A stretch of DNA of 64,000 nt from assembly GCA_035468985.1 (NCBI GenBank), contig DATISF010000028.1, forward strand, positions 38,937 to 102,936, in the 5' to 3' direction. Each line of letters opens with the position of its first letter. Within the stretch, counting starts at the first letter, position 1. The DNA is from Thermoanaerobaculia bacterium. GTDB lineage: Bacteria; Acidobacteriota; Thermoanaerobaculia; Gp7-AA8. Positions 1-64,000 of the stretch are shown in pieces. The position numbers and the translations under genes were made by a program. The notes under the pieces are model-generated. The model was given only the letters and a program-made list of their open reading frames with translations. It searched no databases and was not told the DNA's origin.

Positions 1-403
1 ACGTCAGGTTTGCGTGGCGATTGAATTTGCGGACCGTCAGTGCGTTTTCCTTTCGCGCGATCGCGACCACGGCCAGCTCGGGCTGGAACCGCTGCCACAG
101 CTCGCGCTCCACCCGAGGCAATTCCTCGACGCAGGGCCGGCACCACGTTGCCCACACGTCCACGATCACCACTCGTCCACGAAGCACAGCGGTTCCGGTC
201 CTGTGGCCGCTCAAATCAATGGCGGTGAAGTCCGGCGCTGCCCGTCCGACGAGATCCTCATGGTGGAGGACCGCTCCCGGTGGCGGTCCACCGATCATCG
301 CCCTCCCGACCACCATCGTTCGGTGCGCGATCCAGTAGGTTCCGACCGCCGCGGCGAGGATCAGGACCAGAGAAATGACGAGAACGAGTCGGCGCGGGGG
401 CAC
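1..403 (-). CDS. Thioredoxin-like TlpA/ResA-family thiol-disulfide oxidoreductase, membrane-anchored. The 3' end runs off the window start.
   Basis: The reverse-strand translation reads VPPRRLVLVISLVLILAAAVGTYW...GRVVIVDVWATWCRPCVEELP. This gives an N-terminal signal anchor and a WCxxC thioredoxin active site. The first in-frame start is GTG at 403. Confidence 0.6.
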   Translation of the reverse strand, partial: MPPRRLVLVISLVLILAAAVGTYWIAHRTMVVGRAMIGGPPPGAVLHHEDLVGRAAPDFTAIDLSGHRTGTAVLRGRVVIVDVWATWCRPCVEELPRVERELWQRFQPELAVVAIARKENALTVRKFNRHANLT

Positions 404-533
404 GAACGCATTCTAGACCCGGGCATCCGTTGACGATGAGCAGCTTCGCTTCTCCAGTCTCGGTGCAGGAGCGATGCGCGTTGTTCGCGACCTGACAATC
501 AGGCGGAAGCGGGGCACGACGCGATTCCAGCCG

Positions 534-806
534 TCAAAGGCGCGGCGCGACAGCCGCCGCGGCCTCGGGTGAGGTCATCACCGGAATGATCTCGAAATCG
601 ACGATGTCCGACCATCGAGCGATCCACGCGTCCAGCGATGCGCGCGAGTGGCATTCCATCACCTGAAAACACCGCTTCAGATCATCGGTGACCCAGCTGG
701 AAACGTACTTGACGTCCGGCGGCGCCATCCGCCCCTTCTCCTGGAAACGCCGGTAGACCGGGACCGGATCGCCATTCTTGTAGTTCTCCACAACCATGAA
801 CAGCAT
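534..806 (-). CDS. DUF3303-family small protein
   Basis: The 90-aa ORF has the MLFMVVE...VY.RF.E.GRM.P...SWV..D...CFQVME...W...W.D.V.FEIIPV pattern typical of DUF3303. Confidence 0.5.
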   Translation of the reverse strand: MLFMVVENYKNGDPVPVYRRFQEKGRMAPPDVKYVSSWVTDDLKRCFQVMECHSRASLDAWIARWSDIVDFEIIPVMTSPEAAAAVAPRL

Positions 807-1072
807 GCGGCCAGACTACTCGAATGGATTGAGCGTCGCGCAAAGGAATGGCAAATCGTGCCCGCGCCATACGGCGCATTTGTTCGAGTGTGGCGTGTCG
901 CAAATAGACCGGCTTTCGCCCGCAACCCTTCGGGCTGGTTCCGGTTGCGGGCGATCTGCGGCGTTGCTCGTCGTCGACGATGCCACCGCATCCCCTCCTC
1001 CGCGCGCCTTGCATCTCGGCCGCAAGCGGCACCAGCGAAAGTCGGTCTCTTTGCGACAAGCCACACTAGGGA

Positions 1073-1204
1073 CCTCTGAACAAGTCGTCATCCTGAGTCG
1101 GCGAAGCGCGACGAAGGATCTCAGGATGCGAAAACGCCTGCGATTTCGAGATCCTTCGCCGTCTTCGCGGCTCAGGATGACGTGAACAACGACTTGCGCA
1201 GAGG
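1073..1204 (+). repeat. REP/MITE-like palindromic element, copy 1
   Basis: The sequence is CCTCTG..CAAGTCGTCATCCTGAGTCGGCGAAGCGCGACGAAGGATCTC, a roughly 25-bp loop, then GAGATCCTTCGCCGTCTTCGCGGCTCAGGATGACGTGAACAACGACTTGCGCAGAGG. The arms are long and imperfect. The same element recurs at least 10 times in the window. Confidence 0.85.
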
Positions 1205-1329
1205 TTCGCTAGGTCTGGTGCGCCACCTTATCCTCCGGGCACGACCCCCGGCAGCTGCACCAGCACGTCGTTCTGCGGATCGTAGTCCGATGCCGCGTGC
1301 GACGGGCATGTGGCGCATTCGCTAGGGAA

Positions 1330-1453
1330 CCTCTGCGCAAATCGTCATCCTGAGTCGGCGAAGCGCGACGAAGGATCTCAAGATCCGAAAACGCCTGCCA
1401 TTTCGAGATCCTTCGCCGTCTTCGCGGCTCAGGATGACGTGAACAACGACTTG
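1330..1453 (+). repeat. REP/MITE-like palindromic element, copy 2, with the right end slightly truncated
   Basis: It is near-identical to copy 1. A 40-bp flank, ACCAGCGAAAGTCGGTCT(C/A)TTTGCGACA, is directly repeated at 1031-1072 and 1457-1498 on either side of the pair. Confidence 0.85.
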
Positions 1454-1499
1454 TTCCCACCAGCGAAAGTCGGTCTATTTGCGACACGCCACGCTAGCG

Positions 1500-2174
1500 C
1501 TACTCTCCGAGCTTCTGCAGCAGAACTCGCAGCTGCTCGTGAAGTTCCTCGACGCGCGCTTCCAGGCGCGTGACGCGCGCTGACAATGGAGTCCCGGCTT
1601 CAGCCGGGGCCTGCGTTTCGACGACGGCCTCCTCCACCGCCCCACCCGCGGTGTGAACCCAGCGCGATTCCTTCTGTCCCGGCCTCCGCTGCAGCTCGCG
1701 GACGAGGGGCTCGCTGTGCCCAGCCATGTCGCGCAACGTGTCTTCGACTTCCGCAACGGTCTCGAACCGATGCAGCCGGTCGCTTCGCCCGCGCAGTTCA
1801 CCGGGAGTCTGCGGCCCGCGCAGAAACAGCATCGTGATGATCGCCTTTTCCGCCGGCTTGAGATGCCACACCTTGTCGAGGTTGTGGTCGAAGCGCACTG
1901 CTCGCCCGCCCATCACACGCCAGGCGAGCTTCTCGTCCTGCAGGCGATCGAGCGCGCGCTGCACATCCGCTTCAGAAAGCTCCATGACCGGTTCGCGATT
2001 CGATTTCTGATTGCAGGCCGCGACGAGCGCATTGAGCGTCAGCGGATAGTACTCGGGCGTCGAGAGCTGCTTCTCCATCAGGCTGCCGAGGATGCGGATT
2101 TCGGCAGGTTCGAGGGCGCGGGGGATGCGCGGGCGCTGCGGCGAGTCGGTGTCGAGGGTCGGGACGAAGCTCAT
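1500..2174 (-). CDS. yceH: YceH/DUF480-family protein
   Basis: The protein is 224 aa with ...LSTPEYYPLTLNALVAACNQKSNREPVM...FLRGPQTPGELRGRSDRL...LEARVEELHEQ. This is the conserved UPF0502 pattern. The start codon overlaps the upstream gene's stop (ATGA at 2171-2174). Confidence 0.7.
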   Translation of the reverse strand: MSFVPTLDTDSPQRPRIPRALEPAEIRILGSLMEKQLSTPEYYPLTLNALVAACNQKSNREPVMELSEADVQRALDRLQDEKLAWRVMGGRAVRFDHNLDKVWHLKPAEKAIITMLFLRGPQTPGELRGRSDRLHRFETVAEVEDTLRDMAGHSEPLVRELQRRPGQKESRWVHTAGGAVEEAVVETQAPAEAGTPLSARVTRLEARVEELHEQLRVLLQKLGE

Positions 2175-3430
2175 TCGGGGATTGTATCCGTGCGGTGTTC
2201 GGGGTTCGGGGTTCGGGGTTCGCTGGGCCTCTGGCCCTTCGAGCCGCGAATGACGAACACCGGCTCGCGGGCTGTCCTCGGCTGTCCGAAATAGTTGTCC
2301 ACCCTCATCGCCACGCTCCTCGCCAAGGACATGAACGTGGTCAGCTTTCCGCCGAAAACGTTGATCAGGTTGCGGGAGCGGGCCACGCGGGAGTCGCGGG
2401 ATATCGCGCTCGGGTTCGTGGCCCGGCCGACCAGCGGGCGCACGCCGGCGAACGTCGAGGCGATGCCGGCGTGCGAGATCGGCTCGCGAAAGTAGTGATT
2501 GAACCGGGCCAGCAGGTATTCGATCTCCTCATTGGACGGTTCAACGTCGTCGAGCGAATCGCGATGGACGACTTCGGTCGTCCCGACCAGCGTCGTCTCC
2601 TTCCATGGCAGGACAAAAAAGACGCGGCGATCGCTGATCGACTGGAGGAGAAATCCGACATCGCTGACGCGGCGCCTCAGGACGAGGTGGCTTCCACGGA
2701 TCAGCGACAAGACGTATCGCGCACGGATGCGGTTCTGGCGCAGGAGGTCGTTCATCCAGGGGCCGGCTGCGTTCACGACCAGGTCAAACGGCTCCTCCCC
2801 GCGAGCGGAGCGGACGACCCAGCCATCGCCGTTGCGCTGCAGCGAGTCGACACGGGTGTGCTCGAGAACCCTCGCTCCTTCCGATTCCGCGGAGGCGATC
2901 ACCGTCCGCGTGAGCGCGTAATCGTCGGCCTGCGCATCCCAGTACGAAAATCCGCCGCGCAGCCCCTCTGTGATCAGCGGACCGCGCGCGGCGATCTCGC
3001 CGGTCGAGAACGCCCGGTGCCGGTGAATGTTCTTGCGGCCTGCAAGGACGTCGTAGAGCGTCAGGCCGATGCGGATCGTGAACCGCGATCGCGGGCTGTC
3101 CTCGTAGACCGGCAGGAAGATCTCCACCGGCCGGACCAGCTCCGGCAGATGCTCCAGCAGCCAGGCGCGGTCGCGGAGAGACTCGCGTACGACGCCGAAC
3201 TGCAGATGCTCGAGGTAGCGCAGACCGCCGTGGACCATCTTCGTTGAGCGGGACGACGTCTGTGCGCCGCACTCACCCTTCTCGAAGAGCACGACGTCGT
3301 AGTCGCGGCGCGCCAGCTCCCACGCGATGCCGGCGCCATTGATCCCACCGCCCACCACGGCCACACGCTTGCGCCCTGCGGAACGTCGCGCCGCATGATT
3401 CTCGTTCGACGAAATTTTGGCAGATGCCAT
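2171..3430 (-). CDS. FAD-dependent oxidoreductase of the glycerol-3-phosphate dehydrogenase/oxidase (GlpD/GlpO-like) type
   Basis: The N-terminus has the VAVVGGGINGAGIAWELA dinucleotide fold, and a KMVHGGLRYLE motif is present. The start was trimmed to the ATG at 3430 (MASAKISS...), because the upstream part of the long ORF overlaps the divergent patatin gene. The C-terminus carries a (GGGGTTC)3 repeat. Confidence 0.65.
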   Translation of the reverse strand: MASAKISSNENHAARRSAGRKRVAVVGGGINGAGIAWELARRDYDVVLFEKGECGAQTSSRSTKMVHGGLRYLEHLQFGVVRESLRDRAWLLEHLPELVRPVEIFLPVYEDSPRSRFTIRIGLTLYDVLAGRKNIHRHRAFSTGEIAARGPLITEGLRGGFSYWDAQADDYALTRTVIASAESEGARVLEHTRVDSLQRNGDGWVVRSARGEEPFDLVVNAAGPWMNDLLRQNRIRARYVLSLIRGSHLVLRRRVSDVGFLLQSISDRRVFFVLPWKETTLVGTTEVVHRDSLDDVEPSNEEIEYLLARFNHYFREPISHAGIASTFAGVRPLVGRATNPSAISRDSRVARSRNLINVFGGKLTTFMSLARSVAMRVDNYFGQPRTAREPVFVIRGSKGQRPSEPRTPNPEHRTDTIPE

Positions 3431-3433
3431 GCA

Positions 3434-4639
3434 ATGGCTCAGTGCGTGAGCGCGCTGGAGCGCATCGTAACGGCACTGACTCCGAAGGAACAGACCGGCG
3501 ATCTGGCCGTCATGTTGACCGGGGGCGGCGCCCGAGCCGCTTATCAGGTCGGATTGCTCCTTGGCCTCGCCCGCCATTACCCGAACCTGAAATTTCAGAT
3601 CGTCACCGGCGTCTCCGCCGGCGCGATCAACGCCGCGTTTCTCGCGGCACACACGGGATCGCTCGCTCAGAAAGCGCGCGACCTGGAGCAGGTCTGGTGC
3701 GAGCTCGAATGGAGCAGCATCTGGAGCTTCGACTGGAGACGCGCGCTGCCGTTCCATTCGGCGTTCACCTCCATCTTTCCGAAACATCGATGGACGAAGC
3801 CGCAAGGCGCCGTCGACACCGCGCCGCTGGCGCGGCTGCTGTATCGCGTGATGGATGCCAGGCCCGGCCAGCCGATCCGCGGCATCGCCGAAAACCTCGA
3901 GCGCGGAGACCTGCATGCGGTCGCGGTCAATACGCTGGACTATTCGACCGGCCAGAGCGTGCGCTGGGTCCAGGGCCACCACGACGATACGTTCGAGGGC
4001 CCCAACCGGCGTTCCGTCGCCACACACCTCACGGTCGAGCACATTCTGGCCTCCTGCGCGCTGCCGTTCTTCTTTCCGGCCGTGCAGATCGGCTCGCAGT
4101 GGCACGGCGACGGAGGGATCCGTCTCGCCGCGCCGCTCTCTCCCGCCTTACATCTCGGCGCGCGCCGCGTGATCGCCATGTCCACCGGCTACCAGCGCAC
4201 GGATGCCGAAGCGTCGACACCCGTGGTTCGCGGATATCCGCCGGCAGCGCAGATTCTCGGCCAGCTGATGAACGCCATCTTTCTCGACGTCATCGACGAA
4301 GACGTCGTCCGCATGGAGCGGATGAACGACATCATCACGAAGCTCGACGCGCGCGAGCGGGACGGTCTCAAGGCCATCGATCTGCTCGTCCTACGACCTT
4401 CCGAGGATCTCGGGAAGCTGGCCACCGCGTACGAGAAATACCTCCCCCGCTACATGAAGCTATTCACCCGCGCCCTCGGCGCGAAGCAGACCGAGTCGCC
4501 CGATTTCATCTCCCTGCTGATGTTCGAGCCTCGCTACACCCGCGAGCTCATCGACATCGGCAAGGCCGACGTCGACTCCCGGATCGACGAGATCCACGGT
4601 TTCCTCGGAGATGCCGTGCCGCAAATCGCGGCTCTCTGA
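3434..4639 (+). CDS. Patatin-like phospholipase
   Basis: The protein has the GGGARAAYQVG oxyanion motif, the GVSAG (GxSxG) nucleophile motif and a DGG catalytic Asp motif. The start is taken at MAQCVSALE. Confidence 0.75.
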   Translation: MAQCVSALERIVTALTPKEQTGDLAVMLTGGGARAAYQVGLLLGLARHYPNLKFQIVTGVSAGAINAAFLAAHTGSLAQKARDLEQVWCELEWSSIWSFDWRRALPFHSAFTSIFPKHRWTKPQGAVDTAPLARLLYRVMDARPGQPIRGIAENLERGDLHAVAVNTLDYSTGQSVRWVQGHHDDTFEGPNRRSVATHLTVEHILASCALPFFFPAVQIGSQWHGDGGIRLAAPLSPALHLGARRVIAMSTGYQRTDAEASTPVVRGYPPAAQILGQLMNAIFLDVIDEDVVRMERMNDIITKLDARERDGLKAIDLLVLRPSEDLGKLATAYEKYLPRYMKLFTRALGAKQTESPDFISLLMFEPRYTRELIDIGKADVDSRIDEIHGFLGDAVPQIAAL

Positions 4640-4676
4640 CATAATCGCCGGACGAGACTTCAATCTCGGCTCTCTG

Positions 4677-5813
4677 ATGGCCGTTCTCGAGCTGGAGCTG
4701 CTTGGCGATTTCCGCATGCGCGCGGAGTCGGGCGCATTGATCAACATCTCTGCGAAAAAATCGCAGGCGATGCTGGCGTACCTCGGCGTCAAGCCTGCCC
4801 AGCTCGTCTCCCGCGACAAGATGGCCGCCCTCCTCTGGAGCAGTACCGCCACCGAACAGGCCCGGCAGAGCCTCCGTCAGACACTTTCCAGCCTGCGGAA
4901 AGAGCTCGCCCAGATCTCCAAGGACCGGAAGATCCTCGTTGAGGAAGGGGACTTCCTGTCGGTCGACCCCGATCTCGTGCAGGTCGACGTCGCCGAATTC
5001 GAAAAGGGCCTCGGATCCGGAACCGAAGAAGGCCTGGCCCGCGCGGTCTCGCTCTATCGCGGCGATTTTCTCGAGGGCTTCGAGCTCGATGAGGAGCGTT
5101 TCGACCAGTGGGTGATCGCCGAGCGCGACCGGCTGCACCGCGCCGCGCTTCGTGCCCACTCGCAACTGGTCGAGATCCAGACCCGCAACGGCGCGCGGGA
5201 CGACGCCATCGCCACCGCCCAGCAGGCGCTGCGCATCGATCCGCTGCAGGAGAGCATGCATCGCACGCTCATGAAGCTGTACATGGACAGCGGCGATCTC
5301 GTGAACGCCGTCCAGCAGTACGACATCTGCGCGCGCACGCTGAAGCGTGAGCTGCAGATCGAGCCCGATGCCGAGACGCGCAAGCTCTTTCAGCAGGTCG
5401 CGCAGCTGCGCTCGAAACGCGGTGCGGAAGGGGAACCGGCCGGCGACGAGAAGAAGCTGGTGTTGATCGTCGAGGACAACGTCCTGAACCGCGAGCTGGT
5501 CAGCGCCATCCTGACGACCGCCGGCTATCGCATCATGGTCGCGCAGGACGGGGCCGAGGCGCTGATGATGCTGGGCCGCGAGCAGATCGACCTGATGCTG
5601 CTCGACATCGATCTCCCCTACATCGACGGCCACAGCCTGCTGCGAGCCGTGCGCGAAAAAGGCATGCAGGTTCCGACGATCTTCGTTTCCGGACTTCCGG
5701 GCGAGGAGCCGGAGCTGCGTGCATTCGAAGTGGGAGCAGCGGACTTCATCCGTAAGCCGGTGAAGAACAGCGTGTTGCTCGCGCGCGTCGCCAAGGTTCT
5801 CGGCGAGCCGTAG
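4677..5813 (+). CDS. SARP/AfsR-family regulator (OmpR-type winged helix plus BTAD domain) fused to a C-terminal response-regulator receiver domain
   Basis: The N-terminus reads MAVLELELLGDFRMR...AMLAYL, which is the SARP wHTH. BTAD helices run to about residue 250. The C-terminal part has a canonical receiver: VLIVEDN, LLDIDLP, TIFVSG and a conserved K. Confidence 0.7.
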   Translation: MAVLELELLGDFRMRAESGALINISAKKSQAMLAYLGVKPAQLVSRDKMAALLWSSTATEQARQSLRQTLSSLRKELAQISKDRKILVEEGDFLSVDPDLVQVDVAEFEKGLGSGTEEGLARAVSLYRGDFLEGFELDEERFDQWVIAERDRLHRAALRAHSQLVEIQTRNGARDDAIATAQQALRIDPLQESMHRTLMKLYMDSGDLVNAVQQYDICARTLKRELQIEPDAETRKLFQQVAQLRSKRGAEGEPAGDEKKLVLIVEDNVLNRELVSAILTTAGYRIMVAQDGAEALMMLGREQIDLMLLDIDLPYIDGHSLLRAVREKGMQVPTIFVSGLPGEEPELRAFEVGAADFIRKPVKNSVLLARVAKVLGEP

Positions 5814-5909
5814 TCGTGTCGTGCCGCCGTCCCGGCGGCCTTCAGGGCCGGCCGGAGGCCGGCACCACACGAGCTTGCCTCGATCTTGCAAGAGGCCTAG
5901 CTTGCCATC

Positions 5910-6260
5910 ATGAGAGTCCTGGTCGTCGAACAGAATCCGCGCCTCGCCCTGGCCATCGATCAAGACCAGCAGCGGTTCCCGTTCACGTGCGAGCGGGCCA
6001 GCGACGGCTGGGAAGCGATCGAAAAGCTCGAGGCGGGCGACTACGACGCCATCGTGATCGATGGCGATCTCCCGCGCCGCAGCGGATTCGGCGTGCTGAC
6101 GTATCTGCGCGAGGAAGTCGGCGACGCGCTCGACCGCGTGATCGTCATGACCAGCGCGGATGAAGACACTCTGCGCGGCAGGCTGCGCGAGTCCCACCTG
6201 AAGGTCGTCAGCAAGGACAAGGCGGCCGAGGCGCTGACCGTGGTGCTGGCCTCAGAGTGA
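5910..6260 (+). CDS. Single-domain response-regulator receiver protein with an atypical acidic pocket (EQ in place of DD)
   Basis: MRVLVVEQN...AIVIDGDLPRRSGF...VIVMTSADE...K fits a CheY-like fold. The phosphoacceptor Asp is present, but the first acidic pair is replaced by E-Q. Confidence 0.6.
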   Translation: MRVLVVEQNPRLALAIDQDQQRFPFTCERASDGWEAIEKLEAGDYDAIVIDGDLPRRSGFGVLTYLREEVGDALDRVIVMTSADEDTLRGRLRESHLKVVSKDKAAEALTVVLASE

Positions 6261-7628
6261 GCGCAGGATCGCTGCCGCGCTCCGCTCCACATCCTCCTCC
6301 GTCGTGGCCCAGTTCGAGACCGAGATTCGCATCGCCGCCATCTTATGCCAGACGGTTCCCGCCAGCCAGCACGTTCCGTCCTGCTGGACGCGGGTGATGA
6401 CGTCGCGCGTGCGCTGATCGTCGTCGCCGAAGCGGACGAGCACCTGATTCAGCGTGACGTCGTTGAGAATCCTCACCCGGTCGTCCCGTTGGAGGATCTC
6501 TGCGAACTGCCGCGCGCGATCGCAGAGCCGGTCGATGAGGTCCTCGACGCCGAGCCGGCCGAGCGTGCGCAGCGCTGCGTAGACGGAAATTCCTCGAGCG
6601 CGGCGCGAGAATTCCGGCGTCCAGTCGACGCTGTCGCGCTCCCTGCCGGTGGTCTGTTCGAGGTAGGCGGCGCTCGCGGTCATCGATGCCCGATGCGCAA
6701 CAGAATCGCGAACGATCGCCACTCCGCAGTCGTACGGCACGTTCAGCCATTTGTGCGCGTCGGTGGCCCAGGAATCGGCGAGCTCGACTCCATCGATCAA
6801 CTCGCGTTTGCGGCGGCTGGCCGAGGCCCACAGGCCGAAGGCTCCGTCGATGTGGAGCCAGGCGCCGCGCTCGCGGGTCTCCGTGGCGATCTCGCGCAGC
6901 GGATCGAATGCGCCGCTGTTCACGTTGCCGGCCTGCGCACAGACGATGGTCGGGCCGGAGAGCTTGCGCAGCGCGTCGCGCAGACCGTCCGCGCGCATGC
7001 GTCCCTGCTCGTCGGTCGGGACGTGAACGGCGTGCGTTCCGAGACCGAGGTACCGCAGCGCGACAAAGATCGTGACGTGCGACTCATCGCTGACGACGAT
7101 GTTCACTTTCGGCGCGCCCTGCAGCCCATCCTCTTCCACGTTCCAGCCGGCGTTGCCCAAAACGGCGTGCCTGGCCGCGGCCAGGCAGGTGAAGTTCGAC
7201 ATCTGGCCGCCCGTGGTGTAGCCGACACTGGCCTCGCGCGGAAGACGAAACAGATCGAGGAGCCATTCCCGCGCAACATCCTCGGCCACGGCCGCGATCG
7301 GCGAGGCCGCGTAGAGGCCGGCGTTCTGATCCCACGCGGCGACCATCCACTCGGCGCCGACGGTCACCGGGAGTGACCCGCCGATGACGAATCCGAAAAA
7401 TCGCGGTGACGGAGTCGCCATCGTCCCACGCTCGGCTGCCACCGCCAGAGCATCGAGCACCGCGGTCGCATCTTCGCCGTCATCAGAGAGGGGCACGCTG
7501 AGTGAGCGATTCAGCTCCTCCAGCGTGGCGCGAGGGCCTACGGGGCGGTCGGGAACCGCGCGGAGGAAGGTACTGGCATGTTGAAAGGCACGGCGGAGGA
7601 TTGCTTCATCAAAAATCGCTAACGGCAT
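6252..7628 (-). CDS. Group II pyridoxal-phosphate-dependent amino-acid decarboxylase, resembling diaminobutyrate or tyrosine decarboxylases
   Basis: The protein is 458 aa and contains ATDAHKWLNVPYDCG, the PLP-binding Lys region. The overall pattern matches the aspartate aminotransferase-fold decarboxylases. Confidence 0.75.
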   Translation of the reverse strand: MPLAIFDEAILRRAFQHASTFLRAVPDRPVGPRATLEELNRSLSVPLSDDGEDATAVLDALAVAAERGTMATPSPRFFGFVIGGSLPVTVGAEWMVAAWDQNAGLYAASPIAAVAEDVAREWLLDLFRLPREASVGYTTGGQMSNFTCLAAARHAVLGNAGWNVEEDGLQGAPKVNIVVSDESHVTIFVALRYLGLGTHAVHVPTDEQGRMRADGLRDALRKLSGPTIVCAQAGNVNSGAFDPLREIATETRERGAWLHIDGAFGLWASASRRKRELIDGVELADSWATDAHKWLNVPYDCGVAIVRDSVAHRASMTASAAYLEQTTGRERDSVDWTPEFSRRARGISVYAALRTLGRLGVEDLIDRLCDRARQFAEILQRDDRVRILNDVTLNQVLVRFGDDDQRTRDVITRVQQDGTCWLAGTVWHKMAAMRISVSNWATTEEDVERSAAAILRSL

Positions 7629-7639
7629 GCGTCGATAAT

Positions 7640-8095
7640 ATGACGATGCAGTACGAAGTCTCGACCGACAAGTCCCAGCTTGACATCGATCTGATTCACG
7701 AATTTCTCAGCAACGATTCCTACTGGGCGAAAAACGTCCCGCGGGAGCTCGTCGAGCGCTCGATCGCCAATTCGCTCTGCTTCGGAGCCTACCAGGGGCG
7801 GCAGCAGGTCGGTTTCGCACGGGTGATCTCCGATCTCGCCGTCTTCGCTTACGTCGCAGACGTGTTCGTGATCCCGGCGCACCGCGGCCGCGGCGTGTCG
7901 AAGTTGATCATGCAGGCGATCCGCGAGCATCCCGACCTCCAGGTTCTGCGGCGATGGCATCTCCTGACCCGCGATGCCCATGATCTGTACCGCCAGTACG
8001 GCTTCCGGGACCTCGAGAATCCTGCGCGGCACATGGAAATTGCGGTGAAAGACCCGTACGGTGCGGCCGGAATGGGGAGCCGGAAAAACTGTTGA
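7640..8095 (+). CDS. GNAT-family N-acetyltransferase
   Basis: The 151-aa protein has GFARVISD...[23 protein letters not shown], the acetyl-CoA-binding motif A (R/Q-x-x-G-x-G/A). The start is the ATG at 7640, only 11 bp from the divergent decarboxylase start. Confidence 0.65.
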
Positions 8096-9255
8096 TACCA
8101 GCCGTGAAAGCCCGAACCACGCGCGAGGTGCGCATTGGAAATGTGACGGTCGGCGGATCGAATCCGATCGCCGTGCAGTCCATGGCCGCCACACGCACGC
8201 AGGACATCGCCGCGACCATCCGGCAGGTCGAGCTCCTCGAGATCGCCGGCGCCGACGTCATCCGGATCGCGGTCGACAACCCGAAGGACGTGACCGCGCT
8301 CGCCGAGATCCGCAAAGCGCGGCCGGACGCCAATCTCGTCATCGACCTGCAGGAAAACTACCGGCTCGCGGAAAAGGTCGCGCCGTACGTGCAGAAGCTC
8401 CGCTACAACCCCGGGCATCTCTACCACCTCGAGCGCGAGAAGCCGGTGCGCGAGAAAGTCCGCTACCTCGTCGATGTCGCGCGCGCCCACGGCTGCGCGA
8501 TGCGCATCGGCGTCAACGCCGGCTCGGTCGACCCTGAAAAACTCGACAAGTATCCGAAGAACGACTCCATCACGCCGATGGTCGAGTCGGCGCTCGAACA
8601 CTGCGCGATGCTCGACGACCTCGGTTTCGACCAGTACGTCGTCTCGCTCAAGGATTCCGACCCGAACAAGGTCATCGACGCGAACATCCTGTTCGCCGGG
8701 AAGCGCCCCGGCGTGCCGCTCCACCTCGGCGTCACCGAGGCGGGCATGCCGCCGGACGGCGTGATCAAGACGCGCATCGCGTTCGAACAGCTGATCACGC
8801 GCGGCATCGGTGACACGATCCGCGTCTCGCTGACGCTTCCTTTCGAGCGCAAAGGCGACGAGGTCACGGTCGGACGGCAGATCCTCGATGATATCGAGCA
8901 CGGCCGGTTCCGCTCCGTTCCGCGATTCGAGCAGAAGGGGCTGAACATCATCAGCTGCCCGTCGTGCTCGCGCGTCGAGAACGAGGCCTTCATCGATCTC
9001 GCCCACAACGTCCGAGAGATGACCGAGTACGCGAAACAGCACGACATCACGATCGCCGTGATGGGCTGCCGCGTGAACGGCCCCGGCGAGACCGACGACG
9101 CCGACCTCGGGATGTGGTGCGCGCCGAGCTTCGTGAATCTCAAGCGCGGCACCGAGACCATCGGACAGTTCACGTACGATGAGATCCTCGGACGCCTGCG
9201 CCAGGAGCTCAACCGGCTCATCGAAGAGCGGAAGCCGGCCGCGGTGACATCCTGA
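8092..9255 (+). CDS. ispG: 4-hydroxy-3-methylbut-2-en-1-yl diphosphate synthase (flavodoxin)
   Basis: The protein conserves the GcpE/IspG pattern: [23 protein letters not shown], the Fe-S cysteines in IISCPSCSR...GCRVNGPGE. Its TTG start overlaps the GNAT stop. Confidence 0.9.
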
Positions 9256-9256
9256 A

Positions 9257-9763
9257 ATGAAACGCTTCCACTACCTCTCGATCACGTTCGCGGTCATCCT
9301 GCTCGATTCCTGGACGAAGTGGCTCGTCGGTACGAGCATCGACACGCACGAGGCCATCCCGATCATCCCGAATTTCTTCCAGCTCGTGCACGTGCGTAAC
9401 ACCGGCGCGGCGTTCGGCATCGGCGCGAACGCGGAGTCGGAGATCGTTCCGCTTCTGCTCAACGGAGGAGCGATCGCCGTCTTCTTCATCGTGGTGATCT
9501 ACGCGCTTCGCTCCGCGGCCACGGATCGCGTCCTGCAGTCGGGCCTGCACCTGATCCTTGGCGGCGCGATCGGCAATCTGCTCGACCGCTTCCGCTTCAA
9601 GTACGTCGTCGATTTTCTCGACGTGTACGTGAGCTGGGGCGGCCGCGAGCACCACTGGCCGGCGTTCAACGTCGCCGACTCCGCGATCTGCATCGGGATC
9701 GGCCTCTTGTTTCTCGACATGAGGCGCAAGCCGGAAGAGAAAGCCGTCGCGGACGCCGCGTAG
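9257..9763 (+). CDS. lspA: Lipoprotein signal peptidase II
   Basis: Conserved LspA motifs are present: NTGAAFG and FNVADSAI. The protein has four predicted TM segments. It starts 1 nt after the ispG stop. Confidence 0.85.
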   Translation: MKRFHYLSITFAVILLDSWTKWLVGTSIDTHEAIPIIPNFFQLVHVRNTGAAFGIGANAESEIVPLLLNGGAIAVFFIVVIYALRSAATDRVLQSGLHLILGGAIGNLLDRFRFKYVVDFLDVYVSWGGREHHWPAFNVADSAICIGIGLLFLDMRRKPEEKAVADAA

Positions 9764-9807
9764 GGCCGGCTCTCCAGCCGGCCGGGCCGACCCGAGAGTC
9801 GGCCCTA
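9764..9807. terminator. Bidirectional terminator made of two adjacent GC-rich hairpins between convergent genes
   Basis: Hairpin 1 is GGCCGGCT-CTCC-AGCCGGCC (9765-9784). Hairpin 2 is GGGCCGAC-CCGAGA-GTCGGCCC (9785-9806). They lie between the lspA stop and the stop of the SPFH gene. Confidence 0.4.
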
Positions 9808-10719
9808 CGTCTCCTCTCCTCCGGCGAGTTTCTGCTGCCGCATGGCCGCCGCTCCGAGGAGGCCTCCCATGCCCATCGATTCGACGGCGGTACTGGGAAC
9901 GAGCATCAGCGCGCCCTTTTCTTTCAGCCCTTCGTAGAGCATGTTCATGGCCCGGAGATGCAGCGCGGTCGGATTCTCGTGATACGACACGGATGCCTCC
10001 TTGAACAGCTTGGCGATCTCGACCTCGGCCTGCCCGAGGATGACGCGGGCCTGCTTTTCGCGCGCGGCCTGCGCTTCGCGGGACATGGCGTCCTGCAGCG
10101 CATCGGGAATGACCACGTCGCGCATCTCCACGGACTGAACGCTGACGCCCCAGGGATTCGAGCGCGCGTCGATGAGCTTCTGCAGCTCTTCTTCGATCTT
10201 TTCGCGTCCGCGGAGCAGATCGGTCAAGTACGTCCGTCCGATGATGTCGCGAAGCGCGGTCTGCGAGGCCCAGCTCACCGCGTCCTGATACTGCTGCACC
10301 TCGAGCGCGGCCTTCTCGGGGTCGTAAACCAGCCAGAAGAGGACCGCATCGACGTTCACCGGAACCGTGTCCGAGGTGAGCGTCTGCTCGGCGGCAAAGC
10401 TCGTGGTGATGATGCGCTGATCGATGTACAACGACACCGTGTCGATCAGCGGCACGACCCAGAACAGTCCCGGGCCGCGCATGCCCGCGTACCTGCCGAG
10501 GCGCAGGACGATTGCCTTCTCCCACTGCTTGGCGATTCTGGGCGAGAGAGAAAGGATGAACGCGATGACCAGACCGCCGATGAACCACAGCGGATTGCGC
10601 CTGCTGATCGCGACAGTCAGGCCCGCGGCGCTCACCATGATGAACACGAGCACGGCGATGATGTTGATCCGCAGATCGACACTCTTCCCATCCTTGGCGA
10701 CAACCGGTGGTACGAACAT
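9805..10719 (-). CDS. SPFH/band-7 (stomatin/prohibitin/HflC-like) membrane protein
   Basis: The protein has an N-terminal TM segment, then the core SPFH pattern IDQRIITTSF...VPVNVDAVLFWLVYDPEKA...ALRDIIGR, then a coiled-coil tail. Confidence 0.75.
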   Translation of the reverse strand: MFVPPVVAKDGKSVDLRINIIAVLVFIMVSAAGLTVAISRRNPLWFIGGLVIAFILSLSPRIAKQWEKAIVLRLGRYAGMRGPGLFWVVPLIDTVSLYIDQRIITTSFAAEQTLTSDTVPVNVDAVLFWLVYDPEKAALEVQQYQDAVSWASQTALRDIIGRTYLTDLLRGREKIEEELQKLIDARSNPWGVSVQSVEMRDVVIPDALQDAMSREAQAAREKQARVILGQAEVEIAKLFKEASVSYHENPTALHLRAMNMLYEGLKEKGALMLVPSTAVESMGMGGLLGAAAMRQQKLAGGEET

Positions 10720-10723
10720 GGCC

Positions 10724-11101
10724 TCAGTCTCCTTCCTTCACTCGGCGCGAGAGGTAACGTGAGATTTCGCGCTGTGAAAACCCGATCGATGCGGCGTCGG
10801 CGAGCAGGCGATCGACCAGCTCGCGGAGACGCCGTTCGCGAAGAGGCTCGTGCTCGTCGGGCGGGCGCCGGTCGGAGATGAACGTTCCGACCCCGCGCTT
10901 CGTCTGGACGATGCCTTCGCGCTCCAACGCGAGGTAGACCTTCGCGACCGTGTTGGCATTGACGCGAAGGTCGACCGCGAGCTGGCGCACGGTCGGAAGC
11001 TGCTGTCCCGGCTTGAGCTTTCCGCTGGCGATCTCGACGCGGATGGCTCTCTCGAGCTGCGCGTAAATGGGCGTTGGATCTCGAGGATCGATCTGCACCA
11101 T
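10724..11101 (-). CDS. GntR-family (YtrA-like, HTH-only) transcriptional regulator
   Basis: The N-terminal wHTH reads PIYAQLERAIRVEIASGKLKPGQQLPTVRQLAVDLRVNANTVAKVYLALEREGIVQTKRGVGTFI. The size is small, about 125 aa. The start is taken at the ATG (MVQIDPR) rather than the TTG at 11122. Confidence 0.7.
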   Translation of the reverse strand: MVQIDPRDPTPIYAQLERAIRVEIASGKLKPGQQLPTVRQLAVDLRVNANTVAKVYLALEREGIVQTKRGVGTFISDRRPPDEHEPLRERRLRELVDRLLADAASIGFSQREISRYLSRRVKEGD

Positions 11102-11121
11102 TGTACTATCATAATAGTACA
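11100..11121. promoter_or_regulatory. Perfect 9-4-9 palindrome TTGTACTAT-CATA-ATAGTACAA, a candidate GntR autoregulatory operator
   Basis: This is a rare AT-rich palindrome. It sits at the 5' end of the GntR gene, in the divergent region shared with the YeaQ-like gene. It fits the GT-Nx-AC operator logic of GntR-family regulators. Confidence 0.4.
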
Positions 11122-11193
11122 AGTATCGTCACTGGTCAAGGGGCAATCGGCATCGAAATCGCAGAGCGAGCCGTCGAGGGGAGAACAACAACC

Positions 11194-11445
11194 ATGACGG
11201 TCACGGGTCTGATCTGGTTTCTACTCATCGGACTGATCGCCGGCTGGCTGGCCGGGCAGGTCATGCGCGGCGGCGGTTACGGCGTCATCGGCGACATGAT
11301 CGTCGGCGTCATCGGCGCACTCATCGGCGGCTGGCTCTTCGGCCTCCTCGGCATTTCGGCCGGAGGATTGATCGGATCGCTCATCACCGCATTCGTCGGC
11401 GCGGTCCTGCTCATTCTTCTGCTGCGGCTGATCCGGCGCGCCTGA
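11194..11445 (+). CDS. GlsB/YeaQ/YmgE-family transglycosylase-associated small membrane protein
   Basis: The 83-aa protein, MTVTGLIWFLLIGLIAGWLAG...GGYGVIGDMIVGVIGALIGGW, has two TM helices with the characteristic glycine zipper. Confidence 0.7.
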   Translation: MTVTGLIWFLLIGLIAGWLAGQVMRGGGYGVIGDMIVGVIGALIGGWLFGLLGISAGGLIGSLITAFVGAVLLILLLRLIRRA

Positions 11446-11656
11446 TCAACGACGCGCTACCGGCGTTGAAGCTCGCCCACCGCGGTCGCGGCGACGTTGA
11501 TCGCGATCGAGATGACAGCGAGGATCGGGAAGAGGGCACTCCGGCGGCCGAGGACGGCCGCCGCTCCACTCATCGGAATGGCGAGCCGAAAAAGTAGACG
11601 AACGCGATCCGCCCGCACGACCACGAACCGGCCGGCGGCGATCCGCGAATCGGACC

Positions 11657-12313
11657 TCACACCGACATCTGCGGGACCCTGCCCTCGACGATCAGCTTCG
11701 GCTCGGTCATCTGCTGGACCTGTTCCGCCGTAACGCCCGGTGCGAGCTCGACCAGCTTCAGCCCCTTCGGCGTGACGTCGAGGACGCAGGAGTCGGTGAT
11801 GATCCGGTCGACGCACTTCACGCCGGTCAGCGGCAGCGCGCACTGGTTGAGGATCTTCTTCTCCCCTTTTTTCGTGACGTGCTCCATCGTCACGATGAGC
11901 CGTTTCGCGCCGGCGACGAGATCCATCGCACCACCCATCCCCTTGACCATCGCTCCCGGCACCATCCAGTTGGCGATGTCGCCTTCGGCCGACACCTGCA
12001 TCGCGCCGAGGATCGAGAGATCGACTTTGCCGCCGCGGATCATGGCGAATGAGTCGGCGCTCGAGAAGAACGCGGCGCCCGGCAGGATGGTCACCGTCTG
12101 CTTGCCGGCGTTGATCAGATCGGCGTCGACTTCATCGTCGGTCGGGAACGGACCGAGTCCGAGAATCCCGTTTTCCGATTGCAGAACGACTTCCATTCCG
12201 GCTGGAATGCAGTTGGCGACGAGAGTGGGCATCCCGATGCCGAGGTTGACGTAGTAGCCGTCGCGCAGCTCCTGCGCGGCACGGCGGACGATCTGTTCGC
12301 GACTGAGTGGCAT
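11657..12313 (-). CDS. scoB: 3-oxoacid CoA-transferase subunit B
   Basis: Conserved CoA-transferase family I beta-subunit motifs are present: ...GMPTLV...ENG..G.GP..., and [13 protein letters not shown]. Confidence 0.85.
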
Positions 12314-12316
12314 CGC

Positions 12317-13012
12317 TTACCCCTTCCTCACCGTTCGCTGCTCGATGCGCTTTTCCCGTTTCGCCACGATCACCCGGTGCACGAAGATACCGGGGGTGTG
12401 GACGTGATCGGGCTCGATCTGGCCCGGCTCGACGAGCTCCTCCACCTCGGCGATGCAGACCTTGCCGGCAGTCGCCGCCATCGGATTGAAGTTGCGCGCG
12501 GTCTTCCGGTACACGAGATTGCCGAAGCGATCGGCTTTCTGTGCGGCGACGAGAGAGAAGTCGCCGACGATGCCGCGCTCCATCACGTACATCCGCCCGT
12601 CGAACTCACGCGTTTCTTTCCCCTTGGCCACGATCGTTCCGAAGCCGGCGGGAGTGAAGAATGCCGGGATGCCCGCGCCGCCCGTGCGCATGCGTTCGGC
12701 GAGCGTTCCCTGCGGGACGAACTCCACCTCCAGCTCGCCGGCCAGATATTGCCGTTCGAATTCGGCGTTCTCGCCGACGTACGACGACACCATCTTGCGC
12801 ACCTGTTTCGTCTGCAGCAGCAGGCCAAGGCCCCAGTTGTCGACACCGGCGTTGTTGGACACGCAGGTGAGGTTCTTCACCTTCTTCTTCACGAGAGCGT
12901 TGATCAGATTCTCGGGAATCCCACAGAGACCGAATCCGCCGACAACGAGCGTGGCGCCGTCGAAGACGTCTTTCACCGCTTCGTCGGCCGAGGCGACGAC
13001 TTTGTTGATCAT
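12317..13012 (-). CDS. scoA: 3-oxoacid CoA-transferase subunit A
   Basis: The N-terminus matches the alpha-subunit pattern [32 protein letters not shown]. The gene lies directly upstream of scoB on the same strand. Confidence 0.85.
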
Positions 13013-13025
13013 GCGCGGGAAGATA

Positions 13026-13667
13026 TCAAATCGGCCGCCGTTGCAGATGTGCGTCGAATCGGATCGGCACGGGCCGAATCTGGATCCTGCTGCTGTACGC
13101 GATGTACAACGGATGTTCCACCCGGATCGTGTCAGACGTTTGAGGGTCGGAATTCGGCGGACAGCCCAGCTCGAAGAGAAAAAAACCGTCGCTCGAGCTC
13201 GCCTTCGTCATTCCAAAGAAGGAGATCTGCGCACCCGGGATCGGCACGTCCGTCCACTCCTCGGTGACATATCCGCTGACGTACCCGCATCCAGGCGTCG
13301 GCAACGTCCCCTTCGGAAGAACGATCGTACGCACGTTGTCGCCGCGTTTCAGATCCACGATGGTGGTCGCGAACGGTTTCGGATCGATCGCCACGTAGAC
13401 GTCGACCGCGTACAGGCCATGCCCCATGTCGCCGATCCTGAAACTGCCATTCGCATCCGTGGAAGCCTCATATCGGATGTTGTCGCGGTGAACGACGAGA
13501 TGGGCGTTCTCGACTGGAGGTCCTTCCGCGGACAGCACGCGACCGCTGAACGTCGAATCGCCGAGGGCGCCCATGGGGTTCGGAAGGGTCGGCTCCGTCG
13601 GCGACTCATGGCGGCGGCAGGCCCCGATGAGGAGCACGACCCCAATCAGGCAGCGCGCCGTTCTCAT
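13026..13667 (-). CDS. Secreted or lipoprotein hypothetical with a carboxypeptidase-regulatory-like (transthyretin-fold) domain
   Basis: A signal peptide with a lipobox (LLIGAC) is followed by [18 protein letters not shown]...[21 protein letters not shown]. This is the CarbopepD_reg-like beta-sandwich pattern. Confidence 0.5.
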
Positions 13668-14071
13668 CGTGGTTGCAGCTGGATGTCAAGCTCGGTCGAG
13701 TACGTCGGCACGTACATCGGCGTCTGGAACGTCGGGTATGCCGGGTGCTCGACCGTGAGTTGGTCTCTTGTGTTCGCCGGAGGCAGGCATCCGAGAGAAA
13801 TCGAATACGCGCCGTCATCGGCGGCGGTGAGGGTCTGGTGGAAGAAGCTGACCGTGGCTCCGGCGATGCCGCGACGGGTGTTCGCGTCGAGAATCACGCC
13901 GCCGACCACCTCGCAACGATTGGCGGAGATCGTGGAGTCGAGAACGTCGCTCGGAATGGGACCGAGGTCGATGCTCGTCGCGGCCGCGAGCTCGTTCGAA
14001 TCGGGCGGGAACACCTCGACGAAGTCATGGCCGCCCGGCAGATCGAGCATCACCGTAGTTGCCGCGGGCAT
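13664..14071 (-). CDS. Hypothetical protein with a second carboxypeptidase-regulatory-like domain, paralogous to the neighbouring gene
   Basis: VVGGVILDANTRRGIAGATVSFFHQTLTAADDGAYSIS resembles the same fold. It overlaps the downstream paralog by 4 nt (ATGA). Confidence 0.4.
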   Translation of the reverse strand: MPAATTVMLDLPGGHDFVEVFPPDSNELAAATSIDLGPIPSDVLDSTISANRCEVVGGVILDANTRRGIAGATVSFFHQTLTAADDGAYSISLGCLPPANTRDQLTVEHPAYPTFQTPMYVPTYSTELDIQLQPR

Positions 14072-14198
14072 CGGTTCGGACCTCTGTGCGCCCGGACTTC
14101 AGGCTCGGCGGGAAGCTCGTGGCGGCAGGATAACAGGAGAAAGGAGATGCGACCAGGGATGACCGGGACATTCATCCGTGGATACGGTCCTGAAGAGG

Positions 14199-15002
14199 TC
14201 AGCGTTGGGCGGGCGCGGCGCAGTGCACGGCGTCCATGAGCCGCGTCGCGCCCGGACAGTAGTGCTGCGCATACCCGCCGAGAGCGATCGAGAGGGCGAG
14301 GATCGCCACAAACGGGAGGAACGTTCGCCGGACGATGCTCCCGACCCAGCTTCCTCGGCTCGCGTTGCGCGCATGCTTGGTGAGAGTTCCGGCCAGGATG
14401 GCGTTGAAGGCGGTCTCGCCCAGGATCGTCGGCGCCGCCCAGATCACCCACACGAACGCGGCAACCACGGCCAGCACGACGACGATCACGAGCACGACGA
14501 GGAACAGCTCGCCGAGATCGCTGTCCCCCCCTCCGCTACTGCTGCCACCACCGCCGGATCCTTTCGAGGAGAAGACCGCGCTTCCCCAGCTTCCGGTCGC
14601 GCCTCCGCCGCCGAAACGCCCGCCCCCCGTGTCGAACGACGAGCTGCCGCCCGACGAGCTCGACGACGATCCGCCGCTGCTGAAATCGAAACCGTCGAGC
14701 CAGTTGCCGCCGCTCTTCGACGCTCTCCGTTGCGCGGCCGCGGCAAACAAGCCGATGTACCAGAGCCACAGCTTCACGCTGGTGACGAAGACCGCGTACG
14801 CGACGGTGACCGCGAGTGCGTAGCGAAACCAGAGAACGCCCAGCCCTGCCGATGCCAGAAACCGGGTGGTGACGATCCCCGCCAGCAGCGTGGCGGCGAG
14901 CATCGCCGTCATGTGCAGGCGGAGGAAAAAGCGGTGCTGCAAAGCCGCGGCGAAGCGCTTTTCAGACGCCGGTTCCGCGGCAGCGACTGCAACTTCCGTC
15001 AA
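14199..15002 (-). CDS. Polytopic membrane protein with a central Gly/Ser-rich low-complexity loop
   Basis: It has at least four hydrophobic helices. The loop at residues 100-165 is almost entirely G, S, F and D: SGGSSSSSSGGSSSFDTGGGRFGGGGATGSWG. I could not assign a family. Confidence 0.45.
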   Translation of the reverse strand: MTEVAVAAAEPASEKRFAAALQHRFFLRLHMTAMLAATLLAGIVTTRFLASAGLGVLWFRYALAVTVAYAVFVTSVKLWLWYIGLFAAAAQRRASKSGGNWLDGFDFSSGGSSSSSSGGSSSFDTGGGRFGGGGATGSWGSAVFSSKGSGGGGSSSGGGDSDLGELFLVVLVIVVVLAVVAAFVWVIWAAPTILGETAFNAILAGTLTKHARNASRGSWVGSIVRRTFLPFVAILALSIALGGYAQHYCPGATRLMDAVHCAAPAQR

Positions 15003-15008
15003 GAGACC

Positions 15009-16118
15009 TCAGTGCGTATGAGCGTGGTCATGATCGTGATGATGATGCTCGCCCGAGCCGCGCGTCTGGCCCTCCGTCCCGCTCTCGACCTGCTCCACGA
15101 TCTGCCGGGCGCATTCGGTGAAGGCGATCGCGGCCGGCGACGTCGGGTCCATCACCACGATCGGCTCGCCGGAGTCGCCGCCGACGACGACCTTCGGATC
15201 GATCGGCACCTCGCCGAGGAACGGAACGCCGAGCATCTCGGCGGTCTTGTGTCCACCGCCGTGCCCGAAGATCTCTTCGCGCTCGCCGCAGTGACGGCAG
15301 ATGAAGTAGCTCATGTTCTCGACGATGCCGAGGACCGGAACGTTCACTTTGCGGAACATGGCCAGGCCTTTGCGCGCATCGATGAGCGCCACGTCCTGCG
15401 GCGTCGTCACAATCACCGCGCCGGTCAGCGGCACCTTCTGCGTGAGCGTCAGCTGCGCGTCGCCGGTCCCGGGAGGGAGATCGATGATCATGAAATCGAG
15501 CGTGCCCCACTTCACGTCGGTGAGGAACTGGTCGAGCGCCTTCATGACCATCGGGCCGCGCCAGATCACCGGCGTGTCGACGTCGGTGATGAGGCCGAGC
15601 GACATCGTCTTCACGCCGTGGTTCTCCATCGGCATGATCTTCTCGTCGTGTTCGTCGATCTGAGGACGTCCGGTGATGCCGAGCATCATCTGCTGCGAGG
15701 GACCATAAATATCGGCATCGAGAAGTCCGACCGTGTAGCCGAGGCGGCGGAGGGCGAGCGAAAGGTTCGTGGAGACCGTCGACTTGCCGACGCCGCCTTT
15801 TCCCGAAGCGACCGCGATCTTGTACTTCACGCCCGGGAGGATCTCGGCGCCCATGATCGGCGCGGCGGTCTGGCGCGAGCCGATGTCGAGACTAGCCATC
15901 ACCTGCGTCACACCGGGAAGCGCGCGAACCGCCGCTTCGGCGTCGCGGACGATCTGATGACCGACGTTCGGGTTCTCGGTCTGGAACTTGATCGTGAACG
16001 TCACGATCCCTTCCTTCACTTTGACGTCGTGCACGAATCCGAACGAGACGATGTCCCGCGACAGACCCGGGAACTTCACCTTCTTCAGCGCGTCGAGAAC
16101 CTGCTCCTGAGTCGGCAT
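15009..16118 (-). CDS. apbC: Mrp/ApbC/NBP35-family Fe-S cluster carrier ATPase
   Basis: The N-terminus is an MIP18-like domain. The Walker A is KIAVASGKGGVGKST, and a CxxC site is present at ICRHCGE. A His-rich tail is typical. The start is trimmed to MPTQEQV, which overlaps the upstream stop by 1 nt. Confidence 0.85.
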   Translation of the reverse strand: MPTQEQVLDALKKVKFPGLSRDIVSFGFVHDVKVKEGIVTFTIKFQTENPNVGHQIVRDAEAAVRALPGVTQVMASLDIGSRQTAAPIMGAEILPGVKYKIAVASGKGGVGKSTVSTNLSLALRRLGYTVGLLDADIYGPSQQMMLGITGRPQIDEHDEKIMPMENHGVKTMSLGLITDVDTPVIWRGPMVMKALDQFLTDVKWGTLDFMIIDLPPGTGDAQLTLTQKVPLTGAVIVTTPQDVALIDARKGLAMFRKVNVPVLGIVENMSYFICRHCGEREEIFGHGGGHKTAEMLGVPFLGEVPIDPKVVVGGDSGEPIVVMDPTSPAAIAFTECARQIVEQVESGTEGQTRGSGEHHHHDHDHAHTH

Positions 16119-16858
16119 CACTTTTCCCCTTTGAATCGTTCGTACGACGCGCGGATGATGGGAACCGCCTCCTCCGCCGAGGAGACGACCTTCACCACGT
16201 CGAGATCGGGCGGACTGACCAGACCCCGCTCGACCATGGTTCCGCGGATCCAGTCGATCAAACCGTTCCACATTGTACCGACCAGAATCAGGGGATGCTC
16301 CTTCATGTGCTTCACCTGAAGGAGCTGCCAGACCATGAACATTTCCAACGCCGTCCCGATGCCGCCGGGGAACACGATGAATGCCGACGACAGCCGCACG
16401 AAATGATGAAGGCGCGAGAAAAACGTGCGGTGCCGGAAGACCTTGTCGACGAACGGATTGGACTGCTCTTCGCTCGGAAGATGGATGGCCAGGCCGAAGG
16501 AGCGCGCATGGCTCTCGATCTGTCCCTCGATCGCGCCCGAGTTCGCCGCCTCCATCAGACCGGGACCGCCGCCGGTGACGATGTCGATGCCCATGTGGGC
16601 CAGCTCGTAGCTGAGCTTCTTCACATCGTCATAGATCGGGTCGCCACGCCGGATCCGCGAGCTGCCGAAGATCGAGACGCGGTAGTGCTCCACGCGCTCC
16701 GGCTGGATCTGGTCGATATCGTTGATGGTTTCCCAGAGCTGGTAGATGGCTTTATCGAGGATGTACGTGGGATCGGGCGAGTTCCGCTTCTTCGCCGTAG
16801 TCTGCGCCTGCCGCAGCTCCTCCAACTCCGGTGTGGTGGTTTTTCGCGAATTGGGCAT
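16118..16858 (-). CDS. LOG-family cytokinin riboside 5'-monophosphate phosphoribohydrolase (TIGR00730-like)
   Basis: The LOG motifs VSIFGSSR...DIVTGGGPGLMEAANSGA...GGIGTALE are present. Confidence 0.8.
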   Translation of the reverse strand: MPNSRKTTTPELEELRQAQTTAKKRNSPDPTYILDKAIYQLWETINDIDQIQPERVEHYRVSIFGSSRIRRGDPIYDDVKKLSYELAHMGIDIVTGGGPGLMEAANSGAIEGQIESHARSFGLAIHLPSEEQSNPFVDKVFRHRTFFSRLHHFVRLSSAFIVFPGGIGTALEMFMVWQLLQVKHMKEHPLILVGTMWNGLIDWIRGTMVERGLVSPPDLDVVKVVSSAEEAVPIIRASYERFKGEK

Positions 16859-16861
16859 GAT

Positions 16862-16898
16862 GTCGGCCCGCTGAGAGGCGGGCCGGACATGATACCAG
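16862..16898 (-). promoter_or_regulatory. GC hairpin immediately 5' of the LOG start codon that could sequester the RBS
   Basis: On the mRNA strand the sequence is GTCCGGCCCGC-CTCTCA-GCGGGCCGAC, ending about 4 nt before the AUG. Confidence 0.25.
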
Positions 16899-16903
16899 TG
16901 CCC

Positions 16904-16978
16904 GTCATCCTGAGCGGAGCGAACGACCTCAGGTTACGCGTCAGGAGATCCTTCGCCGTCTTCGCGGCTCAGGATGAC
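16904..16978. repeat. Short variant of the REP-like palindromic element
   Basis: The sequence is GTCATCCTGAGCGGAGCGAACGACCTCAGG...GAGATCCTTCGCCGTCTTCGCGGCTCAGGATGAC. Confidence 0.7.
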
Positions 16979-16988
16979 CTCTCCGACG

Positions 16989-17582
16989 TCACTTCGTGAT
17001 CCAGACGTCCTTCGAGAACGTCTTCAATTTCGCCTCGGCCGCCTTCGCCTCCTCCTCGGAGAGGAACTTCACGCGGACGCGGAAAATCGTCCCCTTCTCG
17101 GTCGTCGGACCGCGCTCGACGTAGGCCGACGTGAAGCCGCCGTCGATCAGCTTCGCTGCAAGGGCCTCGGCAGTCTTCTGATCCGAAGTCGAGAGGAGCT
17201 GCGCGAAGTGAGGAACGGGAGCAATGGATGGAGCGCCTGCCTTCGCCGGCTCGGTCTTCGCTTTTGGCGGCGCGACACCGGCTGGAGCCGGTGCTCCATT
17301 CGCCTCTTCCGTGATTTTCGCCGGCTCGACCTGCTTGAAGTCGTCGTCGCGCACCGGAACCTCGCGCGTCACCGCCTTCCGCGGAACCACGCTCGCCTCG
17401 GTCACCACCGGCTCCTTGCGAGACGCGAATCGGTCGTCGCCCTGTCCGCGGCCGATCAGAAGGCCGAACGCAAACGACGCCGCGAGCGAGAGCAGCAGCA
17501 GAACGAAGGCGAGAAACGCCTGTCCGGCGGTGAGAGACACTTCGTAATGGGATTGATCGTCGGCGAGAGTTTCTTCAGACAT
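16989..17582 (-). CDS. SPOR-domain protein that is membrane-anchored and peptidoglycan-binding
   Basis: An N-terminal TM segment is followed by a Pro/Ala-rich linker. The C-terminus, FTSAYVE...IFRVRVKFLSEEEAKAAEAKLK, fits the SPOR fold. Confidence 0.6.
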   Translation of the reverse strand: MSEETLADDQSHYEVSLTAGQAFLAFVLLLLSLAASFAFGLLIGRGQGDDRFASRKEPVVTEASVVPRKAVTREVPVRDDDFKQVEPAKITEEANGAPAPAGVAPPKAKTEPAKAGAPSIAPVPHFAQLLSTSDQKTAEALAAKLIDGGFTSAYVERGPTTEKGTIFRVRVKFLSEEEAKAAEAKLKTFSKDVWITK

Positions 17583-17602
17583 GTCACGCCCTCCCGTTCA
17601 CT

Positions 17603-18277
17603 TCACTTCTCTGCCTGAGGCTGCGGTGGCGCAGCAGCGTTCCAGTTTGTGTGATAGACCACGCTGTTGTCAAAGTAAATGGCCGAGGCGCCGCCGTCGG
17701 CCTTGGGATAGATCCAGACCGAGTAGACCCGGCTGTTCTGGACGACCTGCTTGATCCAGTCCTCGCGCGGCAGCCCCACGAGCTTCCTGACGTCGGCCTC
17801 GCTCATGCCCGTCTTGACCGCGGCAAAGGAATTCATCGACACGAAACGCCGCTGCTCCGCCGCCGCGATCCGCTGCGGCGCGTCGCGATTCGACGGGTCG
17901 ATCTGCATCGCCTCGCGATACGCCTGGATGGCCTTGTCGTACCGGGAGAGGACGGTCATGTACTCGTCACCAACGACGATCTTCTCGTTCGCGAGAACGG
18001 TTGCCGCGCGCGGATCGCCGGTGCGGTCGTGATATTCGCGAAGCTTGTCGATGAACGCGATGTACGTCGGCTCCATCTTCCGATGGTTCTCGAGCGCCAG
18101 TTCGATCACCTGCTTGCGCGTCGCGTTGGCCGGAGGAACCTGCTGCGCCGCGCGGAGGTTGCGAATCCACTGGTAATCGGCCATCAGAAGATTCCATTCG
18201 CGATCGTTCGGACGCGTCGGAGGGCCGGGGGTCGCGCAGGCAGCAGCAAACAGGAGAAGGACGACGAGCTTCCGCAT
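17603..18277 (-). CDS. Hypothetical lipoprotein
   Basis: The start is taken at MRKLVVLLLFAAAC, a signal peptide plus lipobox. No family was recognised. Confidence 0.45.
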   Translation of the reverse strand: MRKLVVLLLFAAACATPGPPTRPNDREWNLLMADYQWIRNLRAAQQVPPANATRKQVIELALENHRKMEPTYIAFIDKLREYHDRTGDPRAATVLANEKIVVGDEYMTVLSRYDKAIQAYREAMQIDPSNRDAPQRIAAAEQRRFVSMNSFAAVKTGMSEADVRKLVGLPREDWIKQVVQNSRVYSVWIYPKADGGASAIYFDNSVVYHTNWNAAAPPQPQAEK

Positions 18278-18349
18278 CACTGCGGTTATTTTAACCGCAT
18301 GAGCTCGACGCGCTGAACTCACGAGGTCCGCAGGCTTATCGGACGATCG

Positions 18350-18860
18350 ATGACCAGGAACGGACGAAGCGCGCCGGCATGACGGCTGGGGAATCCTTGC
18401 GCAGGTCGTTGCTCACGTCATCCTGAGCCGCGAAGACGGCGAAGGATCTCGAAATGGTACGCGTTTTCGCATTCTGAGATCCTTCGTCGCGCTTCGCCGA
18501 CTCAGGATGACGTGAACATCCAGGGGCGGATGGCCACGGCAACGAGGGCGGCCACGACGATCGCCGACGATCGCCGCGCTCGCGGCCGGTGCAATCATTG
18601 CCCTGCTGACCAGGAACGGACGACGCGCGCCGGCATGACGGCTGGGGAATCCTTGAGCAAGTCGTTGTTCACGTCATCCTGAGCCGCGAAGACGGCGAAG
18701 GATCTCGAAATGGCACGCGTTTTCCCATCCTGAGATCCTTCGTCGCGCTTCGCCGACTCAGGATGACGTGAACATGGCCACGGCAACGAGGGCGGCCACG
18801 ACGATCGCCAACGATCGCCGCGCTCGCGGCCGGTGCAATCATTGCCCTGCTGACATGGTC
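18350..18860. repeat. Two tandem copies of a roughly 260-bp composite unit, each containing a reverse-oriented REP-like element (18396-18516 and 18651-18773) plus about 120 bp of spacer
   Basis: The segments starting with GACCAGGAACGGACGA at 18350 and 18609 are near-identical. The REP arms are GTCATCCTGAGCCGCGAAGACGGCGAAGGATCTC and GAGATCCTTCGTCGCGCTTCGCCGACTCAGGATGAC. Confidence 0.8.
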
Positions 18861-18874
18861 GCTGCGCTGCTTCC

Positions 18875-19984
18875 TCACTTCCGAATCGCTTCAGCGATGC
18901 GGACGACCTCCGACTCCATCTCCACGCCGAACTCGCTCCGAATCTCGTAGATCCAGCCGTAGAGGAGCTCGTTGAGGATGTTGTGCACGACCGCGCCACG
19001 GTCGGCCGAGCCGGACGCGATGAGATTGTTCAGCAGCTGATCGAAATCGATGCGGCCCTCATTGACGAAATTCATCCCGCTCAGGTAGGGCAGCGTCTCC
19101 GGCGAGAGCTGCAGGACCACACGGTCCATGAAGTCGTAGACGTGGTCACCGACCTTCTGAAGAACGAGGGCGAAGATCTGCTGGAACGCGGTGTTGTAGC
19201 GCTCGACGATCCCTTCGAGCTCGTACTCGGTCGCCTCGGCCTCACGCTTCTCGACGAGGTCCGCGCCGGCCGCGTCCTGCACGAGGTTGATCACCAGGAG
19301 TCCCCACAGCGTGCGGCAGGTCGAAAAGTTCGTCAGGTAGCTTCGCTTGCAGACACTTTCGACGGTTTGGGCGCTCTCGCCGAACAGCGAGAGAACGTGC
19401 CCTTCCTCGTCGTTGAGCTCCAGCTGGTAGGCGCGCGTATCGGCGCCGGGCACCTGTTCGAGAAGGCGGTCCAGTCTTCCGATGCCGCGCATGATCAGCG
19501 ACCAGAAGTCGATCGACTCCACTCCGTCCAGAACGAGACGCTCGGTCGAAAGCGGAAGGGTGATGATCTCGTCGGGAAAGTTCGACGTGAACTCGATCGT
19601 GTAACTGCCGGTCCGGTACCGCATGGCGTTGACCACGATCGCGCTCGACTGCCTCTCCACCGCGCGGCTCAGCTCCTCCGGCTTGAGGTAGCCGAGCTCG
19701 ACGAGCAGTGCGCCGATCCGCCGCGAGACGACCAGCCGGTCCATCACGTTGTTGTATTGCTGCAGATTCAGCTCGCCCGTGCGAAGCAGCGTTTCGGCGA
19801 GTCCGACGTCCTGATCGGTGGATGACGCGAAGATGATCCGCCCTTCGTTGAAGTAGATCGTGTCGTTGCGGCCGATGGCGTCGAGCGAAAGGATCGCCGT
19901 CTCGCCGGAACGGAGGATGGAACGGAAAAGGTCGGGGACAGTCGTCTCCGCCAGCGTGCCTTGAATCGAGAGTTCTTCGGACAT
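18875..19984 (-). CDS. DUF4388-domain protein
   Basis: The N-terminus, LAETTVPDLFRSILRSGETAILSLDAIGRNDTIYFNEGRIIFASS...GLAETLLRTGELNLQQ, matches the DUF4388 pattern. The start is taken at MSEELSIQ, directly downstream of the heptamer array. Confidence 0.6.
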   Translation of the reverse strand: MSEELSIQGTLAETTVPDLFRSILRSGETAILSLDAIGRNDTIYFNEGRIIFASSTDQDVGLAETLLRTGELNLQQYNNVMDRLVVSRRIGALLVELGYLKPEELSRAVERQSSAIVVNAMRYRTGSYTIEFTSNFPDEIITLPLSTERLVLDGVESIDFWSLIMRGIGRLDRLLEQVPGADTRAYQLELNDEEGHVLSLFGESAQTVESVCKRSYLTNFSTCRTLWGLLVINLVQDAAGADLVEKREAEATEYELEGIVERYNTAFQQIFALVLQKVGDHVYDFMDRVVLQLSPETLPYLSGMNFVNEGRIDFDQLLNNLIASGSADRGAVVHNILNELLYGWIYEIRSEFGVEMESEVVRIAEAIRK

Positions 19985-19986
19985 TT

Positions 19987-20045
19987 GGGATTCGGGATTC
20001 GGGATTCGGGGTTCGGGATTCGGGATTCGGGATTCGAGATTCGAG
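19987..20045. repeat. Tandem heptanucleotide array (GGGATTC) of about 8 units, with one GGGGTTC and one GAGATTC variant, filling the whole GGDEF-DUF4388 intergenic space
   Basis: The direct read is gggattc gggattc gggattc ggggttc gggattc gggattc gggattc gagattc. Confidence 0.85.
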
Positions 20046-21356
20046 CTACGTGGTGGCCGGCTTCGTCGCGTCTTCCACCGTGGCAACGCCCACCGAGTTC
20101 TTCGTCGTCGACTTCACCTTGTACATCGCGGTGTCGGCCTGGCGGATCAGGCCTTCCTTGGTGATGGCATGGGTCGGATACGTGGCGATGCCGAAGCTGG
20201 CGGTGATGGAGATCTCGACATTCGCGTCGACATTGAAGACCGTCGCCGTCATCGCCTTGCGCACGCGGTTGGCCACGGCCATGGCCTGATCGGAATCGGT
20301 CTGCGGCAGGATGATGCAGAACTCGTCGCCGCCGAACCGCACGACCTTGTCGATGGCGCGCACGGCGCCGAGGATCCGTTTGGCCACTTCCTGAAGCGTG
20401 CGCGATCCGGTGAGATGGCCGTAAAAGTTGTTGACCATCTTCAGGTCGTCGAGGTCGAGGAAGATGATGCTGAAGAGCGTCCCGTACCTGCGGGACCGCT
20501 CGATCTCCTCGTCGAGGTAGGACTCGAAGAAGCGACGGTTGAACGCTTTGGTCAGGTCGTCGCGCATGGCCAGGTCGCGGCTGCGCGTCAACTGGTAGAT
20601 GTTGCTCAACACCTGGCCGACCGCGGCCAGATACCGGCTCACGTTGAATGCGCCTTCGTCGGTGAACGCGTCCTTCGCCTGGAGCGGCACCTTGATGACG
20701 CCGATCAGGTCCTCGTTGACCTGCAGCGGCATGACGATCATGCCGGTCCCGTTTTTCTCCCGTTCTGAGGCGAGGAGATTTCCCGACGACAGAGCGCGCT
20801 GCAACAGTCCCGGCGGAACGCCGGGAAGAAACTCGCTGGTCTCGTGATAGCTCGAGTCGTTGCTGAAACTGACGACGTAGCGCTCCAGCCGGGGGTCGTG
20901 AAGGAAGAGCGTACCCGTCTCGAGTCCGAGGAGGTCGAGGACCGTGTGCGTGATCTTCTCCGACACTTCGTCGGCTTCGACCATCGACATCATTTCGTGG
21001 ATCTGCCCGAGGTAGGTGACTTCCTGCTCCAGTTGAGAGGCGTGAGCGGCGGTCTCGGCCAGGTCATCCGCGAAGTCGAGGTACTCACCAGGGTTGTTCA
21101 GAAAGGCATCGCGATTCACGCGGATCTCGCCGCGACGCCGTTGCGGCGGCACGTCGTTTTCGCAGAGGACGATCCGCACGAGACTCTTGCGCGGCGGGGA
21201 GTCGAGAACCTTGTGCGAGTCGGCGTCGATGACGACGATCCGCGACGGGTCGTCCCCTTCGCCTGCCGCGACGAAGTTGGATGACCGGCACGCCTCGCGA
21301 AGGCGTCGGACGAGGTCGCCCCGACCCGAATAGACACCGACAGATTGCTGGTTCAT
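20046..21356 (-). CDS. GAF-domain diguanylate cyclase (GGDEF)
   Basis: The central part has a GAF-like fold. The C-terminal GGDEF domain carries the RFGGDEF A-site, and an I-site-like RxxD lies upstream. Confidence 0.8.
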   Translation of the reverse strand: MNQQSVGVYSGRGDLVRRLREACRSSNFVAAGEGDDPSRIVVIDADSHKVLDSPPRKSLVRIVLCENDVPPQRRRGEIRVNRDAFLNNPGEYLDFADDLAETAAHASQLEQEVTYLGQIHEMMSMVEADEVSEKITHTVLDLLGLETGTLFLHDPRLERYVVSFSNDSSYHETSEFLPGVPPGLLQRALSSGNLLASEREKNGTGMIVMPLQVNEDLIGVIKVPLQAKDAFTDEGAFNVSRYLAAVGQVLSNIYQLTRSRDLAMRDDLTKAFNRRFFESYLDEEIERSRRYGTLFSIIFLDLDDLKMVNNFYGHLTGSRTLQEVAKRILGAVRAIDKVVRFGGDEFCIILPQTDSDQAMAVANRVRKAMTATVFNVDANVEISITASFGIATYPTHAITKEGLIRQADTAMYKVKSTTKNSVGVATVEDATKPATT

Positions 21357-21397
21357 TCGCGCGAAACGCTTAATTCTACAATGGGTTCGGCCGACAG

Positions 21398-22195
21398 ATG
21401 CGCATCGTCCAGATCGTTCTTCCCGCCGTCACCGCGTTCGAGGAGAAGTGCCGCCGCGTCGATCACTCGACTCTCTCCACGAGACACGAAGTCCTCGTCG
21501 CCGGACCGAAGGAACCTCTGCCCGCCGCGGATGTCGCCCACGTGTACGGCCCCGGCGAACTTCCGGCTGCTGCCTTCATCGGGTTTCGACTCCCTTATGT
21601 CGCATCCTCTGAGCCAGTTGGGCGGGCCTGGGTTCGAAAGCCGGCGCGGCCTGCCTACGTGCTGTCGCCGTTGGAGAGTCCGGAGCCGGTGGAGGAGGTC
21701 TTCTTCCAACTCGAGTCCCGAATCCCGAGCCCCGAGTCCCACGTGCTCGGATCGTTTGCGAGGTCGTCGATCGCCAACCTCATCGAGCAGACGCTGGGCC
21801 GCATTCGCCGTTTCCGCGACGATGTCGAGTGGCGGCTTTTCGAGCGCGCGCCGACGCCCGAGGATCTAGCCGGCGTAGACGCGTGGGTCGATCCTGCCAC
21901 CGCCGAGGATGATCTCGACGGCTTCGTCGCCGAGGCGCTCGTGTCGGGCAAACCCGTTGTGGCATCGAGAATTACGATCAATTTGCAGCGCCTCGAAAAA
22001 GGGCGCACCGGCTTCCTCGTTCCGCCGGGAGATCCCAACGAGCTCACTCATGCGATACTAACTGCCCTATTCAAGCCAGAGGTGGCGCGAACGAAAATTG
22101 AGGCAGCACGACAGACCGCCGGCAAGTTCCGGCCCAGGCAACGCCTTCGTCTGCTCGAGCGTATCTACGAGACCGTGATGAAGCCGTCATCCTGA
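21398..22195 (+). CDS. Truncated or degenerate family-1 (GT4-like) glycosyltransferase with an internal heptamer repeat
   Basis: The C-terminal half, FVAEALVSGKPVVASRI...GRTGFLVPPGDPNELTHAIL, is a GT4 C-terminal domain. The protein has only 265 aa against about 370 expected. A (GAGTCCC/GAATCCC) repeat lies at 21706-21733 in the middle. The 3' end runs into a REP-like hairpin. Confidence 0.4.
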   Translation: MRIVQIVLPAVTAFEEKCRRVDHSTLSTRHEVLVAGPKEPLPAADVAHVYGPGELPAAAFIGFRLPYVASSEPVGRAWVRKPARPAYVLSPLESPEPVEEVFFQLESRIPSPESHVLGSFARSSIANLIEQTLGRIRRFRDDVEWRLFERAPTPEDLAGVDAWVDPATAEDDLDGFVAEALVSGKPVVASRITINLQRLEKGRTGFLVPPGDPNELTHAILTALFKPEVARTKIEAARQTAGKFRPRQRLRLLERIYETVMKPSS

Positions 22196-22246
22196 GCGAA
22201 GCGAAGGATTCTCGTCCCCGAGACTCTTCGCTTCGCCCAGAGTGAC
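22186..22246. repeat. Short REP-like hairpin variant
   Basis: The sequence is GTCATCCTGAGCGAAGCGAAG-gattctcgtccccgagact-CTTCGCTTCGCCCAGAGTGAC. It overlaps the stop of the GT-like ORF. Confidence 0.6.
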
Positions 22247-22252
22247 GTCCAG

Positions 22253-23491
22253 ATGACCCGAATCCTCGAAATCCCGAATCCACAACGGCGAGCCATCGAT
22301 CTTGTGAAAGAGGTGGCGGCGGAGAAGGAATGCCGTCCATTCCTCGTCGGCGGTCCGGTGCGCGACCTGCTCCTCGGCCGCCCCGTCTCGGACGTCGATC
22401 TGACGCTCGAGGAGGGCAGCTCGGTCCTGGCCCGGGCGCTGGCCAAGAGAATCGAAGGCCGCGTCCGCTCTTACCCCCAGTTCCTGACGTACAAGGTCAG
22501 CGCCGACGGCTTTCCCGAGATCGACATCGCCACGGCCCGCAAGGAGAAGTACCGGGCACCCGGGGCGCTCCCGACCGTATCGGAAGGGAAACTCAAGGAC
22601 GACCTGCTGCGGCGCGATTTCGCGATCAACGCCATGGCCATGGATCTCCTCGACGGGACGATCCACGACCCGGCCGGCGGTCAGCATGACCTCTCCACGA
22701 GGGTCGTCCGCGTTCTTCACGACAACAGCTTCATCGACGACCCCACCCGCATCTTCCGCGCGATTCGCCTCGCCAAGCGTCTCGGATTCTCGATCGAGCA
22801 TCACACGGCGGAGTGGATGAAGCGCGCCATCGCCGGCGGCGCACTCTCGGCGGTCTCGCGCGAACGCTTGTGGCGCGAGCTGTTCCTGGCGATGGACGAG
22901 CGTGAGGCGCCGAAGATCCTCGTGGCGCTCCACAAGGCGCACGCGCTCGTTCCGATCTTCGGACTGGAATTGCGCGCCGGGAATCCTGATCCGTTCGAGA
23001 AAATCCGGCGCCAGGTCGAGGCGCAGCCGAACCTCGATCGCTACGTCCTCTACACGGGCATGCTGCTGCGCGGCACGGATGCGACGGCGGCGAACCTCGA
23101 AGGCTCGGGCTTCTCGCAGAAGCGCGCGCGGGCCGTGCTGCAGATCGCGCGCGACCTGTCGCGGTTCAAGAAAGCCCTCAACGGAGCGGCCTCCGACCGC
23201 CAGCGATTCCGGCTGTTCAAGACGATGTCTCCCGAACTGCTGATGCTCCTCGTGGCCGACCGCCCCGAGGAACGCACGAATGTGTCGCGATTCCAGGAGT
23301 TCCAGAAGTTCAAGCTGCCACTCCGCGGCGACGATCTCGAGGTGCCGGTCGGGCCGCATATCGCCCGGGCGCTCGAACGGACCCGCGAGGCGGTCTTCAG
23401 CGGGGAGATCCCGCCGGATCAGGCGCGTTCTTTTGCCCGCGGCCTGGCCATCAAGTATCTTAGTCGGGAGCAACCGGCCGATCCGAAATGA
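22253..23491 (+). CDS. cca: CCA-adding enzyme / tRNA nucleotidyltransferase
   Basis: The polymerase-beta head motif is FLVGGPVRDLLLG...DVDL. An RRDFAINAMA motif is present and the C-terminal helical tRNA-binding part is long. The first codons sit in a GAATCCC-type heptamer stretch. Confidence 0.75.
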   Translation: MTRILEIPNPQRRAIDLVKEVAAEKECRPFLVGGPVRDLLLGRPVSDVDLTLEEGSSVLARALAKRIEGRVRSYPQFLTYKVSADGFPEIDIATARKEKYRAPGALPTVSEGKLKDDLLRRDFAINAMAMDLLDGTIHDPAGGQHDLSTRVVRVLHDNSFIDDPTRIFRAIRLAKRLGFSIEHHTAEWMKRAIAGGALSAVSRERLWRELFLAMDEREAPKILVALHKAHALVPIFGLELRAGNPDPFEKIRRQVEAQPNLDRYVLYTGMLLRGTDATAANLEGSGFSQKRARAVLQIARDLSRFKKALNGAASDRQRFRLFKTMSPELLMLLVADRPEERTNVSRFQEFQKFKLPLRGDDLEVPVGPHIARALERTREAVFSGEIPPDQARSFARGLAIKYLSREQPADPK

Positions 23492-24294
23492 AGGTCTTGG
23501 TGAGATGTGCGGCGCTGATGATGGTGTTGGCGCCCCTCCCCGCTCTCGCGCAGACACCCCCTCCCGATCCCCCGCCGACGCACGACATCACGAAAGTCGA
23601 CCCCGCACCCCTGGGCGGCGCGATTGCCGTGCCGCTCCCTGAGGATCAGCTGCGCCAGATGCGGAAGTACGGGCTGGACGAGCTCGCGGGCAGCCGTCAG
23701 GCCATCGGATCGCAGCTCATCGACGGCCACCTTCCGCGGCCGCTCCTCGATTACTACGTGCACAGCGGCAACATCGATCAACGATTGTCGATCTTCGAGC
23801 GCGGTCTGGTGGTCATCCGGATGACGGGCGCAGGCGGCATCATTCAGAAGCGCGTGATCATTCCGGACGGCGCAGTCAGGAAATACCTCGAATCCGCGGC
23901 GCCGGAGAAGATCGAGCAGATCCGAACCACCGAGTTGCGCGATCCGACGCAGAACCGCATCGCATTCCTGCGCGTGTACCGCGACGGCGCGACGTTCGTC
24001 GAACGCGTATTCGATCCCTCCCTCGCGCCGCCGAAGATCCTGCACGACGCGGTGCTCCCCATCGAGGACCTTCTCCGCGCGATCTCCGAGGACCGCGAGG
24101 TGACGAGCACGCTGGCGGGCTACGAACCGCATGTCGGCGACGAGCTGGTCGGCGACGACCGCAAGACCTGGCGCGTGGAGCGGATCATCTCCAGCAGCGG
24201 CATCGTCGAGCTGCACTGCACGTCGCAGCCGATGGTCATGTACGTCGCGAAGAAGGATCTGTACAACTACTTCGTCGGGCGTCCCAGTCAATGA
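23488..24294 (+). CDS. Secreted hypothetical protein
   Basis: There is a signal peptide, MKVLVRCAALMMVLAPLPALAQ. No recognisable domain was found. The ORF is tightly packed between cca and rsmD. Confidence 0.45.
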   Translation: MKVLVRCAALMMVLAPLPALAQTPPPDPPPTHDITKVDPAPLGGAIAVPLPEDQLRQMRKYGLDELAGSRQAIGSQLIDGHLPRPLLDYYVHSGNIDQRLSIFERGLVVIRMTGAGGIIQKRVIIPDGAVRKYLESAAPEKIEQIRTTELRDPTQNRIAFLRVYRDGATFVERVFDPSLAPPKILHDAVLPIEDLLRAISEDREVTSTLAGYEPHVGDELVGDDRKTWRVERIISSSGIVELHCTSQPMVMYVAKKDLYNYFVGRPSQ

Positions 24295-24298
24295 GGTG

Positions 24299-24880
24299 AT
24301 GTCGTCCCTCCGAATCACGGCCGGAACCCTTCGCGGCCGCCGCATCCCTGTTCCGCGCGGCGACGTCCGACCGACATCCGAACGCGCTCGTCAGGCGTAC
24401 TTCAACATCGTCGGCGACCGGATCGCCGGCGCGAGCTTTCTCGATCTTTTCGCCGGCAGCGGCATCTTCTCGTTCGAAGCGGTGTCGCGCGGTGCGGCAT
24501 CATCGACGGCCATCGATCGCGACACGGCCGGAATTGCGAAGCAGGCCGAAGACCTCGGCGTAACCAACATCCAAACGATTGCCGGTGATGCTCTGAGCGC
24601 GCTGAAACGCCTGCCCGCCGAACGGTTCGATCTCGTCTACGCCGATCCGCCGTACGACTATGACCGCTACGGCGATCTGCTCGAAGCGATCGAAAAAATC
24701 CATCTCGCCGATGAGGCGATCGTGGCGGTGGAACACAGACGCCGCACAGATCTGTTCAACCGAGGACCGAGGAGCGGGGACCGAGGACTGAAATCTCTGC
24801 GCCGCGCCGAATACGGCGAGGTGTGGATCACGTTCTTTCAGGCTGAGACTGCCACAGGAATTGCAATGGAAAACGAATGA
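24299..24880 (+). CDS. rsmD: 16S rRNA (guanine966-N2)-methyltransferase
   Basis: RsmD motifs are present: FLDLFAGSG (SAM-binding) and VYADPPY (catalytic). The start is the ATG at 24299 just after the upstream stop. Confidence 0.8.
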   Translation: MSSLRITAGTLRGRRIPVPRGDVRPTSERARQAYFNIVGDRIAGASFLDLFAGSGIFSFEAVSRGAASSTAIDRDTAGIAKQAEDLGVTNIQTIAGDALSALKRLPAERFDLVYADPPYDYDRYGDLLEAIEKIHLADEAIVAVEHRRRTDLFNRGPRSGDRGLKSLRRAEYGEVWITFFQAETATGIAMENE

Positions 24881-25851
24881 GGACTATGGAACTCACACTA
24901 GACGAACAGGGCGCCCACACACTTTTCGGCAATCACGATGAAAACCTCCGCATGCTCGAGGAAGCCTTCGATGTGAAGATCTCTTCGCGCGGCAACGAGA
25001 TCTTCGTCAAGGGCCCCGCCGAGAACGTCGCTCCGGTCGAGAAGCTCCTCGCGCAGATGCAGGAGCTCATCGGCCAGGGCTATCCGGTCAGGAAATCGGA
25101 CGTGCTGACCGGCGCGCGCGTCCTGCGCGACAAGCCGGATGTGAACCTGGTCGACTTCTTCACCGACGATGCCGTCGGCCAGTCGGTGCGCCGCGTCGTC
25201 ACACCCCGCAACTTCGCACAGAAGCTCTATCTGCAGTCGATCCAGGAGTACGACATCACGTTCGGCATCGGTCCGGCCGGCACTGGGAAGACGTTTCTCG
25301 CCGTCGCCGCCGCCGCCGCATGGCTGAACGAGAAACAGATCAAGCGCATCATCCTCTGCCGCCCCGCCGTCGAAGCCGGCGAGCGCCTCGGCTTTCTTCC
25401 GGGTGACATCGCCGAAAAGGTCAACCCCTACCTGCGGCCGCTCTACGACTCGCTGTACGACATCGTCGGATTCGAGAAAGTCGAGAAACTGATGGAGCGC
25501 AGCATCATCGAGATCGCGCCGCTCGCCTTCATGCGCGGCCGCACGCTCAATGACGCGTTCATCATCCTCGACGAAGCGCAGAACACCACTCCCGAGCAGA
25601 TGAAAATGTTCCTCACGCGCCTCGGCTTCGGTTCGAAAGCCGTGGTCACCGGCGATGTCACACAGGTCGATTTGCCGGAGGGAAAAAAGTCGGGACTGCG
25701 CGCGGCGCGGAAGATCCTCGAGAACGTCGAGGGCATCAAGTTCTTCGATTTCACCGACAAGGATGTCGTCCGCCATCCGCTCGTCTCGAAGATCGTGGGC
25801 GCCTACGACCGCGCCGACCGCGAAGCGCAGCCCGCGAAATCGTCGTCATGA
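24877..25851 (+). CDS. phoH: PhoH-family ATPase
   Basis: The Walker A is GPAGTGKT. The motifs ILDEAQN and the C-terminal PhoH pattern are conserved. It lies upstream of ybeY, as in many bacteria. Confidence 0.85.
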
Positions 25852-26282
25852 ACATCGAGGTCACCGGCCATGCCGTTCCGCGGCTGACCCGGCGCGAGAT
25901 CGCTGCGTTCGTGAGAAGAGTGCTCCTGAAACTCGATGTCGACGAAGAAATCACGGACGTGTCCATCGCATTCGTCGACGACCCGTCGATGAAGAGCCTC
26001 AACCGGAAATTCCGGCACAAGAACCGGACCACCGACGTGCTCACCTTCCCTGCCGATGAGACCTACGGCGATCCGCACCGCAAGGGCAAACCACTCGGCG
26101 ACATCGTCGTTTCCGTCGATCAGGCCAGGCGCCAGGCCGCCGAAGAGCGCCATTCCATCGCAACGGAGGTCCGCTATCTGCTCGTGCACGGCGTCCTTCA
26201 CGCACTCGGCTATGACCACGAGAACGACAACGGAGAGATGAACGAGCTGGAGCTTGATGTGCGGGAGGCCGTGGGCCTCTAA
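25848..26282 (+). CDS. ybeY: Endoribonuclease YbeY (rRNA maturation factor)
   Basis: The zinc-binding motif HGVLHALGYDHE is present. The size is typical at 144 aa. Confidence 0.85.
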   Translation: MNIEVTGHAVPRLTRREIAAFVRRVLLKLDVDEEITDVSIAFVDDPSMKSLNRKFRHKNRTTDVLTFPADETYGDPHRKGKPLGDIVVSVDQARRQAAEERHSIATEVRYLLVHGVLHALGYDHENDNGEMNELELDVREAVGL

Positions 26283-26287
26283 GGGAA

Positions 26288-26942
26288 CCTCCGCGCAAGT
26301 CGTCATCCTGAGTCGGCGAAGCGCGACGAAGGATCTCAGGATTCGAAAACACGTGCCATTTCGAGATCCTTCGCCGTCTTCGCGGCTCAGGATGACGTGA
26401 ACGACGACTTGCGCAGAGGTCCACAAGTACTGCTGTGGCACGGTAAGTACTGCTGTGGCCGCGGCGCAGCACATCGATCTTCTCTCGCATATGACGGTGT
26501 CGCACTTCGCATCGCTGTTCAGGGATGTCCCCTAGGGAAGCTCTGCACAAGTCGTTGATCACGTCATCCCGAGTCGGCGAAGCGCGACGAAGGATCTCCG
26601 GATGCGATAACGCCTGCCATTTCGAGATCCTTCGCCGTCTTCGCGGCTCAGGATGACGTGAACGACGACTTGCGCAGAGGTCCACAAGTACTGCTGTGGC
26701 CACGGCAAGTACTGCTGTGGCCGCGGCGCAGCGCATCGATCTTCCCTCGCATATGACGGCGCTGCACTTCGCATCGCTGTTCAGGGATGTCCCCTAGGGA
26801 AGCTCTGCACACGTCGTTGATCACGTCATCCTGAGTCGGCGAAGCGCGACGAAGGATCTCCGAATGCGACAACGCCTGCCATTTCGAGATCCTTCGCCGT
26901 CTTCGCGGCTCAGGATGACGTGAACAACGACTTGCGCAGAGG
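26288..26942. repeat. Tandem array of three REP-like elements (26288-26419, 26539-26680, 26802-26942) separated by two near-identical roughly 115-bp spacers
   Basis: The period is about 250-260 bp. The spacers contain the internal direct repeat AAGTACTGCTGTGGC twice. Confidence 0.85.
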
Positions 26943-26946
26943 TCGA

Positions 26947-28092
26947 CTAGAACTCGATGATGCCGTCCTTCCAGAGCTTGTAGAAGATCATCAGCGCATC
27001 GGCCTCTCGGATCGGGCTGATCTTGATCAGCGATCCAATGTCCCACGTTCCGTTGATGCGCGAGAGGATGAAGCCCTCGTTCGGAGTGAAGTTCATGGTC
27101 GTGATCTCTTCGAGCGACTTCGTGACGCGGGGGACTTCGTTGTCGTGAATCCCCTGATTCCGCAGTTCGGCCATGATGACCGCCTCGGCGCCCTTGACCG
27201 CGCTGCGGACTTTCGGGTGATTGGAGTCGAGATTCTGCGCCGCCTTCAGCAGCCGCTGGGTCTTGTCGAAGTCCTTGGCGCGTAGTGCGGTCTGGGCGGC
27301 GCTGAGGAGCGAGTTGATCTCGTCGGACTCGTTGAAGCCCGCTTCCACCGCCGGGAACGGCTCCGGCTCGGCAGGCGCCCCGCCCGCCACCGCCGCTTCC
27401 AGCAGCTGAATGAACCCGGCCCGCACGAGCGGGCGCAACGTCGAACAGACGATGAATGACGACGAACGGCTTTCCAGCACGATCTCGGCGATGGTCCGCT
27501 TGCCGTCGATCGAGTCGATCACCTGTGTCTGTGCCTCGCCGAATTCTTCATCGACCTCGATCGGCTTCTGCACCACCGGCACGACCGCGTCGTTCGGAAT
27601 CACCTCGCGGATCCGCGGCCATTCGTCCGATCGCCGCGTCCCCTCCATGATGATCCCGGTGACGTCGATGCGCAGCGGCACCATTTCCATCTGTGGCAAC
27701 TCGTCGTCGAGGAATTGGAAAGTCCCCTCTTTCCACAGGAAGACGTCGAAGATCTCCTCCTCCGCCTTGAGGCGCATGAGCCGCGTCAGGTCCTTCTCGG
27801 TGATGAGGCCAATGATGACCAGAATCTTGCCGAGAAGGATGCTCGACTGCTGCTGGACCTCCATCGCCTTGCGCAGCTCTTCCTCGTTCAGATAGCCGTG
27901 GCTCATCAGGAACTGGCCGAGGTATTCGCGGGGATCGTTGGATGCGGAGGAGATGACGCGGCCGGACTCGAAGAAGATCTTCTTTTCGACGTCCTTGCTG
28001 GTGACGACGAGAGTGCCGGTCTTCTGCGCCAGGCTCAACCACTGAAGCAGGTCGCCCGGCAGCATCGACTTCAGGTTACCGCTGACTCCCAT
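26947..28092 (-). CDS. DUF4388-domain protein, second paralog
   Basis: The N-terminus, LPGDLLQWLSLAQKTGTLVVTSKDVEKKIFFESGRVISSASND...LGQFLMSHGYLNEEEL, matches the DUF4388 pattern. Confidence 0.6.
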   Translation of the reverse strand: MGVSGNLKSMLPGDLLQWLSLAQKTGTLVVTSKDVEKKIFFESGRVISSASNDPREYLGQFLMSHGYLNEEELRKAMEVQQQSSILLGKILVIIGLITEKDLTRLMRLKAEEEIFDVFLWKEGTFQFLDDELPQMEMVPLRIDVTGIIMEGTRRSDEWPRIREVIPNDAVVPVVQKPIEVDEEFGEAQTQVIDSIDGKRTIAEIVLESRSSSFIVCSTLRPLVRAGFIQLLEAAVAGGAPAEPEPFPAVEAGFNESDEINSLLSAAQTALRAKDFDKTQRLLKAAQNLDSNHPKVRSAVKGAEAVIMAELRNQGIHDNEVPRVTKSLEEITTMNFTPNEGFILSRINGTWDIGSLIKISPIREADALMIFYKLWKDGIIEF

Positions 28093-28150
28093 CTCGTAAA
28101 GGGTTGTGAATTATAACGTTTGGACGTTTACTAGCGGGCCTGGGTCCCGG

Positions 28151-28219
28151 CTCCTCGGTTCTCGGTCGAGAATTGGTTCGGGGGAAACCGAGGACCGAGG
28201 ACGGGAGGACCGAGGACCG
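28151..28219. repeat. Inverted repeat built from CGAGGAC-type heptamers in the divergent DUF4388/mcm promoter region
   Basis: The left arm is CTCCTCGGTTCTCGGTCG. The right arm is CGAGGACCGAGGACGGGAGGACCGAGGACCG. Confidence 0.5.
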
Positions 28220-28223
28220 CTGC

Positions 28224-29825
28224 ATGTCAGACACGAAAGAAAAATCGCCAAGGACCACCACCAGCGGCATCGAGCTCCCCGTCTATTTCGACGAGATCGC
28301 GCTCCATGAGCGCGGCTTCGATCCGCAGGCCGATCTCGGCGTCCCCGGCTCATTTCCGTACACCCGCGGTCCGCAGGCATCGATGTACCGGGGCAAGTTG
28401 TGGACCATGCGGCAATACGCCGGATTTTCCACGGCCGCCGAGTCCAACCAGCGCTATCGCTACCTGCTCGAGCGCGGGACGACCGGACTCTCGGTGGCGT
28501 TCGATCTGCCGACGCAGATCGGGATGGACTCCGACGATGTGCGCGCGCGCGGCGAAGTCGGCAAGGTCGGCGTGGCCATCGATTCGATCGACGACATGGA
28601 GGCGCTGCTCGACGAGATCCCACTCGACCGCGTGTCGATCTCGATGACCATCAACGCGCCGGCGTCGATCCTGCTGTCGCTGCTGCTCGTGGTCGCGGAA
28701 CGGCGCGGGATCGCCTGGTCGAAACTCAACGGCACGATTCAGAACGACATCCTGAAGGAGTACGCCGCGCGCGGGACGTACATCTTCCCACCCGCTCCGT
28801 CGATGCGCATCGTGACCGACATCTTCGAGTTCTGCGCGAAGGACGTGCCGCGCTGGAACACGATCTCCGTGTCGGGCTATCACATCCGCGAGGCCGGATC
28901 GACGGCGGTGCAGGAAGTGGCGTTCACCCTGGCCAACGGGCTCGAGTATGTTCGCGCCGCCGTCGCGCGTGGGCTCGACGTCGACTCGTTCGCGCCGCGC
29001 ATCTCGTTCTTCTTCAACGCCCACAACGATTTTCTCGAAGAGGTGGCGAAGTTCCGCGCCGCGCGAAAGCTGTGGGCGAAACTGATGCGCGAGCGGTACA
29101 ACCCGAAAGACCCGCGCTCTCTGGCCCTGAGATTTCATGCGCAGACCGCCGGCTCCACGCTCACCGCACAGCAGCCGGAGAACAACGTCGTCCGCGTCGC
29201 CTACCAGGCCATGGCCGCCGTCCTCGGCGGCTGCCAGTCGCTGCACACGAACAGCCGCGACGAGGCGCTGGCGCTTCCGACGGAGGAATCGGTGAACATC
29301 GCGCTGCGGACGCAGCAGGTGCTGGCGTACGAGACCGGCGTGGCGGCGACCGCGGATCCGCTGGCCGGCTCCTACGCCGTCGAGTCGCTGACGCTCGACA
29401 TCGAGCGCGGTGCGGCGGAGCTGATCGAGCGCATCGACAAGCTCGGCGGCGCGATTCACGCGATCGAGAGCGGCTTCGTGCAGAACGAGATCGGCGAGTC
29501 GGCGTACCGGGCGCAGCGGGCCATCGAGGAGAAGCAGGCCATCGTCGTCGGCGTGAACGAGTTCACCGAAGACGGACAGAGCACGCTGCCGATCATGGTC
29601 ATCGACGAGAGCGTCGAGCGCGACCAGGTCGCGCGACTGCAGGCGTTCCGTTCAAAACGCTCGCGCGACTGGAAAGGCGCCCTGGAAAAACTCGACGCCG
29701 CGGCACGATCGAAAGAGAACCTCATGCCGCGTATCGTCGACGCCGTCCGCAACGAATGCAGCGTCGGCGAGATCGTGTCGACGCTGAAGAAGACGTTCGG
29801 CGAGCATCGGGAACAAAGCTTCTGA
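28224..29825 (+). CDS. Methylmalonyl-CoA mutase-family large (catalytic) subunit without a fused B12-binding domain
   Basis: The conserved MCM TIM-barrel motifs are present: FPYTRG...[15 protein letters not shown], the [14 protein letters not shown] stretch, and [13 protein letters not shown]. The protein is 533 aa and stops before the usual C-terminal cobalamin-binding Rossmann domain. Confidence 0.85.
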
Positions 29826-30575
29826 TCACGCTCCGCCGCGCGCGAGATACCCTCCGTCGATCGGATAGTACGCACCGGTGATGAAGCTGGCGCTGTCGCT
29901 GCAGAGCCAGCGCACGAGCTCGGCCACCTCTTCCGGACGCCCGAGGCGGCCGATGGGATGAAGCGCGCCGAGGGCTTTTCGCCTCTCATCCGGTAAACGG
30001 CTCAGCATCGGCGTGTCGATGTAGCCCGGTCCGACAGCATTGATGCGAATTCCGCGCGCCGCGTATTCGAGCGCCGCACTCTTCGTGAGACCGATGACGC
30101 CGTGCTTCGCCGCCACGTATCCCGCCGATCCCTCGTGCGCGGCCTGGCCGAAAATCGAGGCCATGTTGACGATCGCGCCGCCGCCCGCTTCGAGCATGCG
30201 CGGAATCTGCGCGCGCATCGCGTAAAACACGCCGGACAAATTGATCTCGATGACCCTTCGCCAGCCATTGATGCTCGTGTTGGCGACCTCGCTGACCTCA
30301 CCCCCGATCCCGGCGTTGTTGCAGGCGATGTGAAGCGCGCCGAACTGGCCGGCCGCGGCCTTCACCAGCGCTTCGTGATCTTCAGGCTTCGACGTGTCGG
30401 CGCGAACGAAGATCGCCTTTGCGTCGCCAATGAGACGGATGGTCTCCTGGCCGCCCTTCTCATCGATATCGGACACGATGACATTCGCGCCGGCTCTCGC
30501 GTATGCGAGTGCGACGGCCCGCCCGATCCCTGACGCCGCGCCGGTCACGATGGCGGTTCGATTTTGAAGATGCAT
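29826..30575 (-). CDS. SDR-family short-chain dehydrogenase/reductase
   Basis: The Rossmann motif is TAIVTGAASGIGRA. NNAG and YxxxK (YVAAKHG) catalytic motifs are present. The stop abuts the mcm stop at a TGATCA junction. Confidence 0.8.
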   Translation of the reverse strand: MHLQNRTAIVTGAASGIGRAVALAYARAGANVIVSDIDEKGGQETIRLIGDAKAIFVRADTSKPEDHEALVKAAAGQFGALHIACNNAGIGGEVSEVANTSINGWRRVIEINLSGVFYAMRAQIPRMLEAGGGAIVNMASIFGQAAHEGSAGYVAAKHGVIGLTKSAALEYAARGIRINAVGPGYIDTPMLSRLPDERRKALGALHPIGRLGRPEEVAELVRWLCSDSASFITGAYYPIDGGYLARGGA

Positions 30576-31037
30576 GAGCGATATCCTCCCGGAATCTTGA
30601 CCGATCCATTCCTTGACGCCGCAATCGAGGAAGCCGGGCGCGGCATTCGCGAGGGCGGGATCCCCATCGGCTCGGTGATCGTACATCGCGGGAAAATCAT
30701 CGGCCGTGGCCACAACCGGCGCGTGCAACGCGGCAGCGCCGTCCTTCACGGTGAGATGGACGCGCTCGAAAACGCCGGCCGCCATCCCGCGAGCGTCTAT
30801 CGCGAAGCGGTCCTCTACACGACGCTCTCGCCCTGCGCGATGTGCAGCGGCGCGATCCTCCTCTACGGAATCCCGCGCGTCGTGATCGGCGAGAACCAGA
30901 CGTTCATGGGCGAGGAAGAGCTGCTGCGCTCGCGAGGCGTGTCACTCGAGGTCGTGAACGATCAGAGGTGCGTGCAGATGATGAAGGAGTTCATCGCCGT
31001 GCACCCACACCTCTGGAGCGAGGACATCGGCGTGTGA
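30564..31037 (+). CDS. Cytidine/deoxycytidylate-deaminase-fold nucleoside or nucleobase deaminase (TadA/guanine-deaminase-like)
   Basis: The zinc motifs HGEMDALE (HxE) and PCAMCSGAI (PCxxC) are present. The 5' end overlaps the divergent SDR start. Confidence 0.7.
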   Translation: MKMHERYPPGILTDPFLDAAIEEAGRGIREGGIPIGSVIVHRGKIIGRGHNRRVQRGSAVLHGEMDALENAGRHPASVYREAVLYTTLSPCAMCSGAILLYGIPRVVIGENQTFMGEEELLRSRGVSLEVVNDQRCVQMMKEFIAVHPHLWSEDIGV

Positions 31038-31039
31038 AC

Positions 31040-34000
31040 TCACTCGGTGCGGATGATCGAGTCTCCCGTACCGTTGTCGACCGACGAGATGAACGTCAAC
31101 ACGCCGCCCGTGGCGCCGATCACTTCGACATCGACGCGAACGTTGCGCAGCGTTCCGAGCTCATCGCGCCCGGCGCCCAGGATGCTCGAGGTCAGCGGAA
31201 CGAGCAGCATCTGACCGGGAGCAAGCGAGAACTCCTTCTGGGCGGTGAGATTGGCCGTGACTTTCGTCCCTCGCCCGTCGAGGTACGACAACGTCAACCG
31301 GATTTGCGCCGGCTCGCCGAGAACTTCGACGACCCCGATGTTGTTGCGGTAAGTCGCCGGCCGCTGGGCCACGACATCGGAGCTGGTGTCATCCGTGATT
31401 CCGGCAAAGCGCTGCATCTGCCCCGGCCGCAGCGCACGTGAGACGGCAATGGTACCGACTGCGCTGCCGAACGTCGCCGCGGTCGACAGCACCAGGTTGT
31501 ACGTACGGCTCGTCACGATCAGGCTGCCGTTCGAAGGACTCACCATGATCCACCCGATCGTTCCAGGGGCGTTGAACGTGCCCGTGGCGATATCGTCGAG
31601 GAGTCTCGTCTGCCGGGGCTGGAGGGTGACGCTGCGCTCGATGGTGCCGCCGCCGTTGATGTGGTAGGTCAGCACGACGTCGTTCCGCCCGCACCGCCTC
31701 AGCGTCTGCGGAGGGCACTCGGCATTGGTGCTGGTCATCGCCACGTCGGTGCGGAAATTCGTCCCCCCTGCCCCGGCGGCGCCGCCGGCGATCGGGATGA
31801 CCACGGACTCGAACGGGTCATATCCGTACTGGCGCGTCCAATCCACGACCGACCAGTTGTCTCCGCTCGACGCGTCCACCGGAGTGGCGAAAGCATGGAA
31901 TCGCATCGTGGCGCTGTTCCCAGTCAATCGCGCCGCGACGCCGCCGGACGGAACGATGTCGTTGATCTGACGCGTCTCGTAGGCGCCGAGGTTCTCCTGC
32001 CGTGAGAAAACGACCGCGCCGTCCCCGTTCAGAATGTCGATCGTCGCGGCTCCCGCGGACCCCGCCGTCTCCTGAATGAAAAGGTTCGTGTAACTCGAAG
32101 AGTCCTTCCTCAAACCGGTCAACCAGACGGTCCCATCGAATCCCGCGGCGCGATCCGACCGGAATGCCGGAATCGAGGTCCCATACGTTCCGGCCGGATT
32201 GCTCACGTTCAGGACATTCGCGGCGATGCCAAGTTGGTCCCACTGACTCGTTCGCACCTGCAACACGCCCACCTGTCCCTCGCCGCGAAAGACGTTCTTC
32301 ACCACGTTTCCAACAAATACCGACTGCGCGACCGGCATCGAGCTGACTGCCGCAAGGAGCGGAGAGGAGGAACCTCCGATGGCGCTGTAGTACAGCTTCA
32401 GATCATCGATGGGCTTGATCCCGCTTGCATTGAGCAGGGAGAGATCGGACAGGAACAGTCCGACGCGGCCTTGAACGTTTCCTACGCCCGGCAGAAAGTA
32501 CGCAACCTGCCCTGGCGGCAACGGTGGAAACGCTGATTCACTCGGATCCACGGCCGTCGTCAAACTGATCGAGATCGTCGCGGACGTCGATCCCCCGGCG
32601 GCGGCCTTCTTGCCGAAGAGCCGGAATACGGACACCAGCGACAACGTGCCGCTCACCGTTCCGGTCAGAAGTGATGGGTCAGGGCGCTTCTTCGGATCGA
32701 CCGTGAACGTCACGATCTCGGTCTGCCCGGGCGCGACGCGCAGCAGCGCGGCCGGCGCGGAGATCCACTCCACATCAGCGCTCAGAATTCCGACGAACGA
32801 GTCGGTACCCGTATTCGTCACGGTGAAACTGCCGCTGGCTGGATCCGTCTGTGTGGTCACGAGATCAATCCGGCGGGTGGACAAGCTCAATCGCGCTCCG
32901 ACGGAGGACGATGACGCGGAAAGAAGCCGGACCGCGACCGACACCTTTCCCGCCGCTCCGGCATCAGCAATCGACTGCCCGGCGTAGGCATCCTGCGGTC
33001 TGGCCAGGCCGGCGAGCGTCACGATCTGCGACGCACCGGGGGCAAGAGTGAAGGACAAGGGTGACTGAACGAAGAAGTCTCCGACCTGACTCAATGTGAC
33101 GTTCGCCGGGGCGCCACCGATGTTCGCGATCCGATACGACGATGTGCCGCCGGCGGCGTCCGGCTCCTGAGTCAGGGTCTCGGGCAGAACGATCGCCGCG
33201 ATCTCCGCCGGACTGGCCTCCGCTGTGCTCGTCGAGAACGTCACCTCGGCCGACGGGTCGCTGAAGAGCGTGTTCGCCTGCAGGCTGTTTGCGAACGTCA
33301 CCGCTTTCGCCACCGTGAAGTATTGCGTCGCCGGACGCAGGCCCGACACCAGAACGCTCGTCGGGTCTTTCGATGGCGTCATGGCCAGCGGCACATAGGG
33401 CCCGCCACGAGAAGTGCTGACGCTGACCTGCACGCCGCCGGGACCGGCCGTATTCACCAGCCGATCCCACGTGACAGACGCGGCGAAGGCAGACGATCCC
33501 GTAACGGCCAACCCCGTCGGCGGCAGAGTCTGACTTTCCAACCCACCGGGATTGAGCGCCTTCACAAGACTCGCAACCGCGGGATCGCTGGCCCGAAGCA
33601 TGTTGTTGTCGACCCGCAGGAAACTCAGGAACGGCGCGTCCGCAAGCTCGCCGGGGATCTCACCGGTGAGCGCATTGCTCGATACGTCCAGCAGAATCAT
33701 GAAGGGAGGGCGACTGAGCTGCGGCGGAATCGATCCCGTCAGCCGATTGCTGTCGAGGAACAGCGAGAACAGATTCGGCAAATCGCCCAGCGCGGGCGGA
33801 ATCTGTCCGGTGAAGTCGTTCCCGGAAGCGGAGAATCCCCCGAGATTCGGAAAACGGGTCAGATCCGGCAGCGGTCCGGACAGACGGTTCCAGTCGCAGA
33901 AAATCAGCGACAACGTCTTCGACAAATTCGCGGGAAACTGACCGCTGAACTGATTGCCCGTAATGGAGAGCGTCTCGAGCTTCGTGAGCCGCTCGAGCGC

Positions 34001-34912
34001 CGGAAGGGGACCCGAGAATCGGTTGAATGCGATCCAGAGCTGGTGCAAGGACGTCATTCCCAGGATCTCATCCGGAATCGTGTCGTACTCATTGCCGGTC
34101 AGATCGAGCTCCTGCAGCGTGGGGATCTGTGCGAACTCCCGGGGAATCGTTCCCGCGAAATGATTGAAGTCGAATCCGATGTGTTTCAGCGGCAGCCGAG
34201 CCAGCTGATCGAACGGGATCGGTCCACTCAGATTGCAGCTGCCAAGGTTGAGGTACGTGAGGTTCGAGAGCGCGCCGATGTTCGCCAGGACATGCCTTCC
34301 CTCGAATCGACCGCTGCCACCAATGCCGAGCCATTGCAGATCTCGCAAGACCGTGAAATCGGGCAGCCTCCCCTCGAAGTGGTTGAACCTGATGTCAAGG
34401 AGCTGCAGGTTCGTCATGCCCAGCAGCGATTCGGGCAGAGAACCGCCCATGTCATTGAAGGAGAGGTCGACGTACCAGAGCGACTTGAGATTGCCGAGCT
34501 CCGCGGGCAGCGGACCGGTCAGCGCGTTGGACGTTGCATCGAGGATGGCCAGTTGAGTCAGACGGCCGATCTCCACCGGTATGTCGCCGTCGAGATCGTT
34601 GTACCGGACGGTGATCTCCGTCAGGCTGGTCAGGTTTCCGATCTGCGGAGGAAGCGAGCCGCGCAAACGATTGCTCTGAAGCCGGAGCGCAACGACGTTT
34701 GTTCGTGCGCTGTCGCAAACAACGCCTCTCCATGTGCACTCGGTTCCGGGATCGCCGAGCCAGCCGGTGTGATTACTCCAGGATGCCCCGTTGGTGCTGT
34801 TGTAAAGCGCGATCAGTGCGTCGCGCTGTACTGGCGGAACCTGCGCACAGAGAACGACGGGGCCAAGTAGCAACGCCACAGCGACACCCGAAACCAGGCG
34901 ACTGCTGCGCAT
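31040..34912 (-). CDS. Large secreted protein (1290 aa) with N-terminal plant-type leucine-rich repeats, followed by beta-rich (Ig/fibronectin-like) repeats
   Basis: A signal peptide is followed by an LRRNT-like cap (W..V.C) and at least 14 LxxLxxLxLxxNxL(T/S)GxIP repeats. The remaining roughly 800 aa are a low-complexity beta-rich region. Confidence 0.7.
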   Translation of the reverse strand: MRSSRLVSGVAVALLLGPVVLCAQVPPVQRDALIALYNSTNGASWSNHTGWLGDPGTECTWRGVVCDSARTNVVALRLQSNRLRGSLPPQIGNLTSLTEITVRYNDLDGDIPVEIGRLTQLAILDATSNALTGPLPAELGNLKSLWYVDLSFNDMGGSLPESLLGMTNLQLLDIRFNHFEGRLPDFTVLRDLQWLGIGGSGRFEGRHVLANIGALSNLTYLNLGSCNLSGPIPFDQLARLPLKHIGFDFNHFAGTIPREFAQIPTLQELDLTGNEYDTIPDEILGMTSLHQLWIAFNRFSGPLPALERLTKLETLSITGNQFSGQFPANLSKTLSLIFCDWNRLSGPLPDLTRFPNLGGFSASGNDFTGQIPPALGDLPNLFSLFLDSNRLTGSIPPQLSRPPFMILLDVSSNALTGEIPGELADAPFLSFLRVDNNMLRASDPAVASLVKALNPGGLESQTLPPTGLAVTGSSAFAASVTWDRLVNTAGPGGVQVSVSTSRGGPYVPLAMTPSKDPTSVLVSGLRPATQYFTVAKAVTFANSLQANTLFSDPSAEVTFSTSTAEASPAEIAAIVLPETLTQEPDAAGGTSSYRIANIGGAPANVTLSQVGDFFVQSPLSFTLAPGASQIVTLAGLARPQDAYAGQSIADAGAAGKVSVAVRLLSASSSSVGARLSLSTRRIDLVTTQTDPASGSFTVTNTGTDSFVGILSADVEWISAPAALLRVAPGQTEIVTFTVDPKKRPDPSLLTGTVSGTLSLVSVFRLFGKKAAAGGSTSATISISLTTAVDPSESAFPPLPPGQVAYFLPGVGNVQGRVGLFLSDLSLLNASGIKPIDDLKLYYSAIGGSSSPLLAAVSSMPVAQSVFVGNVVKNVFRGEGQVGVLQVRTSQWDQLGIAANVLNVSNPAGTYGTSIPAFRSDRAAGFDGTVWLTGLRKDSSSYTNLFIQETAGSAGAATIDILNGDGAVVFSRQENLGAYETRQINDIVPSGGVAARLTGNSATMRFHAFATPVDASSGDNWSVVDWTRQYGYDPFESVVIPIAGGAAGAGGTNFRTDVAMTSTNAECPPQTLRRCGRNDVVLTYHINGGGTIERSVTLQPRQTRLLDDIATGTFNAPGTIGWIMVSPSNGSLIVTSRTYNLVLSTAATFGSAVGTIAVSRALRPGQMQRFAGITDDTSSDVVAQRPATYRNNIGVVEVLGEPAQIRLTLSYLDGRGTKVTANLTAQKEFSLAPGQMLLVPLTSSILGAGRDELGTLRNVRVDVEVIGATGGVLTFISSVDNGTGDSIIRTE

Positions 34913-34961
34913 GCGGACCTCCGCTTTGGTGCGCTCACGCTATCGCCGCCGGGGAGGTGAG

Positions 34962-36095
34962 TCAATGCTTCTTCCACTCGTCCATCATGGCGACGAAATC
35001 AGGGAATAGATAGAACGAGTCGTGCGGTCCCGGCGCCGCCTCGGGGTGGTACTGCACGGCGAAGAGCGGCTCGCTGCGATGGCGGAAGCCCTCCAGCGTC
35101 TGGTCGTTCAGGTTGATGTGCGTGAACTCGACGTCCCGCTCCCGCAGCGAATCGGGATCGACCGAGAATCCGTGATTCTGTGCGGTGATCTCCACACGTC
35201 CGCTGCGCAGATCCTTCACCGGATGATTGCCGCCCCGGTGCCCGAATTTCAACTTGTACGTCTTCCCTCCAAGGGCCAGGCCGAGGAGTTGATGGCCGAG
35301 GCAGATGCCGAAGATGGGAACTTTGCCGATGAGCTGGCGGATGTTCTCCTGCGCGTACGTCACGGGCTCGGGATCGCCGGGGCCGTTCGAGAGGAGAACC
35401 CCGTCGAACTTCTGCGCGAGGATCTCGCTGGCCGGAGTCTTCGCCGGAAACACCGTCACGTCGCAGCGGTGGCCGGTGAGCTGGCGGAGGATGTCGCGCT
35501 TCACGCCGTAGTCATAGACCGCGACACGGTGTGGAGCGGCGGTCCCGGCCGCCGAAGGGCGGGCGGGAAGGCCTGCCGCTCCGCCTTCGTCGAAGGTGTA
35601 GGCTTCATTTGTCGTCACGCGATGGACGAGGTCGAGGCCGCTCATCGACGGCGCGCGACGCACTTCCGCGAGGAGATCGTCGACGGCGCGCGGCTCCGTC
35701 GTGATCATCCCGCGCATCGCCCCCTCATTCCGGATCTTGCGCGTGAGCGCACGCGTGTCGATCCCGGCGATCGCCGAGATGCGGTGATGCGTGAAGTAAT
35801 CGCCGAGCGACATCTCCGCATGCGCGCTCGACGGCTCGGCGACGGCATCGCGCACGACGAACCCGGCCACCTGCGGCGCGGCGCTCTGCGCCACGGCACG
35901 CTCCACACCGTAGTTGCCGATATGGGGGTACGTCATCGTCACGATCTGGAATCGGTACGACGGGTCGGTCGAGATCTCCTGGTATCCGGTCAGCGAGGTG
36001 TTGAAGACGACTTCGCCGATCGACGTCTCGGTCGATCCGAACGATTCGCCTTCGTAGACGGTTCCGTCCTCGAGGATGAGGCGTGCGGCGGGCAT
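34962..36095 (-). CDS. carA: Carbamoyl-phosphate synthase small (glutaminase) subunit
   Basis: The N-terminus, LEDGTVYEGESFG, is conserved. The class-I GATase triad includes PIFGICLGHQLL and HPE. The start is trimmed to MPAARLIL at 36095. Confidence 0.9.
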   Translation of the reverse strand: MPAARLILEDGTVYEGESFGSTETSIGEVVFNTSLTGYQEISTDPSYRFQIVTMTYPHIGNYGVERAVAQSAAPQVAGFVVRDAVAEPSSAHAEMSLGDYFTHHRISAIAGIDTRALTRKIRNEGAMRGMITTEPRAVDDLLAEVRRAPSMSGLDLVHRVTTNEAYTFDEGGAAGLPARPSAAGTAAPHRVAVYDYGVKRDILRQLTGHRCDVTVFPAKTPASEILAQKFDGVLLSNGPGDPEPVTYAQENIRQLIGKVPIFGICLGHQLLGLALGGKTYKLKFGHRGGNHPVKDLRSGRVEITAQNHGFSVDPDSLRERDVEFTHINLNDQTLEGFRHRSEPLFAVQYHPEAAPGPHDSFYLFPDFVAMMDEWKKH

Positions 36096-36224
36096 CGACG
36101 CATTATGCACACGTACCCCTCGCCCCGCACAGCGCGGAGAGGGTGGCGCGGAGCGCCGGGTGAGGGGCGCCCCCCCCTCATCCGGCCTTCGGCGCATCGG
36201 GGCGCAATCGAGAACGGTGCGAGA

Positions 36225-36405
36225 GCGTCGTCGTTGACGGACGACAGGACGGACGTGTCGCCGGCAATCCTTGCCGCCTGGTTGAAGGCGTTGATCGACT
36301 CCGGCTCGACGAAGATCTCGGCCTGCCCGAGCTTCACGCGGTAGTTCAGCGACAGATCGAGCGCGTTCTGGTTGTCCCAGCGACAGGTCCAGGTGAACTT
36401 CATCA
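36225..36405 (-). pseudogene. Remnant of the C-terminal about 60 residues of a TonB-dependent receptor paralog
   Basis: The translation WDNQNALDLSLNYRVKLGQAEIFVEPESINAFNQAARIAGDTSVLSSVNDDALAPF aligns to the C-terminus of the intact receptor at 37076-37400 (WDTVNALDLSINYKLRVGRAELYLEPELINAFNQAAKIAGSTTVFSAVNDSHLEPF). Identity is about 65%. The fragment has no upstream receptor body. Confidence 0.55.
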
Positions 36406-36647
36406 AGTGGCTCCTTTCGTAATCGATTGAAGGGAAGCAATCACTCGACCACTCGAACGCGCCAGTTGAATCACTGGCGAAATTCAATCGAGCCGAATGC
36501 GCACCTTGCTCGATTCAACCGTTTGCGGATGCGCGCAGCGGTTTTTGAATCGAAAAAAACGGTCGTTCACCACGCTGGCATAAACGTTTTGAGGAACGCG
36601 CGTGCCTGTGACAAAAACGCAATGGGAGCCGAAGGCAAAATCGCCCC

Positions 36648-36860
36648 ATGCGCAACGAAGCCCTCGATACTCTCGGCGTGTGTGAGTGGTGCGAACGGAA
36701 CGCGGTCGTCGTTCACCTGAGCTTCGCGATGTGCGGCGTGTGCTTCGCCGATGCGAGCCTCGTGGCCCGCGAGCAGGTTGGTTTCGACGATTGGATCGGC
36801 GGTCTGCCGAAAGAGGTCGCGGAACGGATCCTCCGCGCAATGCTCACGCGGGGCCGCTGA
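36648..36860 (+). CDS. Small hypothetical protein with two CxxC pairs (zinc-ribbon-like)
   Basis: The 70-aa ORF has CEWC...CGVC. It lies after an AT-rich pocket, and its stop abuts a REP-like element. The RBS is weak. Confidence 0.3.
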   Translation: MRNEALDTLGVCEWCERNAVVVHLSFAMCGVCFADASLVAREQVGFDDWIGGLPKEVAERILRAMLTRGR

Positions 36861-36868
36861 CTAAGGAA

Positions 36869-37010
36869 CCTCCGCGCAAGTCGTCGTTCACGTCATCCTG
36901 AACCGCGAAGACGGCGAAGGATCTCGAAATCGCGGCGTCTTGCGCATCCTGAGATCCTTCGTCGCGGTTCGCCGACTCAGGATGACGACTTGTGCAGAGG
37001 TTCTGTCTCA
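36869..37010 (-). repeat. REP/MITE-like palindromic element in reverse orientation
   Basis: The sequence is CCTCCGCGCAAGTCGTCGTTCACGTCATCCTGAACCGCGAAGACGGCGAAGGATCTC...GAGATCCTTCGTCGCGGTTCGCCGACTCAGGATGACGACTTGTGCAGAGG. Confidence 0.85.
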
Positions 37011-37075
37011 GGAACCTCATCACTCCCGGCGAGGATGCTCCGGCCGGATCCACCGGCCGGAGCGTGACGAGGGAG

Positions 37076-40003
37076 TTAGAACCTCGCTCCGAAGGACACG
37101 CGATACGTGCGCATCAGCGCGTAGTCGGAAGCGTTACGGGCCTGGCCGAATGTCGAACTGAACCGATAGTTCTTTCCAAGGACCGGCTTCTCCGTAAAGG
37201 GATTGAAGGGCTCGAGATGGCTGTCGTTGACCGCCGAGAAGACTGTCGTGCTGCCGGCGATCTTCGCAGCCTGGTTGAATGCGTTGATCAGCTCGGGCTC
37301 CAGGTACAGCTCCGCGCGGCCGACTCTCAGCTTGTAGTTGATCGAGAGGTCGAGCGCGTTGACCGTGTCCCAGCGGTGATTGCCGCGCTGGCCGTCCAGG
37401 TAATAGTTCACCGACGACGGGGCACCGGCGTAGTAGCTGGTCACGCTCTCAGGGAGGTACTGGCTGGGATCGATCTGCAGAAGAGCCGAGTACGGCGTAC
37501 CCGTGTCGATGCGCTCCAGGGCGCTGAACACGAAGTTGCCGACGTGGGTGGGCACGGCCCACGTCGCCCATGCGCGGACCTTGTTCGTCTCATCCGACGG
37601 CAGGAAGCCGACCGGGTTGTTCTCCGCGAAGGCCTTGTACTCCGGATACTGGAAGATGGTCTCGGGGACCGGGCCGACGCCGGGCGTCTCCGCCGTGACG
37701 TTGCCGCGGGTCTTGGCGTAGGTGTAGTTGGCGCCGAACTGCACGTGCTGAGTGAACGGATAGGCGGCCTGGATGCTCGCCGCACGGTAGGTGCGCTCGA
37801 GGTTCTGGTCGCTGGTGAAAATCTGCTGGATGTCGTTCGGATTGCCGAACTGGTCCACGACCTGGCCCGTGGACTGGTCGACGCGGTTCGCGTAGAAATT
37901 GCCCCAGTTGCGGTTGATCAGGTCGAGGCGGACGAAGCCCTTTCCGATCTGCGAGCCGGCGCCCAACGTGACCTCGTTGACGTCCGGTGATTTCAACGAT
38001 CCGAGGATCTTGGTGTTGAGGCCCGGGATGACGCCGAAGAACGGCTGCACGCCGTTCACGCCACCCTGAGACTGGAACCAGTTGTACATGGTCTGGAACG
38101 CCGTCACCGTGTCGACGCCGCAGTTCGCGGTGCCCGGCGTGCAGCCCGGCGCGTTGATGGCCGGTCCGCGATACCGATAGAAGATGTAGGCCGGGTTGCC
38201 GGCGCCGGTCGCGCCGTTGCCGACCGTCTCGGCGATCTTCGCCGCATACTTGCTGTAGCTGGCGTTGAAACGCAGGCGGCCGTTGCCAAGCACGTCATAC
38301 GTGGCGCCGAGCCGCGGCTCGAACGTGGAGTCGTTCGCGCGCGTGAAGCCCGACGCGTCCTTGCCGTTGTTCTTGTCGTAGCGGAGTCCGAGCGTGAAGC
38401 CCCAGTGCGTGTTCAGGTCCCACTTGTCGTTCACGTAAAGCGAACGGGTGACGAAGTTCGAGCCTTTGGTCAGCTCGAAGATCGGGAACCACACGATGAT
38501 GTCGCGGTTCGGACTGATGACCGGGTGGAACGTGTCATTCGGACCGGAAACCGGCGTCTGCTCGCCGAACGTGTACACGCCGAAGTTGGAGCCCGACTGA
38601 TAGTTGTTCGAAATGTGCTGCTCGGCCCAATCCTGGTAGCCGGCGCTGACGCTGTGTGTGCCGAGGCTCTTGGACGCGAGGTAGTAGGACAGCTTCAGGT
38701 CCCAGGTCTTGTTGTTGCGCTGTTCCGATCCGCAGTCGGAGCAGAACACCGGCGCGCCGAAGAACTGACCTTCGTTGAGGTCGAGACCCCAGCTGCCGTG
38801 CGCGAAGTCGGCGGTCGGGCCGCCGCCGTCGACGAACGCGAAGAACTTCTTCGACCAGTTCGCCTCGACGAGAACGCTGTCGGTGAGGATGCCGCTGTAG
38901 TGCGCGGTCTTGAAGCTGTTCGGGGTCTCGCGCGACGGATCGATGCTGGAGAACTCGTAGCAGCCGAACAAGCAGACCCCCGTCTGCGGGTTCTTGATGT
39001 CGAGGTACGACACGACCACGCTGTGCTTCGGCGTGATCTGGCCGGTCAGCTTGCCTTCATAGCGCGTGTTCTTCGAAACGGCCTGGAACTTGACGTTCGA
39101 GTTCGTCAGGAAGTTGTCGGTGCCGATCTTTGCCGAACGGGCCGCGCCGAAGAACCACAGGCGGTCGCGCACGATGCGTCCGCCGAGGGTTGCTTCATAC
39201 ACGCTGTCGATGTGATCGGTCGGGTCGGGCTGATGCGGATCGGGAGTCTTGGTCGTCCAGTTGTTATTGGTCAGGGAGTCGCGGATCGAGCCGCTGAACT
39301 CGTTGCCGCCCGACTTCGTGATCGCGTTGACCACGCCGCCGGTGAAGCGGCCGTACTCGGCCGAGATCGCGCCGGTGAGCACCGTCTGCTCCTGGATCGC
39401 GTCCTCGATGAACAGATTGTGGATCTGGCTCCGGAGGTTTTCGTTGATGACCGCGCCGTTGACCATGTACAGATTCTCGTGAGCCGGTGCGCCGGAGATC
39501 ACCAGCTGCCCGGGTGTGGGCGTGTTGGTGTTCACGTTCGGCGCGATCGACGCCTGCGCCTGGAACGTGCGTCCCACCGGAAGGTCCTCGACGAGCTCCT
39601 GCTTCACGTTCGTCTGGATCTCCTGCGTTTCCAGCACGGCCGGAGCGCTGGCGGTGACGGTGATCGCCTCGGCCACCGCCGAGAGCTTCAACTCCGCGTC
39701 CGCGCGCCCGGTCTGGCCGAGGCCGACCACCGCGTGGCGCGTCACGGGTTGCATGCTCTCCATTTCGAATTTGACCGTGAAGTCGCCCGGCGGAACCGCG
39801 CCGAAAATGAAATTGCCGTTCACGTCGGTGTAGGCCGTACGCGTCCCCTGCATCGCCGGCGAGGAGATGGTGACGGTGACACCGGGGAGAGCGCTCCCCT
39901 CCGTGACGACGTGGCCGGTGAGACTCGACGTGGTCTGTGCCCACGCCGCTGTGCTGCATAAGAGCAGCAGGACTGCTAAACAGGTTCGACTGAACTTCAT
40001 CAA
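37076..40003 (-). CDS. TonB-dependent outer-membrane receptor with an N-terminal carboxypeptidase-regulatory-like domain
   Basis: A signal peptide is followed by a CarbopepD_reg pattern (GHVVTEGSALPGVTVTIS...TDVNGNFIFGAVPPGDF). A plug region follows, then the long beta-barrel. The C-terminus ends in an aromatic residue (...VSFGARF). Confidence 0.8.
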   Translation of the reverse strand: MMKFSRTCLAVLLLLCSTAAWAQTTSSLTGHVVTEGSALPGVTVTISSPAMQGTRTAYTDVNGNFIFGAVPPGDFTVKFEMESMQPVTRHAVVGLGQTGRADAELKLSAVAEAITVTASAPAVLETQEIQTNVKQELVEDLPVGRTFQAQASIAPNVNTNTPTPGQLVISGAPAHENLYMVNGAVINENLRSQIHNLFIEDAIQEQTVLTGAISAEYGRFTGGVVNAITKSGGNEFSGSIRDSLTNNNWTTKTPDPHQPDPTDHIDSVYEATLGGRIVRDRLWFFGAARSAKIGTDNFLTNSNVKFQAVSKNTRYEGKLTGQITPKHSVVVSYLDIKNPQTGVCLFGCYEFSSIDPSRETPNSFKTAHYSGILTDSVLVEANWSKKFFAFVDGGGPTADFAHGSWGLDLNEGQFFGAPVFCSDCGSEQRNNKTWDLKLSYYLASKSLGTHSVSAGYQDWAEQHISNNYQSGSNFGVYTFGEQTPVSGPNDTFHPVISPNRDIIVWFPIFELTKGSNFVTRSLYVNDKWDLNTHWGFTLGLRYDKNNGKDASGFTRANDSTFEPRLGATYDVLGNGRLRFNASYSKYAAKIAETVGNGATGAGNPAYIFYRYRGPAINAPGCTPGTANCGVDTVTAFQTMYNWFQSQGGVNGVQPFFGVIPGLNTKILGSLKSPDVNEVTLGAGSQIGKGFVRLDLINRNWGNFYANRVDQSTGQVVDQFGNPNDIQQIFTSDQNLERTYRAASIQAAYPFTQHVQFGANYTYAKTRGNVTAETPGVGPVPETIFQYPEYKAFAENNPVGFLPSDETNKVRAWATWAVPTHVGNFVFSALERIDTGTPYSALLQIDPSQYLPESVTSYYAGAPSSVNYYLDGQRGNHRWDTVNALDLSINYKLRVGRAELYLEPELINAFNQAAKIAGSTTVFSAVNDSHLEPFNPFTEKPVLGKNYRFSSTFGQARNASDYALMRTYRVSFGARF

Positions 40004-40233
40004 TGTGCTTCCTTTCGTTATCGATCTGTGAACACAACTGCCGTTGGGCCGCTCTGCAGCCCGAGCAATGGCCCGACCAAGTCGGCACGTCGCTAAGTCA
40101 TTGATGGATCTAGATCGCGCAGAAGCAGCGTGTTACGCGATTCAAGCGCGGGGAGGCGCTTTGGGCGGATTTCCGAATCGCGTCATGACCGTTCACAGTT
40201 TCGACAAGACCGTTTGCCGGAAGCGCGGAGCTT

Positions 40234-41454
40234 TCACTCGTGGCGCAGCGCCTCGATCGGATCGAGACGCGCAGCGCGTGACGCGGGAATGATCGTCGCC
40301 AGGAACGAGACCATCACCGAGAACGCGGCGATGACCGTCAGGTCCGCCGCCCGGGTCACGAACGGAATCGACGACACGAAATACACCTCGGCGATCTCCG
40401 GCGGGAAGGAGACGATGTGGAAACGCGTGATGATCCAGCAGACCACGACCCCGAGAAACAGCCCCGCGCCCGTCCCCGCGAAGCCCACCATCGTCCCGTA
40501 CCAGAGAAAGATGGTGCGCACCATCCTCCGCTCCGCTCCCATCGACGTCAGGATGCCGATCTCCTTCCGCTTCTCGTGAACGGTCATGATCAGTGTGGAG
40601 ACGATGTTGAACGTCGATACGAAGACGATCAGGCCGATGACGATGAAGAGAACGAGCTGCTGAATGCGGAGCATCGAGAACAGCTGGCGGTTCATCTCCC
40701 GCCAGTCGCTCACCGCGAAGCGCTGATCGGTGCGTCGGCCGATCTCGCGCACCACTCGGGAAAGAGATGCGTCATCGCGGAGCTTCACCTCCACGAGGTT
40801 CGCCGCGCTCGTCACGCCGATCAAATCCTGCGCCTCGCCAAGATCGAGAAACAGCCAGCGTGCGTCGTATTCGTAGAAACCGGTATCGAAGACGTTCGTC
40901 ACGACAAACGATGCCGTGCGCGGCAGGAATGTGCCGGAACGCTCGGTCGGAACCGTCACGCTGATCGAGACACCCGGGCTGATGCCGAGCTTCGCCGCGA
41001 GATACTTGCCGACCGCGACGCCGCGCTCCCCTTCCGGAGTCACGAATCCGCTCTTGCCGATGACCTTCGCCAGCATCGGAGACGTACGCGCGCGCGACGG
41101 CTCGATGCCTTTGAGCATCACTTCGGATCCCGTCGTATTCCGTTCCGTCGTCACCACAGCCTGCTGGAACACGACCGGTGACGCTTCCGCGACTCCCGGC
41201 GTACCGCGAATCACCGCGAGCAGCGGCGCCGGATTCGTGATCGGACCGGCCACGGAATAGACGAACACCTCCGCGTTGCCGCCGAGGAGCTTGCGCTGGA
41301 GGTCGCGGCGATAGCCGGTCATGAGGGCCATCGAGATCACCAGGGCCATCACGCCGATGATCAAGCCGAACACCGACACCGCCCCGACCGCCGACACCAG
41401 CGCGTCCGTGGGACGGCGGAGGTAGCGCCAGGCGATTCGCTGTGCTAACGACAC
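40234..41454 (-). CDS. LolC/LolE-type (FtsX-family, MacB-like) ABC transporter permease
   Basis: The N-terminus, AQRIAWRYLRRP, is followed by TM1, a large periplasmic domain and a C-terminal FtsX 3-TM bundle. The start is taken at the GTG at 41454. No ATPase gene is adjacent. Confidence 0.7.
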   Translation of the reverse strand: MSLAQRIAWRYLRRPTDALVSAVGAVSVFGLIIGVMALVISMALMTGYRRDLQRKLLGGNAEVFVYSVAGPITNPAPLLAVIRGTPGVAEASPVVFQQAVVTTERNTTGSEVMLKGIEPSRARTSPMLAKVIGKSGFVTPEGERGVAVGKYLAAKLGISPGVSISVTVPTERSGTFLPRTASFVVTNVFDTGFYEYDARWLFLDLGEAQDLIGVTSAANLVEVKLRDDASLSRVVREIGRRTDQRFAVSDWREMNRQLFSMLRIQQLVLFIVIGLIVFVSTFNIVSTLIMTVHEKRKEIGILTSMGAERRMVRTIFLWYGTMVGFAGTGAGLFLGVVVCWIITRFHIVSFPPEIAEVYFVSSIPFVTRAADLTVIAAFSVMVSFLATIIPASRAARLDPIEALRHE

Positions 41455-41546
41455 CGGTCCTCGCTCCTCGCTCCTCGGTCCTCGGTTGGTTCCGAGGAGC
41501 ACTCCCAGACCCACACGGCCGGTCGGCTCTCCTGAACTCTCTCCGC

Positions 41547-41790
41547 ATGAACCAAATGAGCTCCGACCGCAATTTGCAGGTTTGGCAGTTGAGTGGCGTC
41601 CTTACAAAGGATGGTTACGCATTGACGGATGCATTTCCAGGGTCCGAAGTCTTCGGCCTCAGCGTGCAGATGCGTCGGGCCGCCGCATCAATCATGTGCA
41701 ACATAGCAGAAGGACAGGGACGATGGTCTGCGCGCGATCAGTGCCACTTCTGCTCGATCGCTCCTAGCACGCGGAGCCGAAATCCCGTGG
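41547..41790 (+). pseudogene. Truncated four-helix-bundle protein of the '23S rRNA intervening-sequence protein' / DGR Avd-like family
   Basis: NLQVWQL...FPGSEVFGLSVQMRRAAASIMCNIAEGQGRWSARDQCHFCSIAPSTRS matches the family core (KVWQ...FGLTSQxRRAAVSIPSNIAEG...F..IA.GS). The last helix is missing. The reading frame then runs out of frame into the next gene. Both sides are flanked by CGAGGAC-type repeats. Confidence 0.45.
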
Positions 41791-41832
41791 ACCGAGGACC
41801 CAGGGCCGAGGACTGGATACAATCCCTCCCGC

Positions 41833-44148
41833 ATGAAACGCCTCACGCTCGTCATCCTCCTTGCCGCCGCCACCGCCGCCACCCTCACCGCCCAGCCCAC
41901 CCCCTCCGAGTTCCTCAAGATGAACGTCGGGGCGGACCGCGTGCTGGCGGACTACCGGCAGATCGTCTCCTACCTGCGCGCGCTCGATGCCGCATCGCCG
42001 CGACTGCAGGTCGAGACGCTCGGCAAGACGACGCTCGGCGAAGAGATGGTCATGGCCGTGATCTCGTCCGAAGCGAATATGCGCAATCTGCCGCGGCTGC
42101 GGGAGATCGCGGCGCGGCTCGCCGATCCGCGCGGCCTGTCCGATGACGAGGCGAACCGGCTGATCGGCGAGGGGAAAGCGATCGTGCTGGTGACGTGCAA
42201 CATCCACTCGACGGAGATCGCCTCGAGCCAGATGGCGATGGAGTGGGCGCACGATCTCGTGACGGCGAATGATCCCGAAACGCGCCGGCGCCTCGACAAC
42301 GTCGTCCTGCTGCTCGTCCCGTCACTGAATCCCGACGGCCAGATCATGGTCACCGACTGGTACCGCAAATACCTCGGCACGAAGTACGAGGGCGGCGACA
42401 TGCCGTGGCTGTATCACCACTATGTCGGTCACGACGATAATCGTGACTGGTTTATGTTGACGCAAATCGAAACGAAAAATATGTCGCATGCGGTGTACCA
42501 CGAGTGGTTCCCTCAGGTTTTCGTGGACGAGCACCAGATGGGCTCGAACGGGCCGCGCATGTTCATCCCCCCGTTTGCCGATCCCGTCGATCCGGACGTC
42601 AACCCGCTCATCTGGCGCGAGGTCAACATCATCGGCTCGAACATGGCCTTCCGCCTCGAACAGAACCACAAGAGCGGTTTGATCTACGGCTTTTCGTTCG
42701 ATGCCTACTGGCTCGGCGGAACGCGCAACACGGGATGGTGGAAGAACATCACCGGCCTGCTGCTCGAAACTGCGTCGGCGCGCATCGCCACGCCGGTCTC
42801 CATCGAGCCGACCGAGCTCCGCGGCGGAAGCAAGGGACTCGTCGAGTACAAGCCGACGATCAACTTCCCCAACCCGTGGAAGGGCGGGTGGTGGCGGATG
42901 CGTGACATCATGGATTACGAGCGCATCGCATCCGACGCGCTTCTCGAAACCGCTGCCGACCGCCGGAGCGATCTGCTGCGCGACGTGCTCACCCGCGCAC
43001 GCGAGGCAATCGCGTCCGCCACCCCGCGCGAGGCGTACCGCATTCCGAAGCAACAGCACGACTGGCCGACCGCACAGCAGATGACCGCGATCCTCCTCGA
43101 GCACGGCGTCGAGATCCGCCAGTCGCCGAACGGTGACTACTGGATCCCGATGGCGCAGCCGTACGCAAAATTCATCACGGAGATGATGGAGCCGCAGCGC
43201 TATCCGGAGATCCGCCTGCAGCCGGGGAAGGACATCCTCCGTCCGTACGACATCGCCACCTGGACCCTGCCGCTGCAGATGGGAGTGACGGTCGAGCACA
43301 CGACGATGCCGGAAGGGCCCACGCTGCAACGCGTCAAGGACATCAAGCCGGAGACGAAGGAGGTCATCCTCCGCGGTGCGAAGTACAAGAAGCCGCGCGT
43401 GGCCGTCTACAAGCCGTGGGGCGCGTTCAACGATGAGGGATGGACGCGCTGGCTGCTCGACACCTACGGCTTTGCCCCGAAGTCGCTCTCCCCACAAGAG
43501 GTGAAAGGCGCACTGCCGTTCGACGCCATCATCCTCGCCGACATCAACAAGGACGCGCTCGCGACCGGAAAGCGCCGCGGCGGCGAAGAGGGTGGCGCCA
43601 CAATGACCTACGAGCCCGAGATGCCGCCCGAATACCGCGGAGGCCTCGGCCCCGAGGGGTTGAGCGCGCTGAAAGGCTTCGTCGAGAACGGCGGGACGCT
43701 CATCGCGTTCGCTTCCTCCTGCGACTACGTCATTGACAACTTCAACGTTCCCGTCCGCAATGTTTTGCGCGGCGTCCGACCAGACGAGTTTTCGGTTCCA
43801 GGCTCCCTCGTGCGGCTCAACGTGCGCACGGACCATCCCGTGACGACCGGCATCCCGTCGCAAGTCGCAGCGTTCATCGACAAGGGCATCGCGTTCGATA
43901 CGACCGCGCCCGCCGCGGACATGCAGCGCTGGGTTCTGGCCACGTATCCGCAAGACCCGCGCGACATTCTCCTCTCCGGCTGGATCAGCGGACAGGAGAA
44001 GCTGGCCGGCAAAGCGGCCGCGGTGGCGATGACCTACGGCAAGGGAAAAATCGTTCTCCTCGGATTCCGCGCGCAAAACCGCGGGCAGACGCACGCGACG
44101 TTCCCGTTCGTGTTCAACTCGCTCTACTGGTCGGTGCAACAGCAGTAG
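41833..44148 (+). CDS. Secreted M14-family zinc carboxypeptidase with a large C-terminal extension
   Basis: A signal peptide is followed by zinc-ligand context NIHSTEIASSQ (HxxE) and HHYVGHDDNRDWF. Confidence 0.7.
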   Translation: MKRLTLVILLAAATAATLTAQPTPSEFLKMNVGADRVLADYRQIVSYLRALDAASPRLQVETLGKTTLGEEMVMAVISSEANMRNLPRLREIAARLADPRGLSDDEANRLIGEGKAIVLVTCNIHSTEIASSQMAMEWAHDLVTANDPETRRRLDNVVLLLVPSLNPDGQIMVTDWYRKYLGTKYEGGDMPWLYHHYVGHDDNRDWFMLTQIETKNMSHAVYHEWFPQVFVDEHQMGSNGPRMFIPPFADPVDPDVNPLIWREVNIIGSNMAFRLEQNHKSGLIYGFSFDAYWLGGTRNTGWWKNITGLLLETASARIATPVSIEPTELRGGSKGLVEYKPTINFPNPWKGGWWRMRDIMDYERIASDALLETAADRRSDLLRDVLTRAREAIASATPREAYRIPKQQHDWPTAQQMTAILLEHGVEIRQSPNGDYWIPMAQPYAKFITEMMEPQRYPEIRLQPGKDILRPYDIATWTLPLQMGVTVEHTTMPEGPTLQRVKDIKPETKEVILRGAKYKKPRVAVYKPWGAFNDEGWTRWLLDTYGFAPKSLSPQEVKGALPFDAIILADINKDALATGKRRGGEEGGATMTYEPEMPPEYRGGLGPEGLSALKGFVENGGTLIAFASSCDYVIDNFNVPVRNVLRGVRPDEFSVPGSLVRLNVRTDHPVTTGIPSQVAAFIDKGIAFDTTAPAADMQRWVLATYPQDPRDILLSGWISGQEKLAGKAAAVAMTYGKGKIVLLGFRAQNRGQTHATFPFVFNSLYWSVQQQ

Positions 44149-44150
44149 TC

Positions 44151-44963
44151 GTGCGGTTTCGTGTCGTACCTCTGCTTCTGCTCGTCGTGCTGCTCGGGTG
44201 CGACAACCGGAAGCGCTGGACGAACCCAATCCTAGACGTCAACTGCGGAAAGCTGAAGCTTCACTTCGAGGAGCGCGTAGAGCACATCGGCTTCCCGGCC
44301 GGGGTGACGTCCTTCACACCGGCCCTGCTCATGGACGACGGATCGGGCTGGAGAGCCGTCAATGCAAGAGGCGAACACTCATCGCCATCGGGTTACACCT
44401 CACTCCTGGCGGCCACCGCGCGTTTCCATCGATTTCCATCGCGGCCCGATGAAGATGCCTATCACCACTCGACGTGGGTCCTCTATGTCGATCCTGCGGT
44501 CATCAGCGAGGCGGAGTACGACGCAGTATGCGCATGCGTCGACGCGAACATCTCCGCGATCGACGCCGCCTGGGACAAGCCTCGCAATCCGACGGAGAAT
44601 TTCGGCCTATCGACGGAGCGCCGGTTTCGCATGCACGCGGCCCTTCGCATCAAGTACGACCCGCGCTTTTCCTACGCCGATCGAACGACGCTCGGCGTTC
44701 TGTGGGACTGCCCTTCCCATGCCGCCATCAAGACAGGCGTGCCCGACGAACTGGTGTTCTTCTCGACGAAAGACACCTTCGTCGGCGTGATCGGACGCAT
44801 CTCGCGGGATGAGAAACACGCGGAGCTGTACAGCTTCCGGCAACTGATCCCCGCGGTTCAGCGGATCGTCGGACAGAACTACAAGGAGTTCTACGGGCAG
44901 TGCCGCAACGCGCGCGGGAAGACGTTGTACGAGACGCTGGCGCCGGTCGACTGGAAACCGTAA
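44151..44963 (+). CDS. Hypothetical lipoprotein
   Basis: The N-terminus, MRFRVVPLLLLVVLLGCDN, is a signal peptide with a lipobox. No family was recognised. Confidence 0.45.
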   Translation: MRFRVVPLLLLVVLLGCDNRKRWTNPILDVNCGKLKLHFEERVEHIGFPAGVTSFTPALLMDDGSGWRAVNARGEHSSPSGYTSLLAATARFHRFPSRPDEDAYHHSTWVLYVDPAVISEAEYDAVCACVDANISAIDAAWDKPRNPTENFGLSTERRFRMHAALRIKYDPRFSYADRTTLGVLWDCPSHAAIKTGVPDELVFFSTKDTFVGVIGRISRDEKHAELYSFRQLIPAVQRIVGQNYKEFYGQCRNARGKTLYETLAPVDWKP

Positions 44964-45782
44964 TCAGAGCGTCACCAGCTCCAGGTTCTCGATCTCGTGC
45001 TCGAGGAACTCTCCGGCAATGCGGCGGAAACGCTCCTCGGCATCGGTGACCAGAAACGTGTGGAGCGAGGGGCGTCCTCGCGCGCCGGCGGCCGATGACG
45101 GCCGCCGCTGCACGGCTTTCTTCACCCACTTCGCCGTGGTCTCCGCGCTGTCGACGATCTGGACCTTGTCGCCGACCACGCTCTCGATCGTGGCGCGCAG
45201 GATCGGATAGTGCGTGCATCCCAGGACGAGCGTGTCGATCCCGGCGTCGACGAGCGGCTCGAGGTAGATCTCCGCGACCTCGCGCGCGACGTGCGTGTTC
45301 GCCCACCCTTCTTCGGCAAGCGCCACGAACAACGGCGCGGCCGACTCGATGACCTCGATTTGCGCGTCGAGCGCATGAATCGCCTTCGTGTACGCCTTCG
45401 ACTTCACCGTGCCTTCCGTGGCGATCACCCCGATCTTTCCGGACGTGCACTCGATCGCCGCTCTGGCACCCGGTTCGACGACGCCGATCACGGGAATGGG
45501 AAGTTCCGCGGTGAGCGTCGGCAGCGCCGCCGCCGTTGCCGTGTTGCAGGCGATCACGAGCAGCTTGATGCCGCGATCGAGAAGATGCCTGGCGGCCTGA
45601 CGCGAGTAGCGGATCACGATCTCCGGCGACTTCGTCCCGTACGGCACGCGCGCCGAGTCGCCGAGGTACACGAGCGCTTCGCCGGGAAGAGCGCGCGCGA
45701 TTTCGCGAAACACCGTGAGCCCGCCCACACCGGAATCGAAGATGCCGATGGGACGGGATCCGTTACTGCGCTTCGCTCCCAT
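44964..45782 (-). CDS. murI: Glutamate racemase
   Basis: The N-terminus reads IGIFDSGVGGLTV, and the two catalytic Cys contexts are ACNTA and GCTHYP. Confidence 0.85.
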   Translation of the reverse strand: MGAKRSNGSRPIGIFDSGVGGLTVFREIARALPGEALVYLGDSARVPYGTKSPEIVIRYSRQAARHLLDRGIKLLVIACNTATAAALPTLTAELPIPVIGVVEPGARAAIECTSGKIGVIATEGTVKSKAYTKAIHALDAQIEVIESAAPLFVALAEEGWANTHVAREVAEIYLEPLVDAGIDTLVLGCTHYPILRATIESVVGDKVQIVDSAETTAKWVKKAVQRRPSSAAGARGRPSLHTFLVTDAEERFRRIAGEFLEHEIENLELVTL

Positions 45783-47157
45783 CCGGCACCACCCCCGCAC
45801 CTGTTTCGCGTTTGATGTTGTACTGCTCGATCTTCTTGTAGAGATTCGATCGCGGCGTGTCGATCGCTTCGGCGGTGCGGGAGACGTTCCAGCCGTACTC
45901 GCGCAGTTTGGCGAGGATGAAGGCCTTCTCCGCCTCGTCCTTGAAATCCTGCAGCGTCGACATCTTCATGGCGCTGGAAATGATGTCGCTCGGGGCGCGG
46001 AAGAACTCAGCGGGCAGATCGCCGATGTCGATCGCGTCGCCCGGCACCATGATCACCAGCCGCTCGATCATGTTCCGCACCTCGCGGACGTTGCCGCGCC
46101 ACGCCGCGTCCTGCAGCGCCTTGAGCGCCGCGGGCGCGAACGTTTTCGGGTGGTAGTTGTGCTCCTCGGAAAAAAGGCGCGCGAAGTGCTGCGCCAGAAC
46201 CGGGATGTCGTCGCGCCGTTCGCGGAGCGGCGGCGTGCGGATCGGAATCACGTTGAGACGATAGTAGAGATCCTCGCGGAAGCGCCCTGTCTTGATCTCC
46301 TCGGTCAGGTCCTTGTTCGTCGCCGCGATCACGCGCACGTCGACTTTGATGACGCTGGCCGCGCCGACCGGCTCGACTTCACCCTCCTGCAGAACGCGGA
46401 GAACTTTCGCCTGCGTGCGCAGCGACATGTCGCCGACTTCGTCGAGAAAAATCGTCCCGCCGTCGGCGGCGACGAATTTCCCGGTCTGTTTTCGGACCGC
46501 GCCGGTGAATGAGCCCTTTTCGTGCCCGAAGAGCTCCGACTCGATCAGCTCCTCCGGAATTGCCGCGCAGTTGACCTGGATGAACGGCGCGGACGCTCGT
46601 GAGGAGCGGCGATGGATCTCGCGTGCGACGAGCTCCTTGCCGGTCCCCGATTCGCCGGTGATCAGGACCGTGGCTTTCGTGGGAGCGGCGCGATCGACCA
46701 GAGACTTGAGCTCGCGCATCGACGCCGAGTCGCCGACGAGCTGATACTCCTTCTCCGCTTTCGAGCGCAGCTCGGTGTTCTCTTCCTCCACCTGGCGCAG
46801 GCGCACCGCGTTGCGCACGGTCAGCAGAAGCTTGTCGCGGTTCAGCGGCTTCTCGAGAAAATCGAACGCGCCGCGTTTCGTGCACTCGACCGCCGTGTGC
46901 ACGTCGCCATGTCCCGAAACCATCACCACGGGCGACGACACCCGCTGCTGCTTGAGATTCTCGAGGACTTCGATGCCGTCGAGGACCGGCATCTTGATGT
47001 CGAGCAGGATCACGTCGTAATCGGTGCGGGTCGCTTTGTCGATGGCCTCCTGTCCCGAGCGCGCCTCGTCGATCCGGTAACCCTCGTATTCGAGCGTCAT
47101 CCGGATCGCCTCGCGGATCCCGGTCTCGTCGTCGACGACTAAAACGCGATAAGCCAT
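45763..47157 (-). CDS. Sigma-54-dependent two-component response regulator (NtrC family)
   Basis: It has a receiver (VLVVDDE...LLDIKMP), an AAA+ sigma-54 activator domain with GESGTGKE and GAFTGA, and a C-terminal Fis-type HTH. Confidence 0.85.
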   Translation of the reverse strand: MAYRVLVVDDETGIREAIRMTLEYEGYRIDEARSGQEAIDKATRTDYDVILLDIKMPVLDGIEVLENLKQQRVSSPVVMVSGHGDVHTAVECTKRGAFDFLEKPLNRDKLLLTVRNAVRLRQVEEENTELRSKAEKEYQLVGDSASMRELKSLVDRAAPTKATVLITGESGTGKELVAREIHRRSSRASAPFIQVNCAAIPEELIESELFGHEKGSFTGAVRKQTGKFVAADGGTIFLDEVGDMSLRTQAKVLRVLQEGEVEPVGAASVIKVDVRVIAATNKDLTEEIKTGRFREDLYYRLNVIPIRTPPLRERRDDIPVLAQHFARLFSEEHNYHPKTFAPAALKALQDAAWRGNVREVRNMIERLVIMVPGDAIDIGDLPAEFFRAPSDIISSAMKMSTLQDFKDEAEKAFILAKLREYGWNVSRTAEAIDTPRSNLYKKIEQYNIKRETGAGVVPDGSEAQ

Positions 47158-47217
47158 GCCGTACTGCCGTGCATGTTATAGGCCTTACGCCCCGCCCCTG
47201 TACAATCCCCCGCCGCC

Positions 47218-48654
47218 ATGAAAGTTGAAATTGCCAGCGAACCACGATTCCGCAAGCTCGACCACTTCTTCGTTCTCGCCGCCCAGAACGCCGATCTGGA
47301 CGGGATCGCCGCCGATGTGGCCGCGCGAGGGCGATTCGAAGGGCGCAAGGACGAGACGATCACCAGTCTGGAGGATGAGCCGCGCAAGGTCACCCTCGTC
47401 GGACTCGGCAAACGCGATGATCTTTCGATTCGCGGACTGACCAAGGCGCTGGGCACGGTGGCGAAGATCGCGCAGAAGCAGCGCGACCGGCGCATCGCCG
47501 TCGAGGTCGTGCCCTCGCTCCCGGGCATCGGGCCGGTCGCGGCCACGCGGGTCACCGCCACCCTCCTCGCGCAGGCCGACTACAAATACGACCAGTACCT
47601 CACGCAGAACAAAGACGAGAAGACTCTTCCCATCGAGGCCATGCTCGTCGCGCCGGAGTCGCTGGACCGCAAACAGCTCCGCGAGATCGAGGCGGAAGCG
47701 AACGCCATCAGCACAGGCATCCGCACGGTCCGCGACCTCGGAAATGCGCCATCGAATGTCATCACGCCGTCGCGCCTCGCCGAGCGCGCTCTCGAAGTGG
47801 CGAAGAAAGCCGGCGTGAAATGCACGATCTACGGCCGCCGCGAGATCGAGAAGATGAAGATGGGCGGCCTCATCGCCGTGAACCGCGGCTCCACTGAAGA
47901 GCCGCGCTTCGTGGTTCTCGAGTACAAGCCGCGCGGCGCGAAAAAGCATGTCGCGCTCGTGGGCAAGGGCATCACGTTCGACTCCGGCGGCATCTCCATC
48001 AAGCCGGCGGAGAAGATGGAGGAAATGAAGTTCGACATGTGCGGCGCCGCCGCCGTGATCGGCACGATCGAGGCCGCGGCCAAGCTCGAGCTTCCCGTCC
48101 GCATCACCGGCTGCATCCCATCGACCGACAATCTCCCCAGCGGCAGCGCTTACAAGCCCGGCGAGATCATCACCATGATGAACGGCAAGACCGTGGAGAT
48201 CGTGAACACCGACGCCGAGGGGCGGATGATTCTCGGCGACGCCCTGCATTACGCGTCGGAGCTCAAGCCTGATCACCTGATCGATTACGCCACGCTCACC
48301 GGCGCCGTCGTCGTGGCCCTGGCCGGCGAAGCGGCCGGCCTTTTCTCCAATGATGATGAGCTGGCTCGGAAGTTGATTGAGTCGGGAGAGCGCGTCGGTG
48401 AGCGCCTGTGGCGGATGCCTGTCTGGGACGACTACAAGGAACTGATCCGCAGCGAATGGGCGGATATGAAAAACTCCGGCGGACGCTGGGGTGGCGCAAT
48501 CACCGCCGCCGTATTCTTGAAGGAGTTCGTCGATTGTCCTTCCTGGGCTCATCTCGACATCGCCGGCACGGCCTACTCGGATCACGATCCGAAGGGAGCG
48601 ACGGGTGCGGGCGTGCGCGTGACGGTCGAGTTTCTCGAATCGCTGTCGCGCTGA
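47218..48654 (+). CDS. pepA: Leucyl aminopeptidase (M17)
   Basis: The M17 signature NTDAEGRMILGDAL is present. Confidence 0.85.
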   Translation: MKVEIASEPRFRKLDHFFVLAAQNADLDGIAADVAARGRFEGRKDETITSLEDEPRKVTLVGLGKRDDLSIRGLTKALGTVAKIAQKQRDRRIAVEVVPSLPGIGPVAATRVTATLLAQADYKYDQYLTQNKDEKTLPIEAMLVAPESLDRKQLREIEAEANAISTGIRTVRDLGNAPSNVITPSRLAERALEVAKKAGVKCTIYGRREIEKMKMGGLIAVNRGSTEEPRFVVLEYKPRGAKKHVALVGKGITFDSGGISIKPAEKMEEMKFDMCGAAAVIGTIEAAAKLELPVRITGCIPSTDNLPSGSAYKPGEIITMMNGKTVEIVNTDAEGRMILGDALHYASELKPDHLIDYATLTGAVVVALAGEAAGLFSNDDELARKLIESGERVGERLWRMPVWDDYKELIRSEWADMKNSGGRWGGAITAAVFLKEFVDCPSWAHLDIAGTAYSDHDPKGATGAGVRVTVEFLESLSR

Positions 48655-49625
48655 TCGCGGCGTCGATCTCGATTGCCGGATGCAAGGGCGGCGACGCCCA
48701 GCGCACCGTCGTCGGGCCTCCTCCACCGCATCCCGAGGAGAGCTTTACGGCCATCGAGTCGCCCAGCCTGCAGTTCCTCCCCCGCCGCGACGAAGCGACA
48801 GGCTGGAACCTCGAGCAGGATCCGATCGTTATCCCCGCCAACCGCCTCGACACGTATCTCGATCAGGATGCCGGGCATTTCGCTCACTACGAAGTGATCG
48901 ACGGAACGATCGGCAATTACCTGACGACGGCCGGCAACGGGTTCGCCACGGTCGAGATCTACCGCTTCCCCGATTTCGTGAAGGCGTTCGGCGCGTACTC
49001 GACGCGCAAGAACGCCAGCGTGCAGTTCGTCGACATCGCGAACGAAGCGTTCATGACGAAGCACTCGATCCACCTCTGGCGCGGACCGTTCTACGTGCGC
49101 GTCATCGGCAACGCTTCCACGCCGGGGGCGCTGCGGCGGCTCGTCGGATTCGTCGCCGAGCGAATGCCGGCCGCTCCCGCCAAGCCCGCGGTGTTCAATT
49201 TCTTCCCGGCCGACACGCGCATCGCAAACAGCGAGCGCTTCTCGGCCGAATCGGGATTCGGCGAGGAAATCCTCGCGAACTCGTTCCAGGCGTCGTTCAA
49301 CGTCGGCGGCGACAAGATGGACGGACTGATCATCCCCGCCGCGAACAAAGACGCTGCCGCGCGGATCCTCGCCGCGTATCGCACTCTGTACGTCCGCAAC
49401 GGCAAGCTCCTCGATCCCATCCCGAATCTCGGCGAAGACAACTTCACGGCCGAGGACAAGTATCTCGGCCGGGCGGTCGCGTTCCGCATCGACCGTTTTC
49501 TGATCGCGTTCAACGGCTACACGGACCGCCAGAAACTCGTCGATCTCGCCGCGGCGACAGACTCCAGAATTCTGGGATCGATTCGCAAGCAGCTGGTGAC
49601 GGCGGACAGGGGAAGCGATCGCTGA
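48639..49625 (+). CDS. Hypothetical lipoprotein whose start codon is unresolved
   Basis: The frame carries a lipoprotein signal, IAVALIAASISIAGCKGG, that begins inside the last codons of pepA. There is no ATG, GTG or TTG in the right place. Candidates are ATC at 48639 or CTG at 48651. Confidence 0.4.
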   Translation: MAVALIAASISIAGCKGGDAQRTVVGPPPPHPEESFTAIESPSLQFLPRRDEATGWNLEQDPIVIPANRLDTYLDQDAGHFAHYEVIDGTIGNYLTTAGNGFATVEIYRFPDFVKAFGAYSTRKNASVQFVDIANEAFMTKHSIHLWRGPFYVRVIGNASTPGALRRLVGFVAERMPAAPAKPAVFNFFPADTRIANSERFSAESGFGEEILANSFQASFNVGGDKMDGLIIPAANKDAAARILAAYRTLYVRNGKLLDPIPNLGEDNFTAEDKYLGRAVAFRIDRFLIAFNGYTDRQKLVDLAAATDSRILGSIRKQLVTADRGSDR

Positions 49626-50105
49626 TCACCTTTCCCACGTCCCGCTCTTGCCGCCGGTCTTGCGCATCAGTTGGATCGACTCGATGACGATCCCCTTCTC
49701 CGCGCTCTTGCACATGTCGTAGATCGTCAGCGCCGTGATCGCGCATGCGGTCATCGCTTCGATCTCCACGCCCGTCTTTCCTTCGCAGCGGACGATGGAG
49801 TGAATCTCGATCGTGCCCGCCTTCGGATCGAGATCGAACGTCACGTCGATCGAGCTGATGGCGATGGGATGCGTGAGCGGGATGAGCGACGGTGTCTGTT
49901 TGGCGCCGAGAACTCCGGCGACTTTCGCGGTCGTCAGGACGTCGCCCTTCGGGAGCGCCCGGTCGACCAGCTTCTGCAGCGTTTCCGGCGACATGCGCAC
50001 GATCGCGGTCGCCACGGCTTCACGGCGCGTCGGTTGTTTCGAATCGACATCGACCATCGAGATGCCACCGGTCTCATCGAGATGTGAAAACGTTCGGGTG
50101 CTCAT
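49626..50105 (-). CDS. moaC: Cyclic pyranopterin monophosphate synthase accessory protein
   Basis: The N-terminus, THLDETGGISMVDVDSK, matches MoaC, and the GKTGVEIEAMTA family pattern is present. Confidence 0.85.
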   Translation of the reverse strand: MSTRTFSHLDETGGISMVDVDSKQPTRREAVATAIVRMSPETLQKLVDRALPKGDVLTTAKVAGVLGAKQTPSLIPLTHPIAISSIDVTFDLDPKAGTIEIHSIVRCEGKTGVEIEAMTACAITALTIYDMCKSAEKGIVIESIQLMRKTGGKSGTWER

Positions 50106-50635
50106 CGCAGTCTCTCCGCTTCTTCCAGCTCCGCGGGCGTGTTCACGTTCACCAGCGCGTGGCCTTCCACGTCCACGAGCACGGTCGGGACCTCGGACGC
50201 CAGACCGCGCAGATCGAGTCTATTCTCCGCGATCCGGCGCTGCAGCGTGTCGAGAATCCCGGAGGAGTAGCCGGCGCATAAAGGTTGCGGCACTCCCTGC
50301 CACACCGGCATCAGCACCGGTGCCTCGGAAGCCTCGAAACGGCTGCGCAAATCGCGGAGGAAGTCCGTCGTGATCAAGGGGTAGTCCGTGGCGAGGACGA
50401 AGCAGCGGCCGCCGCAATCCTGCAGAGCACGAACGACTCCGAACACCGGCGCCTCGTGTTCGTGAGACTCCTCGAAAATCGTCTCGATCGAGAGCGTCTC
50501 CGTCCCGTGACGCTGCACGGCGATGATCCGCTCGAACGCCGGCGCCGCCGCCGCGGAGATCGTGCCCAGGAACAGCGCGGCCTTCGATCGCCCCATGCGC
50601 GCCGAGCGCCCGCCCGTCAGGATGTAGCAGTTCAC
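50102..50635 (-). CDS. mobA: Molybdenum cofactor guanylyltransferase-like protein
   Basis: The N-terminus, ILTGGRSARMGRSKA, and the LATDYP-like motif match MobA. It overlaps moaC by 4 nt. Confidence 0.7.
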   Translation of the reverse strand: MNCYILTGGRSARMGRSKAALFLGTISAAAAPAFERIIAVQRHGTETLSIETIFEESHEHEAPVFGVVRALQDCGGRCFVLATDYPLITTDFLRDLRSRFEASEAPVLMPVWQGVPQPLCAGYSSGILDTLQRRIAENRLDLRGLASEVPTVLVDVEGHALVNVNTPAELEEAERLR

Positions 50636-50661
50636 GATGAACCGTAGGGTAGCATCCGCCC

Positions 50662-51357
50662 GTGTCTTTGCCCGTCACGGTGATCATCGCCGCGCGGAAC
50701 GAGGAGGAGGCCGTGACGGCGGCCGTGCGCTCGGCATTCGAGTCCGGCGCCGCGGAGGTCATCGTCGCCGATGGTGGAAGCACTGATCGCACGCGCCAGG
50801 CTGCCGCATCCGCGGGCGCACGCGTGATCGAATGCCAGCCGATGCGCGCCCGCCAATACAACCGGGCCGCGGAGACGGCAGCGAACGAGGCCCTGGTCTT
50901 TCTCCACGCCGACACATTGCTGCCAGCCGGCGCAGGGGCGGCGGTGCTCGACGCGCTGCAACGCGCGCCGTTCGGAGGTTTTCGCCTCCGCTTCGCCGAA
51001 CAGGCGTGGAAACTACGGCTCGCGGCATTCCTCATCAATCTCCGCACACGTCTCACGCTCTCTCCGTGGGGCGATCAAGCGCAGTTCATCCGCCGCGCGA
51101 CATTCCTTCGCGACGGCGGCTTCCGGGAGATTCCGCTGATGGATGACTACGAGCTCGCCGTGCGCATGCGGCGCCGCGGCCGGCCGATCGTCCTCCCGCT
51201 CACCGTGATCACCTCCGGCCGTCGCTTTCTGCGCCTCGGCCTGCTGCGCACCACCGCGATGAACTGGACGATCGTGATCGCGTGGCGGTTGGGGGTTTCG
51301 GAGGAGAGGCTGGCTGGCTGGTATCGGGAACGGGAGAACGGGAATGGTGAATGTTGA
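50662..51357 (+). CDS. Family-2 glycosyltransferase (TIGR04283-like)
   Basis: The N-terminus, VIIAARNEEEAV, the LHAD motif and overall GT-A features match a family-2 enzyme. Confidence 0.65.
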   Translation: MSLPVTVIIAARNEEEAVTAAVRSAFESGAAEVIVADGGSTDRTRQAAASAGARVIECQPMRARQYNRAAETAANEALVFLHADTLLPAGAGAAVLDALQRAPFGGFRLRFAEQAWKLRLAAFLINLRTRLTLSPWGDQAQFIRRATFLRDGGFREIPLMDDYELAVRMRRRGRPIVLPLTVITSGRRFLRLGLLRTTAMNWTIVIAWRLGVSEERLAGWYRERENGNGEC

Positions 51358-51375
51358 ATGCGATCAATTCACCAT

Positions 51376-51411
51376 TTCGCATTCGACATTCGACATTCCA
51401 CATTCCCGTCT
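51376..51411. repeat. Tandem heptamer array of CATTCGA, ACATTCG and ACATTCC units (GAATGTC/GAATGTG on the other strand)
   Basis: The read is cattcgacattcgacattccacattccc, directly downstream of the TPR and GT2 gene ends. Confidence 0.6.
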
Positions 51412-51412
51412 T

Positions 51413-51907
51413 CTACTTTTTCCGCCGCCCCTCGCCCGAAGCGTTGTTCTTCGCGGCGTGGCGCGCCTGGCCGAGCGTCACATTCACCGGGTTGGCGCGG
51501 TCGAGGAACGGGACCGCCGGTCTGGCGCGGATCCCGAGCTCCTTACGCATTTCGAGCAGCTCGTCGTGTTCCGGCGCGACTTTCAGGCCCGAGTCGGCAA
51601 CCTCCACGGCTTTCTTCCGGTCCCCACGCGCCAGGTAGATGCGGGCAAGGTTCACGTAGTGATCGCCGTTGTAGAACTCCAGATCGAGTGCGCGTTTGCA
51701 GAGATCGATGCCTTCCTTGTACTTCTTCTGCACGAGGGCGAGGCACAGTCCGAAGTACGACAGCCCGACGGCGTCTTTCCCGGTCTTCACCGGAGCAGCG
51801 CCGTCGGTTCCGTAGATTTCCAGGAAACGCGTCAGGGCCTGCAGGTAATCGTGCTGCTGGGTCAGTTCGATTGCTACGTCAATCTGTCGGGTTGGTTTTG
51901 CCATCAA
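51413..51907 (-). CDS. TPR-repeat protein
   Basis: Three to four TPR-like helix pairs are present: LALVQKKYKEGIDLCKRALDL..., and YVNLARIYLARGDRKKAVEVADSGLKV. Confidence 0.6.
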   Translation of the reverse strand: MMAKPTRQIDVAIELTQQHDYLQALTRFLEIYGTDGAAPVKTGKDAVGLSYFGLCLALVQKKYKEGIDLCKRALDLEFYNGDHYVNLARIYLARGDRKKAVEVADSGLKVAPEHDELLEMRKELGIRARPAVPFLDRANPVNVTLGQARHAAKNNASGEGRRKK

Positions 51908-52617
51908 ATCAGTTCTCGTGAGCGGAGGCGGTAAACGAAGTGCTCGATGCGCTGCCGCTCCTGGGGATTGAGATTCACGAACCGCAGTCCGTACTTGGCC
52001 ATCGTACCGGAGAACTCCGCGCGCAGGATCTCGGCGTCGATTTTCATCGGCTCCGGGTCGCCCGGCAGATAGAAATGGAGACAGACGTTCTCTTCTCCGG
52101 GAAGAACACGATCGACTTCAATCAACATGCCGTTCGCGGAGATGTTCATGCTCCGTGCAAGGACGAAACGGCCGTTCTTCTCGAGGGAGACCTCGATCTT
52201 GGTGATCGTTCTCAGCTGCCGTCGGACGGGAATCGACGTCAGCCGTTCGACTTTCTCGTCGAGATCGCGCCGCTGCAGCGGACGGTAGATGACATCGTTG
52301 CAGCCGGCAGAGATGCAGAGATCGCGGTGTTCCTGCGCGTCGCGATCGCAGACCAGGAGAAGTGAGATCGCCTTGGTGTTGTCATCGCCGCGGATCTCGC
52401 GGCAGAACTCCGGTGCGGTCATGTCGAACAGATCGAAGGCCAGGATGATCAGGTTCGGAGTCTCTTCCTTCGCCTTCTCCAGCGCCTCGGAGCCGGCCAG
52501 GGCGGTGCTGATGGCCACGCCACGCCGGCGGAGAATCGTTTCCTGAAAGGCGAGCGATCCGCGCGACTGGTCGACGAGCAGAATGCGGCCGAGCTGCGCC
52601 TTGGCCTTGGTCGTCAC
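51904..52617 (-). CDS. Response-regulator receiver fused to a PilZ domain
   Basis: The receiver is ILLVD...LIILAFDL. The C-terminal part has the PilZ motifs RRQLR and DLSANG-like NISANG. Confidence 0.6.
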   Translation of the reverse strand: MTTKAKAQLGRILLVDQSRGSLAFQETILRRRGVAISTALAGSEALEKAKEETPNLIILAFDLFDMTAPEFCREIRGDDNTKAISLLLVCDRDAQEHRDLCISAGCNDVIYRPLQRRDLDEKVERLTSIPVRRQLRTITKIEVSLEKNGRFVLARSMNISANGMLIEVDRVLPGEENVCLHFYLPGDPEPMKIDAEILRAEFSGTMAKYGLRFVNLNPQERQRIEHFVYRLRSRELI

Positions 52618-53744
52618 GCCGCCGAAATCTCCCGCAGTTTTGTCACGATGCGTTTGAGATCATCGACGAGCATCGAGATGTGCTCGGCCGTATTCGATTT
52701 GCCCAACCCGATTCTCACCGACCCCATGGCCATGGCCTCGCTTACGCCGATCGCCAGCAGCACGCGCGATGGGGTGCGCTCCCCCGAGCTGCAAGCCGAA
52801 CCGGAAGACAACGAGAAGCGCCGCATCGCCATGAGCACCGAGTCGCTCTCGACCCGGTCGAAGCTGACGTTCAGGTTGCCCGGCAATCTTAACGCTCGTG
52901 GTCCGTTCACGGAAACGCCGTCCATCTCGCGGGCCAGACGATCCCACAGCTCGTTCCGCAATTCTGTGAGCCTCGTCGCCTCCTTGTGCATCTCCTCGCC
53001 GCGAATCTGCAGTGCGACCGACAGGCCGATCGCCCCAGGCACGTTCACCGTACCTGAGCGCAGACCTCTCTCCTGCCCTCCGCCGAGCATGACCGGCCGT
53101 GCGCGTACGCCGCGGCGGACGCAGAGGCCGCCGATCCCCTTCGGCCCATAAAATTTGTGCGCAGAGAGGGAAGCCATGTCGATGGCGGTCAGATCGACCG
53201 CGATCTTCCCAACTGCCTGGGTCATGTCGGTATGAAAGAGGATCTCCCGTTCCCGGCAGAGCGCACCGATCTCGCCGATGGGCTGAATCGTTCCGATCTC
53301 CGCGTTCGCCGCCTCGATCGACACGAGACGCGTGTTTGGCCGGATGGCATCGCCAACCGCATCGGGGGCGATGAACCCTTCCCGGTCCGGACTGAGGATC
53401 GTCACGTCGATGCCGCTTTTCTGGAGCCGCTCGGCGGGACCAAGAATCGACTTGTGCTCGATCGCGCTGGTGATGAAGTGCTGTCCCGGCTCGAGGATGT
53501 TGAGGGCAATGTTGTTCGACTCCGTCGCCCCGGCAGTGAAGTAAATCTCGTTCGGCTGCACCTTGAAGAAGCGCGCGACGCTGATGCGCGCATCTTCGAG
53601 CGCATTCGCGGCGCGACGGCCCTGATGGTGCGTCAGCGAGGCGGGATTGCCGAACAGGTCGCTGAAAAACGGCAGCATCGCTTCGACCACACGCGGATCG
53701 CAGGGCGTGGTGGCGTGGTGATCGACATAAATCGGTTCGCTCAA
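52614..53744 (-). CDS. Cysteine desulfurase (NifS/IscS family)
   Basis: PLP-Lys context SAHKFYGPKGIGGL and the active-site loop SSGSACSS are present. The N-terminus SEPIYVDHHATTP is typical. It starts at TTG 53744, overlapping the pcnB stop by 4 nt (TTGA). Confidence 0.8.
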   Translation of the reverse strand: MSEPIYVDHHATTPCDPRVVEAMLPFFSDLFGNPASLTHHQGRRAANALEDARISVARFFKVQPNEIYFTAGATESNNIALNILEPGQHFITSAIEHKSILGPAERLQKSGIDVTILSPDREGFIAPDAVGDAIRPNTRLVSIEAANAEIGTIQPIGEIGALCREREILFHTDMTQAVGKIAVDLTAIDMASLSAHKFYGPKGIGGLCVRRGVRARPVMLGGGQERGLRSGTVNVPGAIGLSVALQIRGEEMHKEATRLTELRNELWDRLAREMDGVSVNGPRALRLPGNLNVSFDRVESDSVLMAMRRFSLSSGSACSSGERTPSRVLLAIGVSEAMAMGSVRIGLGKSNTAEHISMLVDDLKRIVTKLREISAA

Positions 53745-55102
53745 TGCCTTCTCCGGCGGCGCTTCCTGACGGGAGGGCCGCTTTCCTCCTGTGCCTTCCG
53801 CACGCGCTGCGCGAAGGAGTTCCACTGGCGGAATTGCTCGACATACTTGCCGGACGAGAGCGCGTACAGCTCGAGCAGCGCCAGCGCGTCATGGAACGGC
53901 TCGCGATAGATGAAGCGAAACAAAGCGCGGCGATCGGAGGGCGGCTCGAGCAGGCGCCAGAACGTCTCCAGGGCCTGTTCGATCTGATGGCGCGCGCCGG
54001 CCGGCAGCGCCATGCGCGCGCACACCGGCTGCACGAGATCGCGGATGAACAGCAGGACCTCGCCGATGCGCATTCGGCCCTGTCGGCGCTGCTCTTCCCG
54101 TTCGAGCTCTTCGACGATCCACGGCAGTAGCAGAACCGACAGCAGCACCGGATCGGAGACCTTGCGTCCCGATTGCACGGTGCGGTCGAGCACCTCGAGC
54201 ATTTTCCAGAAGTACGGCGTGCGCTCACCCTCGATCGCGCGATAGACCTCGGGCAGAAGAGGCTCGAGCAGGCGCGTCTCCACGAGCAGCCGTAATGCGC
54301 CGCGCGACCATCCCCGGCGCAGCAACTCCAGAATCTCTTCGGAAACGCGAGGAGGAGAAGCCTTCAGGATGTCCGCGCGGTGGCGGAGGATACCCTCGTA
54401 CGTCGCGGGCTCGATCGCGAATCGCAGCCGCGAGGCGAATTCGATTGCCCGCATCATCCGCACCGGATCTTCGCGGAAGCGAACGTCGGGATCGCCGATC
54501 ACGCGAACCAGACCCTCGTGGATGTCCTCGAGACCGCCCACGTAGTCGAGCACGGAGAAATCGGCGATGTTGTAGAAGAGGCCGTTCATCGTGAAGTCGC
54601 GTCGACGAGCGTCCTGCAGCGGCGTGCCGAACGTGTTGTCGTCGGTGACGAGGATGTCGTCCGTGTCCTCAGCGCTGCCGCGCTCCGGCTCGCGCCGGAA
54701 CGTCGCCACCTCGACGATCATGTCCTGAAAGATCACGTGCACGAGGCGAAAGCGCCGGCCGATGATCCGGCTGTTGCGGAACAGACGGCGGATCTCGGCA
54801 GGATGCGCATCCGTGGCGATGTCGAAATCCTTCGGCGTCCTCGCCATCAGCAGATCGCGCACGCTTCCGCCGCACAGGTAGGCTCGATATCCGCTGCGGT
54901 GCAGGCGGTAGAGGACCTTCAGAACGTTTTCAGGGATCTGCCGGCGCGAGATCGGGTGATCGCTCCGGTCGACGACGACCGCGTCTTCCTCGGGCCTCGG
55001 GCTTCGGGCCTCGGGCCTCGGTTCGCCTTCGTCGGATTCGTCGTGGACGGCTCCGAGGCCCGAGGCCTGAGGCCCGAGGCCTGCTTTTTCACTCGGACTC
55101 AT
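53741..55102 (-). CDS. pcnB: Poly(A) polymerase I
   Basis: RRQIPENVLKVLYRLHRSGYRAYLCGGSVRDLL...PKDFDIAT...IGRRFRLVHVIF...EVATFR matches the PcnB pattern. The first about 30 codons contain a long inverted heptamer repeat. Confidence 0.75.
   Translation of the reverse strand: MSPSEKAGLGPQASGLGAVHDESDEGEPRPEARSPRPEEDAVVVDRSDHPISRRQIPENVLKVLYRLHRSGYRAYLCGGSVRDLLMARTPKDFDIATDAHPAEIRRLFRNSRIIGRRFRLVHVIFQDMIVEVATFRREPERGSAEDTDDILVTDDNTFGTPLQDARRRDFTMNGLFYNIADFSVLDYVGGLEDIHEGLVRVIGDPDVRFREDPVRMMRAIEFASRLRFAIEPATYEGILRHRADILKASPPRVSEEILELLRRGWSRGALRLLVETRLLEPLLPEVYRAIEGERTPYFWKMLEVLDRTVQSGRKVSDPVLLSVLLLPWIVEELEREEQRRQGRMRIGEVLLFIRDLVQPVCARMALPAGARHQIEQALETFWRLLEPPSDRRALFRFIYREPFHDALALLELYALSSGKYVEQFRQWNSFAQRVRKAQEESGPPVRKRRRRRH
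54987..55082. repeat. Long inverted repeat of heptamers, (CCTCGGG)4-5 ... (CCCGAGG)4, inside the 5' coding region of pcnB
   Basis: The left arm is CCTCGGGCCTCGGGCTTCGGGCCTCGGGCCTCGG, and the right arm is CCGAGGCCCGAGGCCTGAGGCCCGAGGCCTG, its near-exact reverse complement. The predicted stem is about 30 bp with a roughly 30-nt loop. Confidence 0.7.
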
Positions 55103-55853
55103 AAGGGCTACCACTGTCCTGAATCTCAGGGGTGAAGTGGTACTTGCTGTCGACGATGAAGAACGTCCGCTGCCAGCGGGTGCGATCGAAGAAGTGGATG
55201 ACCACATTGAGCAGCTCGCGCGCGCGATCGGCAGGCGGACTGCCAGGGGGAGGCGGCTCGCCGCGGAACGACCAGTACACCATGAACGCGCGGCCTTTGA
55301 TCATCGATCGCGGCACCGTGCCCCAGTAGCGCGAGTCGCTGGAGCGATCGCGGTTGTCTCCCATCGCAAAGTACGAATGCGGTGCGACCGTGTAGGGCCC
55401 GAACTGATCGCGCGATCGGTACGGCTCCGGGAGGGCGGGTTGCCGCGGGTACATCGTCGGGTCGACGTGAATCGTGTATGGCTCGTTGAGCTTGTTGCCG
55501 TTGACGAACACGTTCTTGTCCCGGACCTCAACGACGTCGCCCGGCATGCCGATGACACGCTTCACGAAGTCGGTGTCGGGCTGAAGCGGATAGCGAAACA
55601 CGATGATGTCGCCGCGTCGTACGTCGCGGATCGGGAACAGTCCCGACAAAGGGCCGAGGCCGTTCGGGCCGTAGATGAACTTGTTGACGATGATGTGGTC
55701 GCCGACCTTGAGGTTGTCTTCCATCGATCCCGTCGGGATCTTGAACGCCTGGAAAACGAAGATGCGGGCGAAGTTGACGAAGATGACCGCGATCAGCAGG
55801 GCTTCGTAGTACTCGCGGGTCGTTGACTTCTTTACGGTCTCATCTGTGGCCAC
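55089..55853 (-). CDS. lepB: Signal peptidase I
   Basis: An N-terminal TM segment is present. Box motifs are GSMEDNL, KRVIGMPGD and GDNRDRSSDSRYWG. Confidence 0.85.
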   Translation of the reverse strand: MATDETVKKSTTREYYEALLIAVIFVNFARIFVFQAFKIPTGSMEDNLKVGDHIIVNKFIYGPNGLGPLSGLFPIRDVRRGDIIVFRYPLQPDTDFVKRVIGMPGDVVEVRDKNVFVNGNKLNEPYTIHVDPTMYPRQPALPEPYRSRDQFGPYTVAPHSYFAMGDNRDRSSDSRYWGTVPRSMIKGRAFMVYWSFRGEPPPPGSPPADRARELLNVVIHFFDRTRWQRTFFIVDSKYHFTPEIQDSGSPYESE

Positions 55854-55906
55854 GTCAGGTATCCATAACTATCACGTAACTTATTGAAATACAAGAGCAA
55901 AACTGC

Positions 55907-55921
55907 TGGCAGCCTCTTTGC
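55907..55921 (+). promoter_or_regulatory. Candidate sigma-54 (-24/-12) promoter for tonB
   Basis: cTGGCAGcctctTTGCg has GG and GC separated by 10 nt (consensus TGGCAC-N5-TTGCW). An AT-rich tract lies upstream at 55865-55905 and a GGAGGAG RBS downstream. Confidence 0.35.
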
Positions 55922-55959
55922 GAATAACTATCCTCGACGCAGGAAACGGAGGAGAAGTG

Positions 55960-56850
55960 ATGGATCTCCAAAGCAACCTCATCGAGTCGAAAAGACGTCG
56001 CGAGACGGGCGGTTGGCAGGCGTCTCTGACATCGTTGATTTTGCACGGACTGTTCGTCGGATCAATCATTTTTCTCGGTGCCACCGCGTCTCACCGGGTG
56101 GATGCGGAAGCCAAGCCGATCCGGGCCTTCGTGACGCAGGGATCTGCCCCTCCCCCTCCGCCACCCCCACCCCCCGCGCCGGCAGCAAGCTCGAGCGCGC
56201 CGAAGGCCAATCCGCGCATCGAACCGGTGCAGCCCAAGCCGGTTCCTCACGATGCATTCATACCGCCTCGTGAGATCCCGCAGGAAGTCCCGAAAATCGA
56301 GATTCCTTCAACCACCGGGGCGGACGACATCAAGCCGTCGGAGGATCCTCCTTCCTCCGCTCCGACGCAGGCGGTGGAAGGCGGCGTCGCGAATGGCGTG
56401 CCCGGTGGAGTCGCGGGCGGCGTTCCAGGCGGAGTGGTGGGCGGTGAGGTGGGCGGAGTAGCGGGCGGCCAGATCGGAGGCAAGCTCGGTGGTGCCCCGG
56501 CAGGCAGCGAAGGTGACGGCACCAGCGGCAAGGAAGCGTCCGTCGAAGTTCCTTCCCGACCTCTGCGCGTCGGCGGCGACGTGAAAGCGCCGGTCATCGT
56601 CACGCGCATCGAGCCGAAGTACACGGAAACCGCGAGGGCTTCCCGCGTGTCCGGCGTCGTGATCGTCGAAGCGATCATCGACAGGAACGGCCACGTCGAC
56701 CAGGTCAAGGTCGTCAAGGGATTGCCGATGGGGCTGTCGGAGGAAGCGGAGCGCGCCGTCCGTCAGTGGCGGTTCAAGCCGGGAACGATGAATGGACAAC
56801 CCCTGGATGTCATTTTCAATCTGACGGTGAACTTCAAACTCGGATCGTAA
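55960..56850 (+). CDS. tonB: Energy transducer TonB
   Basis: An N-terminal TM anchor and a poly-Pro spacer (PPPPPPPPPAPA) are followed by the C-terminal TonB fold, VSGVVIVEAIIDRNGHV..VKV. Confidence 0.7.
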   Translation: MDLQSNLIESKRRRETGGWQASLTSLILHGLFVGSIIFLGATASHRVDAEAKPIRAFVTQGSAPPPPPPPPPAPAASSSAPKANPRIEPVQPKPVPHDAFIPPREIPQEVPKIEIPSTTGADDIKPSEDPPSSAPTQAVEGGVANGVPGGVAGGVPGGVVGGEVGGVAGGQIGGKLGGAPAGSEGDGTSGKEASVEVPSRPLRVGGDVKAPVIVTRIEPKYTETARASRVSGVVIVEAIIDRNGHVDQVKVVKGLPMGLSEEAERAVRQWRFKPGTMNGQPLDVIFNLTVNFKLGS

Positions 56851-56866
56851 TGAAGCCGGTGCTCCA

Positions 56867-58453
56867 TCACACCTTCCTCGAGATCGCCTTGGCCTGCAGA
56901 AACAGCCCAAGGTAATCGCGACCGCCGGCCTTCGAATCCGTGCCGGACATGTTGAATCCGCCGAACGGATGCACGCCGACGAGCGCGCCGGTGCACTTGC
57001 GATTGAAGTAGAGGTTGCCGACGAAAAACTCATCAGAGGCCCGGCGAATCTTCTCCTCGTTGTCCGTGAAGACCGCGCCCGTCAGGCCGTACTGGCTGTC
57101 ATTCGCGATCCGCAGCGCGTCGTCGAAGTCTCTGGCCTTGATGACCGCGAGCACCGGCCCAAAGATTTCTTCCTGCGCGATCGTCGAATCCGGCGACACG
57201 GGGCCGATCACCGTGGGCTCCACGAAGAAGCCTTCCTTCGCATCGACATTTCCGCCCGCCAGGATCTGGCCTTCGCGGCTCCCTTTCTCGATGTACTCCT
57301 TGATCTTCTTCATCGCCGACTCGTTCACGACCGGACCGACGTTGGAGTCGGCCGATTCCGGCGCGCCGAGCTTCAGCTTCTTCGTCTTCTCGACGACCAG
57401 CGGCATGAAGCGGCCGTAGATGGCCTCGTCGACGATCAGCCGCGAGCACGCGGAGCACTTCTGTCCCTGGAACCCGAATGCGGAGGCCACGACCGCGCTC
57501 GCCGCGTCGTCGAGGTTCTTCGTCTCACGGTCGACGATGATCGCGTCTTTACCGCCCATCTCCGCGATCACGCGCTTGATCCAGACCTGCCCCGTCGGCG
57601 TCTTCGCCGCTTCCGCGTTGATGTGCAGCCCCACTTCCTTCGAGCCGGTGAACGAGATGAAGCGGATGCGAGGATGCTGAATGAGCGGATCGCCGACTTC
57701 CCCACCCGAGCCGCTCAGAAAATTGGCGACCCCCGCCGGCATGCCGGCCTCCTCGAGCAGCGCGAGGAAGCGATAGGCGATCCACGGCGAGTCGGACGAC
57801 GGCTTCAGGATGACGCAATTGCCGGTCACGATCGCGGCCGTGGTCATGCCGGCCATGATGGCCAGCGGGAAGTTCCACGGCGGAATGACGGCGCCCACTC
57901 CGAGCGGGATGTAGACCAGCTCATTCTTCTCCGAATCGATCCTCGTGATCGGCTGCTCGCCGCCGTAGCGGTATGCCTCGCGCGCGTAGAACTCCAGAAA
58001 ATCGATGGCCTCGGCCGTATCGGCATCCGCTTCGGGCCATGTCTTGCCGACTTCGTAGACCATGGTGGCGGAGAATTCGTGTTTCCGCTGGCGCAGCAAC
58101 GCGGCCGCTTTCAGCAGCAGCCCGGCGCGGACCCCGACCGGCTGGCGCTTCCAGCTCTCGAACGCCTTCCACGCCGCGTCGATCGCTTTCTCGACATGAG
58201 CCTTCGTTCCCTTCTGAAACCTCCCGAGGAGCTCGGTTTTGTGCGAGGGGTTGATCGAGTCGAACGTCTTGAGGCCGGTGATGCGCTCACCGCCGATGAT
58301 CAGCGGGTATTCACGGCCGAGCTCGTTTTTTACTTTCGCCAAAGCCGCTTCCATCGCAGACTTGTTCTGGGGATTCTTGAAATCGGTCAGCGGCTCGTTC
58401 CGGAACGGAGCGAGAGTCTGCGGTTTGGTCTCGGGTTCAGTCACAGTCGTCAT
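56867..58453 (-). CDS. pruA: L-glutamate gamma-semialdehyde (1-pyrroline-5-carboxylate) dehydrogenase
   Basis: The aldehyde dehydrogenase fold has the catalytic Cys in FGFQGQKCSACSR and Glu in EMGGKD. The N-terminus FRNEPLTDF is typical of RocA/PruA. Confidence 0.8.
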   Translation of the reverse strand: MTTVTEPETKPQTLAPFRNEPLTDFKNPQNKSAMEAALAKVKNELGREYPLIIGGERITGLKTFDSINPSHKTELLGRFQKGTKAHVEKAIDAAWKAFESWKRQPVGVRAGLLLKAAALLRQRKHEFSATMVYEVGKTWPEADADTAEAIDFLEFYAREAYRYGGEQPITRIDSEKNELVYIPLGVGAVIPPWNFPLAIMAGMTTAAIVTGNCVILKPSSDSPWIAYRFLALLEEAGMPAGVANFLSGSGGEVGDPLIQHPRIRFISFTGSKEVGLHINAEAAKTPTGQVWIKRVIAEMGGKDAIIVDRETKNLDDAASAVVASAFGFQGQKCSACSRLIVDEAIYGRFMPLVVEKTKKLKLGAPESADSNVGPVVNESAMKKIKEYIEKGSREGQILAGGNVDAKEGFFVEPTVIGPVSPDSTIAQEEIFGPVLAVIKARDFDDALRIANDSQYGLTGAVFTDNEEKIRRASDEFFVGNLYFNRKCTGALVGVHPFGGFNMSGTDSKAGGRDYLGLFLQAKAISRKV

Positions 58454-58515
58454 GGGTGATCCTTTCTCGGAGAGCCCGGCGCCCAAGTTGCAGTGGCCGG
58501 GAAAAAGAAGTCGGA

Positions 58516-59241
58516 ATGTTATCGAAATCGCTTCCGCTAGCAATAACAGCGCTCGTTGCCGGTCTGTTCACGTCGTGCTCAGTTCTGCCGTGGCAGGGAC
58601 AAGCTCCCGCGAATGAGGTCAACCTGGGCTTCACCCTGGAGAACAATCTGATCTTCCTGACTACCGCGGAGATCAACAATCATGGCGGCCGCATATTCTT
58701 CGGCTCCGCGCATTCACGCACGATCGTCGATCCGGCCTTCGTGGAACGGGCCGGCGGCGGGCGGTATGTGCTGCAGCTGAATCACCGCCAGTCGATTCCC
58801 TTCGATCCCGTGGTCATGAGTCTCGGGGGCGTTGGAGATGCGCTCGTCGGCGCGGACGTCTGGGACGCGAAGGCTGTCACCATCGATTACCGGACGGGGC
58901 TTCTCACGTGGCAGAAGGACGGGATCTATCCCGACTACATGACGCTGTTCCAGTTCGAAGCCGAGCCGAAAGTGATCGCCGAGGTCGACGGGCGTGCGAC
59001 GCCGGTCGTCGTCGACACAGCTCTTCCGGACACGCTCGTTCTGCCGCGCGGCTCGCACGCCGCCGGGCGCCGCAGCGCGCGGGTGACGATCGCCGGAACC
59101 GACTTCGGGAGTGTCGATGTCGCTCTCGGCGACGTCTCGCGGGCACGCATCGGAAACCGTTTGCTTTCGAAGTTCCTCGTGTCGGTCGATTACGGGCGCC
59201 GGCAGGTCGGGCTCTGGCGCGATCCACGGATTCCGATGTGA
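58516..59241 (+). CDS. Hypothetical secreted or lipoprotein, possibly a degenerate retropepsin-like fold
   Basis: The N-terminus is a signal with a lipobox (LFTSCS). VVVDTALPDT weakly resembles the DTG of clan-AA proteases. This is a low-confidence call. Confidence 0.35.
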   Translation: MLSKSLPLAITALVAGLFTSCSVLPWQGQAPANEVNLGFTLENNLIFLTTAEINNHGGRIFFGSAHSRTIVDPAFVERAGGGRYVLQLNHRQSIPFDPVVMSLGGVGDALVGADVWDAKAVTIDYRTGLLTWQKDGIYPDYMTLFQFEAEPKVIAEVDGRATPVVVDTALPDTLVLPRGSHAAGRRSARVTIAGTDFGSVDVALGDVSRARIGNRLLSKFLVSVDYGRRQVGLWRDPRIPM

Positions 59242-59280
59242 CCGGATAGAATCGGACAGGCAGTCAAATCGAGGAGGATT

Positions 59281-60522
59281 TTGATGCGGCGGTCCGCTCC
59301 CCTGATTTTCGGTCTCTCGTTGCTCGCGCAAGTCGCCACGGCTCAGGTCACGGTGCAACACGGCGATACGTTGTCGGGCTTGATCAACAACCTGTACGGC
59401 GGCAACGGCATCCAGCTGAAAGACACCGGCCATCAGGCCCACTTCGGCCAGACCGGAGACCTGCAGGCATTCACCTCGACGCTGCAGCATGTTTTGCAGT
59501 CGCATTCGCTTTTCCCGATTCCGTCGGCCGTCGGCCTCGTCTCCTACCGCTTCAACGAACAGACCGGGACGTACGACCGCGTGCAGGGATCGCTCGGACC
59601 GCTGCTCGCCGATCGCGGCGCCACCACGGGAAAAGGGACGTTCACGATCTCCGGAACCTACAGCTTCTCGGATTTCGATCGGGTCAACGGAAGGGACTCG
59701 ATCGACCTCGTCCTCCGACACTGTCTCGAGCCCGAGTGCATTCTCGGAGGCAACCCCGCGGCGCCTTACCTGACCGACACCATTCACGTAAACGTGAAGT
59801 TCCGTCTGAAGAGCCAGGCTCTGACGCTTTCGACCGTTTATGGGGTCTCCAACAACGTCGATGTCGGTCTGGTCGTGCCCTACATTCGCAATGATCTGCA
59901 GGTGTCTTCGAACGCCATCATTGTGCAAGGGCCGAACTCGATCTGCTGCGCGCATCTATTCGATCCGTCGATCGAAACACCCGGCCAGTACGGCACGGGA
60001 ACGGCGATCGGCATCGGCGACATCGTGGCGCGAGGAAAAGTCCGCATCCTGCCGAAGATGGCGAACCTCGATTCCGCAATTCTGGCGGACGTCACGCTTC
60101 CGACCGGCGACAAAGAAAACTTCCTTGGCTCCGGCGAGCTGCGCGCGAAGCTGACCTACGTCGGCTCCGTGAAGATTCGCAAGCTGATTCCCCACGTGAA
60201 CGTCGGATACGAAGCGAACTTCAAGGAGTCGAAGCTGAGCACCATCGACTACAGGGTCGGCTCCGAGTACGTCCTCCGCGACAGCGTCACCCTCAGCGGC
60301 GAGCTCCTCGGAATCGCACGTCCGAGCTCAGGCGGACTGTTCCAGAGCTCCGTTCTCGTCGGCCGGCCGCTGGTGGCACGGTCGGAGATCGACGGCGCAA
60401 TCGGCGGCAAGTGGCAACTCTCGAAGAACCGCGCGTTCCTCTTCGATTTCATCGTTCCGCTCAACGACACCGGAATCCGCGCCAGCTCGGTGGTGACGGT
60501 GGGAATCCAGGGAACGATGTAG
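59281..60522 (+). CDS. Outer-membrane beta-barrel protein (MetA-pathway / phenol-degradation-like transporter family)
   Basis: A signal peptide is followed by alternating amphipathic beta-strands. The C-terminus ends in VTVGIQGTM, a near-aromatic terminus. Confidence 0.45.
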   Translation: MMRRSAPLIFGLSLLAQVATAQVTVQHGDTLSGLINNLYGGNGIQLKDTGHQAHFGQTGDLQAFTSTLQHVLQSHSLFPIPSAVGLVSYRFNEQTGTYDRVQGSLGPLLADRGATTGKGTFTISGTYSFSDFDRVNGRDSIDLVLRHCLEPECILGGNPAAPYLTDTIHVNVKFRLKSQALTLSTVYGVSNNVDVGLVVPYIRNDLQVSSNAIIVQGPNSICCAHLFDPSIETPGQYGTGTAIGIGDIVARGKVRILPKMANLDSAILADVTLPTGDKENFLGSGELRAKLTYVGSVKIRKLIPHVNVGYEANFKESKLSTIDYRVGSEYVLRDSVTLSGELLGIARPSSGGLFQSSVLVGRPLVARSEIDGAIGGKWQLSKNRAFLFDFIVPLNDTGIRASSVVTVGIQGTM

Positions 60523-62550
60523 TCAGGCCGCCGTCCGGGAGAACCGAACGATCTTCCAGCCGTCCGGCGTGCGCTTCAGCTCGTAGACGAGGTTCTGCAC
60601 GCCGGGCGGTGTCCCGCTTTCGGCGAACGTATCGGTGCGCCGGACCGCGACCGTGGCGTCGCCCTCGTCGGTGAACTGAATGCTCTTCACGACGATGTCG
60701 ACGCGCGTCGATGGCGAGTTGCGGATCGCGCTCGCGAGCTGGTCGGTGAAATTCATCGCGCGCTGCCGGAAGAACCCGACGTTCTTGTCCTGATACGCCA
60801 TGGCGATTTCGCGCATGAACGTGTGGATCTCGCGTTCGAGATCGGCGCGAGATGGCTTCGGCGGCGGAGCCGGAGCGGTCGTGACGGTGGCCGGCTGAAC
60901 CGGGGCCGGCGATGGCGTGACAACGGTCGTCTGCGTCAACACGGCGACGGGAGGCGGCGCCTCGGTCTCGGTGTGCGCGATGACCGGCCCCTTCGGCGGC
61001 CTGATGGGCTTTCCAGGCGACGCGGCCGCGGTCGTGGTCGCCACCGCTGGAACGCCATTGGAAGAAAGAAGATCCCGGAGCGTCTGACTCGCCTGCGACG
61101 CCAGCGCCGCGCCGCCGGCGTAATCCTTGTCTGCGATTCTCGCGCGCGCGTTCTCCAGTTGCCGGTTTGCGTCGTCGTAACGCACGCGCTCATCGGGCGT
61201 CAGATGCCGCTGAGCGACAAGACCGGCCAGCGTCGTCGCTGTGGCCAGCTGCACGTCTGATTCACGCGATGCGGCGTCGTTCTGCGCGGAAGCGGTGACC
61301 GTGGTGACCGTCGTCGCAGGCAGCGTGGCCTTCGCCGGGCGCGGTTGCTGCTGGGCCGGCTGACGGTTTCGCGCGACGAGAAAGGCCACTCCGGCAATCA
61401 CGACCAGAGCCACCGCGGCGATCGCTGCGAACGGCGCTCGCTTGGTGCGCACCGGTTCCTCCGGGACGATGACGGTCTGTTCCGCCCGCTGCACCTCGGG
61501 CCGCGCCCTGGTCTTGGCCAGCGTCGGATCCGCCGGCGGTCTTACCACTTCCGTGGCGCCGGCTTCGCCGCTCTCGCTGGCAAGCCTCAAGGTCGGCGAT
61601 TCCTCCATCGCACCCGATGGCATGCTCCGTCCCGACGAGTACGGATTGAGCGATGCGGGAAGGTCTCCCTCCATCCAATTGAATGGCTCGGACTGCGGCT
61701 CGGCCGCCATATACGCAAGGCACGACTCCGACCGCGCGAACGTCTCAATGTCGGCCACGAAGTCCGCGGCGCTCGTGTATCGGTCGGCCGGATCGCGCGC
61801 AAGCGCCTTCATGATCACGTCATCGAGCTCCGCCGGATATCCGGTCAGCGTCGACACGAGCGGCGGCATCGGACCGCCGAGAATCTTGCTGATGATTTCG
61901 GGCGTGGTGTCGCCGGGAAAGGCGCGGCGATAGGTCAGGAACTCGTATGCCACGGCGCCGAGGGCGAAGATGTCGTCCTGCGGGCCGGTGTCGCCGCTGA
62001 ATCGCTCCGGCGACATGTACGCGATCGTTCCGCTGAGATATCCGGTCTTGGTCAGACGGGTGTTGTCGAATCGCGCCAGACCGAAATCGAGGATCTTCGG
62101 CACGCCGCGCGAAGTCACACACACGTTCGACGGCTTCATGTCGCGATGGACGACGCCCGACTCGTGAGCGTACGCCAGACCGCGGCCGATCTGCAGCACG
62201 ATCGGCAGGCGGGCCGAAAGCGGAATCGTCACCTTGGCATTGATGACGCGCGAGAGATTGATCCCCTCCACGCACTCCATGACGATGTAGGAGAGCGACT
62301 CCTCTTCGCCGAAGTCGTAGATGGTGACGATGTTCGGGTGGTGAAGCTTGCCGGCGGACCGCGCTTCCATCCGGAGCCGGCCGACCTGATCGTCTTCGGC
62401 ATCGCTGTCGATCCGGATCGTCTTGACGGCCACGATGCGGTCGATGAACGGATCGCGGGCCTTGTAGACGACACCCATCCCGCCGCGCCCGATGACGCCG
62501 AGAACCTCGTATTTCCCGATCTTTGTCGGGACAGCTGACGCGGTCTCCAC
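60523..62550 (-). CDS. Ser/Thr protein kinase with one TM segment and a C-terminal NTF2/SnoaL-like extracytoplasmic domain
   Basis: Kinase motifs GRGGMGVVYKA, VAVK, HRDMKPSNV, DFG and SPE are present. A TM helix lies near residue 360. The last about 120 aa fit an NTF2-like fold. Confidence 0.8.
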   Translation of the reverse strand: METASAVPTKIGKYEVLGVIGRGGMGVVYKARDPFIDRIVAVKTIRIDSDAEDDQVGRLRMEARSAGKLHHPNIVTIYDFGEEESLSYIVMECVEGINLSRVINAKVTIPLSARLPIVLQIGRGLAYAHESGVVHRDMKPSNVCVTSRGVPKILDFGLARFDNTRLTKTGYLSGTIAYMSPERFSGDTGPQDDIFALGAVAYEFLTYRRAFPGDTTPEIISKILGGPMPPLVSTLTGYPAELDDVIMKALARDPADRYTSAADFVADIETFARSESCLAYMAAEPQSEPFNWMEGDLPASLNPYSSGRSMPSGAMEESPTLRLASESGEAGATEVVRPPADPTLAKTRARPEVQRAEQTVIVPEEPVRTKRAPFAAIAAVALVVIAGVAFLVARNRQPAQQQPRPAKATLPATTVTTVTASAQNDAASRESDVQLATATTLAGLVAQRHLTPDERVRYDDANRQLENARARIADKDYAGGAALASQASQTLRDLLSSNGVPAVATTTAAASPGKPIRPPKGPVIAHTETEAPPPVAVLTQTTVVTPSPAPVQPATVTTAPAPPPKPSRADLEREIHTFMREIAMAYQDKNVGFFRQRAMNFTDQLASAIRNSPSTRVDIVVKSIQFTDEGDATVAVRRTDTFAESGTPPGVQNLVYELKRTPDGWKIVRFSRTAA

Positions 62551-62593
62551 GATGCACTCATTCTAGCGCCCGATGCAGTGATAAAAGGAGCGA

Positions 62594-63832
62594 GTGAGGT
62601 CGCGCGCGGCCGTCTTTTTCGCCGTTTTGTTCATGATTCCGGCCGCTGAAGCGGAGACGTTCGATCTCCGGGGCTTCGTGACGGGCCGCGGCATGTACGT
62701 GACCGGCCAGCCGTCGTGGATGCAGGGCGGTTTCGGCCGGTTTGATGCCGGCGGCGAGGGAGTGAATCGAGGGCGAGGTGCTGCCGTCGCCGACGTGCAG
62801 CTCGGCTTCGACTGGCAGCCGGTCAAGCACGTCCTGGTGCACGCGCATGGAGACGCTCGTGCCGAGCCGTCTGAGAATCGCGGCCGCCGCGCCGGCCTCG
62901 TCAGCGCGTATGTGGAAGGAGATTGGGAGCGCGGCCGTAACGAGCTCCTCGTCCGGGCTGGACAATTCTTCCCCGGCACGTCGCGCGAAAACGTGGCGGA
63001 GCTCTGGTCTTCGCCTTACACCCTCACCGGCTCGACGCTGAACAGTTGGGTCGCCGAGGAAGTGCGGCCGATCGGCGTCAATGCGGAATGGAGAGTGCTG
63101 ACGTCCACCGCGCTCATCACAACGTCCGCAACCGCATTCCGTGGGAACGACTCGATGGGCGGATTGCTCGCCTGGCGCGGATGGACTGCCGGCAACCGGC
63201 TCACCGTTTTCAAGGAAGTTCTGCCGCTGCCGCCGCTGCGATCGCTGAATCAGGTGTTCATCCATCAGCGGCGCGACGGAACGAAACCGTTCGGGACGGA
63301 TCTCGACGGGCGCACCGGCTACGCCGCGCGCATCCGCTACGCCATTCCAGAGCGCGCGAGCATCCAGTTCACGCGCATCGACAACGAGGGCGATCGCCGT
63401 TTGCACCGCGGCGAATACGCCTGGAGAACGCCCTTCAACATCCTCGGCGCCGACGCTCACTTCGGTGATGCCACACTGGCCAGCGAGTGGATGTCCGGAA
63501 AATCAGGAATGGGTGATCCACGCGCGAACTCCATCGACATCGACTTCTACTCAGCCTACCTCCTCGGTTCCTACAAAAGCGGCCGCAACCGGCTCTCGGC
63601 GAGGTACGAGATCTTCGCGACGCATGACCGCCATCCGGTTGCCGGCGATCGTTACGACGAGCACGGCCGCGGATGGACGTTCGCCTGGCTGCTCGACGTA
63701 ACCAGCCACGTGCGCGGCGGAATCGAATTCACGCAGATTGCGGGAACTCATCAAGAGGCGGGTGACTCGGGATTCAGTCCGGTGATCGACGGGCGCAGCG
63801 TCATGCTCGAGATGCGCTACAGCATCCGCTAG
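62594..63832 (+). CDS. Outer-membrane protein (porin-like, uncharacterised family)
   Basis: A signal peptide is followed by beta-strand periodicity. The C-terminus is ...EMRYSIR. Confidence 0.45.
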   Translation: MRSRAAVFFAVLFMIPAAEAETFDLRGFVTGRGMYVTGQPSWMQGGFGRFDAGGEGVNRGRGAAVADVQLGFDWQPVKHVLVHAHGDARAEPSENRGRRAGLVSAYVEGDWERGRNELLVRAGQFFPGTSRENVAELWSSPYTLTGSTLNSWVAEEVRPIGVNAEWRVLTSTALITTSATAFRGNDSMGGLLAWRGWTAGNRLTVFKEVLPLPPLRSLNQVFIHQRRDGTKPFGTDLDGRTGYAARIRYAIPERASIQFTRIDNEGDRRLHRGEYAWRTPFNILGADAHFGDATLASEWMSGKSGMGDPRANSIDIDFYSAYLLGSYKSGRNRLSARYEIFATHDRHPVAGDRYDEHGRGWTFAWLLDVTSHVRGGIEFTQIAGTHQEAGDSGFSPVIDGRSVMLEMRYSIR

Positions 63833-64000
63833 GACCTCTGCGCAAGTCGTCATCCTGAGTCGGCGAAGCGCGACGAAGGATCTCAGGATGCGAAAACGCG
63901 GCGATTTCGAGATCCTTCGCCGTCTTCGCAGATTGCGGGAACTCATCAGGAGGCGGGTGACTCGGGATTCAGTCCGGTGATCGACGGGCGCAGCGTCATG
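63739..64000. repeat. Direct duplication of about 190 bp (3' end of the OMP gene plus the truncated REP). The second copy starts at 63929 and runs off the window.
   Basis: The segments 63739-63810 and 63929-64000 are identical except for 1 mismatch. The junction is at the microhomology CGCAG. Confidence 0.75.
63833..63928 (+). repeat. Truncated REP-like element (left arm and loop only)
   Basis: The sequence is CCTCTGCGCAAGTCGTCATCCTGAGTCGGCGAAGCGCGACGAAGGATCTC...GAGATCCTTCGCCGTCTTCGC. It is then interrupted. Confidence 0.8.

Follow-up and report, generated by a model that had tools for sequence, protein, structure and literature searches.

Positions 26282-26950 of the 64,000-nt stretch of DNA analysed here (the window) carry three long palindromes in tandem, separated by two spacers that are nearly copies of each other. 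The locus raises two questions: what kind of repeat the palindrome is, and how it came to be multiplied together with the DNA beside it.

The 26-kb array and its palindromic unit

The array lies between ybeY (PF02130, 25848..26282, plus strand) upstream and a gene with a PatA_N/DUF4388 domain (PF14332, 26947..28092, minus strand), which is convergent with ybeY. TRF finds here the one long-period array of the window (26301-26944, period 262, 2.5 copies, 95% matches, score 1167), and self-BLAST aligns 26301-26692 with 26562-26954 at 94.7% identity over 393 nt. The first-pass annotation had placed three palindromes and two near-identical spacers at 26288-26942. This arrangement stands, the spacers being 93.75% identical and thus not unique single-copy sequences, but the period is 261-262 rather than about 255, and the spacers are 111 and 112 nt long rather than 115. 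The likeness to CRISPR arrays, already taken to be one of periodicity only, is indeed limited to the appearance of repeats alternating with spacers: here the repeats are palindromes of about 135-160 nt in two to three copies, and the two spacers, instead of being unique, nearly repeat each other.

All three palindromic units (D1, D2 and D3) are in the plus orientation. D1 (26282..26420) starts in a CTAA with the stop codon of ybeY, and its 5' arm does not contain a 9-nt segment carried by D2 and D3. D2 (26532..26681) is, according to the alignment, a hybrid that agrees with D3 in the 5' flank, the 9-nt insert and the loop, and with D1 at the 3' end. The switch from D3 to D1 falls in a stretch of 52 nt identical among the three units. 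D3 (26794..26950) has CTAG on both flanks, the right-hand one containing the stop codon of the convergent PatA_N gene. Spacer S1 (26421..26531, 111 nt) starts with a 21-nt tandem sub-repeat (26424-26464), which in spacer S2 (26682..26793, 112 nt) occupies 26685-26726; S2 is 100% identical in an independent contig (L002). The sequence AAGTACTGCTGTGGC occurs twice per spacer as this 21-nt tandem, and the small direct repeat noticed at first is thereby present in both spacers. The spacer was also considered as a decayed copy of the 3' end of the PatA_N gene; this candidate was rejected, as the local alignment score of 20 was equalled by 400 of 3152 control windows.

The unit is a long imperfect palindrome with the inner arms GTCATCCTGAGTCGGCGAAGCGCGACGAAGGATCTC and GAGATCCTTCGCCGTCTTCGCGGCTCAGGATGAC around a loop of about 25 nt; the arms, inverted relative to each other, are 36 and 34 nt long. 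Complete units have a uniform length of 140 nt, both here and in relatives, with 19-nt terminal inverted repeats. The outer repeat of the window type is GGAAGCTCTGCACAAGTCG; complete units of the window and of L119, L132 and L162 carry it at one end and its complement at the other. Within the outer arms lies a palindromic core of about 94 nt, GTCATCCTGAG..CGAAGGATCTC - loop - GAGATCCTTCG..CTCAGGATGAC. The 20-nt arm motif occurs nine times in the window against 0.11 expected. The predicted folding energy of the full unit is -58 kcal/mol as DNA (z = -10.5) and about -100 kcal/mol for the RNA of each strand (z from -11 to -12). The 140-nt units have no coding capacity, and only spurious ORFs cross them. 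The whole window contains zero Rfam matches at gathering scores, and a permissive Rfam scan of the array produced only sub-threshold chance matches, mostly to miRNA-precursor hairpin models. A hammerhead-like reading of CUGAG...CGAAG was dropped, as the core bases N7-G8-A9 are missing, and Rfam concurs. Literature searches with the arm sequences returned unrelated primers only, and those with peptides of the spurious ORFs, e.g. VILSEAKDL, returned no papers.

Tandem duplication was observed at four of the six loci with full-length units in the window, and each of the four large tandem duplications of the window includes a palindrome. A solitary 140-nt unit (locus E, 36861..37008, minus strand) lies between convergent genes and is unduplicated. 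The seventh locus (16905..16978, plus strand) is a short core-only copy without outer arms. Both of these copies had been overlooked in the first-pass annotation, as had a duplication at 63.7 kb and an inverted copy of a 40-nt repeat at 887-919.

Ends, target sites and affinities of the repeat

The unit ends coincide with rare tetranucleotides. CTAG is under-represented in the window about 11-fold, with 19 occurrences against about 215 expected, and unit ends abut seven of these 19 sites and two of the eight CTAA sites; in all, unit ends account for nine of the 32 rare YTAR sites of the window, most of them within stop codons. The stop codons at unit ends include those of ybeY, of the PatA_N gene and of an ORF at the 63.7-kb locus. 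In this genome, with 64% GC, most YTAR and CTAG sites belong to stop codons, so that copies would come to lie just behind genes. All copies adjoin at least one gene 3' end, and three loci (at 26.3, 36.9 and 63.7 kb) are situated between convergent genes. As the units supply or abut stop codons, the elements can remodel the 3' ends of genes.

Direct flank repeats (CTAG/CTAG, TTAG/TTAG and CTGG/CTGG) accompany three of the six testable copies of the window type, the other three being unmatched; part of this signal could belong to the element, because CTAG is itself palindromic. A second type of outer arm, GAGGCTGTGAAAAAATC, that of a sister subfamily, has CTCAG or CTGAG directly duplicated in four of four copies, and the CTCAG of another core is a frequent insertion site for elements of this type.

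The insertion sequence IS5 of E. coli makes a 4-bp YTAR duplication. The CTAG, TTAG and CTAA at the unit ends agree with this, and the verified IS5 end, GGAAGGTGCGAACAAGTCC, is like the outer arms at 12-14 of 19 positions, a likeness that was noticed post hoc and concerns the ends only. However, a tblastn search with InsH detected no IS5-type transposase in the 1.4 Mb of fetched DNA, which is less than the complete genome, and no full-length IS with matching ends was found in the same 1.4 Mb. All end pairs in the fetched DNA are 123-146 nt apart, save one of 318 nt (L177), and none encloses an IS-sized segment. A gene for an NtrC-family sigma-54 activator (45763-47157) recurs in four motif-selected loci; linkage to the repeat was rejected in favour of paralogy, as the NtrC family is multi-copy.

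Because of the uniform 140-nt units, the terminal inverted repeats, the flank duplications and the IS5-like ends, the repeat may be read as a non-autonomous MITE-like element of about 140 nt, formed around an older palindromic core and inserting at YTAR/CTAG. It has most of the features by which MITEs are recognized (PMC2229807), namely a length below 200 bp, the lack of coding capacity and terminal inverted repeats. Like ERIC/IRU, Correia/NEMIS, RUP and YPAL (Delihas 2008, PMC2229807), it is found beside gene ends, and TA-containing termini with a putative target-site duplication, suggested by part of the copies, and predicted long stem-loop transcripts would be further points in common. Like the targets of YPAL described there, the palindrome is often centred in a local dyad symmetry, here in relatives. 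The differences are that the unit is GC-rich, that its core crosses phyla, that at least two types of outer arm exist, and that the partner IS was not found in the fetched DNA. Tandem amplification together with flanks is not mentioned in that review, where the word "tandem" occurs zero times.

The main rival to the MITE-like reading is that the palindromes are REPINs (inverted REP doublets) moved by a single-copy RAYT, a tyrosine transposase, the arrays being ordered REPIN clusters that would have arisen by whatever process forms those of Pseudomonas fluorescens SBW25. Sixteen such "ordered clusters" exist in SBW25, and they are absent from some REPIN-bearing genomes (Bertels and Rainey 2011, PMC3116915). 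They were also noted for E. coli, and no mechanistic explanation has been put forward so far (PMC3337134). The resemblance is considerable. In both cases a hairpin element is in tandem with its flanks (f1-element-f2) in two to five copies, over a few hundred bases in total, at several extragenic places per genome, and the clusters are missing from some related genomes; the f1-REPIN-f2 architecture matches Fig. S7 of PMC3116915 as the text of that paper describes it. Moreover, the units are extragenic and high-copy, the two inverted arms fold into one long hairpin, and each arm is in turn an imperfect palindrome, with an ATCCT/AGGAT stem, a tandem G.A and then an inner hairpin. Of 111 distinct arms, 41% have this inner stem, scored as an end-anchored hairpin of at least 4 bp in the insert, compared with 5% of shuffles.

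On the other hand, the sequence family and the phylum are different from those of SBW25, and the units described here have terminal inverted repeats, 4-nt flank duplications, microhomology at two junctions and a middle copy of hybrid structure. Searches with E. coli RayT (tblastn and phmmer) of the window and the 1.4 Mb of fetched DNA detected no RAYT homologue; the best hit (L197, E = 0.67) is spurious, being antisense inside a Lon protease gene. This absence is weak evidence, since RAYTs are single-copy and the DNA searched is less than a whole genome. HUH transposition (IS200/IS605-type) inserts without target-site duplication. Direct flank duplications of 4-5 nt, seen in three of six window-type and four of four sister-type units, and IS-like terminal repeats are thus unexpected of such a single-strand mechanism. 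Finally, a preprint (bioRxiv 10.1101/2022.05.22.493013) describes REPIN-RAYT systems as vertically inherited and lineage-specific, whereas the core motif considered below is common to many phyla and viral contigs. We therefore regard a REPIN origin as unlikely, although it is the best of the alternatives. The name REP, under which the palindromes were first recorded, is only loosely right, given the MITE-like terminal inverted repeats and flank duplications and the failure to find a RAYT in 1.4 Mb.

The palindromes also recall the BIMEs of E. coli, which are REP mosaics, in that clusters of REP-type palindromes occupy extragenic space after genes. In BIMEs, REPs of alternating orientation are joined by a few kinds of conserved linker motif. 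In the arrays described here, by contrast, neighbouring palindromes face the same way, and what separates them is duplicated flanking DNA specific to each locus; in these two respects the arrays are not BIMEs.

Composite loci and their amplification

The MITE-like reading concerns single units; the second question is the origin of the composite loci. At 18.4 kb (locus C), a unit of 256 nt on the minus strand is doubled. Unit 1 (18351..18606) consists of a 40-nt flank, a palindrome (18391-18518, minus orientation, with a truncated 5' outer arm) and an 88-nt flank; unit 2 (18607..18854) is its head-to-tail copy at 92%, and an independent contig (L208) crosses the junction. Self-BLAST aligns 18351-18610 with 18607-18854 at 92.3% over 260 nt with a 12-nt indel, in agreement with the duplicated unit of about 260 bp earlier proposed at 18350-18860. 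The endpoints are 40 and 88 nt outside the palindrome, and TGAC is common to the junction and both outer boundaries.

The 63.7-kb locus (locus F) is, like locus C, a simple head-to-tail duplication, from 63732 onward, with a period of 195 and 98.6% identity. Its segment X (first copy 63732..63828, plus strand) makes up most of the last 100 nt or so (63729/63730-63832) of an ORF of 399/412 aa, the stop codon of which is in the CTAG at 63829-63832. A palindromic unit follows (63829..63929, plus strand), its right arm truncated at the duplication junction, and then the second copy of X (63927..64000, plus strand), which runs off the window. In contig L119 the second copy of X is followed by a full-length palindrome, CTAG and a convergent ORF of 87 aa. 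The repeated unit thus comprises about 100 nt of the ORF end including the stop codon and about the first 100 nt of the palindrome, and one duplication endpoint falls within the right arm of the palindrome. The junction reads ...CGTCTTCGC/AGATTGCGGG (the slash marks the junction), and CGC is common to the junction and the start of the unit.

The locus at 1.0-1.5 kb (locus A), all on the plus strand, is of another kind. Two copies of a 40-nt direct repeat (1030..1069 and 1458..1497, 92.5% identity) bracket two palindromes, as the first-pass annotation had it for 1031-1498. The first repeat copy ends in a CTAG that abuts unit R1 (1066..1212), which is complete (140 nt) with CTAG on both sides; single-copy spacer Y follows (1208..1321), and then unit R2 (1322..1457), whose 3' outer arm is truncated against the second repeat copy. 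The inverted copy at 887-919 is the third copy of the 40-nt repeat. No palindrome follows the second direct copy, and R1 and R2 appear to have exchanged their outer arms. An inversion model for these swapped arms, worked on paper, predicts the wrong arm pattern and was rejected. The locus is not a simple duplication and fits neither the slippage step nor the exchange step suggested below.

The spacers differ completely from locus to locus. No further copy of S1/S2, of the locus C flanks, of spacer Y, of the 40-nt repeat or of segment X exists elsewhere in the window, and none was found in 1.35 Mb of related loci, save contigs of the same strain; thus a search for the spacers attached to palindromes at other places, as proposed at the outset, found none. 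Since spacers and flanks were found nowhere else in the searched DNA, the composite units are local tandem amplifications of a palindrome with neighbouring DNA rather than copies of a dispersed composite repeat or of a larger mobile unit.

Another possibility is that the arrays are kept by selection, as transcription barriers, stabilizers of mRNA 3' ends, or carriers of a small RNA or peptide encoded in the spacer. The position of every copy at a gene 3' end, at three loci between convergent genes, the high predicted stability of the hairpins as RNA on both strands, and the persistence of the units long enough to diverge by 5-8% would agree with it, and effects of ERIC and REP elements on the stability of mRNAs are known from enterobacteria (PMC2229807). 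However, the YTAR target alone accounts for placement at gene ends, and the array contains neither a promoter consensus nor a U-tract terminator. The spacers have no consistent fold (z = -0.5 for S1 and -3.8 for S2), and the single ORF common to both has only non-synonymous substitutions and a 1-nt indel upstream, so that no conserved fold or coding signal is seen. With zero Rfam matches and wholly different spacers at different loci, we consider maintenance by selection improbable, and local amplification of a MITE-like element remains the preferred explanation.

The composite structure of the loci could be compared with independent contigs of the same population, retrieved by exact-protein look-ups from the ENA assembly ERZ27272673 and the Logan run SRR9691032. 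The MEGAHIT contig k141_771185 is 100% identical to the window from 26554 to 64000 and extends past its end; it confirms part of D2, S2, D3 and the whole duplication at 63.7 kb. Contig k141_1109439 matches 18474-26424 without a mismatch and crosses the junction of the two locus C units, and k141_481471 covers R2, Y and part of R1. The five contigs of the Logan run have 100% identity to the window, apart from one mismatch in one of them. Four stop at a palindrome or within it, whereas L209 ends about 1.2 kb before locus C. All four composite loci are thus confirmed by comparison with independent contigs, some of them in part only.

The differences between the contigs and the window all lie inside composite loci, against zero in about 16 kb of flanking DNA. 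Locus A has seven at 1128-1215, and locus C has 10- and 12-nt indels in sub-repeats at 18518-18564. Contig L001 joins ybeY and D1 to a third version of the spacer, with a 20-nt deletion that removes one 21-mer and with SNPs, and then continues into other downstream DNA, which carries a tRNA and hemB. These differences could be either population variants or noise of the assembly graph; real variants are favoured because two of the differences at locus A fall in single-copy spacer Y. Since independent assemblies break, fork and disagree at such loci, the loci matter for metagenome assembly and strain typing. Mis-joins induced by the repeats, or strain variants placed one after another by the assembler, would be another way to obtain the tandem units: the source is an uncultured community, independent contigs end or branch within palindromes, one of them continues differently after D1, and the disagreements are confined to composite loci. 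Such an artefact is nevertheless very improbable: the copies differ by 1.4-8% including indels, unlike the usual exact artefact duplication, the MEGAHIT contig reproduces at 100% the whole duplication of locus F and, at 26 kb, part of D2 with S2 and D3, another contig crosses the locus C junction, contigs of the second run agree up to their ends, and the same architecture exists in an isolate genome (Ravibacter arvi).

The anatomy of the loci, their junctions, the hybrid D2 and the restriction of each spacer to its own locus are observed; we infer a first duplication by hairpin-linked slippage, and likewise the part played by the hairpin, the order in which the events took place and the family of the transposase. 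The 3-4-nt microhomologies at non-specific endpoints, TGAC at locus C and CGC at locus F, point to slippage: a long hairpin would stall or misalign replication, and the nascent strand would re-anneal a few hundred bases back at such a microhomology and recopy the segment, producing the duplications at 18.4 and 63.7 kb. In a second step, homologous unequal exchange between palindromes in direct orientation would gain or lose units. The 26-kb array may be a product of this step, as the hybrid nature of D2 suggests an unequal crossover between the outer copies. The spacer would then be the original intergenic DNA of about 110 nt between ybeY and the PatA_N gene, one element having inserted at the stop codon of each gene, and an exchange between these two elements would give D1-S1-D2(hybrid)-S2-D3. 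Slippage in the 10- and 21-nt sub-repeats could create further fine variation. The microhomologies and the hybrid unit also support the initial suggestion of slipped or unequal-crossover amplification. To the explanation as a whole, a MITE-like repeat amplified locally by hairpin slippage and then by unequal exchange, we assign a probability of about 0.65.

The duplicated units diverge by 1.4-8%, about as much as palindromes of different loci. Thus the arrays are old and stably inherited, and show no visible dynamics. Relatives at 73-80% identity almost always carry the palindrome singly, with no comparable composite among about 98 copies; a hairpin alone is not enough for amplification. The only syntenic relative (L126, also at 73-80% identity) covers no repeat locus.

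An arrangement of this kind is already known. What is new is the lineage and the evidence that the junctions provide on the mechanism. The arrangement is extended from Pseudomonas to a distant soil lineage, probably of the Acidobacteriota, and the junctions suggest replication slippage followed by unequal exchange rather than a structure made by a transposase.

The core outside this lineage

The recurrence of the core across phyla is a more surprising by-product of the analysis than the arrays. Species-representative genomes were scanned for GTCATCCTGAG-N10-20-CGAAGGATCTC, and more than 115 stretches with exact 22-nt matches were found, whereas about 0.75 would be expected by chance (by arithmetic). 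Among the matches listed are Acidobacteriota, Verrucomicrobiota, Patescibacteria, Omnitrophota, Chloroflexota, Clostridia, Bacteroidota, Legionellaceae, Aquificota and Cyanobacteria, and the listed matches include isolate genomes (Sulfurihydrogenibium, Adlercreutzia, Ravibacter and Fodinibius). Viral contigs of IMG/VR contain 32 stretches with the core motif. The architecture is constant across phyla: two inverted arms, each with conserved blocks around a variable insert.

A metagenome scan with the exact arm of this lineage identified 80 loci from relatives at 73-80% identity. Their cores are 92-95 nt long, bounded by C/GTCATCC...GGATGAC/G (slashes mark the boundaries), and usually solitary. 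They are often at the centre of a locus-specific dyad symmetry, and the same core is wrapped by at least two types of outer arm.

One tentative explanation, which we find possible but doubtful, is that the core C/GTCATCCTGAG-[variable hairpin]-CGAAGGATCTC ... GAGATCCTTCG-[variable hairpin]-CTCAGGATGAC/G represents an undescribed ancient structured module, spread horizontally, riding in MITE shells, centring local palindromes and provoking tandem amplification. In that case the arrays of the window would be a local manifestation of a more general process driven by hairpins, and a putative conserved partner would bind at the site marked by the conserved arm motif.

Composite loci occur in six of the 115 cross-phylum stretches among the matches listed. 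In the isolate of Ravibacter arvi, which belongs to another phylum, four palindromes alternate with spacers of about 55 nt at a period of about 172-183, in the same architecture as in the window.

Distribution of the core motif

Each core of the ~140-nt palindromes in the window contains the motif GTCATCCTGAG...CGAAGGATCTC with 22 specified bases (e.g. at 26301-26398). Exact matches to this motif extend over many phyla: more than 115 species-representative genomes carry it, isolates among them (loci L004-L118; the number is a lower bound), and so do 32 IMG/VR contigs (L210-L241). The architecture of the matches is invariable, with two inverted arms enclosing variable inner hairpins. The motif had no match in Rfam, and no mention of it was found in the literature searched. 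The viral contigs L214, L231 and L238 each contain a pair of same-strand arm matches spaced by exactly 130 nt, which suggests that the element occurs as a tandem pair within one virus group.

Nested insertions and heptamer arrays

Five metagenome loci (L135, L142, L169, L193, L149) contain GAGGCTGTGAAAAAATC-type units inside the CTCAG of an arm of another core, and the CTCAG target is present twice around the inserted units. These are nested insertions, palindrome in palindrome.

The core in the relatives L123, L126, L140 and L152/L182 is bordered by pairs of inverted heptamer arrays, e.g. (GGCAGAA)n ... (TTCTGCC)n. A comparable inverted pair, 4.9 copies of CCTCGGG and 4.1 copies of CCGAGGC, is present at 54988-55081 of the window without a core, and is possibly an "empty" target. 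Further heptamer arrays were found at 19983-20043, 24759-24788, 28187-28219 and 41455-41486.

Sequence context in the window

Two of the four composite loci, where the palindrome is duplicated in tandem together with neighbouring DNA, lie directly downstream of paralogous PatA_N/DUF4388-domain genes (18875-20086 and 26947-28092, both on the minus strand). With two cases only, this may be a coincidence. The solitary palindrome at 36.9 kb is bracketed by a 140-nt direct repeat (36230-36367 and 37223-37360, 75.7% identity), which probably derives from related gene segments.

The contig ERZ27272673 k141_1109439 (L001) is 100% identical to the window in ybeY and in REP1, the first palindrome of the 26-kb array. 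After these (L001 5574-6000) it has a third version of the spacer, with one 21-mer sub-repeat and four SNPs, and a palindrome that differs in the 3' half. Further downstream, a tRNA gene, a small Zn-finger-like ORF and hemB occupy the place of the PatA_N gene. Either palindromes have recombined ectopically in some members of the population, or the contig was joined chimerically.

The ~30-nt sequence GCGAAAGYCGGTCTNTTTGCGACANGCCAC occurs three times in the window (887-919, 1035-1067 and 1463-1492), one copy being inverted; the inverted pair 887-919/1035-1067 encloses a GC-rich hairpin at ~921-954. These copies possibly represent the termini of another small element, which would account for the "40-bp direct repeat" of the first-pass annotation.

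Finally, four tetranucleotides are strongly depleted throughout the window compared to the expectation from base composition: CTAG (19 observed, ~215 expected), CTAA (8 and ~125), TTAG (2 and ~122) and TTAA (3 and ~71).

What the first reader, a model, noticed from the sequence alone, without database searches (positions are those of the whole stretch)
31040..34912. 1290-aa secreted protein with plant receptor-kinase-type LRR ectodomain architecture
The N-terminal 450 aa read like a plant LRR-RLK ectodomain. There is an LRRNT_2 cap (WSNHTGWLGDPGTECTWRGVVCD), then at least 14 24-residue LxxLxxLxLxxNxLTGxIP repeats. The rest is a Ser/Thr/Ala/Gly-rich beta region without a membrane anchor or kinase. 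Such plant-specific-type LRRs are uncommon in bacteria. When present they are often adhesins or effectors of plant- or soil-associated bacteria.
Basis: partly seen in the sequence, partly recalled or inferred. Interest (0 to 1): 0.5.

Follow-up and report, generated by a model that had tools for sequence, protein, structure and literature searches.

The report
Bacterial secreted protein with plant-type LRRs
A soil-type Acidobacteria (Thermoanaerobaculia) genome encodes a secreted 1290-aa protein whose head is a genuine plant-receptor-style leucine-rich-repeat domain. That head is one of many interchangeable heads carried on a large, undescribed C-terminal module shared by thousands of secreted proteins of this lineage, so it looks like a native binding protein and not a gene recently borrowed from plants.

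Summary
The ORF at 31040-34912 (-) encodes 1290 aa: a Sec-type signal peptide, a two-cysteine LRRNT_2-like cap, and 16 LRRs of 22-26 aa. Thirteen of the 16 carry the plant-specific hallmark G13-x-[ILVFM]15-P16. The best PDB sequence matches are all plant LRR receptor-kinase ectodomains (GSO1 1e-108, FLS2 2e-106). There is no TM helix or kinase.

The module defines a large family of 4949 clusters at 50% identity. It always sits at the extreme C-terminus of signal-peptide proteins, and most of these have non-LRR heads. Every named source is Thermoanaerobaculia or Acidobacteriota. Composition is native (GC3 z = -0.9) and the neighbours are housekeeping genes.

The LRR type is right. "Uncommon", "plant-associated effector" and recent HGT are not supported. 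The most likely function is an extracellular or surface binding protein, with the LRR head as ligand binder and the C-terminal module as a shared attachment or assembly chassis. This function is inferred, not shown.

The parts
31040..34912 (-). Whole ORF, 1290 aa plus stop codon
   Evidence: An identical protein is in public data as NCBI 'hypothetical protein VLV78_07680 [Thermoanaerobaculia bacterium]'. The same gene call appears on ENA and Logan contigs.
34841..34912 (-). Sec-type signal peptide, residues 1-24 (MRSSR + hydrophobic core + CAQ). The cleavage site is not computed.
   Evidence: This is the only hydrophobic segment of the protein, with KD 19-aa windows above 1.6 starting at residues 3-11. 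Read from the sequence; no signal-peptide predictor was available.
34712..34834 (-). LRRNT_2-like N-terminal cap, residues 27-67: helix RDALIALYNSTNG, a Trp, then C59-x-W-x-G-V-x-C66
   Evidence: Pfam LRRNT_2 E 0.0016, 19.1 bits, below GA 20.7. Aligned to the GSO1 and FLS2 N-caps. Motif present in 92 of 120 homologues.
33557..34696 (-). 16 plant-specific-class LRR units, residues 73-452
33227..33529 (-). FN3 domain, about residues 462-562
32909..33211 (-). Ig-like beta-sandwich 2, about residues 568-668 (ASH/PapD/HYDIN-like)
32543..32899 (-). Ig-like beta-sandwich 3, about residues 672-790. Its C-terminal linker is of lower confidence.
   Evidence: Weak BACON_2 hit at residues 675-742. AF2 model.
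31820..32521 (-). C-terminal module, unit 1 (subdomains A1 and B1), residues 798-1031. Ends in the motif TPVDASSGDNWSVVDW.
   Evidence: AF2 pLDDT 95.1, pTM 0.93. hhalign of unit 1 against unit 2: probability 99.2%, E 2.9e-19. Subdomain comparisons.
31043..31819 (-). C-terminal module, unit 2 (subdomains A2 and B2), residues 1032-1290. Ends in SSVDNGTGDSIIRTE at the protein's C-terminus.
   Evidence: The module sits at the extreme C-terminus in 101 of 120 homologues and in the hits listed from the 1.84-billion-protein library.

Best explanation
The gene encodes a Sec-exported extracellular or cell-surface binding protein of a Thermoanaerobaculia (Acidobacteriota) bacterium, built in three parts.

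(1) Head. A disulfide-capped solenoid of 16 plant-specific-class LRRs. As in other LRR proteins, its concave beta-sheet is the likely ligand-binding surface. The ligand is unknown.

(2) Stalk. One FN3 domain and two ASH/PapD-like Ig domains, acting as a spacer.

(3) Base. A compact 480-aa module made of four beta-sandwich subdomains (A1-B1-A2-B2, from an internal duplication) with a TM1070/ASRT-like fold.

The stalk-plus-base chassis is shared by a very large lineage-specific family of secreted proteins with many different N-terminal heads. The LRR block is therefore an exchangeable recognition head. I infer that the base supplies the common function, most likely attachment to the cell envelope or a surface glycan, or self-assembly.

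Shown here: the domain anatomy, the LRR class, the family structure, native composition, and the absence of TM helix, kinase and known sorting signals.

Inferred: export beyond the inner membrane, ligand binding by the LRR, and the anchoring or glycan-binding role of the base.
For: - LRR class and cap: with the consensus from PMC2946307.
- Signal peptide is the only hydrophobic segment.
- Base structure: AF2 pLDDT 95.1 and pTM 0.93 for 500 aa, which indicates a rigid compact unit. Internal duplication: 99.2%, E 2.9e-19. A1~A2 96.5%, B1~B2 98.2%, A2~B2 68.7%.
- Family: the module is C-terminal in 101 of 120 homologues. LRR-less members exist. The profile search found 4949 clusters at E<=1e-3 and 808 at E<=1e-30, with the module reaching the C-terminus in nearly all listed hits. 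Of 133 new representatives, 116 have non-LRR N-termini, most starting with a signal-peptide-like sequence.
- Paralogy: at least two members per genome in SMAG_U11627 (L002, L006). LRR and LRR-less forms co-exist in Ca. Gilichinskyi gelida (L001 and P0054).
- Repeat number varies from 15 to 45 across the family, median about 25, against 16 here.
- Native composition.
Against: - No experiment bears on localisation or ligand.
- A diderm bacterium needs a route across the outer membrane. None is evident: the neighbours are housekeeping genes and no partner gene is conserved across family loci.
- The base has no sequence match to any anchoring, sorting or carbohydrate-binding family. Its link to sugar binding rests on fold similarity of one subdomain to a family whose own sugar-binding role is only a computational prediction.
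- A 480-aa module is much larger than known C-terminal sorting domains.
- The protein could equally stay in the periplasm.
Confidence: 0.55

Rival explanations
1. Plant-derived or plant-directed factor. The LRR block was acquired from a plant, or mimics plant receptors. The protein would then act as an effector or decoy in a plant-associated lifestyle, for example by sequestering plant peptide ligands or binding plant cell-wall proteins.
For: - The best solved-structure sequence matches are exclusively plant LRR-RLK, LRR-RLP and PGIP ectodomains, cap included.
- NCBIfam gives partial hits to the Xanthomonas effectors XopAC, XopAE and XopL.
- Plant-bacteria HGT of plant-specific LRRs has been proposed in the literature (Miyashita et al. 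2013, cited in PMC9471246).
- Related MAG names (SMAG_*) suggest soil sources.
Against: - GC and GC3 are native, z = -0.92.
- More than 100 diverged full-length homologues, all Thermoanaerobaculia or Acidobacteriota where named, including a MAG named Ca. Gilichinskyi gelida. Any transfer would be ancient.
- Xop model scores are 7-16% of their cut-offs and reflect shared repeats only.
- The Sec signal peptide argues against T3SS delivery (inference).
- The plant-type C-terminal Cys-pair cap is absent; there are no Cys between residues 339 and 1066.
- The LRR is only one of many heads on the same chassis.
- Similarity among idealised repeats is consensus-driven and cannot establish direction or recency of transfer.
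Confidence: 0.08
2. The conserved C-terminal module is the active part, such as a lectin-type toxin, an enzyme or a matrix/S-layer-like self-assembling unit. The variable heads, LRR included, would only target or regulate it. The protein would then be a released exoprotein or matrix component and not a cell-anchored adhesin.
For: - The module is the most widely conserved part and is compact.
- Many nearly invariant charged or aromatic residues are repeated in both units: (Q/V)ETxG and D-x-x-(S/T)-G-D.
- Stand-alone module proteins of about 450-500 aa exist, e.g. P0123 and P0145 on contigs of 7.8 kb and 22 kb.
- A weak, non-significant profile match to 'putative surface layer protein' 8okv, E 0.28.
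Against: - No catalytic family or motif is recognised.
- Fold neighbours are non-enzymatic sandwiches.
- The 8okv hit is at chance level.
- Some of the short 'stand-alone' proteins may be fragments of genes cut at contig ends.
Confidence: 0.25
3. Periplasmic or envelope sensor. An LRR ectodomain-like receptor that has lost, or never had, a membrane-spanning signalling part, and that works with a separate transducer.
For: The architecture resembles a receptor ectodomain. No outer-membrane export route was identified.
Against: - No TM segment.
- No conserved signalling partner in the neighbourhoods.
- Large paralogous families with variable heads and variable repeat number are typical of surface or binding proteins, not of dedicated sensors.
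Confidence: 0.07

Closest known systems
Plant LRR receptor-kinase / receptor-like-protein ectodomains (GSO1, FLS2, RGFR, PEPR1, BRI1; PGIP)
   Same: Same LRR class: 24-aa LxxLxLxxNxLxGxIP units. Same kind of N-cap, a helix followed by CxWxGVxC. They are the best PDB sequence matches, 1e-108 to 1e-27.
   Different: No island domain, no Cys-pair C-cap, no TM helix and no kinase. Here the LRR is followed by FN3, Ig domains and a bacterial-specific module. The host is a bacterium.
Bacterial LRR surface adhesins (Listeria internalins; Leptospira LIC LRR proteins, e.g. LIC11098 4u08 and LIC_11051)
   Same: Same design logic: signal peptide, LRR head, Ig-like spacer, then a C-terminal attachment part. 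LIC11098 (4u08, 3e-26) and the LIC_11051 model are matched through the LRRs.
   Different: The internalin comparison is from memory and was not tested here: internalins use 22-aa SDS22-like LRRs and LPXTG, GW or other known anchors. Here the LRRs are plant-specific class and the C-terminal part is an undescribed 480-aa module. The NCBIfam score for LIC_11051 is 43 against a cut-off of 1000.
Xanthomonas T3SS LRR effectors XopL, XopAC/AvrAC, XopAE
   Same: Bacterial proteins with plant-specific-like LRRs, giving partial NCBIfam hits of 33-74 bits.
   Different: Scores are far below the cut-offs of 450-600. The effector domains of those proteins (from memory, not tested: XopL E3 ligase, XopAC Fic) are absent, and Pfam finds no such domain. 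A Sec signal peptide is present here, whereas those proteins are delivered by the T3SS.
ASRT/TM1070 (ASRAH) beta-sandwich superfamily (Pfam DUF1362/ASRT; De Souza, Iyer & Aravind 2009)
   Different: No sequence-level match to Pfam or PDB, even with a profile. Four subdomains are fused into one rigid module. The conserved Trp of ASRAH strand 1 is not evident.
C-terminal sorting/translocation domains on cargo with variable N-termini (T9SS CTD, autotransporter beta-barrel)
   Same: Same family logic: a conserved domain at the extreme C-terminus of many otherwise unrelated signal-peptide proteins.
   Different: No Pfam hit to Por_Secre_tail or autotransporter models. The module is a 480-aa stack of sandwiches, not an ~90-aa CTD or a membrane barrel. 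The C-terminal residues are RTE, not aromatic.

Membership tests
Plant-specific (PS) LRR class (Kobe & Kajava / Matsushima classification) | Repeat length 23-25 residues | tested here: met
   16 units of 22-26 aa; 14 of them are 23-25 aa and 10 are exactly 24 aa. Definition from PMC2946307.
Plant-specific (PS) LRR class (Kobe & Kajava / Matsushima classification) | Variable segment consensus L(t/s)GxIPxxLGxLxx after LxxLxLxxN | tested here: met
   G13 in 13 of 16, I/L15 in 12 of 16, P16 in 14 of 16, and the full G13-x-[ILVFM]15-P16 pattern in 13 of 16. The top 40 PDB matches are plant PS-LRR ectodomains.
Pfam LRRNT_2 (PF08263) N-terminal cap | Score at or above the gathering threshold of 20.7 bits | tested here: not met
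   19.1 bits, E 0.0016, residues 29-67. The family member in L008 scores 26.5 bits. Only a few family members carry PF08263 in the precomputed lists.
Pfam LRRNT_2 (PF08263) N-terminal cap | Helix followed by the CxWxGVxC cysteine pair directly before the first LRR | tested here: met
   C59-T-W-R-G-V-V-C66 lies 6 residues before LRR1. It aligns to the GSO1 and FLS2 caps. The motif is present in 92 of 120 homologues.
Plant LRR receptor kinase / receptor-like protein | Single-pass TM helix after the ectodomain, with or without a cytoplasmic kinase | tested here: not met
   No hydrophobic segment beyond the signal peptide. No Pkinase hit.
Plant LRR receptor kinase / receptor-like protein | Cys-pair C-terminal cap of the LRR domain | tested here: not met
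   No Cys between residues 339 and 1066. The last LRR runs into ...LRASDPAVASLVKALNPGG... and then FN3.
Xanthomonas T3 effectors XopL / XopAC / XopAE (NCBIfam NF041351, NF041381, NF041400) | Whole-protein score above the curated cut-off (500 / 450 / 600 bits) | tested here: not met
   32.5, 73.8 and 71.1 bits, over LRR stretches only.
ASRT/ASRAH superfamily (Pfam ASRT/DUF1362) | Sequence-profile match to the family | tested here: not met
   No Pfam hit at E<=10 for the C-terminal 506 aa or at E<=1 for 13 family members. A profile search against PDB does not recover 1nc7 or 2ii7.
ASRT/ASRAH superfamily (Pfam ASRT/DUF1362) | Eight-stranded beta-sandwich fold of TM1070 | tested here: met
ASRT/ASRAH superfamily (Pfam ASRT/DUF1362) | Conserved Trp at the start of strand 1 and conserved Asn at the end of strand 2 (PMC2739507) | tested here: inconclusive
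   Nearly invariant N271 in FRTDxxIxNxG and the equivalent SDLSxxNxxG in unit 1 may correspond to the Asn. No conserved Trp was seen at the start of strand 1. No structure-based alignment was available.
T9SS C-terminal domain / autotransporter translocator | Pfam Por_Secre_tail or autotransporter beta-barrel match; barrel fold | tested here: not met
Thermoanaerobaculia 'C-terminal 480-aa module' family (defined here) | Full-length match to the module profile, located at the extreme C-terminus, behind a signal-peptide protein | tested here: met
   688.8 bits, profile positions 1-480 matched to residues 805-1290 and in the window ORF. 101 of 120 LRR homologues share it.

The most novel reading that the evidence does not exclude
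The conserved C-terminal chassis (Ig stalk plus the 480-aa four-sandwich module) would be a previously undescribed, lineage-specific surface-display or export/anchoring system of Thermoanaerobaculia. It would carry thousands of interchangeable heads, and capped plant-class LRR solenoids would be one major head type. Deeply diversified in a bacterial class, these LRRs would then bear on where the 'plant-specific' LRR ectodomain originally came from.
Probability: 0.3. Interest if true: 0.6.

Novelty: new variant of a known kind. Interest (0 to 1): 0.4.

Why it matters
The LRR finding by itself is modest. Plant-specific-class LRRs in bacteria have been reported before, and LRR-headed bacterial surface proteins are a familiar design. 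Two things add value.

First, the 480-aa C-terminal module is a very large family (about 4900 clusters at 50% identity) with a confident structure but no entry in Pfam, NCBIfam or the PDB by sequence. It is always C-terminal on secreted proteins with highly varied heads. Finding out what it binds or how it assembles would annotate thousands of 'hypothetical' proteins in a widespread but barely cultured soil and sediment lineage.

Second, a bacterial class holds more than 100 diverged, capped plant-specific LRR proteins with 15-45 repeats. This is useful material for asking whether the 'plant-specific' LRR ectodomain and its LRRNT_2 cap are really plant inventions.

Tried and rejected
- Recent HGT. 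GC is 0.629 against a window range of 0.61-0.66. GC3 is 0.779 against 0.816 +/- 0.041 for 42 window ORFs, z = -0.92. Synonymous codon distance is mildly raised at 0.148, but the reference set included the comparison genes. There is no convincing signal.
- Functional partner from context. The window neighbours are carA, a TonB-dependent-receptor-like protein, a MacB-type permease, an M14 peptidase, a deaminase, an SDR and methylmalonyl-CoA mutase. The neighbourhoods of P0030 and P0054 are unrelated. Only L003, L004, L005 and L007 are syntenic with each other, around an LRR-less paralog. There are no tandem paralogs.
- Promoter and terminator scan: nothing above shuffles near the gene.
- Defence system: PADLOC gave no hit.
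- Sequence-level identification of the C-terminal module failed in every library: Pfam, NCBIfam, PDB with a single sequence, PDB with a profile, and 13 members against Pfam.
- Foldseek against afdb50 was not available on the machine.
- The first profile search of the representative library failed because long members pushed the profile over 1200 positions. It was repeated with short members only.
- Autotransporter or T9SS-CTD reading of the C-terminal module: rejected on fold and on the absence of Pfam hits.
- A plant-versus-bacteria LRR phylogeny was not attempted. Repeat number varies from 15 to 45 units and similarity is consensus-driven, so positional homology is unreliable. Plant sequences could not be pulled into the session.
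- Literature. There are no papers combining Thermoanaerobaculia with leucine-rich repeats and nothing on bacterial LRRNT_2. Miyashita et al. 2013 could only be confirmed as a citation, not read.


Full report
**1. Observation**

The ORF at 31040..34912 on the minus strand is real. It starts with ATG and encodes 1290 aa. An identical protein is in public databases as [quoted passage not shown]. The same gene boundaries are called on independent ENA and Logan assemblies.

Pfam finds strong LRR signal: LRR_1 1.9e-24, LRR_4 1.1e-17, LRR_14 2e-17 and LRR_8 2.8e-16. Registering the repeats on LxxLxLxxN gives 16 units over residues 73-452. They are 22-26 aa long and ten are exactly 24 aa. Asn is at position 9 in 14 of 16, Gly at position 13 in 13 of 16 and Pro at position 16 in 14 of 16. 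The full G13-x-[ILVFM]15-P16 signature occurs in 13 of 16. That is the published plant-specific (PS) class consensus LxxLxLxxNxL(t/s)GxIPxxLGxLxx of 23-25 residues (PMC2946307).

A phmmer search of all PDB sequences gives only plant LRR-RLK and LRR-RLP ectodomains among its best 40 hits: GSO1 1e-108, FLS2 2e-106, RGFR, PEPR1, ERL, TDR, HAESA, BRI1 and PSKR. All matches lie within residues 43-445. These E-values are inflated by repeat-on-repeat matching, but the class assignment is clear.

The N-cap scores 19.1 bits against LRRNT_2 (E 0.0016), just below Pfam's gathering score of 20.7. It does have the helix and the C59-x-W-x-G-V-x-C66 pair, which HMMER aligns with the caps of GSO1 and FLS2. 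The motif occurs in 92 of the 120 best homologues, and a family member (L008) passes the Pfam threshold at 26.5 bits.

The only hydrophobic stretch is the N-terminal signal-peptide-like segment. There is no TM helix and no kinase.

**2. What the rest of the protein is**

Residues 456-1290 have no PDB sequence relative. In Pfam they give only weak fn3 and BACON_2 hits, and the last 506 aa hit nothing even at E<=10.

Residues 791-1290 fold with very high confidence into one compact all-beta unit (pLDDT 95.1, pTM 0.93). Profile-profile comparison shows that this unit is an internal tandem duplication: halves 1-245 against 246-500 give probability 99.2%, E 2.9e-19. Each half holds two sandwich subdomains. 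A1~A2 scores 96.5% and B1~B2 98.2%, and A and B types are weakly related to each other (A2~B2 68.7%, E 4.6e-5). Both halves end in a D-x-x-(S/T)-G-D motif, and the second of these lies at the protein's C-terminus (...SSVDNGTGDSIIRTE).

TM1070 and ASRT define the ASRAH superfamily. De Souza, Iyer and Aravind predicted from context that it binds small molecules, probably sugars, and it includes secreted, repeated and cell-surface versions (PMC2739507). At sequence level the module matches neither Pfam ASRT nor any other Pfam, NCBIfam or PDB entry, even when searched as a profile or member by member.

**3. Family and evolutionary context**

The whole-protein search returns more than 100 full-length homologues with 94-100% coverage, 30-45% identity and 1250-1730 aa. 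All that carry a source name are Thermoanaerobaculia or Acidobacteriota. In 101 of the 120 best hits the C-terminal 500 aa are conserved and end at the protein's last residue.

Searching with the module alone finds LRR-less proteins of 450-875 aa. In reference genomes, seven of eight loci encode 950-1140-aa proteins that share only the stalk and the module. All eight loci are in Thermoanaerobaculia MAGs.

A profile of the module searched against 1.84 billion representative proteins finds 4949 clusters at E<=1e-3, 2796 at E<=1e-10 and 808 at E<=1e-30. In nearly all listed hits the module reaches the C-terminus. Of 133 newly found representatives only 17 have three or more PS-LRR motifs. The other 116 have other N-terminal regions, most beginning with a signal-peptide-like sequence and mostly without Pfam domains; a few have PKD or Ig domains. 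Named clusters are again Thermoanaerobaculia.

The family is paralogous within genomes. There are two loci in SMAG_U11627, and both an LRR form (P0054) and an LRR-less form (L001) in Ca. Gilichinskyi gelida. It is not syntenic with the window's neighbours. LRR number varies from about 15 to 45, with a median near 25, against 16 here. Identity to the query is similar in head, stalk and base at about 34-36%.

The window neighbours are housekeeping genes: carA 49 nt upstream on the same strand, a TonB-dependent-receptor-like protein, MacB, an M14 peptidase, a convergent deaminase, an SDR and methylmalonyl-CoA mutase. Base composition is native. GC is 0.629, and GC3 is 0.779 against 0.816 +/- 0.041 for 42 ORFs in the window, z = -0.92. 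PS-type LRRs are not rare in this data. More than 5900 proteins match at E<=1e-5. The 19 non-family hits among the top 120 are ~2000-aa proteins with 22-44 PS motifs in unrelated architectures: a T9SS CTD, a subtilase, Big_2/invasin domains and multiple capped blocks.

**4. Most likely mechanism**

Shown here: a signal peptide, a capped PS-LRR solenoid, an FN3 and two Ig domains, and a compact conserved base, with no TM helix, kinase, known anchor or sorting signal.

Inferred: the protein is exported. The LRR head binds an unknown ligand on its concave face, as is the general rule for LRR domains. The FN3 and Ig domains act as a spacer. The base supplies the function common to the whole family. 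Three things point to what that function is:
- the base sits at the extreme C-terminus of thousands of secreted proteins with exchangeable heads;
- it is rigid and compact;
- it has an ASRT/TM1070-like fold.

I therefore consider attachment to the cell envelope or a surface glycan, or self-assembly, the most likely role. This makes the design functionally analogous to internalin-type and Leptospira LRR adhesins without being a member of those families. Confidence is about 0.55 for the overall reading. It is higher for "LRR head is the binding module on a family chassis" and lower for "base is an anchor".

The main weakness is that no route across the outer membrane and no partner gene could be identified. 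The sugar-binding link is fold-level only, and it rests on a prediction that has itself not been tested experimentally.

**5. Rivals**

(a) Plant-derived or plant-directed effector (0.08). It is supported only by the class resemblance and by sub-threshold Xop hits. It is opposed by native composition, deep lineage-wide diversification, the Sec signal, the absence of a plant-type C-cap, and the modular head-swapping of the family.

(b) The base is the active part, as toxin, enzyme or matrix/S-layer unit (0.25). This cannot be excluded. Conserved charged motifs and possible stand-alone modules favour it. The lack of any catalytic signature argues against it, and the surface-layer-protein match is at chance level (E 0.28).

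(c) Periplasmic sensor (0.07). There is no TM segment and no conserved signalling partner.

**6. Comparison with the known, and novelty**

PS-class LRRs in bacteria and their possible exchange with plants have been described before (Miyashita et al. 2013, confirmed only as a citation). LRR-headed bacterial surface proteins are also a known kind. The protein fails the membership tests for plant RLK/RLP (no TM, kinase or C-cap), for the Xop effectors (scores at 7-16% of cut-offs), and for T9SS or autotransporter cargo. It meets the PS-LRR class definition. It meets the ASRAH fold but not the ASRAH sequence criteria.

What is new is the combination with a large, undescribed, lineage-restricted C-terminal module family. 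I rate it "new variant of a known kind", with interest 0.4. The LRR observation is correct but not very surprising. The uncharacterised module family is the more valuable lead.

**7. Limits**

No signal-peptide predictor, AFDB search, plant sequence set or whole-genome paralog count was available. Taxonomic statements rest on the minority of hits that carry names. The subdomain that matches TM1070 was not identified. No function was tested experimentally.

Noticed in passing
window 31043-32521 (-), residues 798-1290: The C-terminal 480-aa module is a very large family (4949 clusters at 50% identity, 808 at E<=1e-30) with a confident AF2 structure. It has no Pfam, NCBIfam or PDB sequence match. 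It always sits at the extreme C-terminus of signal-peptide proteins with very varied N-terminal heads.
   Followed up: yes
L001 15991-17127 (-): A 379-aa ORF, 6.5 kb from the family gene in Ca. Gilichinskyi gelida, matches only part of the module profile (positions 230-349, roughly one A-type subdomain, E 1e-10). The sandwich unit therefore also occurs outside the four-subdomain module.
   Followed up: no
proteins P0045, P0047, P0109, P0110 (one search hits): These ~1800-2000-aa metagenomic proteins lack the C-terminal module. They carry five separate CxWxGVxC caps each and 24-37 PS-type LRR motifs, which means several capped plant-type LRR blocks in tandem. Other non-family hits combine PS-LRRs with a T9SS CTD (P0062), a subtilase (P0069) or Big_2/invasin domains (P0094, P0115).
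   Followed up: partly
window 34962-36440 (-): The mechanical carA ORF (492 aa, TTG start) is over-extended at its N-terminus. The CPSase domain starts at residue 121 and the public gene call is 377 aa. carA ends 49 nt upstream of the LRR gene on the same strand, so co-transcription is possible but was not tested.
   Followed up: partly
window 31037-31040: The convergent deaminase gene (30564-31037, +) and the LRR gene (stop codon at 31040-31042, -) are separated by only 2 bp, with no terminator-like hairpin between them.
   Followed up: no
L003, L004, L005, L007 (about 8 kb either side of the family gene): Around one LRR-less paralog these four Thermoanaerobaculia MAGs share several flanking genes. 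Individual family members can therefore be stable orthologs, even though the family as a whole is non-syntenic.
   Followed up: no
window 37076-40003 (-): A 975-aa protein combines CarboxypepD_reg, Plug and an outer-membrane beta-barrel, as in a TonB-dependent-receptor-like outer-membrane protein. It lies two genes upstream of the LRR gene. No link to the LRR gene was found in other genomes.
   Followed up: no

Follow-up and report, generated by a model that had tools for sequence, protein, structure and literature searches.

Organization of the Locus

All positions given here are coordinates of the window, i.e., the complete stretch of 64,000 nt that was analysed, and the region studied (36096–36860) lies upstream of carA, which encodes the small subunit of carbamoyl-phosphate synthase. 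This carA is 74–80% identical to the carA of metagenome-assembled genomes (MAGs) of Thermoanaerobaculia, and an exact-protein look-up found it not on record. On the other side of the region stands an intact TonB-dependent receptor (TBDR) of the CarboxypepD_reg type, whose homologues in Thermoanaerobaculia are 59–70% identical and whose C-terminus ends in FGARF. This gene is followed by a lolC/E-type permease gene, referred to as lolE below. Between the intact TBDR and carA lie a small orphan ORF, a pocket of lower GC content, and a remnant of a second TBDR, of which carA is the downstream gene (Table 1).

Table 1. Features of the lolE–carA interval and its flanks in window coordinates (strand: +, -, or. 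for none assigned).
Feature	Position	Strand	Basis and details
carA, carbamoyl-phosphate synthase small subunit, 377 aa	34962–36095	-	Pfam CPSase_sm_chain 7.7e-51, GATase 8.2e-53; ATG at 36095
Non-homologous read-through tail of remnant ORF, codons 66–137	35990–36208	-	Codon score -0.655 bits/codon (non-coding-like)
CATAAT, -10-like box, inferred leaderless carA promoter	36102–36107	-	6 nt upstream of ATG, no Shine–Dalgarno sequence
CTCCGCGCT, right-hand copy of the 9-bp direct repeat bracketing the 4.1-kb insert	36131–36139	-	Left-hand copy at 40222–40230
GC-rich imperfect hairpin between end of TBDR homology and carA promoter region	36146–36195	.	Inverted repeat I1, 22-nt arms, 82% complementary
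TBDR C-terminal barrel remnant, 58 codons equivalent to residues 877–934 of the intact neighbour	36209–36382	-	BLASTP, family HMM
5' end of dead TBDR copy: ATCGAT-ACGAAAGGA (Shine–Dalgarno), TTG, ATG, and codons 1–7 (MKFTWTC)	36383–36427	-	Match to 39980–40025
TTGAATCGA-type motif cluster	36423–36553	.	36423–36431 (-, 1 mismatch), 36483–36491 (+, 1 mismatch), 36510–36518 (-, exact), 36545–36553 (+, exact); 7-mer at 36466–36472
U2, core of the AT-rich pocket, putative paralogous copy of U1 (40064–40180)	36436–36552	-	Local alignment
Orphan 70-aa ORF, CxxC-N13-CxxC	36648–36860	+	C12xxC15, C29xxC32; 'hypothetical protein' in the NCBI MAG record
Palindromic interspersed repeat of ~135 nt (MITE/REP-like), between intact TBDR and mini-ORF	36866–37003	.	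Copies elsewhere, fold
Perfect 11-bp GC hairpin directly after the intact TBDR stop, terminator-like	37037–37063	-	Inverted repeat I15, RNA fold
Intact CarboxypepD_reg-type TBDR, 974/975 aa	37076–40003	-	Pfam CarboxypepD_reg, Plug, OMP_b-brl_4
U1, upstream region of intact TBDR, left edge of insert	40004–40233	-	Contains 9-bp repeat copy at 40222–40230
lolC/E-type lipoprotein-release permease	40234–41514	-	NCBIfam TIGR02212 lolCE 2.6e-90

The 135-nt repeat has at least nine further copies in the window (86–94% identity) and one on a second contig of the same assembly, L083 (89.5% identity). The RNA fold of 36858–37072, which covers this repeat and the hairpin at the 3' end of the TBDR, reaches -128 kcal/mol (z = -9.9). 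The imperfect hairpin close to carA has no further copy in the window, and a role as an insulating terminator was rejected, since it lacks a U-tract and its fold is unremarkable (z = -0.67). Searches of 36430–37075 with blastx, tblastx, and blastn for further remnants, i.e., a sulfatase partner, the lolE 3' end, or more TBDR, returned the palindromic repeat only.

The sequence of the window at this locus is no assembly artefact. The NCBI MAG contig (141 kb), the ENA megahit contig (72 kb), and a Logan contig agree at 100% across 36000–36932 and beyond, the ENA contig being identical to the window over 12,213 nt and the independent Logan contig over 933 nt. It is, thus, barely credible that a mis-assembly of the metagenome bin joined a scrap of TBDR to carA. 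The source is indeed a MAG, and an assembly-breaking repeat (the 135-nt element) lies close by, within which the Logan contig terminates. However, the same sequence stands in all three assemblies, and the remnant is 29% diverged from the neighbouring TBDR and is, therefore, no collapsed copy of it.

A Lineage-Specific Insert

In four relatives from Thermoanaerobaculia compared by tblastn synteny (L003, L004, L006, and L008), lolE ends 28–160 nt before carA and nothing lies between them. Therefore, the 4.1 kb separating both genes in the window (40233–36096) represent a lineage-specific insert, with the qualification that the relatives compared have carA sequences at most 80% identical to that of the window. 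At the position of the remnant, none of these relatives has an intact small gene. In a metagenome scan with the TBDR, none of the seven loci found had the lolE–TBDR–carA arrangement, and a tandem TBDR pair is present in the relative L085.

The insert is bracketed by two copies of the 9-bp direct repeat CTCCGCGCT. The probability of a 9-mer being shared by chance between the edge windows is about 1–2%, for a repeat that was found post hoc, and it may tentatively be regarded as a target-site duplication or a microhomology. Terminal inverted repeats are not evident at the insert edges, and 36096–40233 holds no transposase-like ORF. In L003, the lolE stop codon is followed at the corresponding position by CTCCGC.

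The Receptor Remnant

The remnant lies in a minus-strand ORF that runs from an ATG at 36403 to a stop at 35990 (137 aa). Residues 8–65 of this ORF align without gaps to residues 877–934 of the intact TBDR, with 37 of 58 positions identical (64%), 86% positives, and an E-value of 3e-24 in BLASTP. The first-pass annotation, which had reported about 60 TBDR-like codons upstream of carA at 65% identity, was thus right in substance, and the limits of the homology are corrected to those of Table 1. The resemblance holds at the DNA level, with 71–72% identity over 171 nt and a local score of 110 compared with 19.4 +/- 2.3 in shuffles (z = 39). A family C-terminal HMM, built from 118 other family members with the intact neighbour excluded, also matches the remnant (E 2.8e-20) at profile positions 20–78 of 119. 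The last 41 family positions are missing, including the terminal Phe of the GxRF end. The barrel core has a GC3 of 0.91 and a codon score of 0.66 bits/codon, both gene-like, and the 65 homologous codons contain neither internal stops nor frameshifts; thus, decay is deduced from truncation alone.

Downstream of the barrel piece, the ORF crosses the imperfect hairpin and the promoter of carA and then covers 105 nt of this gene in another reading frame. An extension of the TBDR homology into this tail was considered, as BLAST alignments with P0014, P0054, and others reached residues 88–97, and was rejected, the family HMM aligning none of it. No Pfam domain was detected in the 137-aa ORF, and the 65-aa fragment, used as query in a word-indexed search for homologues, yielded no candidate. 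A search of 1.84 billion representatives gave 17 matches, at most 56% identical. In the closest of these, about 41 residues remain after the aligned part, which is the normal length of a TBDR C-terminal tail, and no small-protein family with the architecture of the remnant was found among the representatives.

The piece of barrel is preceded by only seven residues (MKFTWTC), without a signal peptide or a plug (PF07715). These few residues belong to a second stretch of homology, since 36383–36427 matches the 5' end of the intact TBDR with 83% identity over 46 nt (E 2.4e-6, window-wide blastn), and a 16-mer pattern of the TBDR start was matched twice in the search, compared with 0.03 matches expected. 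The start of the dead copy is joined in frame to the equivalent of codon 877 at 36382/36383. Moreover, its N-terminus groups with that of the neighbour (MKFSRTC) rather than with those of orthologues (MKLNRFW). This is relevant to the origin of the remnant: in BLAST against 120 TBDR homologues, the remnant is 62% identical to some orthologues and 64% to the neighbour, and, because these values are nearly equal, the C-terminal piece alone is no proof of duplication in situ.

As for function, the remnant shows barrel homology, while it has neither signal peptide nor plug, and most of the 22-strand barrel is missing together with its final aromatic residue. In this state, it can form no receptor. 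The remnant is homologous to the receptor family yet truncated, and relatives hold no orthologous short gene; judged from its sequence, it is most likely a non-functional pseudogene.

Nevertheless, an undamaged ribosome-binding site and ATG and the in-frame junction would permit translation into 137 aa, and the ORF (65–137 aa) could in principle be a functional small gene or an upstream ORF whose translation affects carA expression. The intact Shine–Dalgarno sequence (GGAG), the start codon, the in-frame fusion free of internal stops, and the gene-like codon usage over 65 codons are compatible with this idea, as are the course of the ORF across the carA promoter and start and its selection by a gene caller, which took place only on the short Logan contig, where carA is cut off. 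However, an in-frame junction arises by chance in one case in three, and a recently truncated gene would show gene-like codon usage anyway, while the score of the tail (-0.655 bits/codon) resembles that of non-coding DNA. The product would have neither a signal peptide nor the strand that closes the barrel, the 1.84 billion representatives include no homologue of the same architecture, the relatives have no room for such an ORF, and carA has its own conserved promoter. A functional small gene is, thus, improbable, and a pseudogene remains the preferred reading of the ORF.

The AT-Rich Pocket as a Probable Copy of the Receptor Upstream Region

The AT-rich stretch that had been noticed at 36440–36640 is real, although only moderately AT-rich: the GC content is 0.51–0.52 over 36400–36647, compared with 0.60–0.71 around it, and this is the minimum of 34000–39000. 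The upstream regions of related TBDRs are alike in composition (GC 0.45–0.60). The core of the pocket (U2) aligns with U1 over ~117 nt with a score of 19, compared with 9.7 +/- 1.3 in shuffles (maximum 16 of 1000; z about 7) and with a maximum of 15 over 1000 random window segments. The blocks of U1 and U2 are collinear in a MAFFT alignment. Without gaps, identity is only 35%, so the homology, which rests on a single pairwise comparison, needs small indels. On this alignment, pocket and U1 are homologous, and the former would have been inherited with the TBDR leader. Thus, the remnant keeps a ribbon of the former gene extending from ~117 nt of upstream DNA through the ribosome-binding site, the ATG, and seven codons, and it would therefore be a decayed, internally deleted, and 3'-truncated duplicate of control region and gene. 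A deletion within a TBDR paralogue, proposed by the first-pass annotation, is supported by these features.

Shared blocks between the pocket and the upstream regions of orthologous TBDRs (ATTCGGAAAA, TTGAATTC, and GACTTAGC) appeared collinear by eye and were discarded as unsupported. An nhmmer profile of five orthologue upstream regions matched neither U1 nor U2, and pairwise scores lay in the range of shuffles (z <=3.1).

A cluster of TTGAATC/GATTCAA-type motifs had also been claimed for the pocket, and it exceeds chance by far. Allowing at most one mismatch, TTGAATCGA occurs four times in 36423–36553, compared with 0.04 occurrences expected, a density reached in 0 of 5000 local shuffles; TTGAAT/ATTCAA is likewise seen four times for 0.09 expected. 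The motifs form the arms of inverted repeats and came with the TBDR leader. The middle arm (36508–36518) is complementary to both 36545–36553 and 36483–36493, so that mutually exclusive hairpins are predicted (inverted repeat I20), with modest structural z values of -2.7 (minus strand) and -1.6. The equivalent hairpin of U1 differs by one compensatory and one wobble change, a covariation drawn from two sequences, and a copy of TTGAATCG is found upstream of the intact TBDR as well. The sense (minus) strand of the pocket contains no U-tract terminator, and a scan for sigma-70 promoters found none on either strand. There are four sites with TTGAATCGA arms in the dead copy and one in the live copy; a control region in decay would not be expected to preserve its palindromes better than the live one. 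TTGAATCGA as a family-wide TBDR operator was rejected, the cluster being missing upstream of 15 related TBDRs.

The Orphan CxxC Open Reading Frame

The 70-aa CxxC...CxxC ORF of the first-pass annotation is present. Its place is the spacer that separates both TBDR copies, where it and the former TBDR start diverge from a shared gap of 244 nt. It carries the two CxxC knuckles of zinc-ribbon small proteins. Among 5.8 billion protein clusters it matches only itself, and no Pfam, NCBIfam, or PHROG family was assigned, the best match being S14 type Z with E 0.036, compared with a cut-off of 77 bits. Its codon score is 0.27 bits/codon, a value at the 8th percentile for true genes that 2.7% of spurious ORFs attain, and its GC content follows the order GC3>GC1>GC2. 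AF2 run without an alignment returned an all-helix guess (pLDDT 48) and no confident zinc-ribbon fold. The ORF is, thus, a putative gene, an orphan of uncertain reality with borderline codon usage.

The pocket and this ORF might together form a live regulatory module for TBDR expression that survived the death of the adjacent TBDR copy, either through a 70-aa zinc-ribbon protein binding the TTGAATCGA inverted repeats or through a leader-RNA switch with alternative hairpins. Even with both variants taken jointly, this is unlikely. The far-from-random motif cluster, the arm that pairs with either of two others, the equivalent hairpin and TTGAATCG copy upstream of the intact TBDR, and the codon-position periodicity, CxxC pairs, and divergent placement of the ORF are what could be expected of such a module. 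On the other hand, the ORF has no homologue, family match, or confident fold and a low codon score, neither strand shows a sigma-70-like promoter, related TBDRs lack the motif cluster, no Rfam family is matched, the structural z values are modest, and the covariation comes from two sequences. Similarly unlikely is the idea that the TTGAATCGA array and the divergent orphan ORF constitute a lineage-specific control module for the TBDR pair, i.e., a new Zn-ribbon DNA-binding regulator with its operators or a new alternative-hairpin leader RNA, which would have outlived its receptor gene and share elements with the live leader.

The carA Promoter

A TATAAT, TACGAT, or TAGACT box is found 7–14 nt before the carA ATG in 8/8 relatives, whose intergenic regions are otherwise unalignable, and, with the CATAAT of the window included, a -10-like box lies 6–14 nt before this ATG across nine sequences. 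A -10 box (TANNNT) ~10 nt upstream of the start codon is the signature of leaderless genes (Zheng et al. 2011, PMC3160421). The carA of the window and those of the eight relatives resemble such genes in having a TATAAT-like box near the start and no Shine–Dalgarno sequence, the window differing in its CATAAT box. Probably, therefore, carA is transcribed as a leaderless mRNA, and it would be independent of the remnant region.

This bears on the interpretation of TGAAT-N10-ATTCA at 36467–36486, which had been described as ARG-box-like, with the wrong spacing. The element exists, whereas its reading as an operator finds no support. In enterobacteria, carAB is under arginine and pyrimidine control, so that the pocket, with this element and several TGAAT/ATTCA half-sites, might be thought to act as a carA operator of the ArgR or PyrR type. 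ARG boxes, the operators of ArgR/AhrC, are 18-bp palindromes (TNTGAATWWWWATTCANW) that are usually paired and overlap the promoter, as in E. coli carAB P2. The pocket shares with them the half-site letters and a position upstream of carA. In contrast, its spacing is N10 or N14–26 instead of N4, and its motifs precede the conserved -10 box of carA by 330–450 nt and stand in DNA apparently inherited from a TBDR upstream region. Neither the N4 core nor an overlap with the promoter is found in the pocket: TGAAT-N4-ATTCA with at most two mismatches is absent from 36000–36900, and the whole window contains fewer matches than chance (6, compared with 11.8 expected). Rfam cmscan of 35900–40400, including the PyrR site and with E-values up to 5, gave five sub-threshold chance matches and no riboswitch or attenuator in the pocket. 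Furthermore, the entire lolE–carA gap of relatives is 28–160 nt long and has no such motifs. A carA operator in the pocket is largely refuted and very improbable.

Origin and Significance of the Locus

With a probability of roughly 80%, 36096–36860 consists mostly of a decayed second copy of the neighbouring TBDR together with an orphan ORF, and contains no carA regulatory element. The following course of events would account for the locus. A unit comprising the upstream control region and the TBDR gene would once have been duplicated in tandem, both copies lying inside the 4.1-kb block between lolE and carA in this lineage only. The two copies would then have diverged under selection on both, to ~64% protein and ~71% DNA identity, in keeping with the codon usage of the remnant, which is still gene-like. 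Subsequently, the copy proximal to carA may have lost codons ~8–876 (about 870 codons) through an in-frame internal deletion, as well as its last ~41 codons with any sequence that followed on the 3' side. Left over, in minus-strand order, would be the control region with the inverted TTGAATCGA arms, followed by the ribosome-binding site, ATG, and seven codons, the 58 barrel codons, and a non-coding read-through. Right before its ATG, carA would keep its own -10 box and not depend on the remnant region.

The locus is an ordinary gene-decay relic, and the understanding of any system is unchanged by it. It is, at the same time, a clean small example of receptor paralogue turnover in Acidobacteriota, in which a tandem pair would have been inserted between two housekeeping genes and one member then gutted by in-frame deletion, with the control region and start kept. 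It also calls for caution, since AT-rich DNA full of motifs in front of a biosynthetic gene may be inherited baggage and no operator of that gene. A compact, probably leaderless promoter would free carA from upstream insertions. The MAG record leaves 36096–36647 empty, and a TBDR pseudogene feature is warranted there.

Comparison with Known Systems

The 36866–37003 element resembles REP/MITE-like palindromic repeats in being multi-copy, intergenic, and folded into a single long hairpin; it differs in occurring also in tandem arrays with a period of 262 nt.

The CarboxypepD_reg TBDRs (PF13620/PF13715, PF07715 Plug, and a PF25183/PF00593 barrel) are expanded in Acidobacteriota. The remnant is like them in its 58 codons of C-terminal barrel, and its start region copies that of the intact neighbour. 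It differs in retaining just seven residues of the signal peptide and ~6% of the barrel and in lacking the CarboxypepD_reg domain, the plug, and the terminal Phe.

Finally, the remnant compares well with bacterial pseudogenes that arise by deletion in tandem paralogues, since it is truncated in comparison with all members of the family, stands beside an intact paralogue, is missing in relatives, and has a tail that reads into non-coding DNA. As a pseudogene, it has been left unannotated in the MAG record, without a pseudogene flag. It departs from this class in that the complete translation-initiation region has been kept and the internal deletion is in frame, and, therefore, the remnant still resembles an ORF that could be started.

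Probable Remnant of a Duplicated Receptor Gene

The region between the intact TonB-dependent receptor (TBDR) gene and carA is a real but ordinary relic, most likely a pseudogene that lacks annotation, derives from a tandem duplicate of the TBDR gene, and is accompanied by its old control region. The window comes from a metagenome-assembled genome of Thermoanaerobaculia (Acidobacteriota), and the sequence of the region is 100% identical in two other assemblies from the same sample and, thus, not a chimera. Every large gene around the remnant is carried by the minus strand (see the table).

A minus-strand ORF of 137 residues runs from an ATG at 36403 to 35990, and a gapless alignment matches its residues 8-65 (36382-36209) with residues 877-934 of the TBDR (37/58 identical, 50/58 positives, E 3e-24). 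The DNA is 71-72% identical over ~171 nt, with a local score of 110 versus 19.4 ± 2.3 for dinucleotide shuffles, which bears out the TBDR C-terminal remnant reported here by the first-pass annotation. When the C-terminal 125 residues of 118 other family members were made into a profile HMM, with the neighbour left out, the resulting model matched the fragment with an E of 2.8e-20 at profile positions 20-78 of 119 only; homology reaching into the ORF tail, as seen by BLAST with a few homologues, finds no support in this profile. Over the 58 residues, the remnant shows nearly the same identity to the neighbour (64%) as to the best orthologues (62%). The closest protein among 1.84 billion representatives reaches at most 56%, and none has the remnant architecture.

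The 65 homologous codons are gene-like (GC3 0.91; codon score 0.66 bits/codon versus 0.57 ± 0.19 in real genes), and the 72-codon ORF tail is not (-0.655 bits/codon). Differences between the remnant and its neighbour fall 15/13/23 at codon positions 1/2/3, and replacements are mostly conservative. The two copies probably diverged while both were functional, and the deletions in the remnant would be recent compared with this split. A Pfam search found no domain in the remnant; signal peptide, plug, and closing strand are all missing from it and, judging from these missing parts, it could not act as a receptor.

Coordinates of features in the window and in related loci
Feature	Coordinates	Strand
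lolC/E-type permease	41514-40234	-
Intact TBDR, 975 codons, CarboxypepD_reg + Plug + barrel domains	40003-37076	-
Intact TBDR initiation block, ATCGATAACGAAAGGAAGCACATTGATGAAGTTCAGTCGAACCTGT	40025-39980	-
carA	36095-34962	-
Large LRR protein	34912-31040	-
Remnant (5' to 3'), 1: old control region		-
Remnant, 2: Shine-Dalgarno sequence + ATG + 7 codons		-
Remnant initiation block, ATCGATTACGAAAGGAGCCAC-TTGATGAAGTTCACCTGGACCTGT	36427-36383	-
Remnant, 3: in-frame junction, equivalent of codons 8-876 skipped	36383/36382	-
Remnant, 4: 58 barrel codons		-
Remnant, 5: end of homology, 41 codons before family C-terminus	~36208	-
Remnant, 6: GC-rich hairpin	36195-36146	-
Remnant, 7: carA promoter		-
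Palindromic repeat copies	36866-37003; 1072-1207; 1327-1453; 18399-18512; 18657-18768; 26285-26420; 26537-26681; 26824-26943; 63831-63929	
Palindromic repeat, partial copies	16945-16978; 54784-54844	
Palindromic repeat, second contig of same assembly (L083)	10583-10724	
TBDR-sulfatase loci	L083 5597-10596; L084 8001-13092; L085 3912-14250; L093/L094 1501-6060; L095 1501-5399; L096 218-4663	

Retained Initiation and Control Regions

The first seven codons of the ORF and the preceding 24 nt copy the translation-initiation region of the intact TBDR and lie directly upstream of the 58 homologous codons. Over 46 nt, the two initiation blocks are 83% identical (blastn against the whole window, E 2.4e-6), and the 16-mer ATCGATWACGAAAGGA is restricted to them (0.03 expected). 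The N-termini read MKFTWTC in the remnant and MKFSRTC in the neighbour versus MKLNRFW in orthologues of other genomes, which places the 5' end of the remnant with the neighbour in particular. The deletion or recombination between TBDR paralogues proposed earlier is right and can be sharpened, since the 5' end and upstream region of the copy were also kept.

Further upstream, and with the initiation block excluded, 36436-36552 aligns with 40064-40180 (score 19 versus 9.7 ± 1.3; 1000 shuffles reached at most 16, and 1000 random segments of the window at most 15), which argues that the AT-rich pocket is a paralogous copy of the upstream region of the live TBDR. The pocket itself is present as described, with a GC content of 0.51-0.52 versus 0.60-0.71 around it. 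GC is likewise lowered (0.45-0.60) upstream of 15 related TBDRs, and this composition is the normal look of a TBDR control region in this group. The live leader (40026-40063, minus strand) has an additional stretch of ~30 nt (GGGCTGCAGAGCGGCCCAACGGCAGTTGTG) that the leader of the dead copy does not have; this stretch adjoins the shared Shine-Dalgarno block on its upstream side and can in part form a short GGGCC/GGCCC hairpin.

The repeated TTGAATC/GATTCAA-type motifs and the TGAAT-N10-ATTCA element (36467-36486) also stand, TTGAATCGA occurring four times with ≤1 mismatch versus 0.04 expected (0/5000 shuffles). These motifs are inverted-repeat arms: in the minus-strand RNA, arm 36518-36508 pairs with 36553-36545 (9 bp) or 36493-36483 (10/11 bp), and the upstream region of the intact TBDR holds one TTGAATCG copy as well as a corresponding hairpin that differs by one compensatory and one wobble change. 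Fold z-scores of the motif region are -2.7 (minus strand) and -1.6 (plus strand). Compared in these two sequences, motifs and hairpins would tentatively fit either an RNA switch in the leader or an operator bound by a protein, in both cases taken over from the control region of the TBDR. The sense strand has no U-tract terminator, a sigma-70-like promoter is absent from both strands, and no TTGAATCGA-type cluster lies upstream of the 15 related TBDRs. Blocks seemingly common to the pocket and orthologue upstream regions failed statistical tests. On the plus strand, two TTGAATCGA arms enclose a loop that contains a terminator-like hairpin followed by TTTTT (36519-36545); this hairpin lies ~100 nt before the mini-ORF discussed below, at a place where no plus-strand gene ends.

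A Lineage-Specific Insert and Its Repeats

Comparison was made with carA-anchored loci from species-representative genomes of eight Thermoanaerobaculia relatives (69-80% carA identity). In four (L003, L004, L006, and L008), 28-160 nt separate the lolE end from the carA ATG on the same strand, while two (L009 and L010) have the order carA-lolE. Since none of the eight has a TBDR at this locus, the comparison indicates that the entire 4.1-kb stretch between lolE and carA (40233-36096) is an insert specific to the lineage of the window. It contains, in order, the TBDR upstream region, the TBDR, a hairpin, a palindromic repeat, the mini-ORF, the paralogous upstream region, the remnant, and a hairpin. 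Both edges carry the 9-bp direct repeat CTCCGCGCT (40222-40230 and 36131-36139), and L003 has CTCCGC after the lolE stop at the matching place. This repeat could mark a duplicated target site or a microhomology junction, a reading kept tentative because the shared 9-mer (chance ~1-2%) was found post hoc and the insert has neither a transposase nor terminal inverted repeats.

In relatives, proteins homologous to the intact TBDR (59-70% identity) are encoded at other loci, where the conserved gene order is ValRS-TsaD-epimerase-TBDR-sulfatase/TPR. A tandem TBDR pair occurs in one relative (L083-L085, L092, and L095) and, thus, tandem pairs are a normal state for this family. The homologues are always followed by 1-2 sulfatase + TPR genes and usually lie downstream of TsaD and a DUF1731 epimerase; this pairing of TBDR and sulfatase is conserved, but the window's copy has lost the sulfatase partner.

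The palindromic repeat (~135 nt) is interspersed in at least 10 copies in the 64 kb, with 86-94% mutual identity, and some copies are arranged in tandem at a period of ~255-262 nt (26301-26944: 2.5 units, 95%). Together with the adjacent TBDR 3' hairpin, one copy forms a 215-nt stretch (36858-37072) with a folding energy of -128 kcal/mol (z = -9.9). Tandem arrays of heptanucleotides also occur, namely ATTCGGG x8.7 and CCTCGGG x4.9 (19983-20043 and 54988-55021), and such arrays, in the window and in L006, lie in or near intergenic regions.

The CxxC Mini-ORF

The 70-aa ORF with two CxxC pairs noted by the first-pass annotation is indeed present (36648-36860), with GC3 (0.79) > GC1 (0.69) > GC2 (0.46). 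Several results weigh against it. Its codon score of 0.27 bits/codon lies at the 8th percentile for real windows of 70 codons, a level that 2.7% of spurious ORFs attain; its antisense frame is likewise open, and the sole candidate for a Shine-Dalgarno sequence is a weak GAAGG located ~12 nt before the ATG. No homologue beyond itself was found among 5.8 billion clusters, its only database match being its own entry ('MAG TPA: hypothetical protein VLV78_07690 [Thermoanaerobaculia bacterium]'). Pfam, NCBIfam, and PHROG returned no family, the best hit being an insignificant resemblance to the S14 type-Z zinc knuckle (E 0.036), and AlphaFold without an alignment gave a pLDDT of 48. The mini-ORF is about as likely as not to be a real gene, nothing connects it to carA, and it is best described as an orphan ORF of doubtful status beside the TBDR relic. 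A live regulatory module made up of the repeat array and the zinc-ribbon ORF is only a slim possibility and is the sole route to something new here.

Transcription of carA

The pocket had also been considered as a carA operator owing to its ARG-box-like motifs. However, with ≤2 mismatches allowed, the ARG-box core TGAAT-N4-ATTCA does not occur in the region and is rarer than expected across the window, and an Rfam search (E up to 5) found neither a PyrR site nor any other family. These tests do not support the operator idea; the interpretation is wrong, and carA does not use the pocket. In 8/8 relatives, carA has a TATAAT, TACGAT, or TAGACT box 7-14 nt before the ATG, set in otherwise unalignable intergenic DNA without a Shine-Dalgarno sequence; in the window, CATAAT (36102-36107) is followed by 6 nt and the ATG, again without a Shine-Dalgarno sequence. 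CAACCGA repeats lie about 90-130 nt upstream of carA in L006. The published signature of leaderless bacterial genes is a TANNNT box ~10 nt upstream of the start codon (PMC3160421), and the boxes found here, 6-14 nt before the ATG, suggest a leaderless carA mRNA across the class.
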